A model generated the notes under the pieces. It saw only the letters and a program-made list of their open reading frames with translations, did no database searches and was not told the DNA's origin. This document shows positions 1-64,000 of a DNA stretch of 64,000 nucleotides, piece after piece. Source of the stretch: an uncultured virus (IMG/VR IMGVR_UViG_3300050821_000498) (taxonomy: Duplodnaviria > Heunggongvirae > Uroviricota > Caudoviricetes). The position numbers and the translations under genes are program-made. The stretch's first letter is position 1, and each line of letters opens with the position of its first letter. Location of the stretch: IMG/VR virus record IMGVR_UViG_3300050821_000498; one strand, given 5' to 3'.

Positions 1-246
1 TAGGCATTTTGATAAAATATTGGCAGGACAGATTGTAGATGCATCTGATAATGTTCCTCATTGGAGTGCTATATTGGCTAACATTGATATTATTGTCTCT
101 GCTGAAGCTGCTGGTACATTGATTGATGATAGGCCACTTGTTATTGGGTATGAAGGTGTTCTTGATAAGCTAACACCACTTGTAAAGAGTCTGCAAGAGT
201 TGCACAAAGATAAAACTCCTAGAGACTTTACATTGAAGGATAAGAA

Positions 247-783
247 ATGAAGCCTACGATTTTACTTAGTAATAAAGAGTACTTTGATTTCACAAGTCCT
301 GAAACTTCTGTATTCACTGAAAAAGAAATAGCACATAATCTCAGCCATATTTGTAGATTTACTGGTGCGGGTAAGTGGTATTCTGTCGCCGAGCACTCTG
401 TTTGGGTAAGTTATCTAGTACCTACTGAGCACCAGTTTGCAGCACTTCTGCATGATGCAGCAGAGGCTTTCCTTTCAGATATATCTTCGCCCTTGAAGCA
501 ACTTCTGCCTGATTATAAAGTAATTGAAGAACGTGTAGAGAGGGAAATATTTGAACGATTTGGGTTAAATTACCCTATGCATCCATCTATTAAGATTGCA
601 GATTTACGTATGCTTAAAACTGAATTTAGAGATATTATGTTGACCGAAGACTATCCAGAATGTGTAAAGAATGTAGACATCGTAGCAGGTAAGCTATTGC
701 CATTGTCTAGTGCAAAAGCTTATAAACTATTTCTTGATCGCTTCTACGAACTAAACGCTAAACGTAATAAGAGGGCAGCATAA
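247..783 (+). CDS. HD-domain phosphohydrolase (YfbR/5'-deoxynucleotidase-like)
   Basis: RFTG..YSVAEHS, LLHDAAEA and KIAD motifs. Confidence 0.85.
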   Translation: MKPTILLSNKEYFDFTSPETSVFTEKEIAHNLSHICRFTGAGKWYSVAEHSVWVSYLVPTEHQFAALLHDAAEAFLSDISSPLKQLLPDYKVIEERVEREIFERFGLNYPMHPSIKIADLRMLKTEFRDIMLTEDYPECVKNVDIVAGKLLPLSSAKAYKLFLDRFYELNAKRNKRAA

Positions 784-2053
784 TGGAAAATATTGTATGG
801 AGTAATGATGGGGAACAATATAATCACGAGTCTAAAGAAGAGTGTATTGAGAGCCTATGGCATTCTTGTGATGATGGCATTGTAGGCAATAAAATCTATT
901 ACGGAACTGCCAGTATTCCTGTTGTTAACAATCTGATAGATATTGAGGATATTCTTGAGATGCTTGGAGAACGAGCTTATGATAACTATGGAGAGTGTGC
1001 AGAAGATTTTCCTGATGTAAGCGAGAAATCTAAGAAGCTTCTTAATAATTACCTTAAGAAATGGATTGATAAGTATTGCACTATCACTTTCTGGACTGTT
1101 AAGGGTGGCGAAAGTTATACAATCACTGAAGCAGATGTGGAGGGATTAAATGGGTAAAATGATTATAGAAGCACGAGATGGTATCTCTGATAGTAGTGCA
1201 CTAGATTATGTACTAGCTGTAACACAAGATGGCAGAATTAGTGGCAATAGCTATTGTTACGTAACTGTATTCCATAGCGGAGTTGTAGTATCAGCACGAA
1301 GAAACAAATTATCAGATAAGTTTATCGTGTACAAGAGGGGAAATAATGTCTAGAACATTATTCCTAATGCCAAGCTACACATCATCAGGATTATGGCCTA
1401 CAAATCCTTATAAAGAGTATAGTCAGTCTCTAGATATAACAAAGTTGGGATTATCTGAAGAATTGATTGACAGGATGATGCGATGGGGATTGTTATATGA
1501 TATAATGTGGGATACAAGGGAGTATAAGGACTACGATAAATTTATGATTGAAACTGTCACCATTTCTTTAAAACTTAAAGAAGAATTGAAAGACACTGAA
1601 ATTATTATTGTGAATTGGAGGGACGGATGATTGATCTATATAAATATCGTGCAGCATATGTAGAGCTTATATCTTGGCATGAAGATGATAAAACTCTTAA
1701 AATAGAATTAACAGATATCAAGGGTAGGCTTTGCACGTTGGCAATATCCCCGACGACAGGCTATGATATATCAGTTGATGAGATTATTGATCATGGCTAA
1801 TGTGAATATTAGTAAATGGGATATTGCCCAAGTTATGGGATTGGAGTATGTAGGTGAGTCTGACCCACCAGAAGATGATTATAATAGTTTTTATTACATA
1901 TTCCATTACATGGATAAAAAATTTGTTGATATTTACCACGATATCTATAATGATTATGGTGCCGGTGACTTAGAAGAAGCTAAAGAGCAGGCTGCTGAAA
2001 AGCTGTTTGATAGAATTGCCAGTTTGGTGAATAGTGTTCATGTGAATTATTGA
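783..2053 (+). CDS. Run of five small hypothetical phage genes (783-1157, 1150-1353, 1346-1630, 1615-1800, 1763-2053)
   Basis: Tightly overlapping start/stop codons on the same strand; no motifs recognised. Confidence 0.6.
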
Positions 2054-2059
2054 GGAGGG

Positions 2060-2893
2060 TTGATGGAAGGTTTATATGTAGGAAAAATTATTGAAACTAA
2101 ACACTATGGAAGTTATATAATTGAAGAAATAATTTCATCCTCCGTAAAAACTGGAGGAGTCAGGATAAAATTTATTGATTGCGGTTCTGTGAGAATCACT
2201 GATGCTAAATCAGCTAGAAATGGAAATGTTTCACCTAAAAAGAAAACAAAAATAAAGATAGGAGATAAATTTTCAAGATTGACAGTTGTAGATAGAATTT
2301 CGGATGTTGGAGCTAGAAATACTAAGTGGCTATGTATATGCGAATGTGGAGGAATTGCCAGACCGACTACAATAGCTCTTACAGCAGGGCACACTACTTC
2401 TTGCGGATGTTATGCCATAGAAGCCACTAGAGAGTCCTCTACAACGCACGGCGGTACGGGAACAAAAGAATATATAGTGTGGGCTTCTATGAAACGAAGA
2501 TGTTTTGATAAAAATCATGACGCTTATTACAGATACGGAGCAAGAGGAATTACTGTTTGTGAAGAATGGAAAAATAATTTTTCTAAATTTTTAGAAGATA
2601 TGGGAAAATGTCCTGACGGATTAGCATTAGAAAGAAAAGACCCGAACAAAAATTATTGTAAAGAAAATTGCAAATGGGATACTCATAATATGCAAGGATA
2701 TAATACTAACATACGATCTAATAATACATCTGGAAGGACAGGAATTTATTTTAATAAAAATCAAAATAAATGGACAGCAGCTATAGGGGCAGAGTTTAGA
2801 TTAATACATCTAGGCACTTTTAATACTTTTGAAGATGCCTTAATAGCCAGAGAAGAGGCTGAAATAAAATACTATGGCTTTAATAAGGAGTAA
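2060..2893 (+). CDS. HNH-AP2 type homing endonuclease (free-standing)
   Basis: WLCICECG, TSCGC, YGARGITVCEEW, LERKDPNKNYCKENCKW, then AP2-like NTSGRTGI..HLGTF..A..AR. Confidence 0.85.
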   Translation: MMEGLYVGKIIETKHYGSYIIEEIISSSVKTGGVRIKFIDCGSVRITDAKSARNGNVSPKKKTKIKIGDKFSRLTVVDRISDVGARNTKWLCICECGGIARPTTIALTAGHTTSCGCYAIEATRESSTTHGGTGTKEYIVWASMKRRCFDKNHDAYYRYGARGITVCEEWKNNFSKFLEDMGKCPDGLALERKDPNKNYCKENCKWDTHNMQGYNTNIRSNNTSGRTGIYFNKNQNKWTAAIGAEFRLIHLGTFNTFEDALIAREEAEIKYYGFNKE

Positions 2894-2895
2894 AT

Positions 2896-5370
2896 ATGCG
2901 TGTAGTTTTAGATATAGAAACAACAGGATTTATTGATCATACAAGCATAGACTACACAGCAAGTCCTTATAAACTATTTGATACTTTTAAAGTTCACTGC
3001 ATTGCTGTTAAAGATATAGACACAGGTAAAATGTACACTTTCGCAGAGGAAGAATGTTATACTGAATTTTTAGAATTCAGCAAACAATTTACAATGTTAG
3101 TGGGCCACAACATAATTAACTTCGATTTACTTGTATTAAAAGTAGCTTTAGGACTAAATTACACAATTGGAGATATAGATACTTTTGATGAAAGACCTGT
3201 AGAGATATGGGACACTATGATTGCCTCAAAAGTGCTCAATCCAGATCGTTATGGAGGCCACTCAATTGAAGCTTGGGGTAAAACTTTAGGATTGGAAAAA
3301 ATTGATTGGAGAGCCAAAGCAATTGAAGTAGGACTGATATCTAAAGATGCTCCTGCGGGTGCTGAGTTTGCTAAATATAGTCCTGAAATGTTAGAGTATA
3401 ATATACGAGATGTGGAAGTTAATCATAAGGTGTATAATGCCTTGGTTAAAGAGTGGGGAGATTGGCCTTGGCAAGATGCTTTCAAATTAGAGCAGAAAGT
3501 AGCAGAAATCATCACTAGGCAACAACACAGAGGTTTTTGGTTTGATAAAGATTTTGCTGAAGAATGCGTAAGAGACTTAGATAGCAAGATGGAAGAAATA
3601 CGTAACATAGTAGAACCTTTAATTCCGCCTCGTACTTTAGCTAAAACTAAACAAGCTTTTTATACGCCTGGAAAAGAGCAGTTTTTGAAATCTGGACAAC
3701 CTAATGTAAACATAGGAAAGTTTGTAGCTAAGCATGGAAGTAAGTTGGAAGAACGGGATGGTAATTGGTATACAGTTCTTTACGGTAAAGAATATAAATT
3801 ACCTCTACCTTGCGAACCTTTAATAACGACAGAGCCAGGAAAATTAAGCAGCAGTGCTAATGACTCTTCTCATATAAAAGGTTGGTTGATGCAGGAATAT
3901 AACTGGAATCCTACTCAGTACAAAGAGAGAGATTTGACAGTTGATTCTAAGAAGAAAAAGATTTCACAAGAGAGATTTGAAATTGTAGTTGAAAAATATG
4001 CAGAACAAACTCTTAACTCTCCTTTCCGTGATGATAGGTGTTATGAGTTAGAAGTGAAGCCTAACAGATTGCGAGATAAGTTACTAAAGCACGATATTAA
4101 AAGACCTTTGAAAGTGTATACTAATCCTACACTAACAGTAGGACAAGAAAAGGAAATTGATCCTAATTTGTTGGCAATAGGGGATAAATTTCCTCATGCT
4201 AAACTTGTGTCCGATTATTTTACTTACACACACAGACGTAATAGTATTTTAGGAGGCGGAGTTGATCCAGATGACGACGAGGAAGAGAATGAAGTAGGAT
4301 TTTTATCTGAGCCACGTTTAAATTTAGATCATAGGATACCTACACCAGCAGGTACTTGCGACGCCGCAACGAGTCGCATGAAGCACAGAAAAGTTGCAAA
4401 CATCAGTAGAACATCTAGCCTGTATGGTAAGCAAATGAGGTCATTATTTGGTGCAGACTTGAAAGATGGCTTCTTGCAGTTGGCTTTCGATTTTGATTCA
4501 TTAGAGGCAAAGATGGAAACTCACGCAGTTTTTCGTTACCCTGGAGGGCCAGAATACGGGGTAAGTTTAACAGCAGAAAAACCTAATGATTGCCACAGCG
4601 TATTGGCTAGGTCTATTACTAAAATGTTGAATAGAGAATTTCCTCGGCAATCTGCTAAGCCTGTTAAATACGGTTGTTCATACAATGCACAAGCTAAGCG
4701 AGTAGCAAAAACTGTAGGATGTTCGCTGGAAGATGGACAGATTATTTTTAATGCTTTTTGGATACAAGCGGCACCGTTAAAATTGTTAAAAGAGGCAATG
4801 CAAAAATATTGGGAAACTACAGGCCAGAAAAAATTCATTCCGGCTATTGACAAGCGTAAATTGCCAATCCGCTCTAAAGGAAATGTTATTAACAGTTATC
4901 TTCAAAGTGCCGGTGTTATTTGTGCTAAGCGAGCTATGGTAATGCATGATGCAATGTTAGAAGAGGAAGGTTTGCTTGTAGACTTTTTTACAGAAGATTG
5001 GAAGAGTAAGAATTTCTGTCAGCAAATGATAGCCTATCACGATGAAGCTCAATATGAAGTAAGACGTTCTGCTGTAGAATTTAAAACATTTCCTGTTAAA
5101 GGTGCTTTGGAAATTACAGATAAAGAAGGTAAGTTAGTAGAGTCTGAAGAAGCTAAGGCTGCTAAAAAAGCTGCTAAGGAGTTTAAAGAGGCCCAGACAG
5201 ACAGAGTATGGTCAGACGTTATGCATACAGATAAAATGTATTATGTAGCTTATAATCGCTCTGGAGAGCTTGCAGTTAGAGCTGTTAAGATGTCTGGAGA
5301 ATATTATAAACTTAACGTGGAGCTTACAGCAGGGTATATGATAGGAACAAACTGGGCCACATGTCACTAG
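2896..5370 (+). CDS. polA: Family A DNA polymerase with 3'-5' exonuclease (Tyr at the PolI-762-equivalent position)
   Basis: Exo motifs DIET, HNIINFD, YNIRD; Pol motif A DFDSLE, motif B RQSAKPVKYGCSY, motif C YHDE. Confidence 0.93.
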   Translation: MRVVLDIETTGFIDHTSIDYTASPYKLFDTFKVHCIAVKDIDTGKMYTFAEEECYTEFLEFSKQFTMLVGHNIINFDLLVLKVALGLNYTIGDIDTFDERPVEIWDTMIASKVLNPDRYGGHSIEAWGKTLGLEKIDWRAKAIEVGLISKDAPAGAEFAKYSPEMLEYNIRDVEVNHKVYNALVKEWGDWPWQDAFKLEQKVAEIITRQQHRGFWFDKDFAEECVRDLDSKMEEIRNIVEPLIPPRTLAKTKQAFYTPGKEQFLKSGQPNVNIGKFVAKHGSKLEERDGNWYTVLYGKEYKLPLPCEPLITTEPGKLSSSANDSSHIKGWLMQEYNWNPTQYKERDLTVDSKKKKISQERFEIVVEKYAEQTLNSPFRDDRCYELEVKPNRLRDKLLKHDIKRPLKVYTNPTLTVGQEKEIDPNLLAIGDKFPHAKLVSDYFTYTHRRNSILGGGVDPDDDEEENEVGFLSEPRLNLDHRIPTPAGTCDAATSRMKHRKVANISRTSSLYGKQMRSLFGADLKDGFLQLAFDFDSLEAKMETHAVFRYPGGPEYGVSLTAEKPNDCHSVLARSITKMLNREFPRQSAKPVKYGCSYNAQAKRVAKTVGCSLEDGQIIFNAFWIQAAPLKLLKEAMQKYWETTGQKKFIPAIDKRKLPIRSKGNVINSYLQSAGVICAKRAMVMHDAMLEEEGLLVDFFTEDWKSKNFCQQMIAYHDEAQYEVRRSAVEFKTFPVKGALEITDKEGKLVESEEAKAAKKAAKEFKEAQTDRVWSDVMHTDKMYYVAYNRSGELAVRAVKMSGEYYKLNVELTAGYMIGTNWATCH

Positions 5371-6493
5371 GAGAAACAATGTTCGATTCACTACAATATC
5401 AATTAGTAATAGACGAAGGAAAGAAAGCTTATAACTGCTGGAAACAGCTTTCAGATAACCCTCATGTACCAGGGACAGATAGCAGGATATTATGGGAAAT
5501 AGGTTGGCAGGAGGCTTATGATGAGTACAACAAAATCCCAGCGTAAGAAACCACTTAGCTATTATAAAGATCGCTTAATACGCGGTTGTACACAACAAGA
5601 AATGCAAGTAGTAGTGGATGGCTGTTATGCAGCCATAATTAATAGGCAAATGGATGTGTATATCGCTTTTAGTAGGTTGTTTAGGTGGCCTGAAGGGTTT
5701 CCAAAAGGAGTATGTGTAAGTAAGGTTGGAGAAAACACTAATATCCATAAGATTAAGACTAAGAAATTAATTGCATGGCTGCATGAAAATAAGTGGACAA
5801 ATTACACGTATTCTGATATAATGGCTGCTACAAGAATTAGTGAATATACGATTAATGAGTTAGATAGAATGTTTACAGAAGGAGATGAAGATGAATCAAG
5901 AAATTCCCCATCATAGTGTATGGAGAGATACGATAACTGGCTATCAAGCTGTAGTTAGCACAGAGATTGACGACAGGAGTAAAGTTGTTTTTGTATTTGA
6001 AGATTACAGCGCTGATATTCTGACTGTAGAAAGATTTCTAGAGGAATTTGAGTTTATCTCTACTAATGCCAGTGATATTAATAAATCTCATGCGTAAACG
6101 TTCCTACATATTAGACTTAGAAATAGACGATGAAATACGTTTCGCAGAGTGTATTTATATCTTCACTAGAGGTAAGAAAGCTGATAGGATTAATCCTCCA
6201 GAGTATTCTGAAATTGAGTTACTAGATATACGTGTAGATGGTGAAAGTGTTATTCATAAGTTTGATCGTAATCAATTTAATTGTATAGAAGATCATATAT
6301 TGGATTTAGAAGAAAGGGGAGTAATTTGAACATTACAGAGCTTGTAACGGGATGGATTGCAGAGGCTCAGCTTCAACATAAGTTTTATTGCGCAGAATTT
6401 GAAGCATGGGATAATGCTGATGATATGCATGCTATTGCTGAGTGGGAAAGAGTGATTAATTTCCTTGAAGAGAAATTGGAACGTATTGGATAA
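5361..6493 (+). CDS. Run of five small hypothetical genes (5361-5546, 5518-5916, 5885-6097, 6048-6329, 6281-6493)
   Basis: Co-directional overlapping ORFs; no motifs recognised. Confidence 0.55.
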
Positions 6494-6537
6494 CATAATT
6501 TAGTATTAATAATTATGGAATAATATAAGGATAATTA

Positions 6538-7527
6538 ATGAATGTACTAAGTTTATTTGATGGAATGAGTTGTGGTAGAATAGCTTTAGAACGTGCCAAT
6601 ATTAAAGTGGATAAATATTTTGCTAGTGAGATAGATAAGCATGCTGTTAAAGTTAGTAAAGCTAATTGGTCAGATATAGTTCATGTTGGTGATGTCACGA
6701 AGATTAGTTATAAAAATGGAATACTCTGCACTGAAAATGGTAATTACGAAACAGCTATTGATTTATTGATCGGTGGAAGTCCTTGCCAGGGATTCTCTTT
6801 AGCTGGAAAGCAGATTGCATTTGATGATGAGAGATCAAAACTTTATTTTGAATATGAACGTATTCTCAGTGAAATTAAAAGCGATAACCCTAATATTAAA
6901 TTTTTACTAGAAAATGTGAAAATGAAACAAGAATATAAGGACATTATCTCTAGTCGATTAAATGTAGAGCCTATTAGTATTAATTCTAACTTAGTATCTG
7001 CTCAAAATCGTTTTAGACTTTATTGGACTAATATAGGTGCTATCAAACAACCAGCAGATAAAAATATTTTACTTTGTGATGTTCTAGAAGAAAATGTGGA
7101 CGATAAGTATAGGATTAAAGATGGTAGGTTGTCCTGGTTAAAAACTTACGGAGAATTAAAGGAAAAAGATGGTTACGTAGCTTTTAATCCCCACAAAGCT
7201 AAATGTTTGACGGTTCGCGGTGAACCGTCTTGGAATACCACATACATATTACAATGGCCTCATGGAAGTAATAAGGGTGGTATAAGAGCTATTGACGGCA
7301 AAACTCCTAGTATCACTACTTCATCTTGGGAAGCTAATAATCTTTTACTGCACGAAGGATTAGTTAGGAAATTAACTCCAGAAGAATGTGAAGAATTGCA
7401 AACAGTACCTAAGAAGTACACTGCTTGTGTTTCTGACACACAAAGATATAAGATGTTAGGTAATGGCTGGACAGTAGACGTTATATCTCATATATTTAAT
7501 TATTTAAACAAGGAGGGTAATATTTGA
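6538..7527 (+). CDS. DNA cytosine-C5 methyltransferase
   Basis: Motif I SLFDG, IV GGSPCQG, VI ENV, VIII QNRFR, X KMLGNGW. Confidence 0.93.
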   Translation: MNVLSLFDGMSCGRIALERANIKVDKYFASEIDKHAVKVSKANWSDIVHVGDVTKISYKNGILCTENGNYETAIDLLIGGSPCQGFSLAGKQIAFDDERSKLYFEYERILSEIKSDNPNIKFLLENVKMKQEYKDIISSRLNVEPISINSNLVSAQNRFRLYWTNIGAIKQPADKNILLCDVLEENVDDKYRIKDGRLSWLKTYGELKEKDGYVAFNPHKAKCLTVRGEPSWNTTYILQWPHGSNKGGIRAIDGKTPSITTSSWEANNLLLHEGLVRKLTPEECEELQTVPKKYTACVSDTQRYKMLGNGWTVDVISHIFNYLNKEGNI

Positions 7528-7778
7528 ATGACATAGAAAAAGCTCAGACATATGCACAAGCAATTTGCGACTTGTCTCTAGCAAATGAAATGGATTATAA
7601 TACTGTGCTTACAGGGCTTACAATGGCTGTAGCTGCTGTGTTGGTAGATTTCTCTGTAGGATTTGAAACAGGGGAAATTGATAGTGAAGTGTTGAGTGTT
7701 AATGCAGATAATTTCTGTGAATACTTAAAAGAGCAAGTGAATCGTTATAAACAAATTAATATAAAGGAAACTAAATAG
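7524..7778 (+). CDS. Hypothetical protein
   Basis: ORF in operon context with GGAGG upstream. Confidence 0.55.
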   Translation: MNDIEKAQTYAQAICDLSLANEMDYNTVLTGLTMAVAAVLVDFSVGFETGEIDSEVLSVNADNFCEYLKEQVNRYKQINIKETK

Positions 7779-8009
7779 ATGAAAATGTATAGTGTACGTC
7801 CAGGTGATTGGATTTCTACTCCTAATAACGGTGTTGTCCAATTGGTGAGTATTGTAGGTAGTGTTGCTAATTGCGTAGATAAGAACGCTAATCCTGTGCA
7901 GGTGAGTTGTGCAGATGAAGTAGATTACTATGAGCAGATTGCACAGCCAAGTGTGTCAGAGATTTTGGAGCCTGAAGTTCCTAACCCTGTTGAAACAGCC
8001 CCTACATAA
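7779..8009 (+). CDS. Small beta-rich protein with acidic Pro/Glu tail (paralog of the next gene)
   Basis: N-terminus aligns by eye with 8025-8351. Confidence 0.6.
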   Translation: MKMYSVRPGDWISTPNNGVVQLVSIVGSVANCVDKNANPVQVSCADEVDYYEQIAQPSVSEILEPEVPNPVETAPT

Positions 8010-8024
8010 TTTAAAGGAGATAAT

Positions 8025-8351
8025 ATGAGTATTTATAGCGTAGCAATAGGTAATGCGTACAAAGTAGTTAGCGGAGAGATTTATAAGCTTGTTGGGATAT
8101 TTGGAGATCAAGTTAATGCTATTAACGCTGAAGGGAATATGGTTATTCATCATATTCAGGATTATTTGGAGGATGCTGTAGATTTTGCTGAGAGTGGTAG
8201 TGTTGAAGCTCCTGTAGAAAGTGTATCAGAGACTCCTGCTGTAGCAGAAACACCTGTAAATGTTCCTGAAGAAGCCCCTGTTGTAGAAGAAAAAGCTCCT
8301 GAAGATGTGCCTGTAGCTGTTGATAAAGAAACTAATAACGTAGCTGAATAA
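8025..8351 (+). CDS. Small beta-rich protein with long acidic Pro/Glu/Val tail
   Basis: AAGGAG RBS; low-complexity EAPV/ETP tail. Confidence 0.65.
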   Translation: MSIYSVAIGNAYKVVSGEIYKLVGIFGDQVNAINAEGNMVIHHIQDYLEDAVDFAESGSVEAPVESVSETPAVAETPVNVPEEAPVVEEKAPEDVPVAVDKETNNVAE

Positions 8352-8369
8352 ATTAAGGAGTAATAAACA

Positions 8370-9251
8370 ATGGCATTTAAACCTAAGAATAGTAACATCA
8401 CACGTAATGATAATTTTGAACCTCGCAATTATCCAGTCCCTAAAGCAGGTAGCCGTAAAGCTCGTGTAAGCTTGATCGTAGATTTGGGGACACAAGAGCG
8501 TGAAGATTTTGAAGATGAAAAGACAGGTGAAGTTAAACCACAAAAACCGTGCCATCAGGTAGCTGTCTTTGCTGATTTGGTAGCAGACAAAGTTGACTAC
8601 GGTGGTGACATCGGTGAGCAACATTATCGCTTGTGCCTGAATAAAACATTTAGCGGCGAATTGGTTGGTGTTAACTTCACAGCTACTCCTCCTAAAGATA
8701 ACAAAGGCAACACGATTGCAGGTAAGCCTTGGGGATTTCATCCTCAGAATCTGTTGACTAAACTTGCTAAAGCTGTAGGTAAGCCTGAAGTAGTTGAGAC
8801 TATGGATATCGAAGAGTTGCTAGATATGCCATTCATGGCTACAGTAGAAGTTAAGGAAAAGGATAGCGAGAAAGAAGATAAGGATGGTAATCCAATCATC
8901 TACCGTAATGTCAATTACAAGGGTGCTAGTGAAGTCCCTGAAGTAGAAGATGACGATGGTAATTCAAAGCCTATGGCTGTCGCTAAGTTGGCTCAGAAGG
9001 CTCGTTTGGTAACATTTGATAATGCCACTGTAGAAGATATTAAATTCTTGCGCCAGAATATTCGTAATAAGATTAAACTGGCTAAGGATTACGCAGGTAG
9101 CAATATTGAGAAAGCTATTCAGGAGTTTGAAGCTGAACAAGCATCTAAACCTGCCGATGAGCCTAAAGAGCAAGATAAGCCTAAAACTGCGTCTAGTAAG
9201 AAAACTAAACCTCCTGTAGAGGATATTGACGAATCAGAATCGCCGTTCTGA
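8370..9251 (+). CDS. Probable single-stranded DNA-binding/recombination protein
   Basis: Strong RBS, position before the exonuclease, acidic tail ending DIDESESPF typical of phage SSBs. Confidence 0.65.
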   Translation: MAFKPKNSNITRNDNFEPRNYPVPKAGSRKARVSLIVDLGTQEREDFEDEKTGEVKPQKPCHQVAVFADLVADKVDYGGDIGEQHYRLCLNKTFSGELVGVNFTATPPKDNKGNTIAGKPWGFHPQNLLTKLAKAVGKPEVVETMDIEELLDMPFMATVEVKEKDSEKEDKDGNPIIYRNVNYKGASEVPEVEDDDGNSKPMAVAKLAQKARLVTFDNATVEDIKFLRQNIRNKIKLAKDYAGSNIEKAIQEFEAEQASKPADEPKEQDKPKTASSKKTKPPVEDIDESESPF

Positions 9252-9267
9252 CCTATAAGGAGATAGT

Positions 9268-10290
9268 ATGCAATTAGTAATGGATTACGATTATCTTTGC
9301 TACCAATGTGCTGCTATCTCTGAATCTAGAACTATCTCTGCATTTCATGCACCAACTAATAAGACTTTTATATTCAATACTCGTAGCGAGTTATGGGGAA
9401 AAAAGAAAGCTAAAAATGAAGGGTGGATTGCAGAGATAAACGAAACACTAGGTAAAGAGAAATATAAACCTGAAGATTTTGTTATCACTGATGTACAGCA
9501 TGAAATGCCATTAGAGATAGCTAAGAAGATATTAGATAATAAAATAACATCAATTTGTCAAGCGTTAGATTGTTACGATTATTATGGCTATCTCGGTGGT
9601 GGTGAAAACTTTAGGCATAAATTAGCTACATTGTTGCCTTATAAGGGGCAACGAGAAGACTTAATTAAGCCCATACATCTAGAAGCTCTACGGCTGCATG
9701 CAGAGAAAGCACATAAAGCTAGGAAGATTCATCATTTAGACATTGAATCGGACGATGCCATAAGTATTGACGTATACGCAGGATGGCTTAACTGGAAACA
9801 AACTAAATCTGATAAAGATAAAGTTGTTGGGATTATGTGCGACAAAGATAGTAACGGTCAATGTGGCTGGTATTACAATCCTGAGAATGGAGATGCACCA
9901 CGTAATAATGGAGTCTTTGGTGGCCTTTGGCTGAACGATAAAGGTGAAGTTAAAGGGTATGGCAGGATGTGGTGGTATTTTCAATGTGCATATGGAGATA
10001 TTTCCGATAACTATAAATCTAACTCTGGTTGTAAAGTTAGATGGGGTGAAAAGGCAGCATACAATGCGTTGATTGAATGTAAGACGGATAAAGAAGCATG
10101 GCAAGTTTTAGTTGGTGTGTTCAAGCATCTTTACCCCAAACCTACAGAAATTGAGACATTCAGAGGAAAGATAAAAATAGACTGGTTGTATGTGTTTCAG
10201 GAAATGGTTCATATGGCTCATATGCGCAGAGATTTGGAAGATATCCTAGATGTGAAATATATATTGACTAAATTAGGAGTAAAGCATTGA
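9268..10290 (+). CDS. Phage 5'-3' exonuclease (T7 gp6/RNase H-like)
   Basis: Motifs MDYD, NFR..YKGQR, ESDD, DKD, GDISDN. Confidence 0.85.
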   Translation: MQLVMDYDYLCYQCAAISESRTISAFHAPTNKTFIFNTRSELWGKKKAKNEGWIAEINETLGKEKYKPEDFVITDVQHEMPLEIAKKILDNKITSICQALDCYDYYGYLGGGENFRHKLATLLPYKGQREDLIKPIHLEALRLHAEKAHKARKIHHLDIESDDAISIDVYAGWLNWKQTKSDKDKVVGIMCDKDSNGQCGWYYNPENGDAPRNNGVFGGLWLNDKGEVKGYGRMWWYFQCAYGDISDNYKSNSGCKVRWGEKAAYNALIECKTDKEAWQVLVGVFKHLYPKPTEIETFRGKIKIDWLYVFQEMVHMAHMRRDLEDILDVKYILTKLGVKH

Positions 10291-10871
10291 CTAAGAAAAC
10301 TCCTTGGCAAGAAGATGGCAATCCGTGGCATAATGAGGCTAAATTTATAACTTGGATACGTGGAGTATTACGCAAAGGTTGGTCTAAACACCCTTTAAAG
10401 TTAGAATATATTAAACGTAACAGGAAGCGTATTAAGAACCCTAATCCTAAAGCTTCAGTAAGGTTCCCTGAAGTGTGGGGAATGACTTGTGAACAATGTG
10501 GGAAAGATCATTTACAAGCTAATATTGAGATCGATCATAGAGGAGAACAAGGAACATTTACTACAATGTCTGAGATAGAGAATTACGCTCGGCATTTGTT
10601 TATGATTACTTATGAGGATATTCGTGCTGTTTGCACTCAGTGCCACAAAGCAATATCTTATTCTCAGAAGTCTGGTATGTCGTTTGAAGATAGTGTTCTT
10701 GAAAAGAAAGTCATCCAGTATATTAAAGACCATTCTACACAAGAAATTGTTGACTTTCTGAAACGATACAAGTATAATGACAACTTAGTCAGTAATGCTA
10801 CTAAACGTAGGAAAGCACTTACAGAGATATTTAAAGGAGAAGCTAATGAAGGAATTACCAAAAAGGTTTGA
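10287..10871 (+). CDS. Zn-binding HNH-like endonuclease (possible junction resolvase)
   Basis: CEQC..IEIDH..CTQCH; follows the exonuclease. Confidence 0.7.
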   Translation: MTKKTPWQEDGNPWHNEAKFITWIRGVLRKGWSKHPLKLEYIKRNRKRIKNPNPKASVRFPEVWGMTCEQCGKDHLQANIEIDHRGEQGTFTTMSEIENYARHLFMITYEDIRAVCTQCHKAISYSQKSGMSFEDSVLEKKVIQYIKDHSTQEIVDFLKRYKYNDNLVSNATKRRKALTEIFKGEANEGITKKV

Positions 10872-11391
10872 GTTTACGGTGGCGGGGATTGGATATACTA
10901 TTTGTGCGAACAAGAAATGTGTATACGTTATAGAAGACCCTTACAACCTTCTAACTATTACATATTCTTGGAGTAAAGCCCAAGTAGAAAATCTTGTCCA
11001 AAGTGGTAAATGGGTAATCACTAAAGATTTGTCAGAACCTGAATTGAAGCTGCCAATTATTGTACAATGGGTTGGACATGAAACGCAATATACTGCCTTG
11101 GCAGGGGCAAATGGTAAATTAGATTTAGTTGCGCATACAGATTTTACACATTATGATACTTATACTACACACCAACTAGAAGGTATGATTAAAGATGGTA
11201 CAGTAGTTGTCATAGCCTCTCCAGCCGTGTTTAAAGAGCCTACAAGCGAAGATAGGAGTAAACTAGCATTTACCGTAACCATTGACACTAAAGACGCTCT
11301 AGACGGCATTAAAGATGTTCAATATGCTTTGGATTGTTTGCAATCAACTGCTAATAGGTTGGGGATTAAATTTACAGCTAAGGGGGAGTGA
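10795..11391 (+). CDS. Hypothetical protein (start probably the later Met near 10846)
   Basis: ORF with AAGGAG before MKELPK. Confidence 0.55.
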   Translation: MLLNVGKHLQRYLKEKLMKELPKRFEFTVAGIGYTICANKKCVYVIEDPYNLLTITYSWSKAQVENLVQSGKWVITKDLSEPELKLPIIVQWVGHETQYTALAGANGKLDLVAHTDFTHYDTYTTHQLEGMIKDGTVVVIASPAVFKEPTSEDRSKLAFTVTIDTKDALDGIKDVQYALDCLQSTANRLGIKFTAKGE

Positions 11392-12220
11392 TTTGAACAA
11401 AGAACGAGATTGGCAGCAAGAGGCAATAACGCTTAGGAACACTCGTATGTTCTCTAAGCGTGAAATTGCTAAAATGATTCATGTCCCTCGCAGTACATGT
11501 TTAGATTTTCTTCGTGCTTATGATCGTATGATTCCTCAAGTACAAGAACATGATAATTCTCGTATTCTATGGATAAGCGACCTTCATGCCCCTTTTCACA
11601 ATAAAAATTCTCTTAAATTTCTAAAAGGACTGAAAGATAAATATAACCCTACTCGCATTATTTGTGGAGGAGATGAAGCTGATGCTCAAGGATTAAATAT
11701 GCATGGTGTTAATCCTGACCTGCCTTCAGCCGGACACGAACTAGAGATGGCGAAAGCGTTTATGCAAGAGTTAGCAGAAATTTTCCCCGTAATGGATATT
11801 CTAGAAAGTAACCATACGTCTCTTGCATATCGCAGGGCATTTAAGGCCGGTATCTCTAAAGGTTATATGAAGAGTTACAATGAAATATTTGATGTTCCTG
11901 ACACATGGATATGGCATGACGACCTTACTGTCATTTTACCTAATGGACAGTTATGTTATTTTTGTCATGGCAAATCTACTGATGGTTTGAAACTATCTCG
12001 TAACATGGCTTGTAATGTTGTCCAAGGTCATTATCATTCTAAGTTTGCCATTCAGTATTGGAGTAATCCGACTAACTTGTTTTGGAGTATGCAAGCAGGA
12101 TGTTTGATTGATGATAAAAGTATGGCGATGGCATATAATAAGTTAACTCTTGAACGTCCTATTATTGGTACTGGATTGATTATAGATTCTAAGCCTATAT
12201 TAGAAGCTATGTGTTTATGA
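11315..12220 (+). CDS. Calcineurin-like metallophosphoesterase with N-terminal HTH (start probably near 11393)
   Basis: SDLH, GDEAD, SNH, HG, GHYH motifs; SKREIAKMIHVPRSTC HTH. Confidence 0.85.
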   Translation: MFNMLWIVCNQLLIGWGLNLQLRGSDLNKERDWQQEAITLRNTRMFSKREIAKMIHVPRSTCLDFLRAYDRMIPQVQEHDNSRILWISDLHAPFHNKNSLKFLKGLKDKYNPTRIICGGDEADAQGLNMHGVNPDLPSAGHELEMAKAFMQELAEIFPVMDILESNHTSLAYRRAFKAGISKGYMKSYNEIFDVPDTWIWHDDLTVILPNGQLCYFCHGKSTDGLKLSRNMACNVVQGHYHSKFAIQYWSNPTNLFWSMQAGCLIDDKSMAMAYNKLTLERPIIGTGLIIDSKPILEAMCL

Positions 12221-12801
12221 CTTTAAAAGATTTTAAATTAGAAAATGGGGATTGGGCTTATAGGATAACTGATGAAAATGGGAAAAGACATTTTACAAGG
12301 GCTGGATTGCTTTATCACGCACTAAAACAAAGAGTTAATCCTAATGGCAGGAAACAAAAAGATAGTCCTCTTTATCAAGGATGTTACTCAACATTTGATA
12401 GTTTTCAAGCCTTTTCTAACTGGTGTCAAACTCAAGTCGGTTATTTAGAAGGGTATCACCTAGACAAAGATTTAATTACCAAAGATAATAAAGAGTATGG
12501 TGAATTTACTTGTCTGTTCATACCACAGCAATTAAATAAATTGATCACTAACAGAAAAAGATTTCGTGGGGAATTGCCAATTGGTGTCAGTAGAGATAAG
12601 TATGGAATAAGAGCTTCTTGCCAGCACGGTACAAAAATAGCTAAATTTTTAGGTTATTTTAAAACCCCGGAAGAGGCTTTTAATGCATATAAATCTTTTA
12701 AAGAGAACTATATTAAAGAGCAAGCAGAACTCTGGAAAGACAAAATCGATCCAAGAGCTTACAATGCACTGATGAACTACGAAGTGTTAATAACAGATTA
12801 G
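12211..12801 (+). CDS. HNH-type homing endonuclease with AP2-like C-terminus
   Basis: YHLDKD..NKEY..TCLFIP..N, LPIGV, FLGYFKTPEEAFNAY. Confidence 0.8.
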   Translation: MFMTLKDFKLENGDWAYRITDENGKRHFTRAGLLYHALKQRVNPNGRKQKDSPLYQGCYSTFDSFQAFSNWCQTQVGYLEGYHLDKDLITKDNKEYGEFTCLFIPQQLNKLITNRKRFRGELPIGVSRDKYGIRASCQHGTKIAKFLGYFKTPEEAFNAYKSFKENYIKEQAELWKDKIDPRAYNALMNYEVLITD

Positions 12802-13282
12802 GAGAAACAATGGACATAACATATGATGCAAGGATTCCACCTGAGCAGTCTCAGGTAATTAATAAAGTTATCTACGGCACAGATAACGAGTACCTAGAAA
12901 AAGAATCCTCATTCTTAACATTGAACGATGGTGGGTCGGATTTCTGGGTTCATCGTACAGACATCCCAAACCTAATCAAAGCTCTGCAAAAAGCTATATC
13001 TCTTGGCTGGCATCTTGTGTAATGTGGCAAAAACAAATTAGTCTAGGCCAAATGATGCCTATTGGAATGCTCTGCCTAAGCAATGGAAACATAGCATTCT
13101 TTCGTCTACAAGAGTTTGAAACTATTTTTGACCAAGACGAACAAGGGATCACAGTTGCTAGTTTTGATATGGAGGATTTCGATATAAATGGAACAGTATT
13201 AAAATACGATTGCCAATATAATTATAAAGAAATACCAGAATTGCTTGAATGGCTTAAATCACAACAACTATAAAGGAAAATA

Positions 13283-13657
13283 ATGACGTTACAAGATACA
13301 ATTAATAATCTAGTGTTTGTATGCCATACCGCAAGTAATAATGCAGGTTGGTGGAAAGACCAAGATGGTGTGAATACTACTAATAATCCTTTGACATTTA
13401 GTAATAAACTTATGCTGATTGTTAGCGAAGTGGCTGAAGCTATGGAAGGGGACAGGAAAAACTGCAAAGACGATAAGCTACCACATAGAGATATGCGTGA
13501 AGTGGAATTAGCAGATGCCTTAATCCGTATAGCAGACCTTGCTGGAGCTTATGAAATGGACTTAGGAGGTGCCGTAGTAGAGAAGATGGATTATAACCGC
13601 ACACGTAAAGACCATCAAAAAGATAGCAGGGCAGCAGAAGGTGGAAAGAAGTACTAG
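13283..13657 (+). CDS. MazG-like NTP pyrophosphohydrolase
   Basis: LIVSEVAEAMEG..EVELADALIRIAD..EKMDYN. Confidence 0.85.
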   Translation: MTLQDTINNLVFVCHTASNNAGWWKDQDGVNTTNNPLTFSNKLMLIVSEVAEAMEGDRKNCKDDKLPHRDMREVELADALIRIADLAGAYEMDLGGAVVEKMDYNRTRKDHQKDSRAAEGGKKY

Positions 13658-13816
13658 AACAGGAGAAGCCATGAAGAAATACCAAGCTGCAATTTATGTA
13701 GAAATAGATGCTAAAGACAGAGAAGAAGCCTCAGATAAGATTAATGAAATGATATCTCAATGGGAAGGGTTCGCAGAATATTCAGAAATTTACGATATGG
13801 ATGAAGAGGCTTCAAA

Positions 13817-14281
13817 ATGATATCAATCAGCTTTGAGGATTTGAAATTAGTAGATACACTGAAGCATCTCGATTACATGAGTATGCTGCATCCAGATAAT
13901 GATAAACTAATGATGAGTGTGTTAGGACAGATTGGATTTGATGTCAGTAAGCCAATTAAGTATCTTCCTAGTAAGCATAGGACACTCGCTAATAAAATAG
14001 TAATCAATTTTAGGGCTGTAGGAGAGATAGACAAATATTATAAAAACCATGATATTTATACACGTATTGCTGTAGCAGGAATGGACGACATTGAAATGGC
14101 TAGGGACATGTGTGGAATTCTTAACAGTGCTCCTACATTTGAAAGTAGGCTACCAGAGTTGTCTGGTGGATACAAAGCTGATGAGTTTCCTCCAGAGATG
14201 ATTGAAAAAGATTATGAGGAAGTTAGGAAGCAAATTAGACAGCTTGAGGATTTGAAGGATTTTATTAGGAAAGGGGTTTGA
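13817..14281 (+). CDS. Hypothetical protein
   Basis: 154-aa ORF coupled to nrdB. Confidence 0.6.
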   Translation: MISISFEDLKLVDTLKHLDYMSMLHPDNDKLMMSVLGQIGFDVSKPIKYLPSKHRTLANKIVINFRAVGEIDKYYKNHDIYTRIAVAGMDDIEMARDMCGILNSAPTFESRLPELSGGYKADEFPPEMIEKDYEEVRKQIRQLEDLKDFIRKGV

Positions 14282-15276
14282 TGAAGAAACTACCAAGGAT
14301 AATGACACACACTGATAGTTATGTAACGCATTACCCTCAGTTTATTGAGTTAGCAGATACACAATTAGAGAAATGCTTCTGGACATCTAATGAAATTAAT
14401 ATTGATAAAGATAAACAAGATATGCTTGTTAATCTTACAGAAGCAGAACACCATGCGGTAGTAACAGCACTAAAGTTATTCGTAAAGTACGAGTTGTTTG
14501 TAGGCACTGAATACTGGCTTACACGAATTATGAAAATGTTTCCAAGGCCAGAAATACAACGAATGGCAGCAGTGTTTGGCATGGTAGAGTTAGCTGTGCA
14601 TGCGCCATTTTATAATAAGCTTAATGAAGTGTTGGGCTTAAATACTGATGAGTTTTATACAAGTTATATAGATGACCCTATTCTTAAAGATAGGGTAGAT
14701 TTTCTAGATAATATTGTAAGTAGTGATAACGATATGCTAAGTCTTGCAGTATTTAGCTTGATTGAAGGTGCTGTGTTGTTTAGCTCATTTGCGATGTTTA
14801 AGAATTTTCAAAGCAATGGTAATAACCTAATTAGCAATGTTGTTCAGGGAATTAATCAATCAGTGATTGACGAAGGAACTCATCAGACTGGTGGAGCGGC
14901 ACTCTTTAAAGCTGCAATGAAAGAATTAAAACTTAAACCGGAAGAGAAAGAAGAATTATTTTCAAATATTAAATTAGCCGCTAAAGCCATTGGTGCTCAT
15001 GAAGATCGCATAACAGACATGTTCTTTGAGAAGGGTAATCTTCGTGGTATGCGCAAAGAAGAATTGAAAGCCTTCAATCACAGCCGTGTCAATGTATGTT
15101 TGAGTGATTTAGGAATTGAGCCTGTATTTTCTACTGAGGATAACCCTGTAGCTTCATGGTTTTATGATGGTGTGCAAAAGATGCAGTCACATGACTTCTT
15201 TGCTAAGATGGGTAGGGAATATCAACGAGGTTGGAATGAAAAAGCTTTTGTTTGGGCTGTAAAGGAGCAAAGTTAA
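14278..15276 (+). CDS. nrdB: Ribonucleotide reductase class Ia beta subunit
   Basis: FW..E, ELAVH..FY (radical Tyr), IEG..F, DEGTH, HDFF tail. Confidence 0.92.
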   Translation: MMKKLPRIMTHTDSYVTHYPQFIELADTQLEKCFWTSNEINIDKDKQDMLVNLTEAEHHAVVTALKLFVKYELFVGTEYWLTRIMKMFPRPEIQRMAAVFGMVELAVHAPFYNKLNEVLGLNTDEFYTSYIDDPILKDRVDFLDNIVSSDNDMLSLAVFSLIEGAVLFSSFAMFKNFQSNGNNLISNVVQGINQSVIDEGTHQTGGAALFKAAMKELKLKPEEKEELFSNIKLAAKAIGAHEDRITDMFFEKGNLRGMRKEELKAFNHSRVNVCLSDLGIEPVFSTEDNPVASWFYDGVQKMQSHDFFAKMGREYQRGWNEKAFVWAVKEQS

Positions 15277-17015
15277 TGTCAGATAATTTGTATGAACAAT
15301 TTAGTGAAGAACGTAAAGCAGGTCAATTAGATGGCACTATTCCAGAGTGGATGTCTACAGCGGGATACCAGATGTTCAAGACTAAATACCTGTATCAAGC
15401 TGAGAACCCAAAAGAGCAATTTGAACGTATCGCTAAGACAGCGGCTAAACATGCACCTAATATGAGTGTTCCAGGCGCAGAAGAGTTATTTCAATATTAT
15501 AAAAATTCTGAAGATTACTGGACAGACACATTCTTTAAAGTGTTATGGAAAGGTTGGCTATGCTGCTCCACTCCTGTTCTGGCTAATATGGGAACTACTC
15601 GCGGATGTCCTGTAAGCTGCGCTGGCAGTGTTATTGATGATTCTATTGAGGGTTTCTATGATGCCTACAAAGAGATTGCCATTCTAACTAAACAAGGGTT
15701 TGGAACAGCTACAGATTTAACGCCAATACGTAAACGTGGAAGTGCAATTAGTTCAGGTGGAAAAGCTTCAGGTGTGCTACCAGTATTGAAGCACTTTGTA
15801 CAAGATATGCGAGATGTAGCACAAGGAAACACACGAAGGGGAGCATGGGCAGGGTATTTAGATATACAACATGGGGATTTTTGGGAGGTAGTGCAGTATC
15901 TTGAAGAACAACCAGATGACCTTAATATTGGTTGGATTATTACGGATAAGTTTATTTCCAAACTTCAGAAGGGTAGTAAAGAGGCGACTAAGAGGTATCA
16001 ACGTGCTTTGAAAGCAAAGATGATATTTGGTAAAGGCTATTTTTTCTTTGTAGATAAAGTGAATCGTCAACGTCCTGAGATGTATAAGGACTTTGGATTG
16101 ATGGTTAAAGCGTCTCAGTTGTGCTCGGAAATTATGCTTCACTCTAGCCCTGACCTTACGTATACTTGTGTGCTGTCTTGGATGAACTTATCTAAGGCAG
16201 ATGAATGGGAAAACACAGATGCAGTATTTGTGTCTACTGTATTTCTTGATTGTGTTGTATCAGAATTCTTGGAACAAGCTAGGAATATTGGAGGCATGGA
16301 AAAAGCTGTAGCTAGCACAGAAAAGGGCAGAGCTATCGGATTAGGCGCTGGGGGGTTCCATACATATCTTCAATCTCATAATATGGAGTTTGGTGGAATA
16401 GAAGCTCACTTGTTTAATGGGCGTATATTTAAGCATATTGATGAGGACTCTCTTAAAGCTTCAAAATGGTTAGCTGAAAAACTTGGCGAGCCTGATTGGT
16501 GCAAAGGATACGGTCTACGATTCACTCACAGGATGGCTGTAGCGCCCACCAAGAGCACTGCATTGATTTATGGCGGGATTAGTGAGGGAATTAATCCAGA
16601 CATCGCTATGAGCTTTACACAGCTTACAGCGGCAGGTGAAGTTGATAGGGTAAATCCTACGCTATTGAATCTTATCAAGTCTAAAGGCTTGGATGTTGAA
16701 ACATGTATTAAAGACACTGTAAAATCCCAAGGAAGTGTACAACATGTAGATTGGTTGACAGAAGATGAAAAGAAAATATTCAAGACAGCTTTTGAAATTA
16801 ATCAGAAAGATATTATACGTCTAGCAGCTACAAGGCAGCGTTATATTGACCAAGGACAATCATTGAACTTATTCTTTGCAGGTAATGCTGATGAATCTCT
16901 AATATCTGAAGTGCATCAAGAGGCTTTTGAGAATGAAAATATTCTAAGTTTATACTATGTATATTCATCTCGTGGAGTGGTTAGCAGTAGTAGTGAATGT
17001 GTAGCTTGTATGTGA
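15276..17015 (+). CDS. nrdA: Ribonucleotide reductase class Ia alpha subunit (short, no ATP cone)
   Basis: PVSC, RRGA, QLCSE, APT, DQGQSLN, SLYY, C-terminal CVAC. Confidence 0.93.
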   Translation: MSDNLYEQFSEERKAGQLDGTIPEWMSTAGYQMFKTKYLYQAENPKEQFERIAKTAAKHAPNMSVPGAEELFQYYKNSEDYWTDTFFKVLWKGWLCCSTPVLANMGTTRGCPVSCAGSVIDDSIEGFYDAYKEIAILTKQGFGTATDLTPIRKRGSAISSGGKASGVLPVLKHFVQDMRDVAQGNTRRGAWAGYLDIQHGDFWEVVQYLEEQPDDLNIGWIITDKFISKLQKGSKEATKRYQRALKAKMIFGKGYFFFVDKVNRQRPEMYKDFGLMVKASQLCSEIMLHSSPDLTYTCVLSWMNLSKADEWENTDAVFVSTVFLDCVVSEFLEQARNIGGMEKAVASTEKGRAIGLGAGGFHTYLQSHNMEFGGIEAHLFNGRIFKHIDEDSLKASKWLAEKLGEPDWCKGYGLRFTHRMAVAPTKSTALIYGGISEGINPDIAMSFTQLTAAGEVDRVNPTLLNLIKSKGLDVETCIKDTVKSQGSVQHVDWLTEDEKKIFKTAFEINQKDIIRLAATRQRYIDQGQSLNLFFAGNADESLISEVHQEAFENENILSLYYVYSSRGVVSSSSECVACM

Positions 17016-17021
17016 CTTAAC

Positions 17022-17050
17022 TTGACAATACAAAGAGATTACCTTAAACT
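17022..17050 (+). promoter_or_regulatory. sigma70-like promoter
   Basis: TTGACA-N17-TAAACT upstream of the 17081 ORF. Confidence 0.6.
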
Positions 17051-17080
17051 GTAATCTCTAATTTATATAAAGGATTTATT

Positions 17081-17272
17081 ATGAAAGCATTTGGAGCACT
17101 AGGATTGATTGTAGTCTATCTTACACTGTTCGTAGGCGGTATTTACGGATGGATATTGAATTTACTAAACATTTTACACTATGATCATATCGTACTAACT
17201 GGTAAAGTAGCATTGCAAGTGATTGGCATCTTCATTCCATTTATTGGCAGCATTATGGGATTTTTGGTATGA
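17081..17272 (+). CDS. Small membrane protein
   Basis: Two hydrophobic helices. Confidence 0.6.
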   Translation: MKAFGALGLIVVYLTLFVGGIYGWILNLLNILHYDHIVLTGKVALQVIGIFIPFIGSIMGFLV

Positions 17273-17782
17273 CATTAACATCTACTGATGAAATGATACT
17301 AGTTTCAAAAGATGAGTATCATAAACTTTTAGATGCTGCCCACTTCCTGAACTGTCTAAGGAATGCAGGGGTGGATAATTGGAATGGCTATGGATATGCG
17401 CAAGAAGCATACAATGAAGATGATAATTGGGAGGAAGAATGAGTTGGTATGATAGAGCTATGAAAGCTTTCGATCAAGAATATGAGGATGGTTTGATAAC
17501 GTCTAAAGAATATAGGGCAGCTATGCGTGATTTGAATTCCGAATATGAACAAGCTGCTCAAGATGCAGCACAGGAGGCTTATGATGAGTATTATTAATGG
17601 ACAAACTAAAGAAGATTATGGGTATGTACCTACAATGTCTTATGAAGAAATAATTGAAAAAGCTAAAGGTAATTTTGTACTGTTCCTTAACGGATGTGAC
17701 ATACAAGATATTGTTAAACATTTGGGGAAACTACCTTACAGTGATGTATCTGACTTAATATCTAAAATCAGAGGTAAGGGTA

Positions 17783-18094
17783 TTGCACTTACAAAATTTG
17801 AACAAATTAAAGGAGAATGAATTGACAGTAACAACAATAGACACTACAGAGGGAAACGTACGGATTGACTCTCAAGAGTTTGGTAAATTTAATAATCGAG
17901 CACTAGACGTACTAGAGCAAATTTCTGAGCTACAAAAGGATTTGAAAGAAATCGTAGAAGAAGCCGCTGATGCTACAAAGTTGAAGAAAGGCTTGATTAA
18001 TAAATATTTTAAATCGCGTCATAAATTCAAAACAAAAGAAGCCAAAGTTGAAGGTGACTTGTTTGAGTCTCTTGATAATGCATTGGATAATTAA
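17783..18094 (+). CDS. Coiled-coil dsDNA-binding protein (T4 DsbA/GapR-like), tentative
   Basis: LEQISELQKDLKEIVEEA..K.L.K..INK pattern. Confidence 0.5.
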   Translation: MHLQNLNKLKENELTVTTIDTTEGNVRIDSQEFGKFNNRALDVLEQISELQKDLKEIVEEAADATKLKKGLINKYFKSRHKFKTKEAKVEGDLFESLDNALDN

Positions 18095-18250
18095 TGTTCA
18101 CATCTCTATTTGACCTAGCAGCCAATCTTACGAAGATTGTAGTGGCCCCTATTGAAGTTGTAGCTGGAGTTGCTAATACAGTATTGGAGCCTGTTGTAGA
18201 GGCTACAGAGGAAATTGTAAAGGATATTAAGAGTATTAACGATTAGACGT

Positions 18251-18289
18251 AAAAAAGGGACTGAAGCCTAATTAAAGGTTCTCAGTCCC
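18251..18289 (-). terminator. Intrinsic terminator at the end of the late operon, where the two arms converge
   Basis: GGGACTGA/TCAGTCCC stem followed by T6 on the - strand. Confidence 0.75.
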
Positions 18290-18324
18290 AACGAGATAGC
18301 CTATCCACAGGCTTTAAAACTATA

Positions 18325-18663
18325 TTATTTTGATCTATTTTCAGTTCTATCTACTTTAGCTTTTAAGAGAATCAATTCCTGCTGCTGCTCTATACGTTTC
18401 ATTATTTCTAAAAGTTCTGTTCTCTTAACATATGCATCCTCTATAGATGCTACCTTAGCAGTCAGTGCAGTTAAATCCCTCTTGGTAGTCTCCATAGAGT
18501 CCCCTAGCTGCACTACTTTCACATATGTTAGAAACATACCACCACAAATAGCTACTATCAACGAAGGGACAACGCGCTCCCGAATAAGCCCCCAGAAATC
18601 AAATATTTGCTTATCTTGCTCTGGCATCTCATTCCTCATCAATAAAATATACTGGCTTACCAA
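18325..18663 (-). CDS. Membrane-anchored coiled-coil protein (lysis-associated)
   Basis: One TM helix then coiled coil; last gene of the late operon. Confidence 0.55.
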   Translation of the reverse strand: MVSQYILLMRNEMPEQDKQIFDFWGLIRERVVPSLIVAICGGMFLTYVKVVQLGDSMETTKRDLTALTAKVASIEDAYVKRTELLEIMKRIEQQQELILLKAKVDRTENRSK

Positions 18664-19135
18664 GATTCTGTGCAGCTAACACAACAGAAGATGGAGTAGC
18701 TACGTTTCCTAAATCTATTCCAGACATCCTACGACATTGAATTACTAGCTTAGCACATTCATAGACATCTCTACTAGACAAATTAAGCTTCTTAAAGAAA
18801 GCCCTAATAGCTTCTATTTTACTATATTTGCCTTTACCTACTAATGACATTCCGTAGTTGAATTCTTCATCTGACATCGGAGCGTTCATAGGGATAATAT
18901 AAAATCCGTTATCAAGATAATTTGACAGGGGCATAAGTCTTACAACAGGCTCTACAGACTCTAATACAAACTTCCTATCTCCAATCTCTACAACGACCCC
19001 TACATGTGTGTATTCAGTCTTATCAAATATACGAATAGCCATTATTTGCAAGTCATACCAAGAACCATATGATTTGTGAGATAAGGCTACGATATCACCT
19101 TGAGAAATTCTTGATCTAAATTCAGAATATTTCAT
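18629..19135 (-). CDS. Permuted papain-like (YiiX/YebB, NlpC/P60) cysteine hydrolase
   Basis: GDIV..., YTHVG (His), VLES, YECAKLV (Cys). Confidence 0.75.
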   Translation of the reverse strand: MKYSEFRSRISQGDIVALSHKSYGSWYDLQIMAIRIFDKTEYTHVGVVVEIGDRKFVLESVEPVVRLMPLSNYLDNGFYIIPMNAPMSDEEFNYGMSLVGKGKYSKIEAIRAFFKKLNLSSRDVYECAKLVIQCRRMSGIDLGNVATPSSVVLAAQNLGKPVYFIDEE

Positions 19136-19662
19136 TTAGTTTCTCCATTAAAGCCATTCTTACTTATCCAGTCTTCTAAAGCTCTAATTTGTGCAGATAA
19201 GTCATCAGCTTGTTTCATTAAAGCTCGTAGTTGGTCAGATGTTACTTTGGGTAACTCTACGGTGTCTTGAATATCTGTTCCAGCTTGTTCTGGAAATACC
19301 CCTGTTGTGGAGGAACCTTCATTAATTCCGATGGAACTTGCGGCTTTGGAGCTTGTGGAAGGTTCTGCACAGATAGCCCTTGAGATGCGCAAGCCACCAG
19401 ATTTAGAATTAGTAGCAAGCAAACTAGCATTTTTATCTTTTTCATTTTCATATCCTTCACTTGCTTCTTTAGCTATGCGACTATACTTTAGTATGTCGCT
19501 ATCACGCTTATCTATAGCGTCTTTTAATATTTCATCACTCTTATTCTGCATTGTAATCTTCTCTTTCTGCCAAGAAGCTTCTTCCATTGTTTTACCAACA
19601 TAGAAGCCCCCTAGTGACAAAAATAAAGCAATTACAATAGCAGCTATCAATTTAGCTTCCAT
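19132..19662 (-). CDS. Inner-membrane spanin (Rz-like)
   Basis: N-terminal TM helix, coiled coil, GGLRISRAIC; follows the endolysin. Confidence 0.85.
   Translation of the reverse strand: MEAKLIAAIVIALFLSLGGFYVGKTMEEASWQKEKITMQNKSDEILKDAIDKRDSDILKYSRIAKEASEGYENEKDKNASLLATNSKSGGLRISRAICAEPSTSSKAASSIGINEGSSTTGVFPEQAGTDIQDTVELPKVTSDQLRALMKQADDLSAQIRALEDWISKNGFNGETK
19257..19460 (-). CDS. Outer-membrane spanin lipoprotein (Rz1-like), embedded in the i-spanin gene
   Basis: Lipobox LVAC, Pro-rich PQAPKPQVPSELM; nested in another frame. Confidence 0.85.
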   Translation of the reverse strand: MKDMKMKKIKMLVCLLLILNLVACASQGLSVQNLPQAPKPQVPSELMKVPPQQGYFQNKLEQIFKTP

Positions 19663-19663
19663 G

Positions 19664-20116
19664 TTATTGTCCCTTCAGGCAATACGCCATCTCTTCAGCA
19701 CGTCTTTTAACTAACCCTGGAAGTTGTATCCCTTTAGCATAAGTCCATCGAGGAAGCTCATGACAAGCCCCTACAACATCTCCTGCATTGAGCTTTCTAA
19801 CTAGAGTAGAATTACAATAATTAGCAACTCCAACATTGTATGTGAAGCTTACTAAAGCTGCCCTACGAGTGTCGGGAAGGTACACAAAAGTGCAGCTATC
19901 AACTCCAGTATTAGCAATATCAAGACTACTCTGCAACATTGCTTTACATTGCTCTATTGTATAATGTTGACCAAGTTTAACCCCTTTAGTCTCTCCAAAA
20001 CAAGCAGTAGGAATGCCTACAGGATCATTGTAAGCATATTGTCTAAGCCCTTCAAATCCTGTAACCAATGTAAGAGCTATAGCGGCTGCTCCAGCCTTCA
20101 TTTTATTCGTTGCCAT
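19664..20116 (-). CDS. Endolysin, GH24 lysozyme
   Basis: FEG..AYND..GIPTACFG (E-D-T), SFTYNVG, LPGLVKRR. Confidence 0.93.
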   Translation of the reverse strand: MATNKMKAGAAAIALTLVTGFEGLRQYAYNDPVGIPTACFGETKGVKLGQHYTIEQCKAMLQSSLDIANTGVDSCTFVYLPDTRRAALVSFTYNVGVANYCNSTLVRKLNAGDVVGACHELPRWTYAKGIQLPGLVKRRAEEMAYCLKGQ

Positions 20117-20324
20117 CTTCCCTCCGCTGAGCTATAACACGGGCTGCACCACTAGCAATAGCAGTTAAGACGGATAATGTAGCAAATACGCCTCTTGGCA
20201 TACTATCTACAAATAAAGGAAGAATTACCTCTAAGCCTCCAAACAATCCTGAAAGCAATGTTAAGCGTATACTCCAAGCTTCTTTTAATACCCATTGCCA
20301 ATCATCAATCAAATTAAATTTCAT
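20103..20324 (-). CDS. Putative holin
   Basis: 73 aa, two TM helices, DW..LK.AWS motif, directly upstream of the endolysin. Confidence 0.7.
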   Translation of the reverse strand: MKFNLIDDWQWVLKEAWSIRLTLLSGLFGGLEVILPLFVDSMPRGVFATLSVLTAIASGAARVIAQRREDGNE

Positions 20325-20341
20325 AATTCTTCCTTACATTA

Positions 20342-21631
20342 CTAGATATACCCTAAATCATGGTGTATGCCAACTTTGACTATCTCTAATTGATTAGCAT
20401 CTGAAGTCACTAAAGAGATAGCATTATGTGCTACTTGCAAATGATTACCATCAGCTTGTTGTGTTAGCCCGTACCATTGTCCCATATTGATTTCATTCAT
20501 CAAATAATCATGAGCTAACATGTCTCCACCAGATGTTATAGTCTGAACATATTCTGCAACTTGATGATAAAGAACTCCTGCATTTTTGCCAGCATCTAAT
20601 TGTGCTACATAGAAATTAAGCCCTGGAGTGTCTGCATCTCTACCAAGAATGAAATGGAACATATCTTGTACAATTTGTGTATTAGTCTGTCCAGCATGTA
20701 AAGCTTGCGCTTCAGGAGAATTCCAGATAGCTTGAGCAATAGTGTCCACTGAAAATGTTCCTTGCTTTATAAAATCAGCAAAGAACTTAATTGCTGCGGC
20801 TTCTGGTGCTCTACGAAGTTCTATAGCAAACATTTCAGCAACTTGTGCAGTCTCAACAGTAAAAGTTTGATCAATACCATTAAAGCCTGTGATAACATTT
20901 AGACTTATAATATTGTATGCTTGACTAGATGGATTAATATCCCTGCCTGGAAACTCGTTCCAAGGTATCACCATGAATCCATGATCACCTACGGAAGTTC
21001 CCCAGGAGTTTTGAACGATAAATCCACCGTTACCTCCGCACAAAGCCGGATCACTACCTACAATTAATCCAGCATGGCCTCCAAAGTCACCTCCTGCATA
21101 TCCATTCTGGTTGTCAGGGTTTATAGTGTAAAGATCGCCATGTTCTGCTGGATACCAAGATTTCACTGTAAAACCTATGATAACAGGCTTACCTTCCCGC
21201 AGATAATTATCTACCCAATTGACTATCATAGGGAAGGACATTGTAGCTGCCCTGCCATGATCTGGAGCTTCTACCCATCCAGTAATCTTATGCTGAGCAG
21301 CTTCATCAATGACAGCTTGAGGAGGCTTAGTGACAGCATTATCTAAGCTATATCCATAAGATGCTTCTGTGGCTACTCCTTTGTCCATCATAGTCTTCAT
21401 GACATAAGCTGGAATAGTTCCTGATGTAGCATTGTGCACTTGACCAGCCGCTGTTTGTGCATCATAATATAGTTGATCACGAGATAGGTTAAATGCTGGC
21501 AAGCCTTGTTCTATCTGGATAAAATTAATAGCAGCAGCTGCTGCATTAGGAACACATGAGCCTTGAGATTCTTGATCATAGATTTGACCAGCATATTTTC
21601 GTAAATCTATTACAGTTGGTAAAGATGACAT
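20342..21631 (-). CDS. Papain-family (C1A) cysteine protease fused to a C-terminal DUF4214-like domain
   Basis: DLR..DQ..QGSC, GGHA, QNSWG catalytic motifs; two L.R.(P/A)(E/D)...(F/Y) repeats. Confidence 0.85.
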   Translation of the reverse strand: MSSLPTVIDLRKYAGQIYDQESQGSCVPNAAAAAINFIQIEQGLPAFNLSRDQLYYDAQTAAGQVHNATSGTIPAYVMKTMMDKGVATEASYGYSLDNAVTKPPQAVIDEAAQHKITGWVEAPDHGRAATMSFPMIVNWVDNYLREGKPVIIGFTVKSWYPAEHGDLYTINPDNQNGYAGGDFGGHAGLIVGSDPALCGGNGGFIVQNSWGTSVGDHGFMVIPWNEFPGRDINPSSQAYNIISLNVITGFNGIDQTFTVETAQVAEMFAIELRRAPEAAAIKFFADFIKQGTFSVDTIAQAIWNSPEAQALHAGQTNTQIVQDMFHFILGRDADTPGLNFYVAQLDAGKNAGVLYHQVAEYVQTITSGGDMLAHDYLMNEINMGQWYGLTQQADGNHLQVAHNAISLVTSDANQLEIVKVGIHHDLGYI

Positions 21632-21648
21632 AGTTACCCCTTTATAAG

Positions 21649-22113
21649 TTATTTTAATTGTGCTTTTATATTAGTCACAAATACATTCCACTGAGTAATT
21701 TGGGAATTAACAACCGACATATCAGCACTTGTTCTAATCATCTCTTTACGCAAGAGTCGTTGTCCTCTTATAATATCTCTCATAGAGGATAGCTTATCTC
21801 CAGCAGCTATAATATCATCAGCGGCTTGCTGAGATGTCCATGATTTCGCTGTAGCCCATGAGGATACACTTGATGGAACATTGCCAGAGTAAGAGGCAGC
21901 TTTATAAGAGGAAGCTTGTGCATAAGCATTGTCATATTCTGCTTGACGATTGCCTATTGCCATAGCGTATATGGAATCTGTGTCTGCATCTATTTGCACA
22001 ATATACTGAGCAATAGAGTCTGCCAACACTGCTTGTTGTCTACTATTTATTTCAGCAGTTTCTTCAGGAGTGGCATCCCTGTATATACCATTATCTAATA
22101 TTTGGTAAGCCAT
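21649..22113 (-). CDS. Tail fibre assembly/chaperone-like protein
   Basis: Follows the fibre gene; helical EY..A..QA..Y pattern. Confidence 0.6.
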   Translation of the reverse strand: MAYQILDNGIYRDATPEETAEINSRQQAVLADSIAQYIVQIDADTDSIYAMAIGNRQAEYDNAYAQASSYKAASYSGNVPSSVSSWATAKSWTSQQAADDIIAAGDKLSSMRDIIRGQRLLRKEMIRTSADMSVVNSQITQWNVFVTNIKAQLK

Positions 22114-23435
22114 TATGAATTCCTATAGCCAAATACTTTAATTGTGCCGCCTGTGATATTATTGGCTCCTGAAAGATACAACCTGAATCCTGACACTACA
22201 GCAGAGTTAATATACATACCATTTATCGCTGAGTTGTTATAACTCCCTGTCCCTTGTTCAGTTATATTTGTCTGAAATTGCTTACCTAAACTCCCGTTAG
22301 CATTTACTACCACCATACTCCCACTTGCCCCATTTCCTCCTGCCAGTATACCTCCAGAGAGTAAAATACTTGCTCCAGCAGCTGTTGCAGTGCTGTTCGG
22401 ATTAACAGATATATAATTTGATCCAGTGTCTGCTGCACCAGCATTTGCAAATCTTATAGACAAGAAATCATTGGCAGATACGGCTAAACCCTCTAAAAAT
22501 ATAATATAATTATCATAAGTAGAGGAAAATATAGATAAGAAATCTACTGTAGCTACGGGACTGCTTATAGTTGTTGAATTTAATAATACTAGATATTGAT
22601 TTATTGTGGGTAATACAGTTGGTAATCCACTAGCTTTACAATAGTCAATAACTCTGCTATTACCAGCGCCATCGCCCCTAACTATCATGCTATCGCCAAC
22701 AGCTGTAGTTATATTAACTCCGCCTGGAAGAATTAACGTAGTAGCGTTGTTAGTTAATGTTAAAATTCCGTCAAATACTACTGTGCGTTCAGCACCACTA
22801 GGGATTGTAATAGCCGTAATAGTTGTAGTGCCTGTTATATGAACTAAATTGCCAGTGATTGATGTCAAATCAATAGTTGCAGCAGATGCAACGTTAGCGG
22901 CTTTAGATTCATCAATAGCTGCACCATTCATAGCTTGCTTGCCCGTGTACGTATTAGCCCCTAATGTAGCTCCACCAGCGGCTGCAAGAGATAGTTGCCA
23001 ATCAGTGAAAGTGCCTGAACCAGTATTAGATGTAAAGTTAATAGTTAAGCTTGTGCCACTATAAGCAGTTACAGTGCCTAACATAGTAGCAGATGGAGTG
23101 CCAGAGCTGGCAGCTACAAAAGTCATCCCTACAACAATACTCTTACCACTCTGAGTTGTGAATGTCTTGCTTCCATTACCAATAGTAAAAGATGTAGAGG
23201 AAGTGCATTGTGTGCCAGGGGCATTCACTGCTGTCAAGGCACTCGCAGCAGCAGCATTAGCTTGAGCAGTAGCAAGAACAACTTGCGCAGCAGCAGAAGA
23301 TACCTTACCAGACGTATCTGTCATTGTGTCTTGTATCATAGGGAATAACCATGTACGGAAACCCCCATTATTCATATCCTTGGTAGTCGTACCGTCATCT
23401 GAATATGTGTTACCATTAACTGTAACTTGTGTCAA
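22113..23435 (-). CDS. Tail fibre / receptor-binding protein
   Basis: Thr/Ser/Gly-rich beta protein, Ala-rich coiled segment, distal tail position. Confidence 0.75.
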   Translation of the reverse strand: MTQVTVNGNTYSDDGTTTKDMNNGGFRTWLFPMIQDTMTDTSGKVSSAAAQVVLATAQANAAAASALTAVNAPGTQCTSSTSFTIGNGSKTFTTQSGKSIVVGMTFVAASSGTPSATMLGTVTAYSGTSLTINFTSNTGSGTFTDWQLSLAAAGGATLGANTYTGKQAMNGAAIDESKAANVASAATIDLTSITGNLVHITGTTTITAITIPSGAERTVVFDGILTLTNNATTLILPGGVNITTAVGDSMIVRGDGAGNSRVIDYCKASGLPTVLPTINQYLVLLNSTTISSPVATVDFLSIFSSTYDNYIIFLEGLAVSANDFLSIRFANAGAADTGSNYISVNPNSTATAAGASILLSGGILAGGNGASGSMVVVNANGSLGKQFQTNITEQGTGSYNNSAINGMYINSAVVSGFRLYLSGANNITGGTIKVFGYRNS

Positions 23436-23468
23436 TTTATTCTCCTAATTTATTGCTTGGATGGGAAA

Positions 23469-24344
23469 CTATGGAAGCAACTCTTTTAAGTCGTACGCAG
23501 CCTTGTTCATCCCGTAGTTTGGATATTCTATAGGTGAGAGGGTTCTCAACCGTCCTAAAAATCTTGTCCTAATAGCATGTATTGTGTCGTTAGGATTTTG
23601 TATAAATAACACTTCACCATCTAAACCAGCTTGTCTGAACATCTCAAATGCTTGTGCAAAAGACTCGTCTACTGTTAGAATATCGAATGTAAATTTAGCT
23701 ACTCGGTATGGAGTACGCCTTTGGAAGTATTCTGCACCACTGATCGCCGCTTGCACTTGTGTAGGAGATTCCCAACCAAGACTTGCAGAGCCAAATTGAG
23801 CATTAACCACTGGTTGCCATGTTGGTGCTGTAAATAACCTACCAATGCTTATATAACCAGCTGGATTAGTAGTGTCGTTAATCTCAATCCTCATATATGT
23901 TGCTAAATAGTTTTTATCTAATATGTGATTGAGTGAACTTGTGTACCCTACTAATTGTGCAGTGGTATACGACCCACGCCAGAATCCATTATTTTCCCAC
24001 TCAAGATAACCATAAGGATATACAACTGGATAAACATTTTGAAACCCAGAGTCATATTTAAGGTTTGTCATTCCTACATCCGACCATATTCTTATTCGAT
24101 ATGTTCCATAGACACTTATACTATGATTGGTAAGATTTATGACGTTTATGTTCTGAGGATTTGTGCTAAAGTTGACATCAAACTGTGTACTAGCAAGGGT
24201 GGCATTTGTACTTCTAGCAACTTTACCTAGTTGTCTTATTTGTAAATTACTAAGAGGCAGCGCAGAAGTCCAACTTCCCCCTGTAAGTGTTGCTGAATCT
24301 CCGACATTAGGAAAACCTAACATGATATTATTGCTGAATGTCAT
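23469..24344 (-). CDS. Tail tip protein
   Basis: Position; YMRIEIND..GYISIGRLF motif. Confidence 0.65.
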   Translation of the reverse strand: MTFSNNIMLGFPNVGDSATLTGGSWTSALPLSNLQIRQLGKVARSTNATLASTQFDVNFSTNPQNINVINLTNHSISVYGTYRIRIWSDVGMTNLKYDSGFQNVYPVVYPYGYLEWENNGFWRGSYTTAQLVGYTSSLNHILDKNYLATYMRIEINDTTNPAGYISIGRLFTAPTWQPVVNAQFGSASLGWESPTQVQAAISGAEYFQRRTPYRVAKFTFDILTVDESFAQAFEMFRQAGLDGEVLFIQNPNDTIHAIRTRFLGRLRTLSPIEYPNYGMNKAAYDLKELLP

Positions 24345-24345
24345 T

Positions 24346-25875
24346 TTATCCCCATAATGTAAGCACTACTTTTGAAGTTAGCAACGTTATTGCATAACCA
24401 ATTATTCTAAATGATTTTCCATAAGTCATGCCGTATCTAGGAACTTGCAGAATAGCGATATCCATAAGCTTCATCTGATTTGCTGTGAATACACTCAAAT
24501 CAATTGTTACTTCCCACATGTCACGCCTTACTTTGTATAGCGTAAGAAGCCTATTAGCCTCAGTTGTAGCATCTGCAAGAGTTGTTAACAATGTATCTCT
24601 GTTGAGAGGTACTGATTGCTGCCATTGAGTTAATATGGTAGAGTCTGCCGAAGTGTATGTACGGAACTGATTGGCAAGATATCCTTGTCTTCCAGCAATA
24701 GCTAAAGCTGCTCCTGCAATATCACTTGTCTGAGTAGTAAATATTTTCTGATAATTTAGATTTACTTGCCAAGTAGGAATACCATTATCAGACGGAACTT
24801 TTCTAGTGATTGTTTCACCTAAATCCATTAACTGCAATGTCGTGCCTGGAGTAACATTAAATGGGTCAGTAAGCCTACCTACTCTTAATGTACCTGTATA
24901 ATCAAAACCAAACCATCCACCTACACTTGACAAAACAGATGTAATGGCAGCTTCAAAGGTTGTTGTGTTATCATTGATCCATATACCACACACAGCACTA
25001 TTTAGAGTATCTAATGCAGATACGTCTGAAGAAGATATCTCACTAGTAAGTAGTCCAGACGCCAAAGCAAACTGATTGTATAATTGTGCAGCTGTTCTAG
25101 CTGCTGCATTACTTCCTGCTGTGACATCTGCTGTAATAAGACCATCTAGGGTGTAGTTGATCCTGAAATACCCTCCACCGGGCCATGTACGGTACTGCCC
25201 AGATGTAGGAGCATTTGTTTCCATGTCTGACTGGCTTGTATAGTCTGCCCCTTTAGTAAGCGCATTACCGCGAGAGTAGACAGCATCTACCGAGTTACAA
25301 ACACCTACTTCATAAATCAATCTGGAAGTGTTTACAAGTGGCGGAGAGACATTAAATACTTGTCCGTACGTCTTAGGCTTGACTTTTCCAAGTAAATCAG
25401 TGGCAGTACCTTCTAAGCCGTTAGGAAGGCTATTGTTGCCAAGATAAACAGTTGTTAACACAGGCTTCTGTAGCCTGAACTGTTTATCCTTTAATCTTAT
25501 AATAATCTTGTCCCAATCAACTTCTATACTATCCACTGTCCCATACAGAACATTTGTATATGTAGAGTATGCTGCTGAGGGATCACCAGTTTTTATGATT
25601 ACTGGCCTACCGTCAAAACTGTAGTTGATCCATGCATCCAAACCTCCATCTGTATTAGCAATAGTGATTTCACCAGTTTGTATCTGTGAAGCACCTCCGG
25701 TTTTACCATCCGAAAATGCTGTAATTCCGATAGTACCTGGATCAATCAATCTAGATTCAAAAGATATATTAGAAGGTACATCAGAAGCCAGTGTTGTATA
25801 TCCTGCTTCTGACAGGTAAAACGTTTGAAGAGTTCCACTGCTGTCAATTGCTGCTGTTAACTCTACAGTAATCAT
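24346..25875 (-). CDS. Tail tip / hub protein
   Basis: Directly after the TMP; G.I.I.N.DG.LD and KPK.YG.V.N motifs. Confidence 0.65.
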   Translation of the reverse strand: MITVELTAAIDSSGTLQTFYLSEAGYTTLASDVPSNISFESRLIDPGTIGITAFSDGKTGGASQIQTGEITIANTDGGLDAWINYSFDGRPVIIKTGDPSAAYSTYTNVLYGTVDSIEVDWDKIIIRLKDKQFRLQKPVLTTVYLGNNSLPNGLEGTATDLLGKVKPKTYGQVFNVSPPLVNTSRLIYEVGVCNSVDAVYSRGNALTKGADYTSQSDMETNAPTSGQYRTWPGGGYFRINYTLDGLITADVTAGSNAAARTAAQLYNQFALASGLLTSEISSSDVSALDTLNSAVCGIWINDNTTTFEAAITSVLSSVGGWFGFDYTGTLRVGRLTDPFNVTPGTTLQLMDLGETITRKVPSDNGIPTWQVNLNYQKIFTTQTSDIAGAALAIAGRQGYLANQFRTYTSADSTILTQWQQSVPLNRDTLLTTLADATTEANRLLTLYKVRRDMWEVTIDLSVFTANQMKLMDIAILQVPRYGMTYGKSFRIIGYAITLLTSKVVLTLWG

Positions 25876-28800
25876 CGTTTAGCAAGCTCCCTATTAGTTT
25901 TATCTTGTGTTGTCACCAATGTATCTAGTTTCTCTATAGTAGCCATAGCCACTGCTCCACGTTGCTCTTTGTCAGCCTTTAGTTCTACAACAACTTGCTT
26001 CATAGTATCAACCATAGCTGCCATTCCTTCACCCATACCTTGAGCAGATTTAGCAGGTAATACCATCTCACCTCTGTGCAAGTTAGCTCTCCAGTTATCT
26101 CTAGGTATGAAGTCAGCCCCTGCTGCATGACTGCCATCTACAATAGTGTTTGTAGTAGGATGTTGACCAGCATCAAACATAGCTGTAATAGCTTTCCAAT
26201 AAGCAGAACCATGACCTGTACTAGCTAATATCACATCTTCAACAGTCTGATTTCTTATAGATGGATCATTACTCGCTTGGTATAATCCTACTATTTTCTG
26301 AGAGTTTGTTGTCAGATTCTCTAACCAAGCTGCTCCACCAGTTTGTGTAAAATCAGATGAGTGTGCTAAGGAATAGTCATAAGCATTATTCCCATACTGA
26401 GCAGAATAAGCTTTAGAAGCGGCTAACTGCGCTGCTGCTCCTTGAGTACCGTCTTGAGGGAGTCCAGCAGTAGCGGCAGATGTTCCACCACCACCAAGAT
26501 AAGCCATTAAAGCTGCTTGGAAACTTTGTAACTTATCATTAATACCTGTGATACCCTCAACTTGTTGATTCATGTAAGCTAAGGATTGCTGTTCTACTGT
26601 CAATTGCTGTTGAGCAGCCGAGCTTACACTATCTAAAGTTTGCTGAACTAACATATAATCGTTAACATAACCTGTAGTAGCAGAATTGTAAGTTTTAGAT
26701 ATGGTCAAGAATTGCTGAGCCATATTTGTCAAATTACTCTGCGCTGTACTATCCCCACCTTTAGCAGCATTAGCAGTATCTTGGAATTGCTTCCTAGCTT
26801 CTGCGTATTGTTGATCTGGTGACAATGTAGATAAATTACCCAGACTTAATGAAGCTTTGAAAGCACTTATTTGTGTAATGAAAGCTGTAAGATTAGTAAT
26901 TACAGACTGTATTGCACTGCTCTCTCTATCGTATGCTGTCTTTAAGTTTGTCCTCAAAGTGTCTATAGCTGTAGCAGATGCTTGAGCAGCAGCCGTAGCC
27001 GCAGCTGTAGTGTTGTCTATTACAGTTGCAAATGAACTTGATAAGCCTATTAACGTTGCATATAATGTCTTATTAGAGTCATTAGTAAGGTCTATACTGT
27101 TAGCAAGATCAATAAATCCTTGCTTGCTAGTTGGCATTACTAAACCCATCGTTTTAAAAGCATCCTGCAATTGCTTAGTTTGCATTACCAATTGTTGCTC
27201 AGGAGAGTACATACTCGTGAAGAATGTAGACATCGCCGTCTGCATATTAGCTAACCCACCAAACGCTTGCTGAAGCTTGTAAGCTGCGTTAGCGCCATCC
27301 AAACCTACTGCAAATATCTTTTGACCAAGTTGTTCTAATAATACATTTACTGGTTGTAAAGCTGTTGCCAATCTTACGAGCGTGGCTGAAGCACCTTCAT
27401 TAGCCAGTGCATATTTCTCAAGTCCTGGAGCAATTGCTGCTGCCATACTATCAGATATAGCAGTCATAGCATTTGTAATATTTGTCTGTGTTTCTGCTGC
27501 TGTTGTACCTAATGCAAAACTTATAGTATCTGTTCTATTGACAATACTGTCGGCGGTCAACCCTAGAGATTTAGCATACTCAGTATTGGCGGATTTTAAT
27601 GCCGAATAAGCATCCACTAAACCTTTTTGCAATGCGCTATCAGAAGATTTACTTGCTGTGTCTTGATACGCAACACCATCTGCCATAGCTGTACTGTTAG
27701 ATAGATTGTAAGACCACGTACCACTCTTGTCACTTCGTAGCCATCCACCAGATTGTGTCCAAGGAACATTACGAGAAGCGTTTAGGCTACCATCTGCTGC
27801 AAAACTTCCTGTTACAGTTTGATTGCCAAGTTGTTTATCGCCCATACTAAAGGCAGATTTAATCAAAGCATAGGCCGCTACAACAGCAGCAATATAAGGA
27901 ATAGCCGTTGCTACCATTGCACCTGCACTAGCTCCAGCAGTACCCATAGAAAGGGCTGTACTTCCAGCTAATGTGCCAGCGCCTTGCATGCCCATACCAA
28001 AACCAGCCATTGTTTCAGAACCTATTGCACCACCTAAGCCTGCTATACCTTGTCCAGTATACATTGCAAGACTGTTTCCTGCGCCTTGAAAAGCTCCCCA
28101 CATATTGGATGCAGTTCCCATCAAGCTTAAGCCACTTCCCGCGGCCCCTGCAACTCCTCCAGCACTGGCAGCATTAGGGTTAATTATAGAAGCACCAAAA
28201 GCAGATATTGGCTGTATAATAGGGTTCAATACTAACCTAGCAAACCAAGACTTAACATCTTGCATGAGCTTCTTAAATCCATTACTACCACCTCTACCTA
28301 TAGCATTATATAAACCATCTTCAATAGATTTGCTGGAAGCATTGAAAGCATCTTCATATTTCTTGGCTTGATCCCGATAAGATGCTTGTCCCTCAACTGT
28401 TAATTGACCGTTACGCAAACGTTGCAATGCTTCTATTTCAGACCTTAACTCATCTACCTTCTTTTGCATGTCATCGCCAAAACCAGATTTAGCCAAGTCT
28501 GTTGCTTGCATTTCTTTTTCAGCAATCGCAATCGCAGTAATAGATGATGCTAATTTATCATTAGTTGCAGCTTTGTCTTCAATCTTCTTTATTTGCTCAT
28601 TGATATTTTTCATGAATGAATCATGAGTTTTCTTATCAGCATCTAAAAAAGCTTGTTCGTAAGCTACTCTCTTATCTGAGTTAGCATTGATCTTATTTTC
28701 GTAGTCTTCAATAGATTTCAAATCTGAAGTTCTTAATGCATCCCTTTTACCTTGAGCATTTTGAGCCTCTGTAGAATCTTTACCATACCTAGAAATTTGC

Positions 28801-30671
28801 CTAGATACAAACTCATCAGCTAGTGCCTCAGCTTTATTATACTGATCAACTCTAATAGCCTCTTCGTCTTGTAAAGCTTTACCAATCTTTTCAAAACCGT
28901 CTAATTGAGATATAACATTGTTCTGCATATCTCTTGTAAATTGTTTTACACTATTACTCAAAGGAACAACTGCTTCATCGGCGGACTGAGCTAAAGCTTT
29001 CAATTGTGCATCAAATGTAGATGCGGCAGAATCTTTACCTTTAACTTTATATTGTTCCTCAATAGCTTTCAAAGCCTCTAAGTGAGTTTTTTCTGCCAAC
29101 TCAGATGCTTTATTAATGGAGTCTATCTGCTTTTGAGAACCACCCTCATTTGCAACTAAAGCCGTGTTTATAGACTCTTTAGCTTTTACATAGTCTCTGT
29201 CTGCATCTAAGATAGCTTGCGCATGGGCAGCATCTCTCCCTTTTGGCGCAGATTTTACATAGTCATTAACAGCTTTTACTGCGTCACCACCTAAACCTAA
29301 CGCCTGATTGTCTTTAGCTAATTTATTTTTAGCATCAATCTCATCTTGAAGTTTCTGTACTATAGCTGTATCAGTTACCAGCATAGCTTGAAGAGACTTT
29401 AGAGAGTTTCCGTTAGAAAAGTCAAATTGCTGTCCATTAGCTTTCATTTTATCAATAGCAGCTTGTGTCTCTAAAAGATTCTTTACAGCACTACGCCATT
29501 TATCTCCGAGTGGATCACCAGCACCCCACGAAAACATTTTATCTTTAACATACCCTATTGCATCTCCCCAACCTACCCACATTGTCTTTAAGATGCCCAT
29601 ATCTTTTTGGCCTTGTTCTGCCATACGTGATTGAGTCTCTTGCAATGCTTTTATAGCGTAAGCTGTAGCGTCTGCTTCATGGCCTTCTTGTTGTAATCTT
29701 TGTATTACAGACATTTGTACAGCATCGAAAGCATGATGTTGAGCTTGATAATTATCTACCCATTTGCCTACACCATCTGACATTTTAGCCAGTTCTTTCA
29801 CTACATCTTCAATAGCTTCACCGCTATCTTTAGCCATCTGGACAGCTACTTTTGTGAATGTAACTAAATTATCTCCAGATACCTTGCCAGATGCAGCTAA
29901 TAGTGTCATAGCTGTGGCTGTATCTTGAATACGTGTTCCACTATTTGAAGCTGCTATTGACAAGCCCATCATCTGAGCAGAAGTGTATCCTACATAGTTA
30001 TTGGTATTCTTTAAAGCTTCCCCCATGGCGCTGACAGCTTGCATACCTTGTATGAACTGATACCCCATGAAAGCCGCTGCACCTCCAAGGGCTATTATTC
30101 CTAATGTCACAGGATTCATAAAGAAGCTTACGATACTAAGCAAATTCCCTGAACGTTCTGCTAACACCATCATAGAGCCTGGAATACGGCTGAAGTTGCC
30201 ACTTACAAATTCATGACCTAATACTAATATCTCACGATAAAAGCCTACAGTACCGTGCTTAGCTGTTTCTGCTCCAGCAGCAGTCTTAGTCCCCATTTCT
30301 GCATAAGCATTCCCAACGGACTGAGCTTGAGCTATAGTGTCAGAACTAAAACCTTTTTGAGTGGCTTGCAGAGCTAGAACATCTTTCTTGCTGCCGTCGA
30401 TAATAAGCTGTCTACGAGACAACATATCTTGGAAAGCTTTTTCAGAAGCAGACATAGAAGCTGTGCTACCATTCATTGCAGCAGCAGCCTGTTGAGCAGC
30501 TTGTGTGCCAGTCTTTTGAGCATCTGCTAATTTAACTACATTACTTGATTGAGAATTGACAGCAGCAGACGCAGCAGCACTAGCCGACGCTAGATTTTTT
30601 AAATCGTTAGTAGCTTCTTGAATACCAGAAGATTTAACTTCAATGGTTAGTGTTGAGACATCTATAGCCAT
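25872..30671 (-). CDS. Tail tape measure protein
   Basis: 1599 aa, Ala-rich and helical; C-terminal GSHA.G...LHRGEMVLP; follows the chaperone pair. Confidence 0.92.
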   Translation of the reverse strand: MAIDVSTLTIEVKSSGIQEATNDLKNLASASAAASAAVNSQSSNVVKLADAQKTGTQAAQQAAAAMNGSTASMSASEKAFQDMLSRRQLIIDGSKKDVLALQATQKGFSSDTIAQAQSVGNAYAEMGTKTAAGAETAKHGTVGFYREILVLGHEFVSGNFSRIPGSMMVLAERSGNLLSIVSFFMNPVTLGIIALGGAAAFMGYQFIQGMQAVSAMGEALKNTNNYVGYTSAQMMGLSIAASNSGTRIQDTATAMTLLAASGKVSGDNLVTFTKVAVQMAKDSGEAIEDVVKELAKMSDGVGKWVDNYQAQHHAFDAVQMSVIQRLQQEGHEADATAYAIKALQETQSRMAEQGQKDMGILKTMWVGWGDAIGYVKDKMFSWGAGDPLGDKWRSAVKNLLETQAAIDKMKANGQQFDFSNGNSLKSLQAMLVTDTAIVQKLQDEIDAKNKLAKDNQALGLGGDAVKAVNDYVKSAPKGRDAAHAQAILDADRDYVKAKESINTALVANEGGSQKQIDSINKASELAEKTHLEALKAIEEQYKVKGKDSAASTFDAQLKALAQSADEAVVPLSNSVKQFTRDMQNNVISQLDGFEKIGKALQDEEAIRVDQYNKAEALADEFVSRQISRYGKDSTEAQNAQGKRDALRTSDLKSIEDYENKINANSDKRVAYEQAFLDADKKTHDSFMKNINEQIKKIEDKAATNDKLASSITAIAIAEKEMQATDLAKSGFGDDMQKKVDELRSEIEALQRLRNGQLTVEGQASYRDQAKKYEDAFNASSKSIEDGLYNAIGRGGSNGFKKLMQDVKSWFARLVLNPIIQPISAFGASIINPNAASAGGVAGAAGSGLSLMGTASNMWGAFQGAGNSLAMYTGQGIAGLGGAIGSETMAGFGMGMQGAGTLAGSTALSMGTAGASAGAMVATAIPYIAAVVAAYALIKSAFSMGDKQLGNQTVTGSFAADGSLNASRNVPWTQSGGWLRSDKSGTWSYNLSNSTAMADGVAYQDTASKSSDSALQKGLVDAYSALKSANTEYAKSLGLTADSIVNRTDTISFALGTTAAETQTNITNAMTAISDSMAAAIAPGLEKYALANEGASATLVRLATALQPVNVLLEQLGQKIFAVGLDGANAAYKLQQAFGGLANMQTAMSTFFTSMYSPEQQLVMQTKQLQDAFKTMGLVMPTSKQGFIDLANSIDLTNDSNKTLYATLIGLSSSFATVIDNTTAAATAAAQASATAIDTLRTNLKTAYDRESSAIQSVITNLTAFITQISAFKASLSLGNLSTLSPDQQYAEARKQFQDTANAAKGGDSTAQSNLTNMAQQFLTISKTYNSATTGYVNDYMLVQQTLDSVSSAAQQQLTVEQQSLAYMNQQVEGITGINDKLQSFQAALMAYLGGGGTSAATAGLPQDGTQGAAAQLAASKAYSAQYGNNAYDYSLAHSSDFTQTGGAAWLENLTTNSQKIVGLYQASNDPSIRNQTVEDVILASTGHGSAYWKAITAMFDAGQHPTTNTIVDGSHAAGADFIPRDNWRANLHRGEMVLPAKSAQGMGEGMAAMVDTMKQVVVELKADKEQRGAVAMATIEKLDTLVTTQDKTNRELAKR

Positions 30672-30672
30672 G

Positions 30673-31104
30673 CTACAATCCTTTTCTTTGTTTCATTCTA
30701 CTAGCAAAGATATTCTTAATCTTAGCTGCTATCATTTCTCTTTGTTCTTCTGTAGGAGTTGGCATATAAGGCTGTGGCCTGTCTTTGTCATTTCCTGCAT
30801 GGTATTCATTTATATAAGCTTCGCTTAATCCTCTTATAAGAAGAAGCTCATAAAATGTACAAGGAACATCTCTTACATTATTCCAAGCTTCTAACTCTTG
30901 CCAATCGAGAGGGACAATTCCCATACCTGTTTGTATGCATATTCCAGATTCACTGAATAAATTTAAATATTCATCTAATCCTTCAGTTTCGGGAAATATA
31001 GGCTGGAAGCTGTCCCAATCTTCGCAATGCTCATCAAAGCTTACTTTTTCTAACGTATATCTATTTTCTTTAGAGCCTTCTGGCGTGGAGCTATACCAAG
31101 CCAT
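30673..31104 (-). CDS. Tail assembly chaperone, C-terminal part (lambda gpT-like)
   Basis: PLDWQELEAW motif; joined to the upstream gene by a -1 frameshift. Confidence 0.8.
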   Translation of the reverse strand: MAWYSSTPEGSKENRYTLEKVSFDEHCEDWDSFQPIFPETEGLDEYLNLFSESGICIQTGMGIVPLDWQELEAWNNVRDVPCTFYELLLIRGLSEAYINEYHAGNDKDRPQPYMPTPTEEQREMIAAKIKNIFASRMKQRKGL

Positions 31105-31121
31105 TTGCCTAACGTGGAGAG

Positions 31122-31541
31122 TTAAGCGTTCTCTGATTGTGTCAAAAAACCAGAGTTATCTCCAAGCTGTGCATCTACCTGATCTTTTACCCAATTGAAG
31201 CGAGAATCTAGATACAAGGCTTTATAAGCATCTTGATTATCCAATGCTTGACCATCAATATCCAAGTTAGTGATACTCTCAGTAATATTCGCCAGCAATT
31301 CTGCATTGTCTTCCCTCATAACTTCGACTGAGATATTCTTGTTATTTCCACGACGTTTTTGTTTAGCTGCCATCGCTGCTACAGCTTGTCGCCATACTTT
31401 AGAGCTTGTACCGTGAATCTCAAATTCGACTGGCTGTGTATTAGTCGGAGAATCAGCAAACAATTCTTCACCTGTTACTGGATGACGCAATTGAAATGTG
31501 GTAGTATCTTTTAGTGCCAAAGCGGATAGATTAAAACTCAT
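31122..31541 (-). CDS. Tail assembly chaperone (lambda gpG-like)
   Basis: Between tail tube and TMP; LRHPVTGEEL; slippery site at its 3' end. Confidence 0.82.
   Translation of the reverse strand: MSFNLSALALKDTTTFQLRHPVTGEELFADSPTNTQPVEFEIHGTSSKVWRQAVAAMAAKQKRRGNNKNISVEVMREDNAELLANITESITNLDIDGQALDNQDAYKALYLDSRFNWVKDQVDAQLGDNSGFLTQSENA
31143..31149 (-). other. Programmed -1 ribosomal frameshift site T TTT TTG
   Basis: GGT TTT TTG; the -1 frame reads FDTIRERLTLHVRQ into MAWY with no stop. Confidence 0.8.
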
Positions 31542-31560
31542 TTTATATTTCCTTATAATT

Positions 31561-31600
31561 AAAATAAAAATAGGAGGGTAACTTTTCAGTTAAGCCTCCT
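31561..31600 (-). terminator. Intrinsic terminator downstream of the tail tube gene
   Basis: AGGAGG/CCTCCT stem plus T-rich tail on the - strand. Confidence 0.65.
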
Positions 31601-31733
31601 TGTAAGCACACTTAATCTTTGTTAAATTATGCTTGACTTCCTTGTGTATACTGACTATTATGTAATCAGTTTTTCAAAACACACTTTGTTAAATATGTTT
31701 TGAAAAGAACCTACTAAGGTTCTTAATGTTCAA

Positions 31734-32183
31734 TTACAGAACATCACCATCAACTTCAAGCGAAACATTGGAGCCAGTAATAGTATCAACTGTACTAATC
31801 ATGATAGTTACGGACATGCACTGAGCCGAGAAGTAATTGTAGGTTCCATCTTGGTAAGTTACTTTATAGGCGTAGCTATTATCGCTGTCGCGAGCAGCCA
31901 ATAAGGCCGATTGACCTGCATCAGTAAATGCTTTAGCCATTTTAATAGCCATCGCACCATTGTCGTAGCTACCTTTACGTTTAAATGTAGTACGATTACC
32001 AAGAGGGTTATGTTTTACCAAATTAAACTTTTTACCAAATTCACCAAGATCGGTAATTTCAGCAATAGGTACATAAGTCAACGCACCAAATCCTGGCAAG
32101 TCATATGTTGCAGGGAAGATTGTACCAGATGCAATAGAGAGGGTTGTACCTGCACTGGTTTTTGCTAAACTAGTTCCAGCCAT
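31734..32183 (-). CDS. Major tail (tube) protein
   Basis: Position; I.DLGEFG..KRKGSYDNG..D.GQ..L motif. Confidence 0.8.
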   Translation of the reverse strand: MAGTSLAKTSAGTTLSIASGTIFPATYDLPGFGALTYVPIAEITDLGEFGKKFNLVKHNPLGNRTTFKRKGSYDNGAMAIKMAKAFTDAGQSALLAARDSDNSYAYKVTYQDGTYNYFSAQCMSVTIMISTVDTITGSNVSLEVDGDVL

Positions 32184-32203
32184 AATATATTTCCTTTATT
32201 AAA

Positions 32204-32551
32204 TTAAACAAACAGAGTAGCTGTGATACCAGTACCACCAGTCATAGTGATAGTGCCAGAGAGATAACTAGCAATATGGTCAAGTGCGATAGACTTCTTA
32301 GCACCTGCTGCAAGAGTTACGGAGAAACCGCCAGATGTAGTAACCGCACCACCTAAACCTGCTGGAGATACCGATGTAGCGCCAGAGCCAGTGATAAGAA
32401 CTGTCAAAGAGCCAGCTGTAGTATTTTCTAAATACAGTGTTTGCTTTGCACCAGAGATATATGTAAAAGTGTCAGATGCTGTTAACGTAAAAGCTGCCAC
32501 AGTAACAGGCCCGTAAATATTAACCATTGCATTCTGTGTAATTGTTGCCAT
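32204..32551 (-). CDS. Virion structural protein (tail-associated, beta-sandwich)
   Basis: Thr/Gly/Ala-rich, strong RBS, just upstream of the tube gene. Confidence 0.6.
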   Translation of the reverse strand: MATITQNAMVNIYGPVTVAAFTLTASDTFTYISGAKQTLYLENTTAGSLTVLITGSGATSVSPAGLGGAVTTSGGFSVTLAAGAKKSIALDHIASYLSGTITMTGGTGITATLFV

Positions 32552-32606
32552 TATTTATTTCCTTTAGAAATTTTGCCTTCCGGCTTTTGATGCCCGAAAG
32601 GGCTAA

Positions 32607-33008
32607 TTAGTATTCGTATCTGAATTTTACTGTTACTGGTATCACTATCCAGTTAGTATCTTCATAGGGTTTTGCAGAGTTAGGAGTTTGCTCTACTGAG
32701 ACATTTCCAGTCTTAGGAATAACTGGATACAGATTAACTATTGAAGCTGCCAGTGACTCTACTTGCCCCATTCCTTTTCCAATAGGTGCAAAGCAATTTA
32801 CTTGAAAAATACCTATATCCCTTTTTCTTAATCCATCAACTGTGGGGTTAGTAGTCATTGTAGGCATAAAGAATGCCTCTACAAAAACATTACTTATTGA
32901 AGGTTTATTGAAAGCTACATTTTCTAACGATACTGGAACTGGAGGAACTTGAGAAGCTGCCCAATTAAGGAGTTTAATTTCTAGTTCGCTTCTTATTGGA
33001 TTTGTCAT
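32607..33008 (-). CDS. Tail terminator-like protein
   Basis: GIFQVNCFAP.G.G motif; position. Confidence 0.75.
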   Translation of the reverse strand: MTNPIRSELEIKLLNWAASQVPPVPVSLENVAFNKPSISNVFVEAFFMPTMTTNPTVDGLRKRDIGIFQVNCFAPIGKGMGQVESLAASIVNLYPVIPKTGNVSVEQTPNSAKPYEDTNWIVIPVTVKFRYEY

Positions 33009-33415
33009 ACTGCTGCTCCATGTGAGAACAAGGCTTTTCTAATCATTGCGTAAGGAGATGTTCTATTCCATCCTGCATACTCAGCTTTGTAAGCATAAGA
33101 TAAATTATTAGATAAGCTGACAGTGCCATCTTTCCCTAAAAATATTTTTGAATTATTAACAGAGGCAATCCTTGCCATGCTCTCTGCTCCGTAAGGGCTT
33201 GTGTTATTCCCTACTTCAGAAGACGGTTCAGATGTCAAAGAGACGTACCATTGATTGACTAACTCACCCTTAGCCCAAGGGCTAAGATTAATAGGGGATG
33301 GACTTAGATTAACTACCATTTTGAAAAGGCTTACAGCTTTTGTCTCTATATTTTTATTCGTTGTTTCTAGAAGTTTATCAATATTTTCATTGACAGAAGC
33401 TAGAAAATCAGCCAT
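33005..33415 (-). CDS. Neck/tail completion protein (HK97 gp10-like)
   Basis: G.L.NQW and L.NN..YA..EY.G motifs. Confidence 0.7.
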   Translation of the reverse strand: MADFLASVNENIDKLLETTNKNIETKAVSLFKMVVNLSPSPINLSPWAKGELVNQWYVSLTSEPSSEVGNNTSPYGAESMARIASVNNSKIFLGKDGTVSLSNNLSYAYKAEYAGWNRTSPYAMIRKALFSHGAAV

Positions 33416-33436
33416 ACTAACTCCTTTATATGTGAA

Positions 33437-33464
33437 ATTATACCATACTTTTGCTATTTGTCAA
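33437..33464 (-). promoter_or_regulatory. sigma70-like promoter with extended -10
   Basis: TTGACA-N16-TATAAT with TG. Confidence 0.7.
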
Positions 33465-33474
33465 GTTATTTCTA

Positions 33475-33774
33475 TTATATAAGTTTACAAGACAATACAA
33501 TTACTCGGCTGTCTGTAGTAACTGGATTAGCTGTTATAATTGTGTTAGTAAGATAATAGATACTATTCAATACGCCCCCTACTGCTAGTACGGATGTAAT
33601 GTTGCCAGTTACTTGAGGATTAGTCAGAATAATTCCTGTTGTAGCACTCCATGTACTTGAAGATATAGTTTGACCAGTTTCCAAATAGCTTGACCAGTCA
33701 AATCCATAATCTAGATTGGCACCTGGGGAATGATCAAACTCATTACTAAATGTTGTGTTGCAAGACATTATCAC
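33475..33774 (-). CDS. Fibre-adaptor-like virion protein
   Basis: P...LDYGFDWS.YL..G.TISSSTW motif. Confidence 0.6.
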   Translation of the reverse strand: MIMSCNTTFSNEFDHSPGANLDYGFDWSSYLETGQTISSSTWSATTGIILTNPQVTGNITSVLAVGGVLNSIYYLTNTIITANPVTTDSRVIVLSCKLI

Positions 33775-33789
33775 CTTTCTAGAGTTTGA

Positions 33790-34830
33790 TCATAAAATTA
33801 CAATACGTTTAATATTATTTACTACTGAGTATCTTGTAGTTGTAGGATATACAGTTCTGATTCCATGCAAAGTATATGCTCCAAATGCAGGGCTATATGT
33901 GAGTGTTGCAGAATACCCAGTTAGGTTAAAATTACCTGTATTTGAAGATAGTAATCTAGTCCTGTTGAAAGAGATTATATTTCCTGTCATTGAATATTGT
34001 GCACTATTACTTATTAGTTTTCTTCCTACGAGTAAATTACCAGTGTTACCAGTTAGAGCATATCCACCGGATATTGACTGCATTTTCCTTGCAGAAAGCA
34101 GATTAGCACTGTAACCTGATACATTAAAACTAGAAGTATTCAATAAAATATTTCTACTGGCTTTTAACACTATTGTATTACCTGCTACACTGTAAGCTCC
34201 AGTTGCGGATACTAAAGTTTTACCTTTATTTAAGCTTACTGAAAAACCTATATATACAAACGATCCAGCATTTGATGGCAAGACGCTATTTTTTAATAGT
34301 TTTGTAGAAACACCATTTAATGTATATGTTCCATTTGCAGCAAGGAGTCTGTAACCTTTCAACAGAGAAACATTGTTGATATTCAGCAAGTAGGAACCTG
34401 TTGCTGAAACTAATGTTTTTCCTTTATTAAGACTAACTGTGTTACCTGTTAGTAAATACGAACCAGTGATGGCAGACAGTTTTCTAGTGGCCGTTAGTCC
34501 AACACTGTAAGCAGTTAAATTATAGGCTCCAACTGTGGATACTAATTTTCTACCTGTTAGAAGTGTTGCTGCGTTGCCAGAGAGTGTATAGCTCCCTGCA
34601 CTAGAAGATATTGCATAACCTTTTTTAATTACTACATTAAAAGGAGTTAGAGTGTACGTACCTATTGTGGAATTTACAAATCTTCCTGCTTTTAAAATTG
34701 ATGTCATTCCAACAGCAGTAAACGTGCCAGTGGCAGCAACTAGCGTATAAGCATTAGCTGTTGTGATCTTAGGAGATTTACCAAAAGATACTTTACCATA
34801 GCTGGCACGTCCATAACTCATGTAGGCCAC
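33790..34830 (-). CDS. Virion protein made of ~13 tandem 22-aa repeats (putative neck/head fibre scaffold)
   Basis: Repeat such as KTLVSATGSYLLNINNVSLLKG. Confidence 0.65.
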   Translation of the reverse strand: MAYMSYGRASYGKVSFGKSPKITTANAYTLVAATGTFTAVGMTSILKAGRFVNSTIGTYTLTPFNVVIKKGYAISSSAGSYTLSGNAATLLTGRKLVSTVGAYNLTAYSVGLTATRKLSAITGSYLLTGNTVSLNKGKTLVSATGSYLLNINNVSLLKGYRLLAANGTYTLNGVSTKLLKNSVLPSNAGSFVYIGFSVSLNKGKTLVSATGAYSVAGNTIVLKASRNILLNTSSFNVSGYSANLLSARKMQSISGGYALTGNTGNLLVGRKLISNSAQYSMTGNIISFNRTRLLSSNTGNFNLTGYSATLTYSPAFGAYTLHGIRTVYPTTTRYSVVNNIKRIVIL

Positions 34831-35324
34831 CCATTAGAAAAATCATAAGTTTGAGGATTAGCAGAAGCCATCATGTTAGCCTTGTGTACCTCAGCGGCAG
34901 CAAATATAGCTTGATCACTAGAAGCAGTGGCAGAAAAAATTTGTTCGGCTAGAGTAGGGGTCATTGAGACAAAAGAACCGTCCATAGTTTTCCATTGGAG
35001 ATTGACAGGTATGTTAGCTCCCATTAACACAAGCCCAAGTTGTTGTATCCTTGAAGCGGGGTCAGAGTGAAATTTCTTAGTGCCAATAACAACCCCCAAT
35101 ACTTGTCTTCTATCTCTTTCAGTTTTAATTTCTTCCCATTTAGCATCTTGCCTAGATGGAATAGGGTTAAAAGAATCTATAATTTGTTGTACAGCTACAT
35201 CGTCAGAGCTAATCCAAATACCATTTTCTTCCTTTAACCAATAACCTACTTGACGAATGGCTTGATGTAACTCCGTACCTTTTTCTACATAATTTATCAT
35301 GCTACTACCTTTAAACCTATCCAT
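34818..35324 (-). CDS. DUF4376-like fibre-associated protein
   Basis: W..IK.ERDRR..G, FHSD..SR, WKTMDGSFV motifs. Confidence 0.7.
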   Translation of the reverse strand: MDRFKGSSMINYVEKGTELHQAIRQVGYWLKEENGIWISSDDVAVQQIIDSFNPIPSRQDAKWEEIKTERDRRQVLGVVIGTKKFHSDPASRIQQLGLVLMGANIPVNLQWKTMDGSFVSMTPTLAEQIFSATASSDQAIFAAAEVHKANMMASANPQTYDFSNGWPT

Positions 35325-36259
35325 GCACTGCCTGGGTTATCTGCCCTAGCAGAGTACATAGTTCCGCTACCTAGCGAAGGTAAGGAAGGCATACCAGCAG
35401 CGTAGCTACCTGCTACCCAACACCCTGCACCATAGCCATAGCCACCATTTTTACCTAATGGCGTAGGATACTTAATATTAGAGGGATTACTATGTCTTAT
35501 TACGACAGTGCTGTCATTGCCTATAAAACCTATAACATACCAGCCTGGAGTCAACCAGACGGGGCCAGAAGTACTCCATGTAGAGTTAGTGCTGTCCGTC
35601 TTCGTTCCTGTAGTAGCAGTACTTATAGTATTAAAATTAACTATTTTATTACCAGGTAATCCATTTGTTCCTAGCTCATAAAGACAAAGTTTCAAATTAG
35701 AACTAGCTGATGATGTGACAACTTCAAATTGGATAGCTGTCAGCAGCCCAGCGGAGTTAAGTGGATAGTAAGCATAATTTTCTCTGTCCGAAGTTAATGC
35801 TGTAGTACCAGCTCCATTATTGTCACCTGACATAATGGAGCTTATAGGGTAATCTCTCCAAACAGTGTCCCCAACGACAACTGTTTGGAAACTATCCACA
35901 ATTGGAGACTGATTTTGTGCTGTAGCACCCATTCGGACAATGATATTTCCAATTGTAGGTGTACTGCCGAATTGTAACGCAGTTACTGCGCCAGTTTTAC
36001 CGTCTTTCCAGGTAGTGCCATCCCAAGTAATTTGTGGCCTTGTACGAGTAAGAACATTACTATTCATCACCCCCAAACCCTGCTCATATTTCTTATTTAC
36101 AATGTCTTCAATGATATATCTAACAGTCCTTGCACCCGCCCCAAAAACTGTGCTAAATCTAGGGTATCCAGTTGATGTTGATGTTGTTACTGCGCCGTCA
36201 CCTGAAGTACCAGCGATGCTTGTAGTAGTTTCTTCCACATAATCAGCGGCCATTGTCAT
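35297..36259 (-). CDS. Virion fibre/appendage protein
   Basis: ADYVEETTTS..G N-terminus, E.GLG..LTR; beta-rich C-terminal domain. Confidence 0.6.
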   Translation of the reverse strand: MTMAADYVEETTTSIAGTSGDGAVTTSTSTGYPRFSTVFGAGARTVRYIIEDIVNKKYEQGLGVMNSNVLTRTRPQITWDGTTWKDGKTGAVTALQFGSTPTIGNIIVRMGATAQNQSPIVDSFQTVVVGDTVWRDYPISSIMSGDNNGAGTTALTSDRENYAYYPLNSAGLLTAIQFEVVTSSASSNLKLCLYELGTNGLPGNKIVNFNTISTATTGTKTDSTNSTWSTSGPVWLTPGWYVIGFIGNDSTVVIRHSNPSNIKYPTPLGKNGGYGYGAGCWVAGSYAAGMPSLPSLGSGTMYSARADNPGSAWIGLKVVA

Positions 36260-36654
36260 ATTGTCACCTTGTCTGTTAGTCTATCTAACCACTCTTTAGG
36301 GACACCTTCTGAATTAAATGCCTTTGGAAATAAATCTCCGTTTTCATACCTTATATCATGGTCACAGTCCACTTGCGCATCTAATGTCATTGGCACTAAT
36401 CCATGCTTGACATGCGCGGGAACAGTGAATAAATCTCCAGTATTTAGTACGTGACATTCATTTCCTGCGTAGATTCTTACTGGCCCTTTTATAATATTCA
36501 TAACATGGTCAAATGCGTGAGAATGCATTTCAACTTCTCTCGTAGGCATGTCAAATAGCATACTCACACCAATTTTACCAGGAACATCATGTTTTAAAGT
36601 TACGAGTGGGCCATTAGCATGTGTCCTATACTGTGTGTGATTAACGTAAATCAT
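36256..36654 (-). CDS. Cupin-domain protein
   Basis: HSH.FDH..IIKG and GD..VPAHVKH cupin motifs. Confidence 0.75.
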   Translation of the reverse strand: MIYVNHTQYRTHANGPLVTLKHDVPGKIGVSMLFDMPTREVEMHSHAFDHVMNIIKGPVRIYAGNECHVLNTGDLFTVPAHVKHGLVPMTLDAQVDCDHDIRYENGDLFPKAFNSEGVPKEWLDRLTDKVTI

Positions 36655-36655
36655 A

Positions 36656-37072
36656 CTATACTACCGTAAATACACCGTTAGTTGCATCAAATTGATCTGT
36701 GAAGGTTTCAGAAGCATTCAAAGTAATTGCTGAACCATAATCATACCAACCGATAAGCTCACCATTTGTAGCTGTGCTGTTATATAATACAACGTAACGG
36801 AAAGGCCCAAAACCAGTTGTAGCTGTAAAAACTACATTGTTCAAAACAAGTTTATATGTGCCAGAAGTTTGAGAAGAACTTACTAAAGTTGCTTGAGTGC
36901 CGCCTGCAGTATAACCACCACCAGCTGCAATTTCGGTAATGTCAGTTTTAACTGCATTGGTTGCGACTGGTGCAGTGTTAGTCAACATTACTTTAAGATT
37001 GTCAGAAGCTAAATTATGGACTTTTTCAGCCATCGCTTTAGTAAAAGCATTAAATTTATTGTATGAAGCCAT
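36656..37072 (-). CDS. Small virion protein (appendage subunit-like)
   Basis: D.LKVML..EI..GGGYTAGG..YVVLYN..LIGWYDYG motif. Confidence 0.65.
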   Translation of the reverse strand: MASYNKFNAFTKAMAEKVHNLASDNLKVMLTNTAPVATNAVKTDITEIAAGGGYTAGGTQATLVSSSQTSGTYKLVLNNVVFTATTGFGPFRYVVLYNSTATNGELIGWYDYGSAITLNASETFTDQFDATNGVFTVV

Positions 37073-37084
37073 GAAATAATTCCT

Positions 37085-37477
37085 TTATATTTTAGCTATC
37101 AACTCTATGAATATAGAGTTGTTCATTGTTGTGTTAAGTTGTTTGACATTAGTTATTCTATATATGTCATTACCTATTTGTATTCTGTCTTTATTAGGCT
37201 GAGGCAAATAGAATGGCTTATTACCAGATTTATTATTTGGCTGTATAAATATTTGCTTATTACCTTCTTCAATTAAAGTGTTAGGTAAAAAACCTAAACC
37301 CTCTTTTTTAAGAGTAAAATCAAATATAATTGCATTTACTGTGTAGTCAGTTTCAGAGGCAGTCCAAGTAGATGTAGCAGGATCATAGACACCTGTAGAG
37401 CCTGGAGCAAGTATTATTGCTGAAGTTCCGAACCTTGCCATCATTGTACAAACAGCCCTATCAAAAGGATTTTGCAT
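37085..37477 (-). CDS. Head-closure/neck protein
   Basis: G.YDP.T motif; position. Confidence 0.65.
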   Translation of the reverse strand: MQNPFDRAVCTMMARFGTSAIILAPGSTGVYDPATSTWTASETDYTVNAIIFDFTLKKEGLGFLPNTLIEEGNKQIFIQPNNKSGNKPFYLPQPNKDRIQIGNDIYRITNVKQLNTTMNNSIFIELIAKI

Positions 37478-37486
37478 GTTTATCCT

Positions 37487-37930
37487 TTAAATAAAATAAG
37501 GTATTCCGTAGGGATTTTCAGTTTGAAATTGTGCTGTTACATGCATCAGGTCGCTTTGTGTGCCAGATGCCCAATTATTATTAAAATCTTCTTGAAATTG
37601 TATTAATGGATGCTCACAATCTACACCAGCACCAAAAGGAATTGGCCCAAGTTCCATCATATTAGGATTAAGAATAGTTTTTTCTAAAAATACTCTATAG
37701 TTATTAAACCACCCGTCACCCCAGATTTCCATTTGGGCTAATTTTTGATGTGTTTGACAAGCTAAACTCCCGAGTATATATCCAGCCATACGCTTAGCTG
37801 CTTGTGGTATGCTACCATTTACATCTGTTAATACTGATTGATATACGTTGTCGGGAAACAAAGGTAGGTCACTATAGTCCGCACAACGGAGTCTTACCTT
37901 ACCTATAGGACTAGAGGGGTCTATGATCAT
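37487..37930 (-). CDS. Head-tail adaptor protein
   Basis: I.KVRLR..D motif; first conserved gene after the MCP. Confidence 0.65.
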   Translation of the reverse strand: MIIDPSSPIGKVRLRCADYSDLPLFPDNVYQSVLTDVNGSIPQAAKRMAGYILGSLACQTHQKLAQMEIWGDGWFNNYRVFLEKTILNPNMMELGPIPFGAGVDCEHPLIQFQEDFNNNWASGTQSDLMHVTAQFQTENPYGIPYFI

Positions 37931-37979
37931 ATTACTTCCTTTATATTATTTTATACACCTCGTAAGAAGAATATAAAAT

Positions 37980-38004
37980 AAAAAACCTCGTAAGAGGCTT
38001 CTTT
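37980..38004 (-). terminator. Intrinsic terminator for the capsid transcript
   Basis: CCTC-TTAC-GAGG then T run on the - strand. Confidence 0.6.
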
Positions 38005-38024
38005 TGTATATCTTTAGAAATTAT

Positions 38025-38927
38025 CTAAGTGTTATTTGGGCGATTGCCATATAATTCTTCTGATTTATCATCTACAGCTTTGGCTGCATCTAACTCATCA
38101 ATATACGTCCCTAAAGATAACCTCTTACCGTTTGGGTGTGCTAAACGAGCTTGATACTTACCATTTGCTTGGGTAGTAACACCTTTATATCCAGATAAGC
38201 AGTTAGGTTTCTTACGTTGATTCACACACTGTATTTGCCTATTAGCCCACCTACAATTATCCTTGCTATAGCCTTTATCATTATCTGTTCTATCTATAGT
38301 AAGAATGTCTGAATAAGTGTCTTTCATATCTTCGTAGAAATTTTCAAACTTAAGCCATTCATTACAAATTGTAATACCACGTTCACCGTAGTCTTTATAA
38401 GCTGAGTTCTTAGGGTTGGTGCATCTGCCGACTATTTTACTCCAAATACTATAAATACGCGTCCCTACCATGCCATGTGTTGTGGCTTTTATTTTGCGAA
38501 TAACTTTTGTATAACATCCACAAGATGGATGTTCACTTTTAAACAAAGAATTAACATCAATGCTATAATTATTTCCACAACTACAAGTGCATACGAACTG
38601 TCTATTATTTCTACCTGAAGGTAGTATTTTGTATTCTTCAGAGATTACAGTCAACTCTCCATAAGTCTGATTTAGATGTTCTTCTAATGTGTTTTTCTGT
38701 CTTTTATTAGCGAATCTCTTTGCAGTTTCTTTACGAAGACACCCACACGAGACTGTATATCCTTGGATGACATTATCTGCTCCTATGTATTTTATATTTC
38801 CACAAGAACATTTACATTCTAATTTTAATAGTTGGCTACCTATCTTAGATTCAAAATACTTTCCACCTATTATTTCTAACCTACCAAAAATTTTTCCGAT
38901 ATTTTCTACAACTTTTTTAATTTCCAT
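38025..38927 (-). CDS. HNH-AP2 homing endonuclease (free-standing)
   Basis: Two C.CSCG/SCGC repeats, YGERGITIC, TIDRTDNDKGYSKDNCRW, AP2-like tail. Confidence 0.87.
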   Translation of the reverse strand: MEIKKVVENIGKIFGRLEIIGGKYFESKIGSQLLKLECKCSCGNIKYIGADNVIQGYTVSCGCLRKETAKRFANKRQKNTLEEHLNQTYGELTVISEEYKILPSGRNNRQFVCTCSCGNNYSIDVNSLFKSEHPSCGCYTKVIRKIKATTHGMVGTRIYSIWSKIVGRCTNPKNSAYKDYGERGITICNEWLKFENFYEDMKDTYSDILTIDRTDNDKGYSKDNCRWANRQIQCVNQRKKPNCLSGYKGVTTQANGKYQARLAHPNGKRLSLGTYIDELDAAKAVDDKSEELYGNRPNNT

Positions 38928-38961
38928 TCTAATTACCTCACTGTTATGAACTTACACAGTT

Positions 38962-38989
38962 ATTATACCATGTAAATTCATAATGTCAA
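38962..38989 (-). promoter_or_regulatory. sigma70-like promoter for the homing endonuclease
   Basis: TTGACA-N16-TATAAT with TG. Confidence 0.7.
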
Positions 38990-39010
38990 GTAACTAAATA
39001 CTAATTACTA

Positions 39011-40039
39011 TCAATTTGAGGTCGTAAGCCTGACCACGAGTGCCGGTTTCAACAATGCATTAGCATAGTTAGATTCAGTTTCAATCTCAATAGAAGTGCC
39101 ATTCATAGACTGTGTTTCAAACATATAGACTTGTTCGCCCAATGTATTAACAGTAAAGAAACGTTCTGCTGGAGAGAAATAAGTACGGAAATAATCAGTA
39201 CCTGTAGGAACCATAACTGCATCACCTGCTGGAATCAACTGATTACCTGCATATTGATCACGCATCTCGATGAACAAGCAACCGCCATATTCAAATGTAC
39301 GATGCAATGCTACAGCAGAGCTATCAGGAGATAAACGATTACGCAAAGGCTGTTGAGCACCGTTTACTGTGTAGTACTGGTATGCAGTAGTTACATAGGA
39401 ATGGGAAATCAGCTTAGCAAAGAATGTAGGCGAGCACAGAGCTACCACACCAGTGATGCTTACCATACCTGCGTTATCTTGAATAGCCGAAATACCTGCT
39501 TCAACTTTAGAAATAACGTTAGTACCTGCTGTACCAAGCAAGAAATCTACTACAGTCTGAGTTACGCCAAACTCTGTAAACCAGTTTTGAGATACAGTGC
39601 CGTTTGGCGCGTATACATTACCAGTTGTCAGAGCTACTGCACGAGCATATTCCAATGTAACAGCATGGCTATTACGGATACGCTCCATACGACGCATACG
39701 AACACCTTCCAATGTCTCTGCTTCAGACAAATTAGTGTAAGCAGAACGGCCTTGGATATCTTTAGGCAGAATTGCGTCATCCAACGGGAAGTGTGGTACA
39801 CTGAAAGTATGTAGCTTACGTTTGTAGTCTTTATTGAAGTTGGAACGGTCGCCACGGACACGATCTACTACCAAACCGAAATCACGATTAACTTCTTGGA
39901 ATTGAACTACATGTTCTGCTACAGGCTCTTCAGTGAAGATGCCTAAGTTGCCAATAGTTCCCCATGTATTAGGGATAATATTGACTTCACGAGTCCAATC
40001 TGAGAGCTGGAACGAGTTACCTAGATCACGAATAATCAT
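39011..40039 (-). CDS. Major capsid protein (lambda gpE-like family)
   Basis: 342 aa after the decoration gene; PHFPLDD.I...DIQG, TLEYAR..AL motifs. Confidence 0.9.
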   Translation of the reverse strand: MIIRDLGNSFQLSDWTREVNIIPNTWGTIGNLGIFTEEPVAEHVVQFQEVNRDFGLVVDRVRGDRSNFNKDYKRKLHTFSVPHFPLDDAILPKDIQGRSAYTNLSEAETLEGVRMRRMERIRNSHAVTLEYARAVALTTGNVYAPNGTVSQNWFTEFGVTQTVVDFLLGTAGTNVISKVEAGISAIQDNAGMVSITGVVALCSPTFFAKLISHSYVTTAYQYYTVNGAQQPLRNRLSPDSSAVALHRTFEYGGCLFIEMRDQYAGNQLIPAGDAVMVPTGTDYFRTYFSPAERFFTVNTLGEQVYMFETQSMNGTSIEIETESNYANALLKPALVVRLTTSN

Positions 40040-40094
40040 TTGTTGTTTCCTTTATTTATTTTATAAAATATCTTGCAATTTCAACGATTATTCG

Positions 40095-40517
40095 TTAAAC
40101 TGATTGCTCACAGATAATATTAATAGCCTTAAGTGATGCGTACAAACCATTCAGCAATGCGCCAGCAGTGAAAGAAGCATCAACTACCAAAGCTGCTTGA
40201 GACAATACAATTTTGCCGCGAGTGATCGCAACAACTTTAGTATCAGTAGTAGCTGGAATTGTGATAGTGCCAATATTACCGAAAGAATCACCAATATACA
40301 CAGCAGCAGGTACTTGAGAGCCATCAGATGCAGCTTGTTTGCAGATAATATATTTACCAGATGCGGTAATTTTACCTAACACTGTACCTACAGCATAAGT
40401 TTGTTGAGAAGCTTCGTTAACTGTTACAACATCGTTGTATAGTTCTGGAGCATGGGGAGCATCCATCTGCTTGATTAGAGCACCAATCCGTGCGGTTTCA
40501 GTAGCAATAACTGTCAT
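40095..40517 (-). CDS. Head decoration protein
   Basis: GTVLGKITASGKY..A.DGSQ motif. Confidence 0.85.
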   Translation of the reverse strand: MTVIATETARIGALIKQMDAPHAPELYNDVVTVNEASQQTYAVGTVLGKITASGKYIICKQAASDGSQVPAAVYIGDSFGNIGTITIPATTDTKVVAITRGKIVLSQAALVVDASFTAGALLNGLYASLKAINIICEQSV

Positions 40518-40549
40518 TTTTATTTCCTTTTAAGTTAAATTTGTGCTAC

Positions 40550-41089
40550 TTACTTAGCACCGTGATATTTTTGTTCCAACTTCTTAGCTAAGCTTGCGCC
40601 AGGGTCAGAATTAGCTTGCTCATCTACTTTTACTGCATCTGCCTTAGCATCCACACCAACCTCTTTAAATGCAGGAGTTTTAGCCTCTGCTTCCATGCTC
40701 ATACCTAATGCGCTTACTACAGCAGTAAATGCTGCGTCATCTAAAGAATCAGTAGCTGCCAATAGAGCATCAGCTTTAGCAGTGCCTACAGCCTCTACGA
40801 TTACATTTTTACGAGTTTCCAAACGTTTAGCTTGAATCTCTTTTTCCAAAGCGGCTTTAGCTTCTGCAAATTGAGTCAAAGACTTCTCTAGCTCTGCTAC
40901 CTTACCTGCTAAAGCAGATAATTGAGTATCTTTCTCTACTACTTCTGCTTGCAATGCTGCAAATACTTCTGGAGCTACAGCCTCAAGAGCTTTAACAGGC
41001 TCAGTTACGTTTTTTGTGGTCATTGTTTTATCTTCCTTATCAGTGCCGAAAGCGGCTTTCTTAATACTGTCTAGCAATTTAGATTTCAT
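40550..41089 (-). CDS. Scaffold-like coiled-coil protein
   Basis: Ala/Lys/Glu-rich; between protease and decoration genes. Confidence 0.7.
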   Translation of the reverse strand: MKSKLLDSIKKAAFGTDKEDKTMTTKNVTEPVKALEAVAPEVFAALQAEVVEKDTQLSALAGKVAELEKSLTQFAEAKAALEKEIQAKRLETRKNVIVEAVGTAKADALLAATDSLDDAAFTAVVSALGMSMEAEAKTPAFKEVGVDAKADAVKVDEQANSDPGASLAKKLEQKYHGAK

Positions 41090-41936
41090 TCATATTCTCC
41101 TGTTGCTTTTCTCCTATGTACGTACTAAACTCTGTACGTGTCATAACTTTATTAACCAAGCCTAGACTCAAGGCATCTTGAGCCATGAAAGTTTTAGCTT
41201 CAGTGTTCTTAATTGCTTCAACAGATATACCTGTGTATTCAGCAACGTGATTTACAAAATCTTCATAGAGAGCATATACTTTCATTTGAAGATCATCTAT
41301 AAATTCTGGTTTCCAATCTCCACTATCGTCGAAAGGTACTTTTGAGTCCCCTGCTGTAATGAAGGTTCTAGTTACTCCTGCGTTTTCTAGAGCTTTGGAA
41401 TAATTCATTAATGAAATTACAACGCCTATTGAGCCTGTTTCTGCTGAAGGGTTGCATATGACTTCATCAGCCACGCATGAGATAGCATAAGCAGCACTAG
41501 CCATACAACCATCGTTATAAGCATACAACTGGACATCATTAGCATCACATAAAGCACGAAGTTGATTAGCTGTCTCAAAAGCTGCATAGCCCTCCCCTCC
41601 AGGAGAATCACAATCCAAGACTATGATCTGAATACCTTCCTCAATCATATCTTCTGCTTGATCTATAATAGTCTCGTAAGAGCATCCTACTTCGCCACAC
41701 ATTCCATAGACTGGTTTATAGGTCAGGGGGCCGTACATCGGAATAACACCAATACCTATTTCTGGATCAAAATCATCCTCATCTTCAGTATCATCATCTT
41801 CTACTGAATCAAGTTTCATCAGTCCATACTTGTTTCTGTTAATCAGATAACTTGCAGCAAAATCAAATCCTGCCTGAGTTATCAAGTGAGGGCGAGAAAA
41901 CATGCCCTCTGTAAATCTTAATAATTTATGCGACAT
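41079..41936 (-). CDS. Prohead protease, S49 family
   Basis: DSPGG, ASAAY, GSIGV motifs. Confidence 0.9.
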   Translation of the reverse strand: MSHKLLRFTEGMFSRPHLITQAGFDFAASYLINRNKYGLMKLDSVEDDDTEDEDDFDPEIGIGVIPMYGPLTYKPVYGMCGEVGCSYETIIDQAEDMIEEGIQIIVLDCDSPGGEGYAAFETANQLRALCDANDVQLYAYNDGCMASAAYAISCVADEVICNPSAETGSIGVVISLMNYSKALENAGVTRTFITAGDSKVPFDDSGDWKPEFIDDLQMKVYALYEDFVNHVAEYTGISVEAIKNTEAKTFMAQDALSLGLVNKVMTRTEFSTYIGEKQQENMNEI

Positions 41937-41945
41937 TATTTTCCT

Positions 41946-43439
41946 TTATGCTGCGTTTGAGTTATTTGCAACACTATTATCTACAGTGCTCACACTATTC
42001 CCTGTGCCATTTAAGCCTCCAGTTTCCGAAGCCATCCCTTGACCAGATTTAGATTGTGAAGCTCCTAGATTGAGTGCTTCAACATTAACAGGCTCATCGG
42101 CAGGTAACTGAGGGATACCAGCAACTTTTCTAACCAGATTCAGCCATGCTCTGTCCACTTCGATCATGCCAACTGCTTTAACACGTTGAATAAATACGCT
42201 GAACTCTTCTAGAGAAATATCATTAACATCTCCAGCAACAAACTTAGGTAGCACTTCATCTGTCCAGCCATTCAATGCAAATATCTGAGGAATCAACTCT
42301 AAGTTTAAAACGTTTGCTATTTCTTTTAATCTGTGGTCTAATGCTAACGAGAGAAGATTTGACTTTTCTGAAGCTAAACTAAAACTGCCAGTAGAATCAT
42401 TTCCCATGCGAATAACATCACATGAAAGAGCAGTTAGAATATCTGTTTGATAGCGTCTAATAATTCCGTCAATATTTGTGGAAGGAATTCCTTTACGCTC
42501 TAGTAAAGATAAGCTAAACATATCTTGTCCAGATGTTTGATCAAACATGGAAGGAAATACAATCCCTCGTTGTTTGCCTTCTGATATATTATTTAATATA
42601 TTTTGTGTAGCTACAAATACTGCTGCATCTGCTGGAGTGGCATCTGGTGCCATATATTGAGGAGGAAGCCTTGCAAAAGGAATACCACTAACATCTTTAG
42701 CTACATTCAATGCTTCTTGATCTTGCATCAACTCTAAGCGCTTGTAAGCTAAGTATACACCTTTCAACAGACTAGTACCTTGAGGGTTGCCTTTAGTGGC
42801 ATCTGCTGTAAACAGCATAAACTTCTCTCTAGGTATTAGGATTGTATTTCTATTTGTATTTGCCAGTTGTTCGTATTGGTCTGTGTACTGGAGGATAGAT
42901 AGAGACTGCTCTACAGAATCCACTTGTCTACCATCATCAGAGAAATTCCAACGATATACTGTGTCTTGCGACCTTGGGGATATTTTTGCTAATCCTACTA
43001 GACCATCGTTGTATCTACTACCATTCTTGCGTAACCTTCGGCGGAACACTTTTTCTTGTATTGAAAAACCATACTCTAAGTATGTAAGGGTATCGCTAAT
43101 AAAGCTGCCCCATGAATTTTCCATATCGTCCATGCAACCTTGCACAAACTTAGCACGTTCTAGTTGTTCAGTTGTAGCGCCAATAGGAGCTTCTACCGTC
43201 CAATTTACTCTACTTAGCATCATCCGATAGACATTGAAAGCCGCTTGTACAACCGGATTAGTTCGCATTTCGGCTACAACTTTGTTAAGTTGATAGCCCC
43301 TGAAGACCCTGTTTTGCTCTTCGATTATAATACCGTTAGTTATACGTAAGCCGTTATAACCTGTCTCGGAAAGCTTAATTCTAGGAATTGTTGCATCTGC
43401 GTCTGGTGCTAAGGAGGTACTTACGTCTTGTTCAGACAT
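41946..43439 (-). CDS. Portal protein
   Basis: 497 aa after terL; YGFS..EKV, IP.EKF, GNP.G, GSFSL motifs. Confidence 0.88.
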   Translation of the reverse strand: MSEQDVSTSLAPDADATIPRIKLSETGYNGLRITNGIIIEEQNRVFRGYQLNKVVAEMRTNPVVQAAFNVYRMMLSRVNWTVEAPIGATTEQLERAKFVQGCMDDMENSWGSFISDTLTYLEYGFSIQEKVFRRRLRKNGSRYNDGLVGLAKISPRSQDTVYRWNFSDDGRQVDSVEQSLSILQYTDQYEQLANTNRNTILIPREKFMLFTADATKGNPQGTSLLKGVYLAYKRLELMQDQEALNVAKDVSGIPFARLPPQYMAPDATPADAAVFVATQNILNNISEGKQRGIVFPSMFDQTSGQDMFSLSLLERKGIPSTNIDGIIRRYQTDILTALSCDVIRMGNDSTGSFSLASEKSNLLSLALDHRLKEIANVLNLELIPQIFALNGWTDEVLPKFVAGDVNDISLEEFSVFIQRVKAVGMIEVDRAWLNLVRKVAGIPQLPADEPVNVEALNLGASQSKSGQGMASETGGLNGTGNSVSTVDNSVANNSNAA

Positions 43440-43463
43440 ATAATCTCCTATTAATAATTGCTA

Positions 43464-43491
43464 ATTATAGCATATAATTTCTTTTTGTCAA
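43464..43491 (-). promoter_or_regulatory. sigma70-like promoter upstream of the portal gene
   Basis: TTGACA-N16-TATAAT with TG. Confidence 0.7.
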
Positions 43492-43552
43492 GTGTTATTT
43501 TCAATAAATATGGTAATTTTAGTAAAAATATGTTATAATTCTTAGTTTTTAG

Positions 43553-44983
43553 TTAAATTCTAGGGATTGGGGAGGCTTGTTCCATACTTGGAATAGAGAA
43601 ACTTGGAATATGCATCTGTTTCGCAAGCTCGTTAGTAGCATCACTTGTACCATCCACTTGGTCATCTTTTATATTTCTACTTCCGTCAAAAAACTCTAAC
43701 TCATTCAAAAAATCTTCATTCCAGTCGCCTCTTACTATCTTCACGTGCCCGTTAGCTGCCAAAGATACAAAAGGTTTAAACCTATTAATCTTACTAGAGT
43801 GACCCGACATTTGGATACTTCTAACGTAAACTCCTTGCTCCGCAAGAAACCTCGTGAAAAAGTCATTAGCTGATTTTCCTCCTGAACCTGTATCACGTGG
43901 AATACTAACTGGAATATCTAATCCATCATTTTTAGCTGTCTCTACTATCTCGTTTAAAACACCGTCAGTTTGTTTCCTGAAACGTTTTACATGCTCTATG
44001 TAATAAACACCTTCCCTAGTACGAGACATTAACACTCCCGCTGTCCAGTCTGGATTTGGGGTGGCTTCGGATGGAACAGAGGCAGCTAAGTCCCATGAGC
44101 GTATTTTAGATTGAGGATTTATAGGAGGATATTCAACAACTTCCAACCAAGACCTGTCAAAGAAACTGCTGCCTTCTGGTCTAGCTGTCCAACTACCAAA
44201 TAGAAATCGTTGTTGATTAACCCTTGGCTGACTTTGTAGATTAGATAGGTATGTAGGATTATTTTTTAGTAAGATAGGATTATCTTGGATAGTCATAGGA
44301 ATAAACCTGAACTTCAACGGTCTAAAATCTACTCCTAACTCCTTACCATACCCGTATTCTTTAAATAACTCTTCTACAGAGTTGCCCCAACACATCTTAC
44401 CATTGATAGTTACAAAATAACGCTCTATTAACTCTGTTCCAGATTTTGGAATACCTGTCTCTGGATCAAGACAATACTCTACCCATTTGTACAGAAAAGA
44501 ATTAGCATCAGGATTACAAGTCATAGTAAGATTCATATGACCTTTATACTTAGCTGACCTTAAACGGGATAATAAGAATAATATCTCAGATTCTTTAAAA
44601 CCAGCAGCCTCGTCAACAAGCATATGGGTAGCCTGAAGTCCCTGCCACTCACCCAAGTTGTCCGGTAACGCACTAAATTGTATAGTTGCACCATTGGGGA
44701 ATTTCCATGTTAATGCTTGAACACCAAAAACTCCTCCAAAATGAGAATAGATTCCTTTTGATTCGTCTACTAATCCGCCACTAAGTTTTAGTGTGGGGTA
44801 AGATTCACGGATAATCATAACCCTTGCAGCAGGGTCTTTAATATATTTTAAAGCTTTTAATAAGCATGTATAGGATTTAGAACTACCGGCCCCTCCTCCT
44901 GTAAGCAACACATCTGAACTTTCATCCATTAATATCATGCGCTGCTTTTCACTTCTTGGCGCAAAAATTAATGGCGCATCCAT
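43553..44983 (-). CDS. terL: Terminase large subunit
   Basis: Walker A GGAGSSKS, Walker B VDEA, TCNP, nuclease WDLA/PDWTAG/DDQVD; ATG at 44983 with AAGGAG. Confidence 0.93.
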   Translation of the reverse strand: MDAPLIFAPRSEKQRMILMDESSDVLLTGGGAGSSKSYTCLLKALKYIKDPAARVMIIRESYPTLKLSGGLVDESKGIYSHFGGVFGVQALTWKFPNGATIQFSALPDNLGEWQGLQATHMLVDEAAGFKESEILFLLSRLRSAKYKGHMNLTMTCNPDANSFLYKWVEYCLDPETGIPKSGTELIERYFVTINGKMCWGNSVEELFKEYGYGKELGVDFRPLKFRFIPMTIQDNPILLKNNPTYLSNLQSQPRVNQQRFLFGSWTARPEGSSFFDRSWLEVVEYPPINPQSKIRSWDLAASVPSEATPNPDWTAGVLMSRTREGVYYIEHVKRFRKQTDGVLNEIVETAKNDGLDIPVSIPRDTGSGGKSANDFFTRFLAEQGVYVRSIQMSGHSSKINRFKPFVSLAANGHVKIVRGDWNEDFLNELEFFDGSRNIKDDQVDGTSDATNELAKQMHIPSFSIPSMEQASPIPRI

Positions 44984-45010
44984 ATTCTTACTCTCCTTTA
45001 AAGCAAACAC

Positions 45011-45044
45011 AAAAAGGCTAGATAGCACTTAAGCTACTAGCCTT
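45011..45044 (-). terminator. Intrinsic terminator-like hairpin ~30 nt upstream of terL
   Basis: AAGGCTAG/CTAGCCTT stem plus T-rich tail. Confidence 0.6.
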
Positions 45045-45243
45045 CTATAAATTCGTGATATGCCGCCACAATCTTATCCATGCAAACATATCATGGAGGG
45101 ACAAAATCCCCTCCCTCACCACAATGCTGAACTAATATCAGCAATTCTTAAATTAAAGATAGCTTACCTATCAGCATTCCCGTAAACTAAGCCATACCTC
45201 ACACCCCAAGTAATGAGTGGTTCCTAGTCTCCCGAACAAAAAT

Positions 45244-45330
45244 TGGTATGCAAGGTGGGACTTGAACCCACAATCCTCTAAGGCGCAGGATTTTAAATCC
45301 TGAGTGTATCTCCAATTCCACCACTCGCAC
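45244..45330 (-). tRNA. tRNA-Leu, anticodon UAA
   Basis: Cloverleaf with CAGGA-TTTAAAA-TCCTG anticodon arm, long variable arm, GTTCAA T-loop, encoded CCA. Confidence 0.95.
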
Positions 45331-45787
45331 ATTTGTCTATATAAAAATGTTCTATTTCTATATTTTTAATTTTGTAATTCTCTATATTATGAGATGCTTT
45401 ACCTGCACAGCTCCTACTGCAAAATGGCCCACGCTTTCCGCGTTTCCTGTTCTGAACAGAATCCCTGATCGCTTCGCCACCAGATAATATAAATTTATTT
45501 CCACAGTGTTCACAATTTAATTGTATATCTTTCGATCTTTTTGCATCCAATCTAGAATGATCTTCCCTAGCTAATATTTGTAAATTACCTATACTGTTAT
45601 TAGTAAAATCTCTGTCAATATGGTCTACAGTCTCATTCAAGCCTAGATATCTTTCTAAATGCATTTCCATTAAGTATTTAGGATAAGAGACAGTCTTTCT
45701 AGTACCTTCTTTAGATTTCAAACAAACATGCATACGACCATCTTTTCTTAAATATGGGCCGTAGACTTTAAAATCTTCATATATCAT
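45293..45787 (-). CDS. HNH endonuclease with Zn-ribbon tail, overlapping tRNA-Leu
   Basis: VDHIDRDFTNN..NLQIL..H, CEHCG..FCSRSC. Confidence 0.85.
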   Translation of the reverse strand: MIYEDFKVYGPYLRKDGRMHVCLKSKEGTRKTVSYPKYLMEMHLERYLGLNETVDHIDRDFTNNSIGNLQILAREDHSRLDAKRSKDIQLNCEHCGNKFILSGGEAIRDSVQNRKRGKRGPFCSRSCAGKASHNIENYKIKNIEIEHFYIDKCASGGIGDTLRI

Positions 45788-45870
45788 TATATTTCTCTAA
45801 CAGTTGTAAAATCAATAATAGCCTCAGCTTATTCCTCTTCGTCATTGTGATGACGTAATTGCACTCTTAC

Positions 45871-46215
45871 TCAGACTTCAATCACATTATCAAAATCAAT
45901 AACAGGCTGTTGCTGACCTTGGATAGTAAGAGTCTTAGGCTGACCTAATCCGTTCATCTTTACTTGAGCCACAAGCCTATTAAATTCGTCCGTATTAATA
46001 TCTTTAGCTGTAGACCGAATCATATCTAACAAAAATTCAGCAGCCCTTTGAGATATTTTCTCATCTTTACTCTTAAGATTAACTTCTAGTACCTTAATGG
46101 CCTCTTGTTCATGTTTTTTTAGTAATCTAAGTAACTTATCTAGCTCTCCAGACTTGCGCATAAAGGAAGGGTTATCTTCTTTTACTATAACTTTTGTTCT
46201 TGTACTTCCCGACAT
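45871..46215 (-). CDS. Putative terminase small subunit
   Basis: First gene of the late arm, helical, upstream of terL. Confidence 0.5.
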   Translation of the reverse strand: MSGSTRTKVIVKEDNPSFMRKSGELDKLLRLLKKHEQEAIKVLEVNLKSKDEKISQRAAEFLLDMIRSTAKDINTDEFNRLVAQVKMNGLGQPKTLTIQGQQQPVIDFDNVIEV

Positions 46216-46235
46216 ACATACCTCCCTAAAATGTA

Positions 46236-46330
46236 ATTATATACTAAAAATACAATTTGTCAAGCTTTATTTTATAATAAATTATGAATTTTAAGAAATA
46301 GCTTGCTAATTACATTTTTTATGGTACAAT
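46236..46330. promoter_or_regulatory. Divergent promoter pair
   Basis: - strand TTGACA-N16-TATAAT (46236-46263); + strand TTGCTA-N16-TACAAT (46303-46330). Confidence 0.65.
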
Positions 46331-46787
46331 AAACTTAAATTATTAAAGAAAGGAGAAACCCTTATGAAATGGATCAAATATTATCTTATTGTTATGCAAT
46401 CAATAGTATCTAACAAAACAGTTGTAAATTTCTTTGGAAGTAGTTATATTATATCCGGTAATATTGTAAAACGAATTAAATAAGGGGGTATATGAAATTT
46501 AATGTGTATTATAGAAGTAAAACACAAAAAGGGTTGCATAAAATACAGGCCACTACGGATAGTCACATATTAGCTATAGCTGATGTAGAAGAATATATTT
46601 CTCAAAACAACATTGATGTATCTTCTCCTGTGTTAGTTGTTATTGAAGGAGGTGTTAATGGAGAAATTTAATATTGAAAAGTTTGTTGATGAGATAGAAC
46701 TTAAAGAAACTGCTGAAGATATGCACCTATCAGTGTACTATGACCCAGAAGCACATGACTATGACAATTATTTAGAAAGGAATAAAT

Positions 46788-47249
46788 ATGAAACAGACTA
46801 AGACTATCCTTACCCCTTCTCTTGCAACCTTCGGATTTGAATTTCAGGAAGCTGTCCAAGATGGGTGGGAGATTGAAGAAGATAAGTATGTAAACATGTT
46901 TGGGCCATACTATGAAGTGATTATGTGTAAGCGTGATTCCTCAGTAGCAGCCTTATTGTCAGATGTAGTTATACAGGAAGAAACAAAACAACTTACTCCA
47001 GCACAACAGCGTATGGCTAACGCTAGGGCATCTAAAGGTAAATAAATGCCAGATGATGAAACGCTTAAAAAGCGTCTAGCAAACGCACATATGAAAGCTA
47101 ACTACTATGAAAGGTTAGTAGAAGCCTTAGTTACAGGAAATGTTCCGAGACATCCTGATCTTAACCTAATTCAATTTGCGAGATATGGAAGGGTCTTGCA
47201 CGAATACTACCAATCAAAATATAGTTTTGATGAGCCTGATGCTGACTAG
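46788..47249 (+). CDS. Two small hypothetical genes (46788-47045, 47046-47249)
   Basis: Adjacent co-directional ORFs. Confidence 0.55.
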
Positions 47250-47278
47250 CATTGTAATATTGATATTAAAGAAATGAG

Positions 47279-48082
47279 GTGCTTTACATGAGTAACAACG
47301 CTCGTAGGAATAAGAAAAAAGAAGTATTGGAAACTAAACCTCAACCTAAGTCTAAATTTTTACAAACTGAAACAACTCCTGAAGGAGAGATTGTACAACC
47401 TAACCTCCCTAAATTTGAAGCTAAAACTAATTCTCAAAAGAAAGCCTTAGCTGCTCTACGTAGTGGTGCTAGTGTAGTGTTTATGATTGGTAGCGCTGGC
47501 AGTGGCAAATCTATGTTAGCTTCTTACGAAGCGGCATCATCTCTTAAGCAAAAGAAAGTAGATAAAATCTATCTAGCCCGTCCGAATGTGGCTACAGGTA
47601 AAACTATAGGAATGTTACCAGGGACTCTAGAAGAAAAGCTAGAACCATTCTTCGCACAAACAATAGAACATTTGCGTAAATTTATGGGTAGTGGATTTAC
47701 TAACTATTGTCTTCGCACTAAGACAATCGAAATGAAAGCTATTGAATATCTTCGTGGAACATCTTTTGAAAACTGTATTGTTATTCTCGAAGAATCTCAA
47801 AACTTTACAGCCGATGACCTTGAGATGGTGCTAACTCGTATAGGTAATAACTGTAGGCTAATCTTAACTGGAGATACAAGACAGAATGATCTTAAAGGGA
47901 ATAGCGGCTTGGCTAAGACACTTAAGCTCCTAGAGGATATGATAGAACTAGCTCCAGATTACTTAGATGATGAGGACATGAAAGAACTAGACGATAACGT
48001 AGCTATTATCGAATTTAAACCTGAGGATGTTGTAAGAAGCGGTATTACAAAGTCTTTTGTCAAAATTTATTACAACAACTAG
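47279..48082 (+). CDS. phoH: PhoH-family ATPase
   Basis: GSAGSGKS, RP, G.LPG.LEEK, YLRGTSF, EESQN, TRIG, GD..Q.D, VRS. Confidence 0.93.
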   Translation: MLYMSNNARRNKKKEVLETKPQPKSKFLQTETTPEGEIVQPNLPKFEAKTNSQKKALAALRSGASVVFMIGSAGSGKSMLASYEAASSLKQKKVDKIYLARPNVATGKTIGMLPGTLEEKLEPFFAQTIEHLRKFMGSGFTNYCLRTKTIEMKAIEYLRGTSFENCIVILEESQNFTADDLEMVLTRIGNNCRLILTGDTRQNDLKGNSGLAKTLKLLEDMIELAPDYLDDEDMKELDDNVAIIEFKPEDVVRSGITKSFVKIYYNN

Positions 48083-48093
48083 CAGGAGGGAAT

Positions 48094-48816
48094 ATGCAAC
48101 AAATTAAACGAGAGATACTGAATCAAGAAAAATATAAGAGCTACTACGGCTATAGTGAACCTAAAGAATATAATGTAGGCTTTATTCCTCATAAAAGTGG
48201 TAAGTATATTATTGAAATAGATAGTGAAATTGAAACTGTCTCACAATTTTCTACAGCAATACAATGTCTTAACGTTGCTAAAGAAGAAGACGAGATTGAA
48301 ATTCATTTGCAATGTAATGGCGGTAACGTTGATGCAGGAGGGGCTTTTATTCATGCTATTAGGAAGTGTCCAGCTAATATCCATATTATAGCAACAGGAG
48401 GGAACCACAGCTATGCTACGCACATCCTCCTAGAGGCAGATACTTTTGAATTATCCGAGAATTTTAATAGTCTGATTCACAACGGGGGTAGTGGAGCAAT
48501 TGGGAATATAAACGAATATCATGCTAAGTCGGATTTTGATAAGAAATTTATACGTGACGGATTTTTTAGCTGTTATGAAGGATTTCTCAGCAATGATGAG
48601 ATTGAAGGAGTGTTGCGTGGTGACAACATTTGGCTAGATGCAGAAGCTTGGGTGCAACGTCATGATGCCAGGAATGAATATTTCAAAGCCAAGGCTGAAG
48701 TATATATGAAGGCTAACATGCTTGTTAATGAGAATACCACTCCTGAACAGGAATTGATGTTTATAGAGGAAGTGGCTCCAACTCCTAAACGGAAGCCTAG
48801 AGCTATTAAAAAATAA
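48094..48816 (+). CDS. ClpP-like (S14) protease subunit
   Basis: IHLQCNGGNV, HSYAT (Ser), LIHN (His), IWLDA. Confidence 0.75.
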   Translation: MQQIKREILNQEKYKSYYGYSEPKEYNVGFIPHKSGKYIIEIDSEIETVSQFSTAIQCLNVAKEEDEIEIHLQCNGGNVDAGGAFIHAIRKCPANIHIIATGGNHSYATHILLEADTFELSENFNSLIHNGGSGAIGNINEYHAKSDFDKKFIRDGFFSCYEGFLSNDEIEGVLRGDNIWLDAEAWVQRHDARNEYFKAKAEVYMKANMLVNENTTPEQELMFIEEVAPTPKRKPRAIKK

Positions 48817-49147
48817 TGAATACTCTCTTGTTGACTTTATATATTATTCCATGTATTATTCTTCTTATCGTTGTTGCTAGTAGCTATAATTCTAGTAAGC
48901 TAAGAGCTAACACAGATAATTTATTCATGGGAACATTTATTATATTTGCTTTTATACCAATATTAAATTTATATATTGTAATGAGAGCCTTGGAAGAGAT
49001 TTATACAAGGAGAAATAGGAATGGCACGTAAACGTCAACAAGGGTTTGAATTGACAGACTCGCAAAAAGCTTGCGGGATAATCTGGTTTATTATATTTGT
49101 AATAATTGGTATATTTGGTGGACTACATTAAGCAACAACATTTAGAC

Positions 49148-49180
49148 AGCCTCCTCTATTAATTTAGCAGGAGGCTTTTT
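49148..49180 (+). terminator. Intrinsic terminator of the phoH operon
   Basis: AGCCTCCT/AGGAGGCT plus T run. Confidence 0.8.
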
Positions 49181-49611
49181 AATATGCCCTTCAGTATAAT
49201 TGTTAAATTTTATAAAAATATTATTTTACAATTAGGTATTTACCATCATTTTGTAATTTTGGTGCAGTAAATATCTAGTTTAGCTTATGGTTGCTAGGTA
49301 TGACCTATTTTGGTGCAAGGGCTAATTCGTGATTTAACGCCCCGCCGCCTAGCCCACCATACCCCTATAGCTTGCCCAAAATATCCCTACCCGGCGATCT
49401 ACAAGCGGCTGGTACAACTCGCCCACCCATCGTTAGAACGTCTTGTATCGCCTCTAATGGCTTCCTATAGCCTATTCATATGTGTATACTTGATGGTAGT
49501 AAGCCTATGCATGGCTAGCAATGGGATATCAATAGTGATGGACGACCGACCACGATGGTGTTATGCTAGGTGTACATCAATGACGATGGCACACAACAAG
49601 GAGAATGCAGC

Positions 49612-50295
49612 ATGAAAGCTATTGGCTATTGCAGGGTATCAACAAGGGAGCAAGGATTGAGCCGCAATGGGTTAGACGGTCAACGCATGGATATGGAACT
49701 GTTTGCAGTATCAAACGATATTGAGCTACTGGATATCGTGTATGAGGTTGCCAGTGCCAAACTAGACCACACTGACAGACCTGTCCTGGCATCAGTCTTG
49801 CAACGTGCTAAGCAACTGAAGTGTGCTGTCATCGTGTCTAAGCTAGACAGGTTCAGCCGCTCTGTACGCTACATCAGTACAATGATGGAAGTATTGAAGG
49901 CTGACCGTATAGGCTTCATCGTTGCCAGTATGGGGTTAGATGTCGATCCTCTTGTCATGCACATGTTCGCCTCTATAGCAGAGAATGAAAGGCGTATGAT
50001 AGGTGTACGTACTAAGGTTGCATTAGCCGCAGTCAAAGCAAAGGGAAAGCAACTAGGTGCATCAGGTGACAGACTATCGGCAGTGCAGGCAAATGGGCAT
50101 GCATCGCAACGTCAGCAAGCCATAGCATTCGCTGAGAAAATTAGAATTCCAATTCAGAAAATGCGAGCCAGGGGAATGACGCAAGCACAGATTGCAGACG
50201 AACTAAACGAATACAACACCCCTACAAGCCGTGGTGGCAAGTGGTCAGCCACTCAGGTATCACGTACGGAAAGACTGCTGAAAATGGCCTTGTAA
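49612..50295 (+). CDS. Serine recombinase (resolvase/invertase catalytic domain plus short recombinase-type DNA-binding domain)
   Basis: GYCRVST, DRP.L, KLDRFSR, ERRMIGVRTK, IADELN..RGGKW; AAGGAG before ATG 49612. Confidence 0.92.
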   Translation: MKAIGYCRVSTREQGLSRNGLDGQRMDMELFAVSNDIELLDIVYEVASAKLDHTDRPVLASVLQRAKQLKCAVIVSKLDRFSRSVRYISTMMEVLKADRIGFIVASMGLDVDPLVMHMFASIAENERRMIGVRTKVALAAVKAKGKQLGASGDRLSAVQANGHASQRQQAIAFAEKIRIPIQKMRARGMTQAQIADELNEYNTPTSRGGKWSATQVSRTERLLKMAL

Positions 50296-50319
50296 GCCTT
50301 CTGTATAGAACTATCCTTT

Positions 50320-50345
50320 AAGGGCGCTATATGCGCCTTTTATTT
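50320..50345 (+). terminator. Terminator after the recombinase
   Basis: GGCGC-TATAT-GCGCC then TTTTATTT. Confidence 0.7.
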
Positions 50346-50777
50346 CGTCCAATGGTTTTATATTATCAATTGGTTAACTTATGACGCCCATACATGTATT
50401 GTTACTGTATTACAACATCTGGAGGATTAGGCAAGAATTCGCTAGCGCCTATGCACATCTTTTGGCCTATGCAGATTTCCAAAGATTTTTAGGCAAGCTT
50501 TACGGATGAAAAGTGGATTTAACCATTTCATACCGAAAAGTGTTTAAAATTAACATTATACAATATTGTAAAGTAAACTCATTAGTATACTTTTAATGCA
50601 ATTCAGTTGCAATTCTATAATTATGCAATCAAATACTTGCGTATGTCATTTTAACAACTTACTTTAAGGGAATTAGCAGTCTCGGATAGCCCGTCATAGC
50701 AAAATCAATTTGTAGCCATTACAAGGCCATTTATAGACGTTATTTTGAGAGTTTGATAGCAACCCAGCCAGAAAGCA

Positions 50778-50798
50778 GAAAAGGGCTGAAAAGCCCTT
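50778..50798 (-). terminator. Terminator ending leftward early transcription
   Basis: AAGGGCT/AGCCCTT stem followed by a T-rich tail on the - strand. Confidence 0.55.
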
Positions 50799-50821
50799 AG
50801 AATTGATGTTAGGAATGTAAT

Positions 50822-51328
50822 TTAGTTAATTCTTTCAGGGTTGACACATATAATTTTATCCCCTGAAAATTCAATTGTCGATTCATCCTCAAAGATATAA
50901 ACAACTGTCTGCCAGCCCACTACCCAATCGATACATTTGACTACAGCTTGCAAGCGGCTTGTAATTGTGTCTGCAATTGTTTTCATGATATTTCCTTGTT
51001 TAAGTGTTTGCCTACCTGATGTCTCAAGTATAGGTAACAATAACCTAGCTGTCAAGACTTTTATGCAGATAATTTAAACTTATTGCTTAGTGATAGTAAA
51101 AACCACACTACAGCCATTAGCTTGATTAGTCCACGTCCTGCTACCCTTCACATGACAGAAGCCTAAATCGTCTTTAGTAGACTCGCTGGCAGTAAGCTTG
51201 TAACTAAAACAATGAGCATCAGCCAATACCCTAGCAGCGCCTTCAATAGCACGTATAGCGGCATTCCATGTGCTTTTAGTGTCTGTCCAGCCTATTGTGG
51301 ACGTTATTAAGAATTGTTCTCGTTTCAT
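50822..51328 (-). CDS. Two small early-type hypothetical genes (50822-~50987, 51080-51328)
   Basis: AAGGA RBSs; promoter TTGACA-N17-TATACT at 51027-51055. Confidence 0.55.
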
Positions 51329-51480
51329 GATTTATTCCTTATTCTTTGCTTGTATCTTAAATTCCCTATCAGCGCATTTATAACACATTCTAACCCCCTT
51401 CATGCTCCACCAAACATAAGAGATAGGAGAATTGTTAAAACGCCTTTTATTGCACTGCAAACATAATTGTATTTTCATAA

Positions 51481-51867
51481 TTAAAACTTCCAAACATCAA
51501 TTCCCCACTTAGCAGCTATTTCACGCTTTTTAGCTTCTGCCAGCACTGTAAATTCATGATGATAATCTGAAAAGGGTTTGCCTGGACGAATACCAAGTTT
51601 ATGCGCTTCTTTGATCATATTCTGAGATTTGCAATATTCCATGCTTGATTCGTACTCACATTTAGCACGATAAACAGCTAATTTCAAAGCATCATCAATT
51701 TCTTTCTTAATTTCTTTAGAAGTCTTTCCAGTGTGACGAGTAGCACACACAGAGCCGTAATGCAGGATATCCCCATCAACATCTACGATGACGGTTGACT
51801 TCAGATTAGTTTTACCACAACAATCGCATGTATTCACACTGTCGTCATAACCAAGTATTTTATGCAT
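51481..51867 (-). CDS. Zn-finger-like early protein
   Basis: CDCCG...YGSVC. Confidence 0.6.
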   Translation of the reverse strand: MHKILGYDDSVNTCDCCGKTNLKSTVIVDVDGDILHYGSVCATRHTGKTSKEIKKEIDDALKLAVYRAKCEYESSMEYCKSQNMIKEAHKLGIRPGKPFSDYHHEFTVLAEAKKREIAAKWGIDVWKF

Positions 51868-52139
51868 GATATTCTCTTTTAGTTAATGTCTAACTCCGAT
51901 AAACAAATAATAGCTTACTAAATTCAATACCTATGAGAGGTTATAACAGCTAATGCAGGTAATCCGAATGCAACAGCTAGAACACCTATAATCATCACAG
52001 CAATGATTAATTTATCTTTAAATGATTGCATAATTATCTCCGGTTAGTAATTACATCTTATATTAATAAATCCGATAATACAAGCTCTATCTTCAATATA
52101 AATCAGCTATGGCGTCCCAGACGCGGACATACAACATAA

Positions 52140-52870
52140 TTATACTACATTTGTGTATATTTGTAGTATAAACACAACAACAGTAACAATTCCCGTCATA
52201 AAACGTCGGTTATATACTGTAAGCGGCTATCTATGATTGTTTGCACAAATACAACAAACAATAGTTCCAATTAGTTAACCAATGAAACATTGCTAATAAT
52301 TCATTCTAGCACAAACAAATAAGCAGCGCAAGCTGCTATTGTGAAGACATTGCACAAATAATTAGCTTCGCTAAAGGTAACGTGCAAGCTACTCACAAAC
52401 AATGTAATTCTCTTATTATTAAGCACGGTACAAACGCATGGCGATAGCCAAGACATTGTACACAAACAATAATACCGTACGGTTTAGTAGTCCACAAAGG
52501 TAGCGCCTTCGGCTTGTAGCACACAAACAAGGATAAGCGAGTAAGGCGAGCACTAAAGATATTTGTTTCTTTGTATACAAGATTTATATTCTTCTAATAA
52601 GAGGAGAGCGAAGCGAACAATTATTAATTATAGCTGATGTGTATAAATAAGCTTAAGCCGTGCTCTAATAGCCGTTGTGAAAGACACTAGCGAAGCTAAG
52701 CAACTTCACATTTCTTATTAGTAGCGTAACAGGAGTTATTTAGTTGAGAATTATTCTTATTTAAGATTATCTCAGTTAAGAGCAATCGCTACGCTCATAA
52801 AGTCAAAAACAACAGCAGGGGTTTTTCTTCGATTAATAGACTATATGTAAGGGTTAGCTCGCTGCGCTCG
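52140..52870. repeat. Non-coding tract with repeated CACAAA(C/T)AA motifs, mini-hairpins and GAGCGnAGCGA repeats
   Basis: Motif copies at 52310, 52353, 52394, 52461, 52522; no ORF of 60 aa or more. Confidence 0.7.
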
Positions 52871-52931
52871 CTTTCTAAGATTGCTATACCGTAATTAAGT
52901 TAATCGTTATACTCATATTTATATTTTTAAG

Positions 52932-53654
52932 TTGTGTGCAATATATTGTTGCTTTACAAGTTATTTATGGTATAATATACTTTTAAGGGATATTATGATA
53001 GATAAAGTTAAAGCAATACAACTAAGACAAGAAGGTAACACTTATGAAGCAATCGCTAACATTTTAAACTGTTCAGTAGCTTGGTGCAAGAAAAACTTAA
53101 CAGGCATTGAAAAGAACTCTATAAAGCCTGTTGAAACTAAGCCTAAGCGCTTTATAAGAACTTGTATTACAAATGAAGATGGAACCATTACAGCCGCTAG
53201 GCTAAATATAGCTACAGGTGAAATTAAGCCATTTCGGTATGATAAACCAGAATTAATAATTATACCGAAAGGTGTAATGAACACAACTAAAGACCCTTTT
53301 TGGATGTCAACGCCTATAGCTGGCGAAAGAGAATCTATTACTGAAAGGCAACTCAGAATTAGTCAGGAAAATAAAAGTTGCTATAAGTTAACTAATTATG
53401 TCTCTTTGGAAGATGCCAAAGAAGATTTTACTTTCTTAGATAACCTACTGGTCGGTGTAAGTAATTTAGGAAGCTCTAATGAGGTTAGCCACAATTTGAT
53501 GTTCGGTATGCTTAGGGATTTATCCTATATCAATTTTGAAAGTATAAAAACTTATACAGGATTTAGTGACACGTTCTGCCATAAGCTTGCAACTCAATTA
53601 AGGGTACTTGACAATGCTTTTAGTTCAGCTATCACGAAAAATAATATACTATAA
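52932..53654 (+). CDS. HTH DNA-binding protein (start probably at MIDKVK near 52996)
   Basis: AIQLRQEGNTYEAIANILNCSVAW HTH; promoter TTGCTT-N16-TATAAT at 52949-52976. Confidence 0.65.
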   Translation: MCAIYCCFTSYLWYNILLRDIMIDKVKAIQLRQEGNTYEAIANILNCSVAWCKKNLTGIEKNSIKPVETKPKRFIRTCITNEDGTITAARLNIATGEIKPFRYDKPELIIIPKGVMNTTKDPFWMSTPIAGERESITERQLRISQENKSCYKLTNYVSLEDAKEDFTFLDNLLVGVSNLGSSNEVSHNLMFGMLRDLSYINFESIKTYTGFSDTFCHKLATQLRVLDNAFSSAITKNNIL

Positions 53655-53800
53655 TCTCTTTATATAGGCGGTTAGGAATTGATTTCTTGGAGATTGGCTT
53701 TAGGTAACACTCTCCTTGTTAGCGAACACTAACATTTTACAAATACATGGTATATTTTATGCTTAGCATTACTAGGCTATTTTTGTTTGAAAGGTAATAA

Positions 53801-54280
53801 ATGTTGTCACAGTCTATGTACGATCAAGAACAATTTCAAGATTTACATTTCTGGTTCAGAAGATGTGGGTATGTAGTTCCCAGGGAAGGTAACGGGGAGT
53901 ATTACGTATATATAGCTACTGATGAAGCTAATACTATTATTTACATAGGTAGTGGTAAGGGTGAGAGATATAAACATGTTACGTCAGGAATTTCTCACAA
54001 TAAAATGTTAAATAAACTTTATTTTAGCGGAGAAACTCTTTCTGTGAATGCTTACAGGGTAGATTTAACTAAAAATGAGGCTATGGAGTTAGAAAGACAA
54101 CTTACAGAGTTTACAAATCCAGCCGCAAATCTTAAAAATAAAACCGTTCAAGGTGCAAGCCGTTACAATAAGTCTCCAATGATGTTGTTCATAGAATTTG
54201 GCGAAACAGTTTATAATAGGTACAAAAACAAGGATGCCCCACAACTACCTGTAAATATGGATTGGACACTTAAACACTGA
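53801..54280 (+). CDS. GIY-YIG nuclease-family protein
   Basis: YYVY..IIYIGSG..R..H, EA.ELE, PAAN. Confidence 0.75.
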   Translation: MLSQSMYDQEQFQDLHFWFRRCGYVVPREGNGEYYVYIATDEANTIIYIGSGKGERYKHVTSGISHNKMLNKLYFSGETLSVNAYRVDLTKNEAMELERQLTEFTNPAANLKNKTVQGASRYNKSPMMLFIEFGETVYNRYKNKDAPQLPVNMDWTLKH

Positions 54281-54483
54281 GTGCTAAGCTTTCAATATAG
54301 CGTAACGCTGCATAGCTCTTACCATTTCCCATAAGAGAATCAATCACTTCTATCTGCATGTAATTCCTTTATTGTGTACAAATAGAGTATTTTAACATGT
54401 AAATGATGATTGTCAAGTTATAATGCAACGTATTTTATACATAACTAATCATATATGTGCAAAATAGACTGCATTATTAGGTT

Positions 54484-55385
54484 TTACTTGTTTGCACAAC
54501 TTAGATAATATTTTATACTCCTGCGCATAGCAATACGACGTTTCAGAGAACAATTGTAATCTACCCTAGTCATAAATTTGAAATGATGACCGCTATAATA
54601 CCCCTCCCGCTTATTCCTTGACAAATTACATTTATTCAATTGTCGCCCTTTCCGAGTGATGCCTATTCCATAGGCTTTCATTTCTTGGTAAAGCTCGTCT
54701 TTAGTCTTGTCATTTATTATTAGGATAGCCCTCTGTAGGAATACGTTATTCATGCCAATCCCCTCTCCCATCCCTCATAAATCCATTCTCAATCAAGAAT
54801 GCTTGCAATGTGTCGTCATCGTACATGTTATTCAATGTACTAAACAAATCATCACATAGGGCCTCATGGTAACAATCTTGTATGTAAAAGCTGGCGAGTA
54901 TTTGTGCGATGTGCTTATTCATCATCAATCACCATATATTGAATATTAGTTCGTTCATAAGGTTTTGCATAGAATCCCCAGCCATACACGTTAGGATATC
55001 TTATAGATTGTTGGCCTTCAACTTCACAAATTGCCAATGTTTTAGTTATTCTTGTAATAACATCAATTCTAAATGGATTACTTTTTATGCCATAACTAAC
55101 AGCAATCCTATCCCCTATCTCCAGTTTATACCCTTCAGGTTTGTATTTCATGATATCACCACCTCTGTACACAATAAATGCCCAAACATCTCCATAGCAT
55201 GCTTCTTTATCAATTACTGTATCTACAATTGTGCGCTTAATAATCCTACTTTCCCACTTGCCATTATAAATGTTAGAGGATAATTCTGCTATAGCTTCGT
55301 CAAGTGTTTCCAAAGTGATGTAATCTCTAAAATCAGGATATCCGTAACGGCTCTGTATTTGTATAATGTAGTATGTTTTGTTCAT
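54484..55385 (-). CDS. Three small early-type hypothetical genes (54484-54771, 54746-54928, 54915-55385)
   Basis: Overlapping co-directional ORFs. Confidence 0.55.
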
Positions 55386-55603
55386 ACAAGCGTCGTCCTT
55401 CTATTTTCAGATTTAGGAAAGAATATTAAAGAGAATACAGGGAAATCTATTTCCTCGTCAATTGTAAATCTCTCTGTGTTGATAATAATAGCGCCAGATG
55501 TTATCCAGCGCCTAATTTCAGAATTACTAGCCAATGTCCCCGGCTTCTCTGTAGAATAGGGAATAGCTGGCTTAAGCTGTAAAATGTAATCTAAGGCTTT
55601 CAT
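55382..55603 (-). CDS. Stand-alone S4-like RNA-binding domain protein
   Basis: SNSEIRRWITSGAIIIN matches the S4 signature S.SEARR.I..G.V.IN. Confidence 0.6.
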   Translation of the reverse strand: MKALDYILQLKPAIPYSTEKPGTLASNSEIRRWITSGAIIINTERFTIDEEIDFPVFSLIFFPKSENRRTTLV

Positions 55604-55809
55604 ACAGTTCTAGTATAGCTGTGAATCTTCCCGTTAAGATGGTTAAGCTCAGCCATACGCTTTTCAGCATCTTCAGGACTCAATCCAAGCTGAATCATAT
55701 ATTGTTTACGTTCAGCCCAAGTGTCTCTAAATTCCTGCATAGCGGCACATAAATCTAATATTTCTTTATCCGTGAACTCAAGACGTTTTAATATAGGCAT
55801 TTCCCCCCC

Positions 55810-56175
55810 TCAATTCAGCACAATCCAGCCACGCCCTTGCAAGCAGCGCCTTGTTATAGCTTGCTTATCCCCTATAGCAGCATTTCCTTGCTCAGCAGCC
55901 CCACCTAATGCCCCTATAGCTGCAAACCTTCCCCTATTCCCTCCGCCATTAGCTGCATTCAATAACAAGCCTCCAATAGCGCCAGCAATGGCCCCGAATG
56001 CTGCCTTATCCGCTATTCCTGCCACTTGCATGGAATATTGCATACATTCTGATAAATCATCGGCATAATTTCTCCCGGCTGGCATGATGGAAGTGTCTAC
56101 GATTGGCCGATATTGTGGAGTAGCGCAGCCTGACAGGCTTAGAATGATGCAAGAAGCTAGAATTAATTTGTTCAT
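55810..56175 (-). CDS. Glycine-zipper lipoprotein
   Basis: Lipobox LSGC; GAIAGAIGG/GALGGAA zipper; C..GRG tail. Confidence 0.8.
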   Translation of the reverse strand: MNKLILASCIILSLSGCATPQYRPIVDTSIMPAGRNYADDLSECMQYSMQVAGIADKAAFGAIAGAIGGLLLNAANGGGNRGRFAAIGALGGAAEQGNAAIGDKQAITRRCLQGRGWIVLN

Positions 56176-56186
56176 TTTGTTATCCC

Positions 56187-59100
56187 TTAGTCTAATTTCA
56201 TCATAAAGTCAATAGATAGATTCTCTGTTGTGTTATATCGAATGATGCTCCGCATCCTATCTGATGATTCTATTTGAGACAAGATAGCGTAATCCTCAAG
56301 CCCTCCTAAATTCTCTAACTCCTGTGTGAAAGTTTCTTTTTTCCTGATTAATGGTTGTTTTTCGTCAACATAGCTTACAGTAATTAGATATTTAGACATA
56401 GTTCCTCCTTGTTAATATTGTCAATGCTCCGAAGCCTCAATACAGAATATTATAAATCTTTCCTCTGTACAATCCTCTAGTTGCTTATATGTAACAGATT
56501 GCACATAGTACAACAGTTCATCATTTATTGCCTGAAACACATTATGTTGCTTTGATTCAAAATTTGAGACTATTTCCAGATGGTATTTATGTGCTATTAG
56601 CTTAGCTTGCTCTATGTTCATTATATACTTTCAGAAGGGCAAAGACATAATGTTATGACATGTAAGCAAATTTGTCTAGTATTTCACATTCTTGAAAGTT
56701 TCAGTGTTTGAGTTATATTCAAATGTGGCATCACCCGACGTAATTGTTATGCTATCTGCGTCATCATTAGGATAATTTCTAAAATGATTAGCTATACAAA
56801 TAGCTTGGTCAAGTGTAATGTCAAAAGCCATTATGTGCCCATTACGTTTAAGTGTGTAAGTTTTCATGATTATTTCTCGAAATGTTTTAAATTAACTAGG
56901 CATTTTCCATCAGATGTTACAACAGCACCTATGAAAAGATTTTGATCAGGGCGCATTAATGTTCTGGTCACATATTTTTTATCTTCCAATGTAAATTTCA
57001 ACATTTTAAAGTTGGCTTGGTAAACTTCAAAACTATCCGCTTGAACATAGACAATTTTTGTTTGTTTTTGTTTAGGCGCTACCTTTTTAATGCATGTGTA
57101 ACCATAAGCAAGACCATTGTAAAATTGCGGCATTGTGACATCTGCTCCACAACATGCACATTGAATAACTTTCATGATAACCGCCCTGTTAAGAATTAAT
57201 ATTGCCCTGCCATGAACACAGAATAGCACATACAGAATTTATGTCAAGCTGTTTTATAAAATAAATTTAAAATGTTTAGACAAAATAAAAGGAGCTATAC
57301 AAATTAATGTATGCTCCTAATCTTTAAAACCTATTTAGAACGCAGTAAATAGGAATACTAATACACAGAAATATAAGTATACAATAACCAATCATATACT
57401 TACTCATTAATTGCTTTCAAACTAGCTAGCCGCTCCGCTACAGCAGCCTTGTCATATTCCTTGCCATCAATTGTAATTGTTTCTGGCTTAGGCTGTATTT
57501 CCTTAACAATAACTTCTGTTGTGAATGTATGTTCTGTATGCGAATGTCCTTTATAATAATCATCTGGTACACAATAGATATTACCATCTGCATATGTAGA
57601 GATATTTGGAAAGTTGTCACTATAGTTTTCAATGCTTCGTCCTGTACTCCGCCACTGATAACCCAGACTGAACAAATACTTCTGCAAAGCTTCGCTATCT
57701 TGAGCGTTATTTACACGAAATTTCATAGCTTTGAACATTCTAGTTTCCTTCATTCAATTTACGTTTGTCATTTGTACGCTGCCAAGTTTTCCCTTTATAT
57801 TGCTCTGTAATGGATTTGCTAGGCTTTGTCTTGGTCGTCTTTTCAAAACTACTATTTGATTGGCTCATTTTATGCCTTTCAAACTAACAGCATACCGGCT
57901 ACCCGTAAGCACATTAACAGATTGCCCCTTATCTTGCGTAGTGGCTGGCAACCCTTGCATCTTACGGTTAGCTGCGAATGTACGTGCATCTTGACGTTTT
58001 GTGAAGAAGATTTTCATAATTTAGCTTTCAATTTTGTTTGTAGGAGTTACAGGAATTGGGTAGGGGCCAAGTTTTCGCCTAATTTCTTCGTTCGACATAG
58101 CAGCCTCACATCCAAATAACGTAAGTGTTAATAAATTCTGCCATCAGGTATAGCGTCAAGATAGCAAAGAGAATGAGTAAGATTGTTGGGAAGTGTTTGT
58201 ACATGTTAGCCCCTTAAAAGACTTCGCATTGCATCGGGTACACTGCGCGGACACTATAACGATATCCGCCATATTCGTTGTCAAGCTTGTCTACACGGCG
58301 ATTAGCACGACTACGGCTAGAATAGTCTTTGCCAATTTGCAAGCCTGTTTTAGTGTCTATGATTTTGTAGATGATGTTCATGATATATTCTCTATTTGTC
58401 GTTAAGGCTTTCCGTCAGCCTATAAATACATAATAGCATAGTTAGGAATTAATGCAAGCTAATTTTAAATTATTTTATATTCCGCTCCAAATATATCCCA
58501 TACGTTCAACATATTCAATTGCTATATCTCTTGAGGAACTTGCACAAATCATTTTAAGCCCCTTTACAGCCGCTCAGCCGTTGTCGTGTATTCATTAACA
58601 TATGTATAGCCAAGCTCCTCCGCTATGGCCATACAATCGCTTTTAAAGCCTTCTGTGATGAGTTTACAGTCTCTTACGTCGATTGCTTGGTATAGGATGC
58701 TATTAGGTTTTCTTTGTAGGATGTAGAACATGTTACTCATTATCCTCTTCAATAAATTGACTAACAAAACTGTCCACTTGCCCCTTGAGACATTTATATG
58801 CCCCTTCTATTTCGCTTAAACGCTTCTGATAATACGTCAAAGCTTCAACAAAAGCAGCTTCGGATGTCTTTGCACGCTTTGAAATATTCATTCCCCTTGT
58901 TTTGTCATACAGCCAATAGCCGTCATTACACAGGGAAATGGTAAGCGTTTCGCTTAGTTTTGTGGATGAAATAGCTTTTTGCATGATCACAAATCCTTCT
59001 TACGTTGAACATCAACAATAGTGTAAACACAATGAAGTGTTTCACGTAAGAAAATTGTTGTATTGTAACTTTTCATTCCGTTGCTGTATGGCGCTGGAAG

Positions 59101-59286
59101 ATCAGCATAACCATTCTCACCAAGCCACTCTACAGCACATTGCAAGCCATGATCACCATAGCCATATTCAAACTTGATTGCTTTTTCTTCTGTGCCGTCA
59201 TCAAATGTGACAGTAGCAGAAAAATATGTATTGCCGTATGTAGCTTGGAACCAACGTTTTACAAGAATGTGTACAGGCTTTTTCAT
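56187..59286 (-). CDS. Cluster of small early-type hypothetical genes (e.g. 56187-56399, 56421-56621, 56676-56867, 56870-~57175, 57400-57753, 58733-58990, 58987-59286)
   Basis: Short ORFs with RBSs, several behind their own sigma70-like promoters (57220-57247, 58430-58457, 59321-59348). Confidence 0.55.
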
Positions 59287-59370
59287 AATGTTTTCTTTGT
59301 GTTGTTGAACGAATGATTCTATTTTACAGCTATTACAGATAATGTCAAGACTATTTTAAATTTATTTATT

Positions 59371-59447
59371 TGGCATGTCTAACAGGACTCGAACCTGTGA
59401 CCCTTAGCTTAGAAGGCTAATGCTCTATCCACCTGAGCTATAGACAT
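59371..59447 (-). tRNA. tRNA-Arg, anticodon UCU
   Basis: ATGTCTA/TAGACAT acceptor, TTAGC-CTTCTAA-GCTAA anticodon arm, GTTCGA T-loop, CCA. Confidence 0.96.
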
Positions 59448-59807
59448 ATTATTTTAAAACAATCCCAAAAAACTTTCAAACAAATTTGCAATGTTGTCAA
59501 GATTAGGCAAGACAACAAGCAATGTTACAAGAATTATAACAATTTCTTGCCGGGCTTCTAGTGATGTGTATTTTAGCATATTAGATTGTTTTGACTTCTT
59601 GAATTAAGTTAATATTATATCCGCGCGCTTTAATATGTGCCAGGGCTACCTTAGTGATATTTTCTGTACCTGCTATGGCTGCGAATTGCTCCGCTACCTT
59701 GCAAGCTGGCATGATTGTATCGAAACCGTGAACACGTTTCAATGTTACGTTAATTGTTTGCATTATTCCTCCGGGCAAATAGAAATAAAATCATCCTTGA
59801 AATGTTG

Positions 59808-60725
59808 TTAATAATTCTCGGCTTCAATGCGAGTGATGAAAAAATGGATTCCACCGGAACATTCTATTGTCCAATCTTCACCCCATTTATCACAATGTAC
59901 AGTTTCACCAACTACATATGTAGTTTTACCATCATGTTGACTAATTCCCTCAGCAACAATATTTCCTTGAATGTCGCAGACAGATAATACTTTAGCATAC
60001 TCAGCACGGCATTTTCTCCCCATTGCATGACAACGTTTCGCAGAGGAGGGAATCAAAAGTTTTACAATAATATTGTCTCTACATTTTTTAAAACCTATAA
60101 CGTCACCCTCATCAGGTAAGATACGTGTTTGTGCGATTAAAAGCGTTGCATTGATAGCACCGGACAAATTAGTACCGGACAAATCAGCACCGTACAAATT
60201 AGCACCGTACAAATTAGTACCGGACAAATCAGCACCGTACAAATTAGCACCGTACAAATTAGTACCGGACAAATCAGCACCGTACAAATTAGTACGGGAC
60301 AAATCAGCACCGTACAAATTAGTACGGGACAAATTAGCACCGGACAAATTAGTACCGGACAAATCAGCACCGTACAAATTAGTACGGGACAAATTAGCAC
60401 CGGACAAATTAGTACCGGACAAATCAGCACCGGACAAATTAGCACCGTACAAATTAGTACCGGACAAATCAGCACCGTACAAATTAGCACCGTACAAATT
60501 AGTACGGGACAAATCAGCACCGTACAAATTAGTACGGGACAAATTAGCACCGGACAAATTAGTACCGGACAAATCAGCACCGGACAAATTAGCACCGGAC
60601 AAATTAGCACCGGCTGCTATAGCTGCAATTAATGTAAGAGCTACAGTATTTTTGCTAACATTGTGAGAGAAAATTACACTAGCATTAAAACGATGTTTGA
60701 TTTCGATCAGCATTTTATTATCCAA
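59808..60725 (-). CDS. Pentapeptide-repeat protein with DUF5758-like C-terminal domain
   Basis: ~30 x (S/Y)(G/R)(A/T)(N/D)L; tail GFKK..IVKL.IP..RKCRA..ECSGGIHFF. Confidence 0.9.
   Translation of the reverse strand: MDNKMLIEIKHRFNASVIFSHNVSKNTVALTLIAAIAAGANLSGANLSGADLSGTNLSGANLSRTNLYGADLSRTNLYGANLYGADLSGTNLYGANLSGADLSGTNLSGANLSRTNLYGADLSGTNLSGANLSRTNLYGADLSRTNLYGADLSGTNLYGANLYGADLSGTNLYGANLYGADLSGTNLSGAINATLLIAQTRILPDEGDVIGFKKCRDNIIVKLLIPSSAKRCHAMGRKCRAEYAKVLSVCDIQGNIVAEGISQHDGKTTYVVGETVHCDKWGEDWTIECSGGIHFFITRIEAENY
60155..60613. repeat. 15-bp tandem repeat, ~30 units
   Basis: AAAT(T/C)AG(C/T)AC(C/G)G(G/T)AC. Confidence 0.97.
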
Positions 60726-60932
60726 TAAGAATGTTATAAATAATTATGGACAAACAAGAAAGCTTTCAGATTAGCCCGTAACGTGAATTAAAAATCGGCA
60801 TCCATGATTTATAACCCTATTCGCTTTCTTGTTCAACGCTTGCCGTAGTAAACGCCTTCCATGTACACATATTATCACATCCAAAAGATAATACAAGCTT
60901 TATTTCTACTAAGTGTAGAAATATTTTATACA

Positions 60933-61307
60933 TCAAGTTTTCAATGTCGCTTGCATAATCTCTTGCAACTCCTTCGCAATTTTCGTCTGTTCTGCCATCA
61001 ACTCTTTGACTCGCTTGATTGTATCCTTGCCAGCCTTTGCTTTAGGCTTGATAGGTGTTACACTATTACGTGGCAGACGTTGGCGCAATACAATCTCCTT
61101 GCCTCCAAATGTCTCCTTGTAATCTGTTACCATACTTTCAATTTGCTTAGCTGTAGGAGTCTTGGTTGATTGGTAGTATTCCAGGCTTACCATAACTGGC
61201 TCTGAGCCTTTGCCATTCCATACCATCAGTTTATTACCCTTGAAGCTATCAGACAAGAAGATTGCAGGCTTACCCATCAGATCAGTGCGGCAAATAATGT
61301 TTTCCAT
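60933..61307 (-). CDS. Hypothetical early protein
   Basis: AAGGGG RBS; basic coiled C-terminus. Confidence 0.6.
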   Translation of the reverse strand: MENIICRTDLMGKPAIFLSDSFKGNKLMVWNGKGSEPVMVSLEYYQSTKTPTAKQIESMVTDYKETFGGKEIVLRQRLPRNSVTPIKPKAKAGKDTIKRVKELMAEQTKIAKELQEIMQATLKT

Positions 61308-61627
61308 GATTGTCCCCCTTAAAAAGAATTATAAATAAGTGTTTTAAAATAAATCATTTTGTGTTAGAGAAAATTAGGCTTGTCGCCTGATTCGTAATGT
61401 AGAACAAGTCATTAGCATAGTCAAGGAAAAATTAAAAGGGCAAACGTAAAACAATGTAACAATTAATTTGTTATATAGGGAATTGAAATAAAGGTATTGT
61501 GCATATACAACAAATTTAAAATAAATTTGACAGATGATTAAATATGTCTTATAGTGGATTCATTAGCGCTGCTTCAGCGGTTAATTAAGTAGAGGTATTG
61601 TCTATCGCTTATGCTCAAAACAATAAA

Positions 61628-61647
61628 TAAAAGCCGCTTTCGCGGCT
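61628..61647 (-). terminator. Intrinsic terminator
   Basis: AGCCGC-GAAA-GCGGCT then TTTATTT on the - strand. Confidence 0.75.
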
Positions 61648-61652
61648 CTATA

Positions 61653-62476
61653 TTAGTATTGCTTTCTTAAGAATTTATCCGTATCATATCCAAAAATAGT
61701 TAATGGTTTTCCGGTAGCATAGTTTATTCCATTGTTGTATTTAGGATGATTAGGGTCACCGTCATCAAATATACCGGCTTTATGATGAGTACAAATTAAC
61801 ATATTTGATTCACGCATAGCTTGCTGGGCATACTTGTTTGGCAGATCGTAGGTTTTCATTTAACATACCCCTTCAATTGTTCATTAGTCAAACTGCGAGC
61901 AATGGTAGTGTCACACATCAACTCAGTTAAACTACCCTGGCCCATGAAAGAATGACTAACTAGATATTGCAAGTCTACAACTTCGCCAGCGTTATTTCGT
62001 GTAGTGTAAATGTCCAGGATAATATAATCTGTCAACTCTTTAGCCTTTGCATACCGCTTGCGTGAGAATGTCAGGCCGATTGGGAAACGTGGTGTATTCA
62101 TTTTGAAATCCTTGGTTTATTTACAGATAGTTTAAATTCTATGTGCGGCTCATCTTTACTGAATACATCTAGCCATTGTTTAGCAGTCTCAGAACAGCAT
62201 TCCCGTTCTATGTGCCAGCGCCAGCCATATGCACTATCAAAACGTTTTGACCATAGTTTAATCATTTTTGAAAGCTCCTCAATTACGCGGTAGGATTGTA
62301 TGAAGTTTTCCAGATGCATCATATATAGCGGTGAAATTATATTTGTCTTGAATAATCTTGCCCCATTTAACGGCATCTACAATACTATAGAATCCACCAG
62401 CGCAAGGATTTAGAGTAGTGTTGATATCCTGAATTATGCCAGATGTACGGTGTACAAAGAATTGAAAATTATGCAT
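61653..62476 (-). CDS. Four small early-type hypothetical genes
   Basis: Overlapping ORFs 61653-61859, 61856-62101, 62098-~62265, 62279-62476. Confidence 0.55.
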
Positions 62477-62559
62477 CTTGATTCCCCTATGTAAGAGCCT
62501 CCATTATTACACTTAATACCCATATTTGCAAGCCTATCTTGTAAAAATATATTTTCTTA

Positions 62560-62990
62560 ATCTTATTGCTCACCATCCGGCATTATGCTAGTCTGAAAGA
62601 TGGAAGCAATCCGCTTTGGCATTGCTGCATCTGTTCGCCTGAGACATTCTCAGAGCGGATAAGGAGACTTATTGCTTGAACATTTATTCTATATACCTAT
62701 CAGTAATAAAGGAGTGTAAATTAAATACATAATTATATGTAGGATGCCCCACATCAAATTTCTATTCATAATCGGATAGAGAGTAGGTATTCTATTGTCA
62801 GACACATATATGTTAGCACTCCCTTACAGACAAATGGATACATTTCTATGCAAATGCGTATAGTGTATCTGTGTAGCAACATTCTGAGAGGGGATGAGAA
62901 ATTGACCTCTTGGCATTCCAAGCCCCTCCCTAGTGATTCAACAGGAATTGAAAAGTGATTGGGGAATTTTCATAAATATGTTACAGCTTT
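62560..62990 (+). ncRNA. Candidate large structured non-coding RNA (unassigned family)
   Basis: ORF-free gap with many nested stems whose G-U pairs form on the + strand; see findings. Confidence 0.55.
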
Positions 62991-63006
62991 CTTTGGGACT
63001 TTTAGT

Positions 63007-63747
63007 TTAGAATTTAATCCGCAATCCTCCGTTAACAAAATCTATCTGTTTTGCATTAGGATATTTTAAAGCAGCCTCACCAATAATTTTAGAGTGACCA
63101 AATTTTAACTCACCTTCTACTTTCAGACGCATGGCATATTCTTCATCAGATTCATAATCTTGCCAACAAACATCAAATTCTCCAACTGTGTCAGTATCAA
63201 AATTCATATACGCTTGAGGATACTTATCATAAAGCATCTGTAATGTTTCTAGTGCCTCTTTAAGAGTCATATTCGATATATCGTGATAGCCTTCAGACCA
63301 TTTAGTAATAATTTTCTTTGTCATTTCTTTTCTCCTTTAGGGTAGCATTCTGCGAACACTACAAAATCATTACCATTGAATTGTTTTCTATAATTATCTC
63401 TAGCACTAAGACAAGAATTCCTATCATCAAAGTATATAGTAGTAGTTGTCATATGACTAGAGTGCCGTACATATATTGTTAGAATAAGAATATATGGCAT
63501 ACGTTTACGTATGATACCAGTTTGGCACAACAAACGAAGGCTTAGACGGCTGCAACATCATGCAGAAGCCTTTTAGGTCAGCTTTATAAGTTTCATAGTC
63601 ATCTGAATATTCTACATACCTCTGAAGCTTTCCACATAAATCAGCCCAAGTACAAATACCTTTAATTAGTATAATACTACCATCCCTACGAGTAAGCATC
63701 TTGTTTGATCTGTAAGCCTCACAAACAAACTCATATTTATCTTGCAT
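63007..63747 (-). CDS. Three small hypothetical genes (63007-63324, 63321-63533, 63505-63747)
   Basis: Overlapping co-directional ORFs. Confidence 0.55.
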
Positions 63748-64000
63748 ATTTATTTCCTTCCCTTTAAAAATCGGATGACTTGAAAATTATGGATAAAGTC
63801 ATCTGAAAAACCAAAGTATATAAAATCCCTAAAATATCTCCTACAAGTATTGTACTAAAGTATCTTTTCTCTCGTAGCGTTTCATTATTTCAATAGCCTC
63901 TTTAGCATATTCTGCACTTATACACCTTATATTCATAACACTCCAGAAAAAGAAGAACCTACGTTCCCATATATAATAGACATTATTCCTTTTAGTGATT

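Follow-up and report, generated by a model that had tools for sequence, protein, structure and literature searches.

A non-coding, moderately structured gap in the genome of an uncultured tailed phage as a plausible source of an orphan RNA

A 530-bp gap in a block of small genes of an uncultured tailed phage was found to be real, non-coding and moderately structured, with a lean towards the plus strand, and an orphan RNA encoded there appears plausible but unproven. The reading that we tentatively prefer, while holding it at somewhat less than an even chance, is that ~62560-62990 would form a folded non-coding plus-strand RNA, the stable 3' portion of a transcript reading through in antisense. 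Its supports are a fold above the level of shuffled sequence, 84 confident base pairs, domains specific to the plus strand and a strong plus-strand promoter 1 kb upstream.

The gap and its genomic setting

The window, that is the whole 64,000-nt stretch of DNA analysed, makes up most of a tailed phage genome of ~80.8 kb. Its capsid protein shares 48% identity with the one from Limnohabitans phage DC31 and 43% with those of Curvibacter phage P26059A and of KPP10-type Pseudomonas phages. The nearest other virus record by capsid stands at 72%, one partial 100% match being set aside, and record G001 is the same phage, with 50001-64000 100% identical. The gap sits within a block of small minus-strand hypothetical genes, and the features that define its setting are:

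62477-63006, no strand assigned, ORF-free gap of 530 bp between two small minus-strand genes (ORF and codon scan)
61653-62476, minus strand, four small hypothetical genes (gene calls), to which a plus-strand read-through RNA would be antisense
63007-63324, minus strand, 105-aa orphan gene, with no minus-strand terminator found after it
59371-59447, minus strand, tRNA-Arg(TCT), the tRNA nearest to the gap, 3.1 kb away (ARAGORN)
45244-45330, minus strand, tRNA-Leu(TAA) (ARAGORN)

The initial annotation of this DNA had described a 530-bp ORF-free gap, and this was borne out. The gap contains no start-codon ORF of at least 58 aa, every minus-strand ORF inside 62560-62990 scores below zero when judged by the phage's own codon usage, and its stop-free frames, searched against PHROGs and Pfam (nine and seven frames, respectively), gave nothing better than E 0.086. 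Gaps of at least 300 nt are common: the window contains four, and the count rises to 49 once 39 stretches from related phages are included. The 105-aa flanking gene had no relatives in a search of 5.8 billion proteins, and against 1.84 billion representatives it gave eight matches, namely itself and seven partial ones in long proteins, with no full-length relative. For the 124-aa gene at 60933 the protein search returned the gene itself alone, and relatives of 23-38% were present in three fetched genomes. A 305-aa protein encoded nearby (59808-60725, minus strand) carries a long pentapeptide repeat with a 15-bp period, which inflates the folding score of its tile.

Folding of the gap against shuffles, tiles and other gaps

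Over 62526-62990, the interval proposed in the initial annotation, the plus strand has a minimum free energy (MFE) of -124.3 kcal/mol and z-scores of -3.19 and -3.53 in two runs, in each of which none of 100 shuffles did as well, while the minus strand gave -1.45 and -1.69. The whole gap scored -2.05 on the plus and -1.59 on the minus strand, and 62563-62987 scored -3.25 and -2.51. The folding z of the gap varies with the boundaries chosen; the minus-strand global z was weaker than that of the plus strand at all three choices, and the plus strand folded better than its shuffles at every boundary tried (z -2.05 to -3.53).

As a control, 137 non-overlapping 465-nt tiles of the window were scored by a regression z. 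The target's value of -3.66 was matched by three of the 137 tiles on either strand, seven reached -3.19, and just two had a lower two-strand z sum. The tile distribution has a mean of -0.38 and an sd of 1.37, which places -3.7 about 2.4 sd out, and the difference of ~1.3 z units between the strands is reached by 25% of ordinary tiles. Two other gaps in the same genome gave z -2.1 and -2.3, close to the -2.05 of the whole gap. The comparison was extended to 25 gaps of at least 465 nt from the phage and its relatives (a subset of the 49, target included), where six of the 24 others fold better, at z -3.9 to -7.9 against -3.2 for the target, one of them containing a group I intron. Three group I introns of related phages scored -4.9, -1.4 and -4.7 by the same method, a range that spans the target, so that a genuine RNA can give such a z.

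Pairs with a probability above 0.85 numbered 84 on the plus strand and 29 on the minus strand, against 43 +/- 20 in shuffles, of which 2 of 60 were as high. A local-structure scan found three adjacent domains at z -3.6 to -4.2 each. Local structures cover 0.91 and 0.47 of the plus strand at z -2 and -2.5, and 0.98, 0.91 and 0.19 of the minus strand at z -2, -2.5 and -3; at these three thresholds plus-strand coverage ranks 9, 69 and 25 among 376 tile-strands. Folded as DNA, the two strands gave z -3.0 and -2.4, and helices of at least six Watson-Crick pairs numbered 44, against 44 +/- 6 in shuffles. Taken together, the tile, gap, DNA-fold and strand-difference controls describe a region, picked by eye, that is rich in self-complementarity (roughly the top 2-7%) and has only a moderate plus-strand lean.

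Predicted helices and domains

A five-domain architecture with two pseudoknots had been drawn for the plus strand in the initial annotation. Its seven numbered helix pairs all pair fully, its other motifs were located in the region, and the non-Watson-Crick pairs are indeed G-U on the plus strand. Six of its 13 helices were well supported, with probabilities of 0.74-0.97 (CTGAGA/TCTCAG, GGAGTG/CACTCC, TTTCTATTC/GGATAGAGA, GGATACATT/AGTGTATCT, TGTAGCA/TGTTACA and TCCCTAGT/ATTGGGGA), whereas the remaining seven, both domain 1 helices among them, had 0.23 at most. A fold forced to keep the proposed helices reached -98.4 against an MFE of -116.9, a cost of 18.5 kcal/mol, and ATAAG (starting at 62659) overlaps AGCGGAT (ending at 62660). 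Since nearest-neighbour folding is blind to pseudoknots and tertiary contacts, the five-domain model is unsupported rather than excluded. The pseudoknots themselves are at chance level: unpaired bases could form six such helices, and 4.6 +/- 2.1 would be expected. The predicted elements are:

62598-62664, plus strand, two adjacent hairpins, AGATG/CATCT with AGCAAT/ATTGCT (62621), and TGTTCGC-CTGAGA/TCTCAG-GCGGATA (probabilities 0.7-0.96)
62669-62709, plus strand, TTATTGCT/AGTAATAA helix (folding)
62711-62822, plus strand, domain closed by GGAGTG/CACTCC and containing the TTTCTATTC/GGATAGAGA hairpin (probabilities 0.97 and 0.96)
62834-62872, plus strand, long hairpin GGATACATT/AGTGTATCT with a TATGC/GCGTA cap (probability 0.95-0.97)
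62872-62985, plus strand, 3' multibranch domain closed by TGTAGCA/TGTTACA, with TCCCTAGT/ATTGGGGA, then a T-rich tail (folding)

With domain boundaries picked after seeing the fold, the hairpins at 62598-62664, which supersede the earlier domain 1/2 pairing, scored z -3.7 on the plus and -3.3 on the minus strand, the domain at 62711-62825 scored -3.3 and -1.1, and the hairpin domain at 62830-62872 scored -4.3 and -1.5; two of the three strong domains are plus specific. The G-U-rich hairpins at 62759 and 62834 turn mismatched on the minus strand. Domain 5 (62872-62990), taken alone, was not above its shuffles (z -1.2 on the plus strand). Pairing inside the GGAGTG/CACTCC domain is uncertain, and a second, identical TTATTGCT at 62563 competes for the AGTAATAA partner. 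The support for an RNA in the gap, its confidently paired bases included, is single-sequence thermodynamics for an uncultured phage with no close relative.

Other candidate motifs were set aside. An alternative 11-bp helix (62609-62619/62650-62660) occurred in 0 of 1000 sampled structures. At 62884-62905, pattern scans with a T-box-like double T-loop motif returned only the region itself or chance matches, and words resembling the P, Q, R and S elements of group I introns found no support in Rfam.

Promoters, terminators and contigs of an RNA run

Promoters were scored with a weight matrix built on 17 promoter-like sites picked by hand in the same phage, a rough matrix with leave-one-out training scores of -5.1 to 24.9. 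The sites of interest are:

62526-62553, plus strand, TTGCAA-16-TATATT, promoter of the initial annotation (motif present; matrix score -0.9 to -4.7)
62503-62531, minus strand, predicted sigma-70-type promoter TTGCAA-17-AATAAT with a TG motif and an AT-rich upstream (score 7.9, rank 87)
61527-61555, plus strand, promoter-like site TTGACA-17-TATAGT facing against the minus-strand genes (11 of 12 matches; leave-one-out 17.6)
61630-61649, minus strand, predicted intrinsic terminator of the 62476-61653 operon (hairpin prediction)

The proposal of a dedicated plus-strand promoter was not supported, as it scored -0.9 to -4.7 at best, whereas a minus-strand promoter with this TTGCAA as its -35 box scored +7.9. 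This palindromic word is common to both readings, and the proposed plus-strand -10 box falls in the AT-rich upstream of the minus-strand promoter, which by its motifs is likely to serve the operon starting at 62476. The best plus-strand candidate at the gap itself is weak (62478, score 6.6), and 61527 is the sole strong plus-strand promoter upstream of the gap, 1 kb away. About 70 nt after the 61527 start, the hairpin of the operon terminator has an interrupted T tail on the plus strand, TCTATATT, with 5 T in 8, and may thus stop plus-strand transcription only partly. Two products of the 61527 promoter are conceivable, alone or side by side: an RNA of ~90 nt and a 1.4-kb read-through transcript that would end in the folded gap. 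On the minus strand, no terminator was found in the gap, so that the upstream minus-strand operon probably reads into it. The claim of a structured plus-strand RNA stands as regards non-coding sequence with above-chance self-complementarity, somewhat stronger on the plus strand, but its specific architecture, pseudoknots and dedicated promoter found no support.

The segment 61527-61655 (plus strand) is of interest in itself, having a promoter against the local genes and a hairpin after ~70-90 nt, with no credible ORF, and may encode a short antisense RNA. It folds no better than shuffles (z -0.8), and 11 related records held no convincing match to it.

RNA run X1 contributed 50 contigs on 44001-64000, 40 of them at least 99% alike. 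Mean depth over the gap was 1.5 and 0.8 in two bins, against 0-19 elsewhere, and no high-depth contig over the gap was seen in these assembled contigs, which reveal neither level nor strand and may derive from DNA. Depth was highest at 49426-50516, around a serine recombinase/invertase gene (49570-50295), where one contig carries three base differences and another lacks 94 bases upstream of the gene, possibly reflecting another organism's related element.

Searches for homologues

Rfam 15, which holds GOLLD and ROOL models, returned two tRNAs only for the whole window at the gathering score, and in E-value mode over 62300-63200 it gave four matches at E 5-9, none of them GOLLD or ROOL; no known family was matched to the region. 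ARAGORN found two tRNAs and no tmRNA. The earlier statement that the region matches no tmRNA, RNase P, intron or ribozyme holds in these scans, with the Rfam models of RNase P, group II introns, small self-cleaving ribozymes and riboswitches unmatched, as was that of the group I intron core (Intron_gpI), of which the same gathering-score search recovered three in related phages. In two related phages, group I introns lie within the terminase gene or next to it (L042, 10917-11162 and 12386-12645; L071, 15939-16149), and none was detected in the window with Rfam.

Blastn against GenBank phages, plasmids and E. coli genomes gave short chance-level words at most. The best E was 0.066 in a DNA search of 19 of the 24 capsid-related virus records, and 38 stretches fetched from such records gave nothing significant with either nhmmer or blastn. 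Three single-sequence covariance models, which are insensitive, returned the region itself and one match at E 0.79 in a coding region from 42 sources (854 kb), and 0 of 20 whole records, no positive record being included. Exact-pattern scans of viral contigs (1, 1, 6, 72 and 1 matches) found the region itself, five unrelated and 71 unrelated sequences, and none of seven matches from a pattern scan of genome contigs was homologous. With stop-free gap frames as queries, 1 of 53 in viral contigs and 1 of 332 in metagenome contigs was found, in both cases the gap itself, and 0 of 600 in genome contigs among the matches listed. A 15-nt word common to record G010 and 62522-62536 (E 0.12) is possibly due to chance, and positional homology with gaps in the related phages L058 (record G010) or L045 (record G006) was discarded, as neither flanking proteins nor DNA align.

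The collection of homologues thus yielded the identical phage or chance words only. Because the neighbouring genes are also without close relatives, the absence of RNA homologues says nothing on conservation; the phage lineage is simply unsampled. No description of this phage or RNA was found in the accessible literature.

Other structured elements in the phage and its relatives

The window's strongest fold (z -7.1) is at 31541-31740 on the minus strand, a 200-nt gap in the tail block after a 149-aa gene at 31734-32183. It has five near-perfect hairpins, includes a terminator-like one, overlaps a plus-facing promoter-like site at 31633, and has no Rfam match. In L058, 3662-4080 (minus strand) is a 417-nt multi-domain element directly behind TTGACA-17-TACAAT, with z -4.1 sense and -2.0 antisense; this orphan RNA candidate is better anchored than the one in the present gap, does not align to it, and had no match in Rfam or among GenBank phages. 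In L045, a TTGACA promoter is followed by a long rod-like hairpin at 3395-3620 (plus strand), which is antisense to the genes around it and precedes AT-rich repeats; the 610-nt gap has z -6.9, and the rod matched neither Rfam nor GenBank phages. The 1064-bp gap at 51868-52931 of the window carries repeated ACAAACAA and GCGAAGC/CGCTCGC-type words and may be origin-like; the 240-aa protein encoded downstream of it has a weak helix-turn-helix match.

Possible roles of the gap

In the reading that we prefer, host sigma-70 RNA polymerase would start at the strong plus-strand promoter at 61527 and partially read through the weakly T-tailed hairpin at 61632-61647. The product would be a ~1.4 kb RNA, antisense to four small early genes and converging on their promoter at 62531, whose folded 3' 430 nt would resist 3'-exonucleases, persist as a stable RNA, and damp the antisense operon or act in trans. 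Every step past the ability of the sequence to fold is one that we infer. Counting against it are the want of a dedicated plus-strand promoter, the hairpin between the upstream promoter and the gap, the whole-gap z of -2.05, a minus strand covered by local structure as fully as the plus strand at z -2 and more fully at -2.5, helix and pseudoknot numbers at chance, the folding of both strands as DNA, and the lack of a homologue. The best duplex of the candidate with any of 127 predicted gene starts scored -33.5; shuffles gave -34.0 +/- 2.2, and 11 of 20 did as well. Complementarity to the phage tRNAs amounted to a single 9-nt stretch. A resemblance to leader-targeting antisense RNAs of the PLE IIR type was not seen, complementarity to the phage's own gene leaders being no better than in shuffles.

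The gap could instead give no discrete RNA: upstream of the minus-strand promoter at 62531 it would serve as a spacer or regulate at the DNA level (or, in variants, consist of decayed or newly acquired DNA, or of protein-binding inverted repeats), and its fold would be an upper-tail value picked by eye. We regard this as possible, if on balance improbable. Gaps of such size are routine (the 49 of at least 300 nt, four in the window), a z of -3.7 lies ~2.4 sd out in the tile distribution, and the chance-level helix count, the folding of DNA on both strands and the dependence of z on boundaries all agree with a spacer; however, the promoter leaves ~450 bp unaccounted for, each of three neighbouring local domains has a z of -3.6 to -4.2, and the plus-strand ensemble is better defined than those of 58 of 60 shuffles by confident-pair count. 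It is unlikely that the minus strand is the functional one. The operon ending at 63007 would in that case extend into the gap as a long 3' UTR or an intercistronic segment; the hairpins there would govern how the transcript is processed and how stable it is, and may yield a processed ncRNA, as reported for PAK_P3 ncRNA1 and ncRNA2. Minus-strand transcription is probable in a gap with no minus-strand terminator, local structures at z -2.5 or below cover 91% of the region, and the capsid is 43% identical to those of KPP10/PAK_P-type phages, where the PAK_P3 ncRNAs appear 3'-UTR-derived. Yet the global z of this strand is weaker at three boundary choices, it has 29 confident pairs against 84, and the G-U-rich hairpins at 62759 and 62834 are mismatched on it.

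That the gap holds uncalled small minus-strand genes is very improbable. The candidates are:

62824-62916, minus strand, candidate 30-aa ORF behind AGGGAGG
62766-62807, minus strand, candidate 13-aa ORF behind AAGGGAG
62689-62769, minus strand, candidate 26-aa hydrophobic ORF overlapping the previous stop by ATGA

In their favour, the sequence shows Shine-Dalgarno-like words and a coupled arrangement, and codon use is also weak or negative in 4 of 19 accepted small genes nearby, which score -1.3 or below. These words are, however, the complements of helix strands of the plus-strand fold, the codon scores are -0.37, -0.65 and -0.14 per codon, no family was matched, and the three tested frames are absent as exact sequence from a 15-billion protein set in which seven of seven neighbour ORFs are present. 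Finally, we think it rather unlikely that the region would represent an undescribed class of ~430-nt multi-domain phage RNA acting in trans, by catalysis or as a decoy or scaffold, with distant relatives (L058, L045) that may carry sequence-unrelated, promoter-driven folded RNAs in their early regions. If true, orphan structured RNAs would be a recurring feature of this group of 75-90 kb phages.

Comparison with known phage RNAs

Long non-coding RNAs from ORF-less gaps of lytic phages are a kind already known from ICP1, PAK_P3, GOLLD and ROOL. The initial annotation had likened the candidate to the GOLLD/ROOL class. Like these, it is a large phage-borne candidate with multiple junctions and no apparent protein partner; ROOL averages 581 nt and many GOLLD exceed 800 nt (PMC5737381, PMC12286853). 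Features of the two families also include multistem junctions and pseudoknots backed by covariation, very high abundance and an RNA-only nanocage. In contrast, the candidate is shorter, with a gap of 530 bp and a folded part of ~430 nt, it has no Rfam match to these families even at E 10, and its pseudoknots are at chance level. Its nearest tRNA is 3.1 kb off on the other strand, a tRNA neighbourhood being frequent in the families, not obligatory. The likeness thus goes no further than being long and phage-borne, since family model match and size fail and the tRNA neighbourhood is absent.

PAK_P3 belongs to a distantly related phage group and has two abundant ncRNAs, ncRNA1 and ncRNA2, without their own start site and apparently 3'-UTR-derived (10.1101/2023.10.13.562163; first described in PMC4933390), and antisense RNAs with their own start sites (10.1101/2023.10.13.562163). 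Intergenic RNAs without a dedicated promoter and antisense transcripts are the points of likeness, whereas ncRNA1 and ncRNA2 are ~210 and 120 nt long and sense-strand-derived, and have no sequence similarity to the candidate. Phage ICP1 makes a ~800-nt transcript from an ORF-less gap, its most abundant transcript (PMC7567579). Blastn of the candidate against GenBank phages gave no match. The two are alike in that each belongs to a long ORF-free gap in the genome of a lytic tailed phage, is not linked to any cluster of tRNA genes and lacks a known function; they differ in that the ICP1 RNA was observed and is ~800 nt long, whereas the present candidate is ~430 nt and known from sequence alone. 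Large structured phage RNAs such as GOLLD, ROOL and that of ICP1 are abundant, with function still unknown, and a new class would add a test case.
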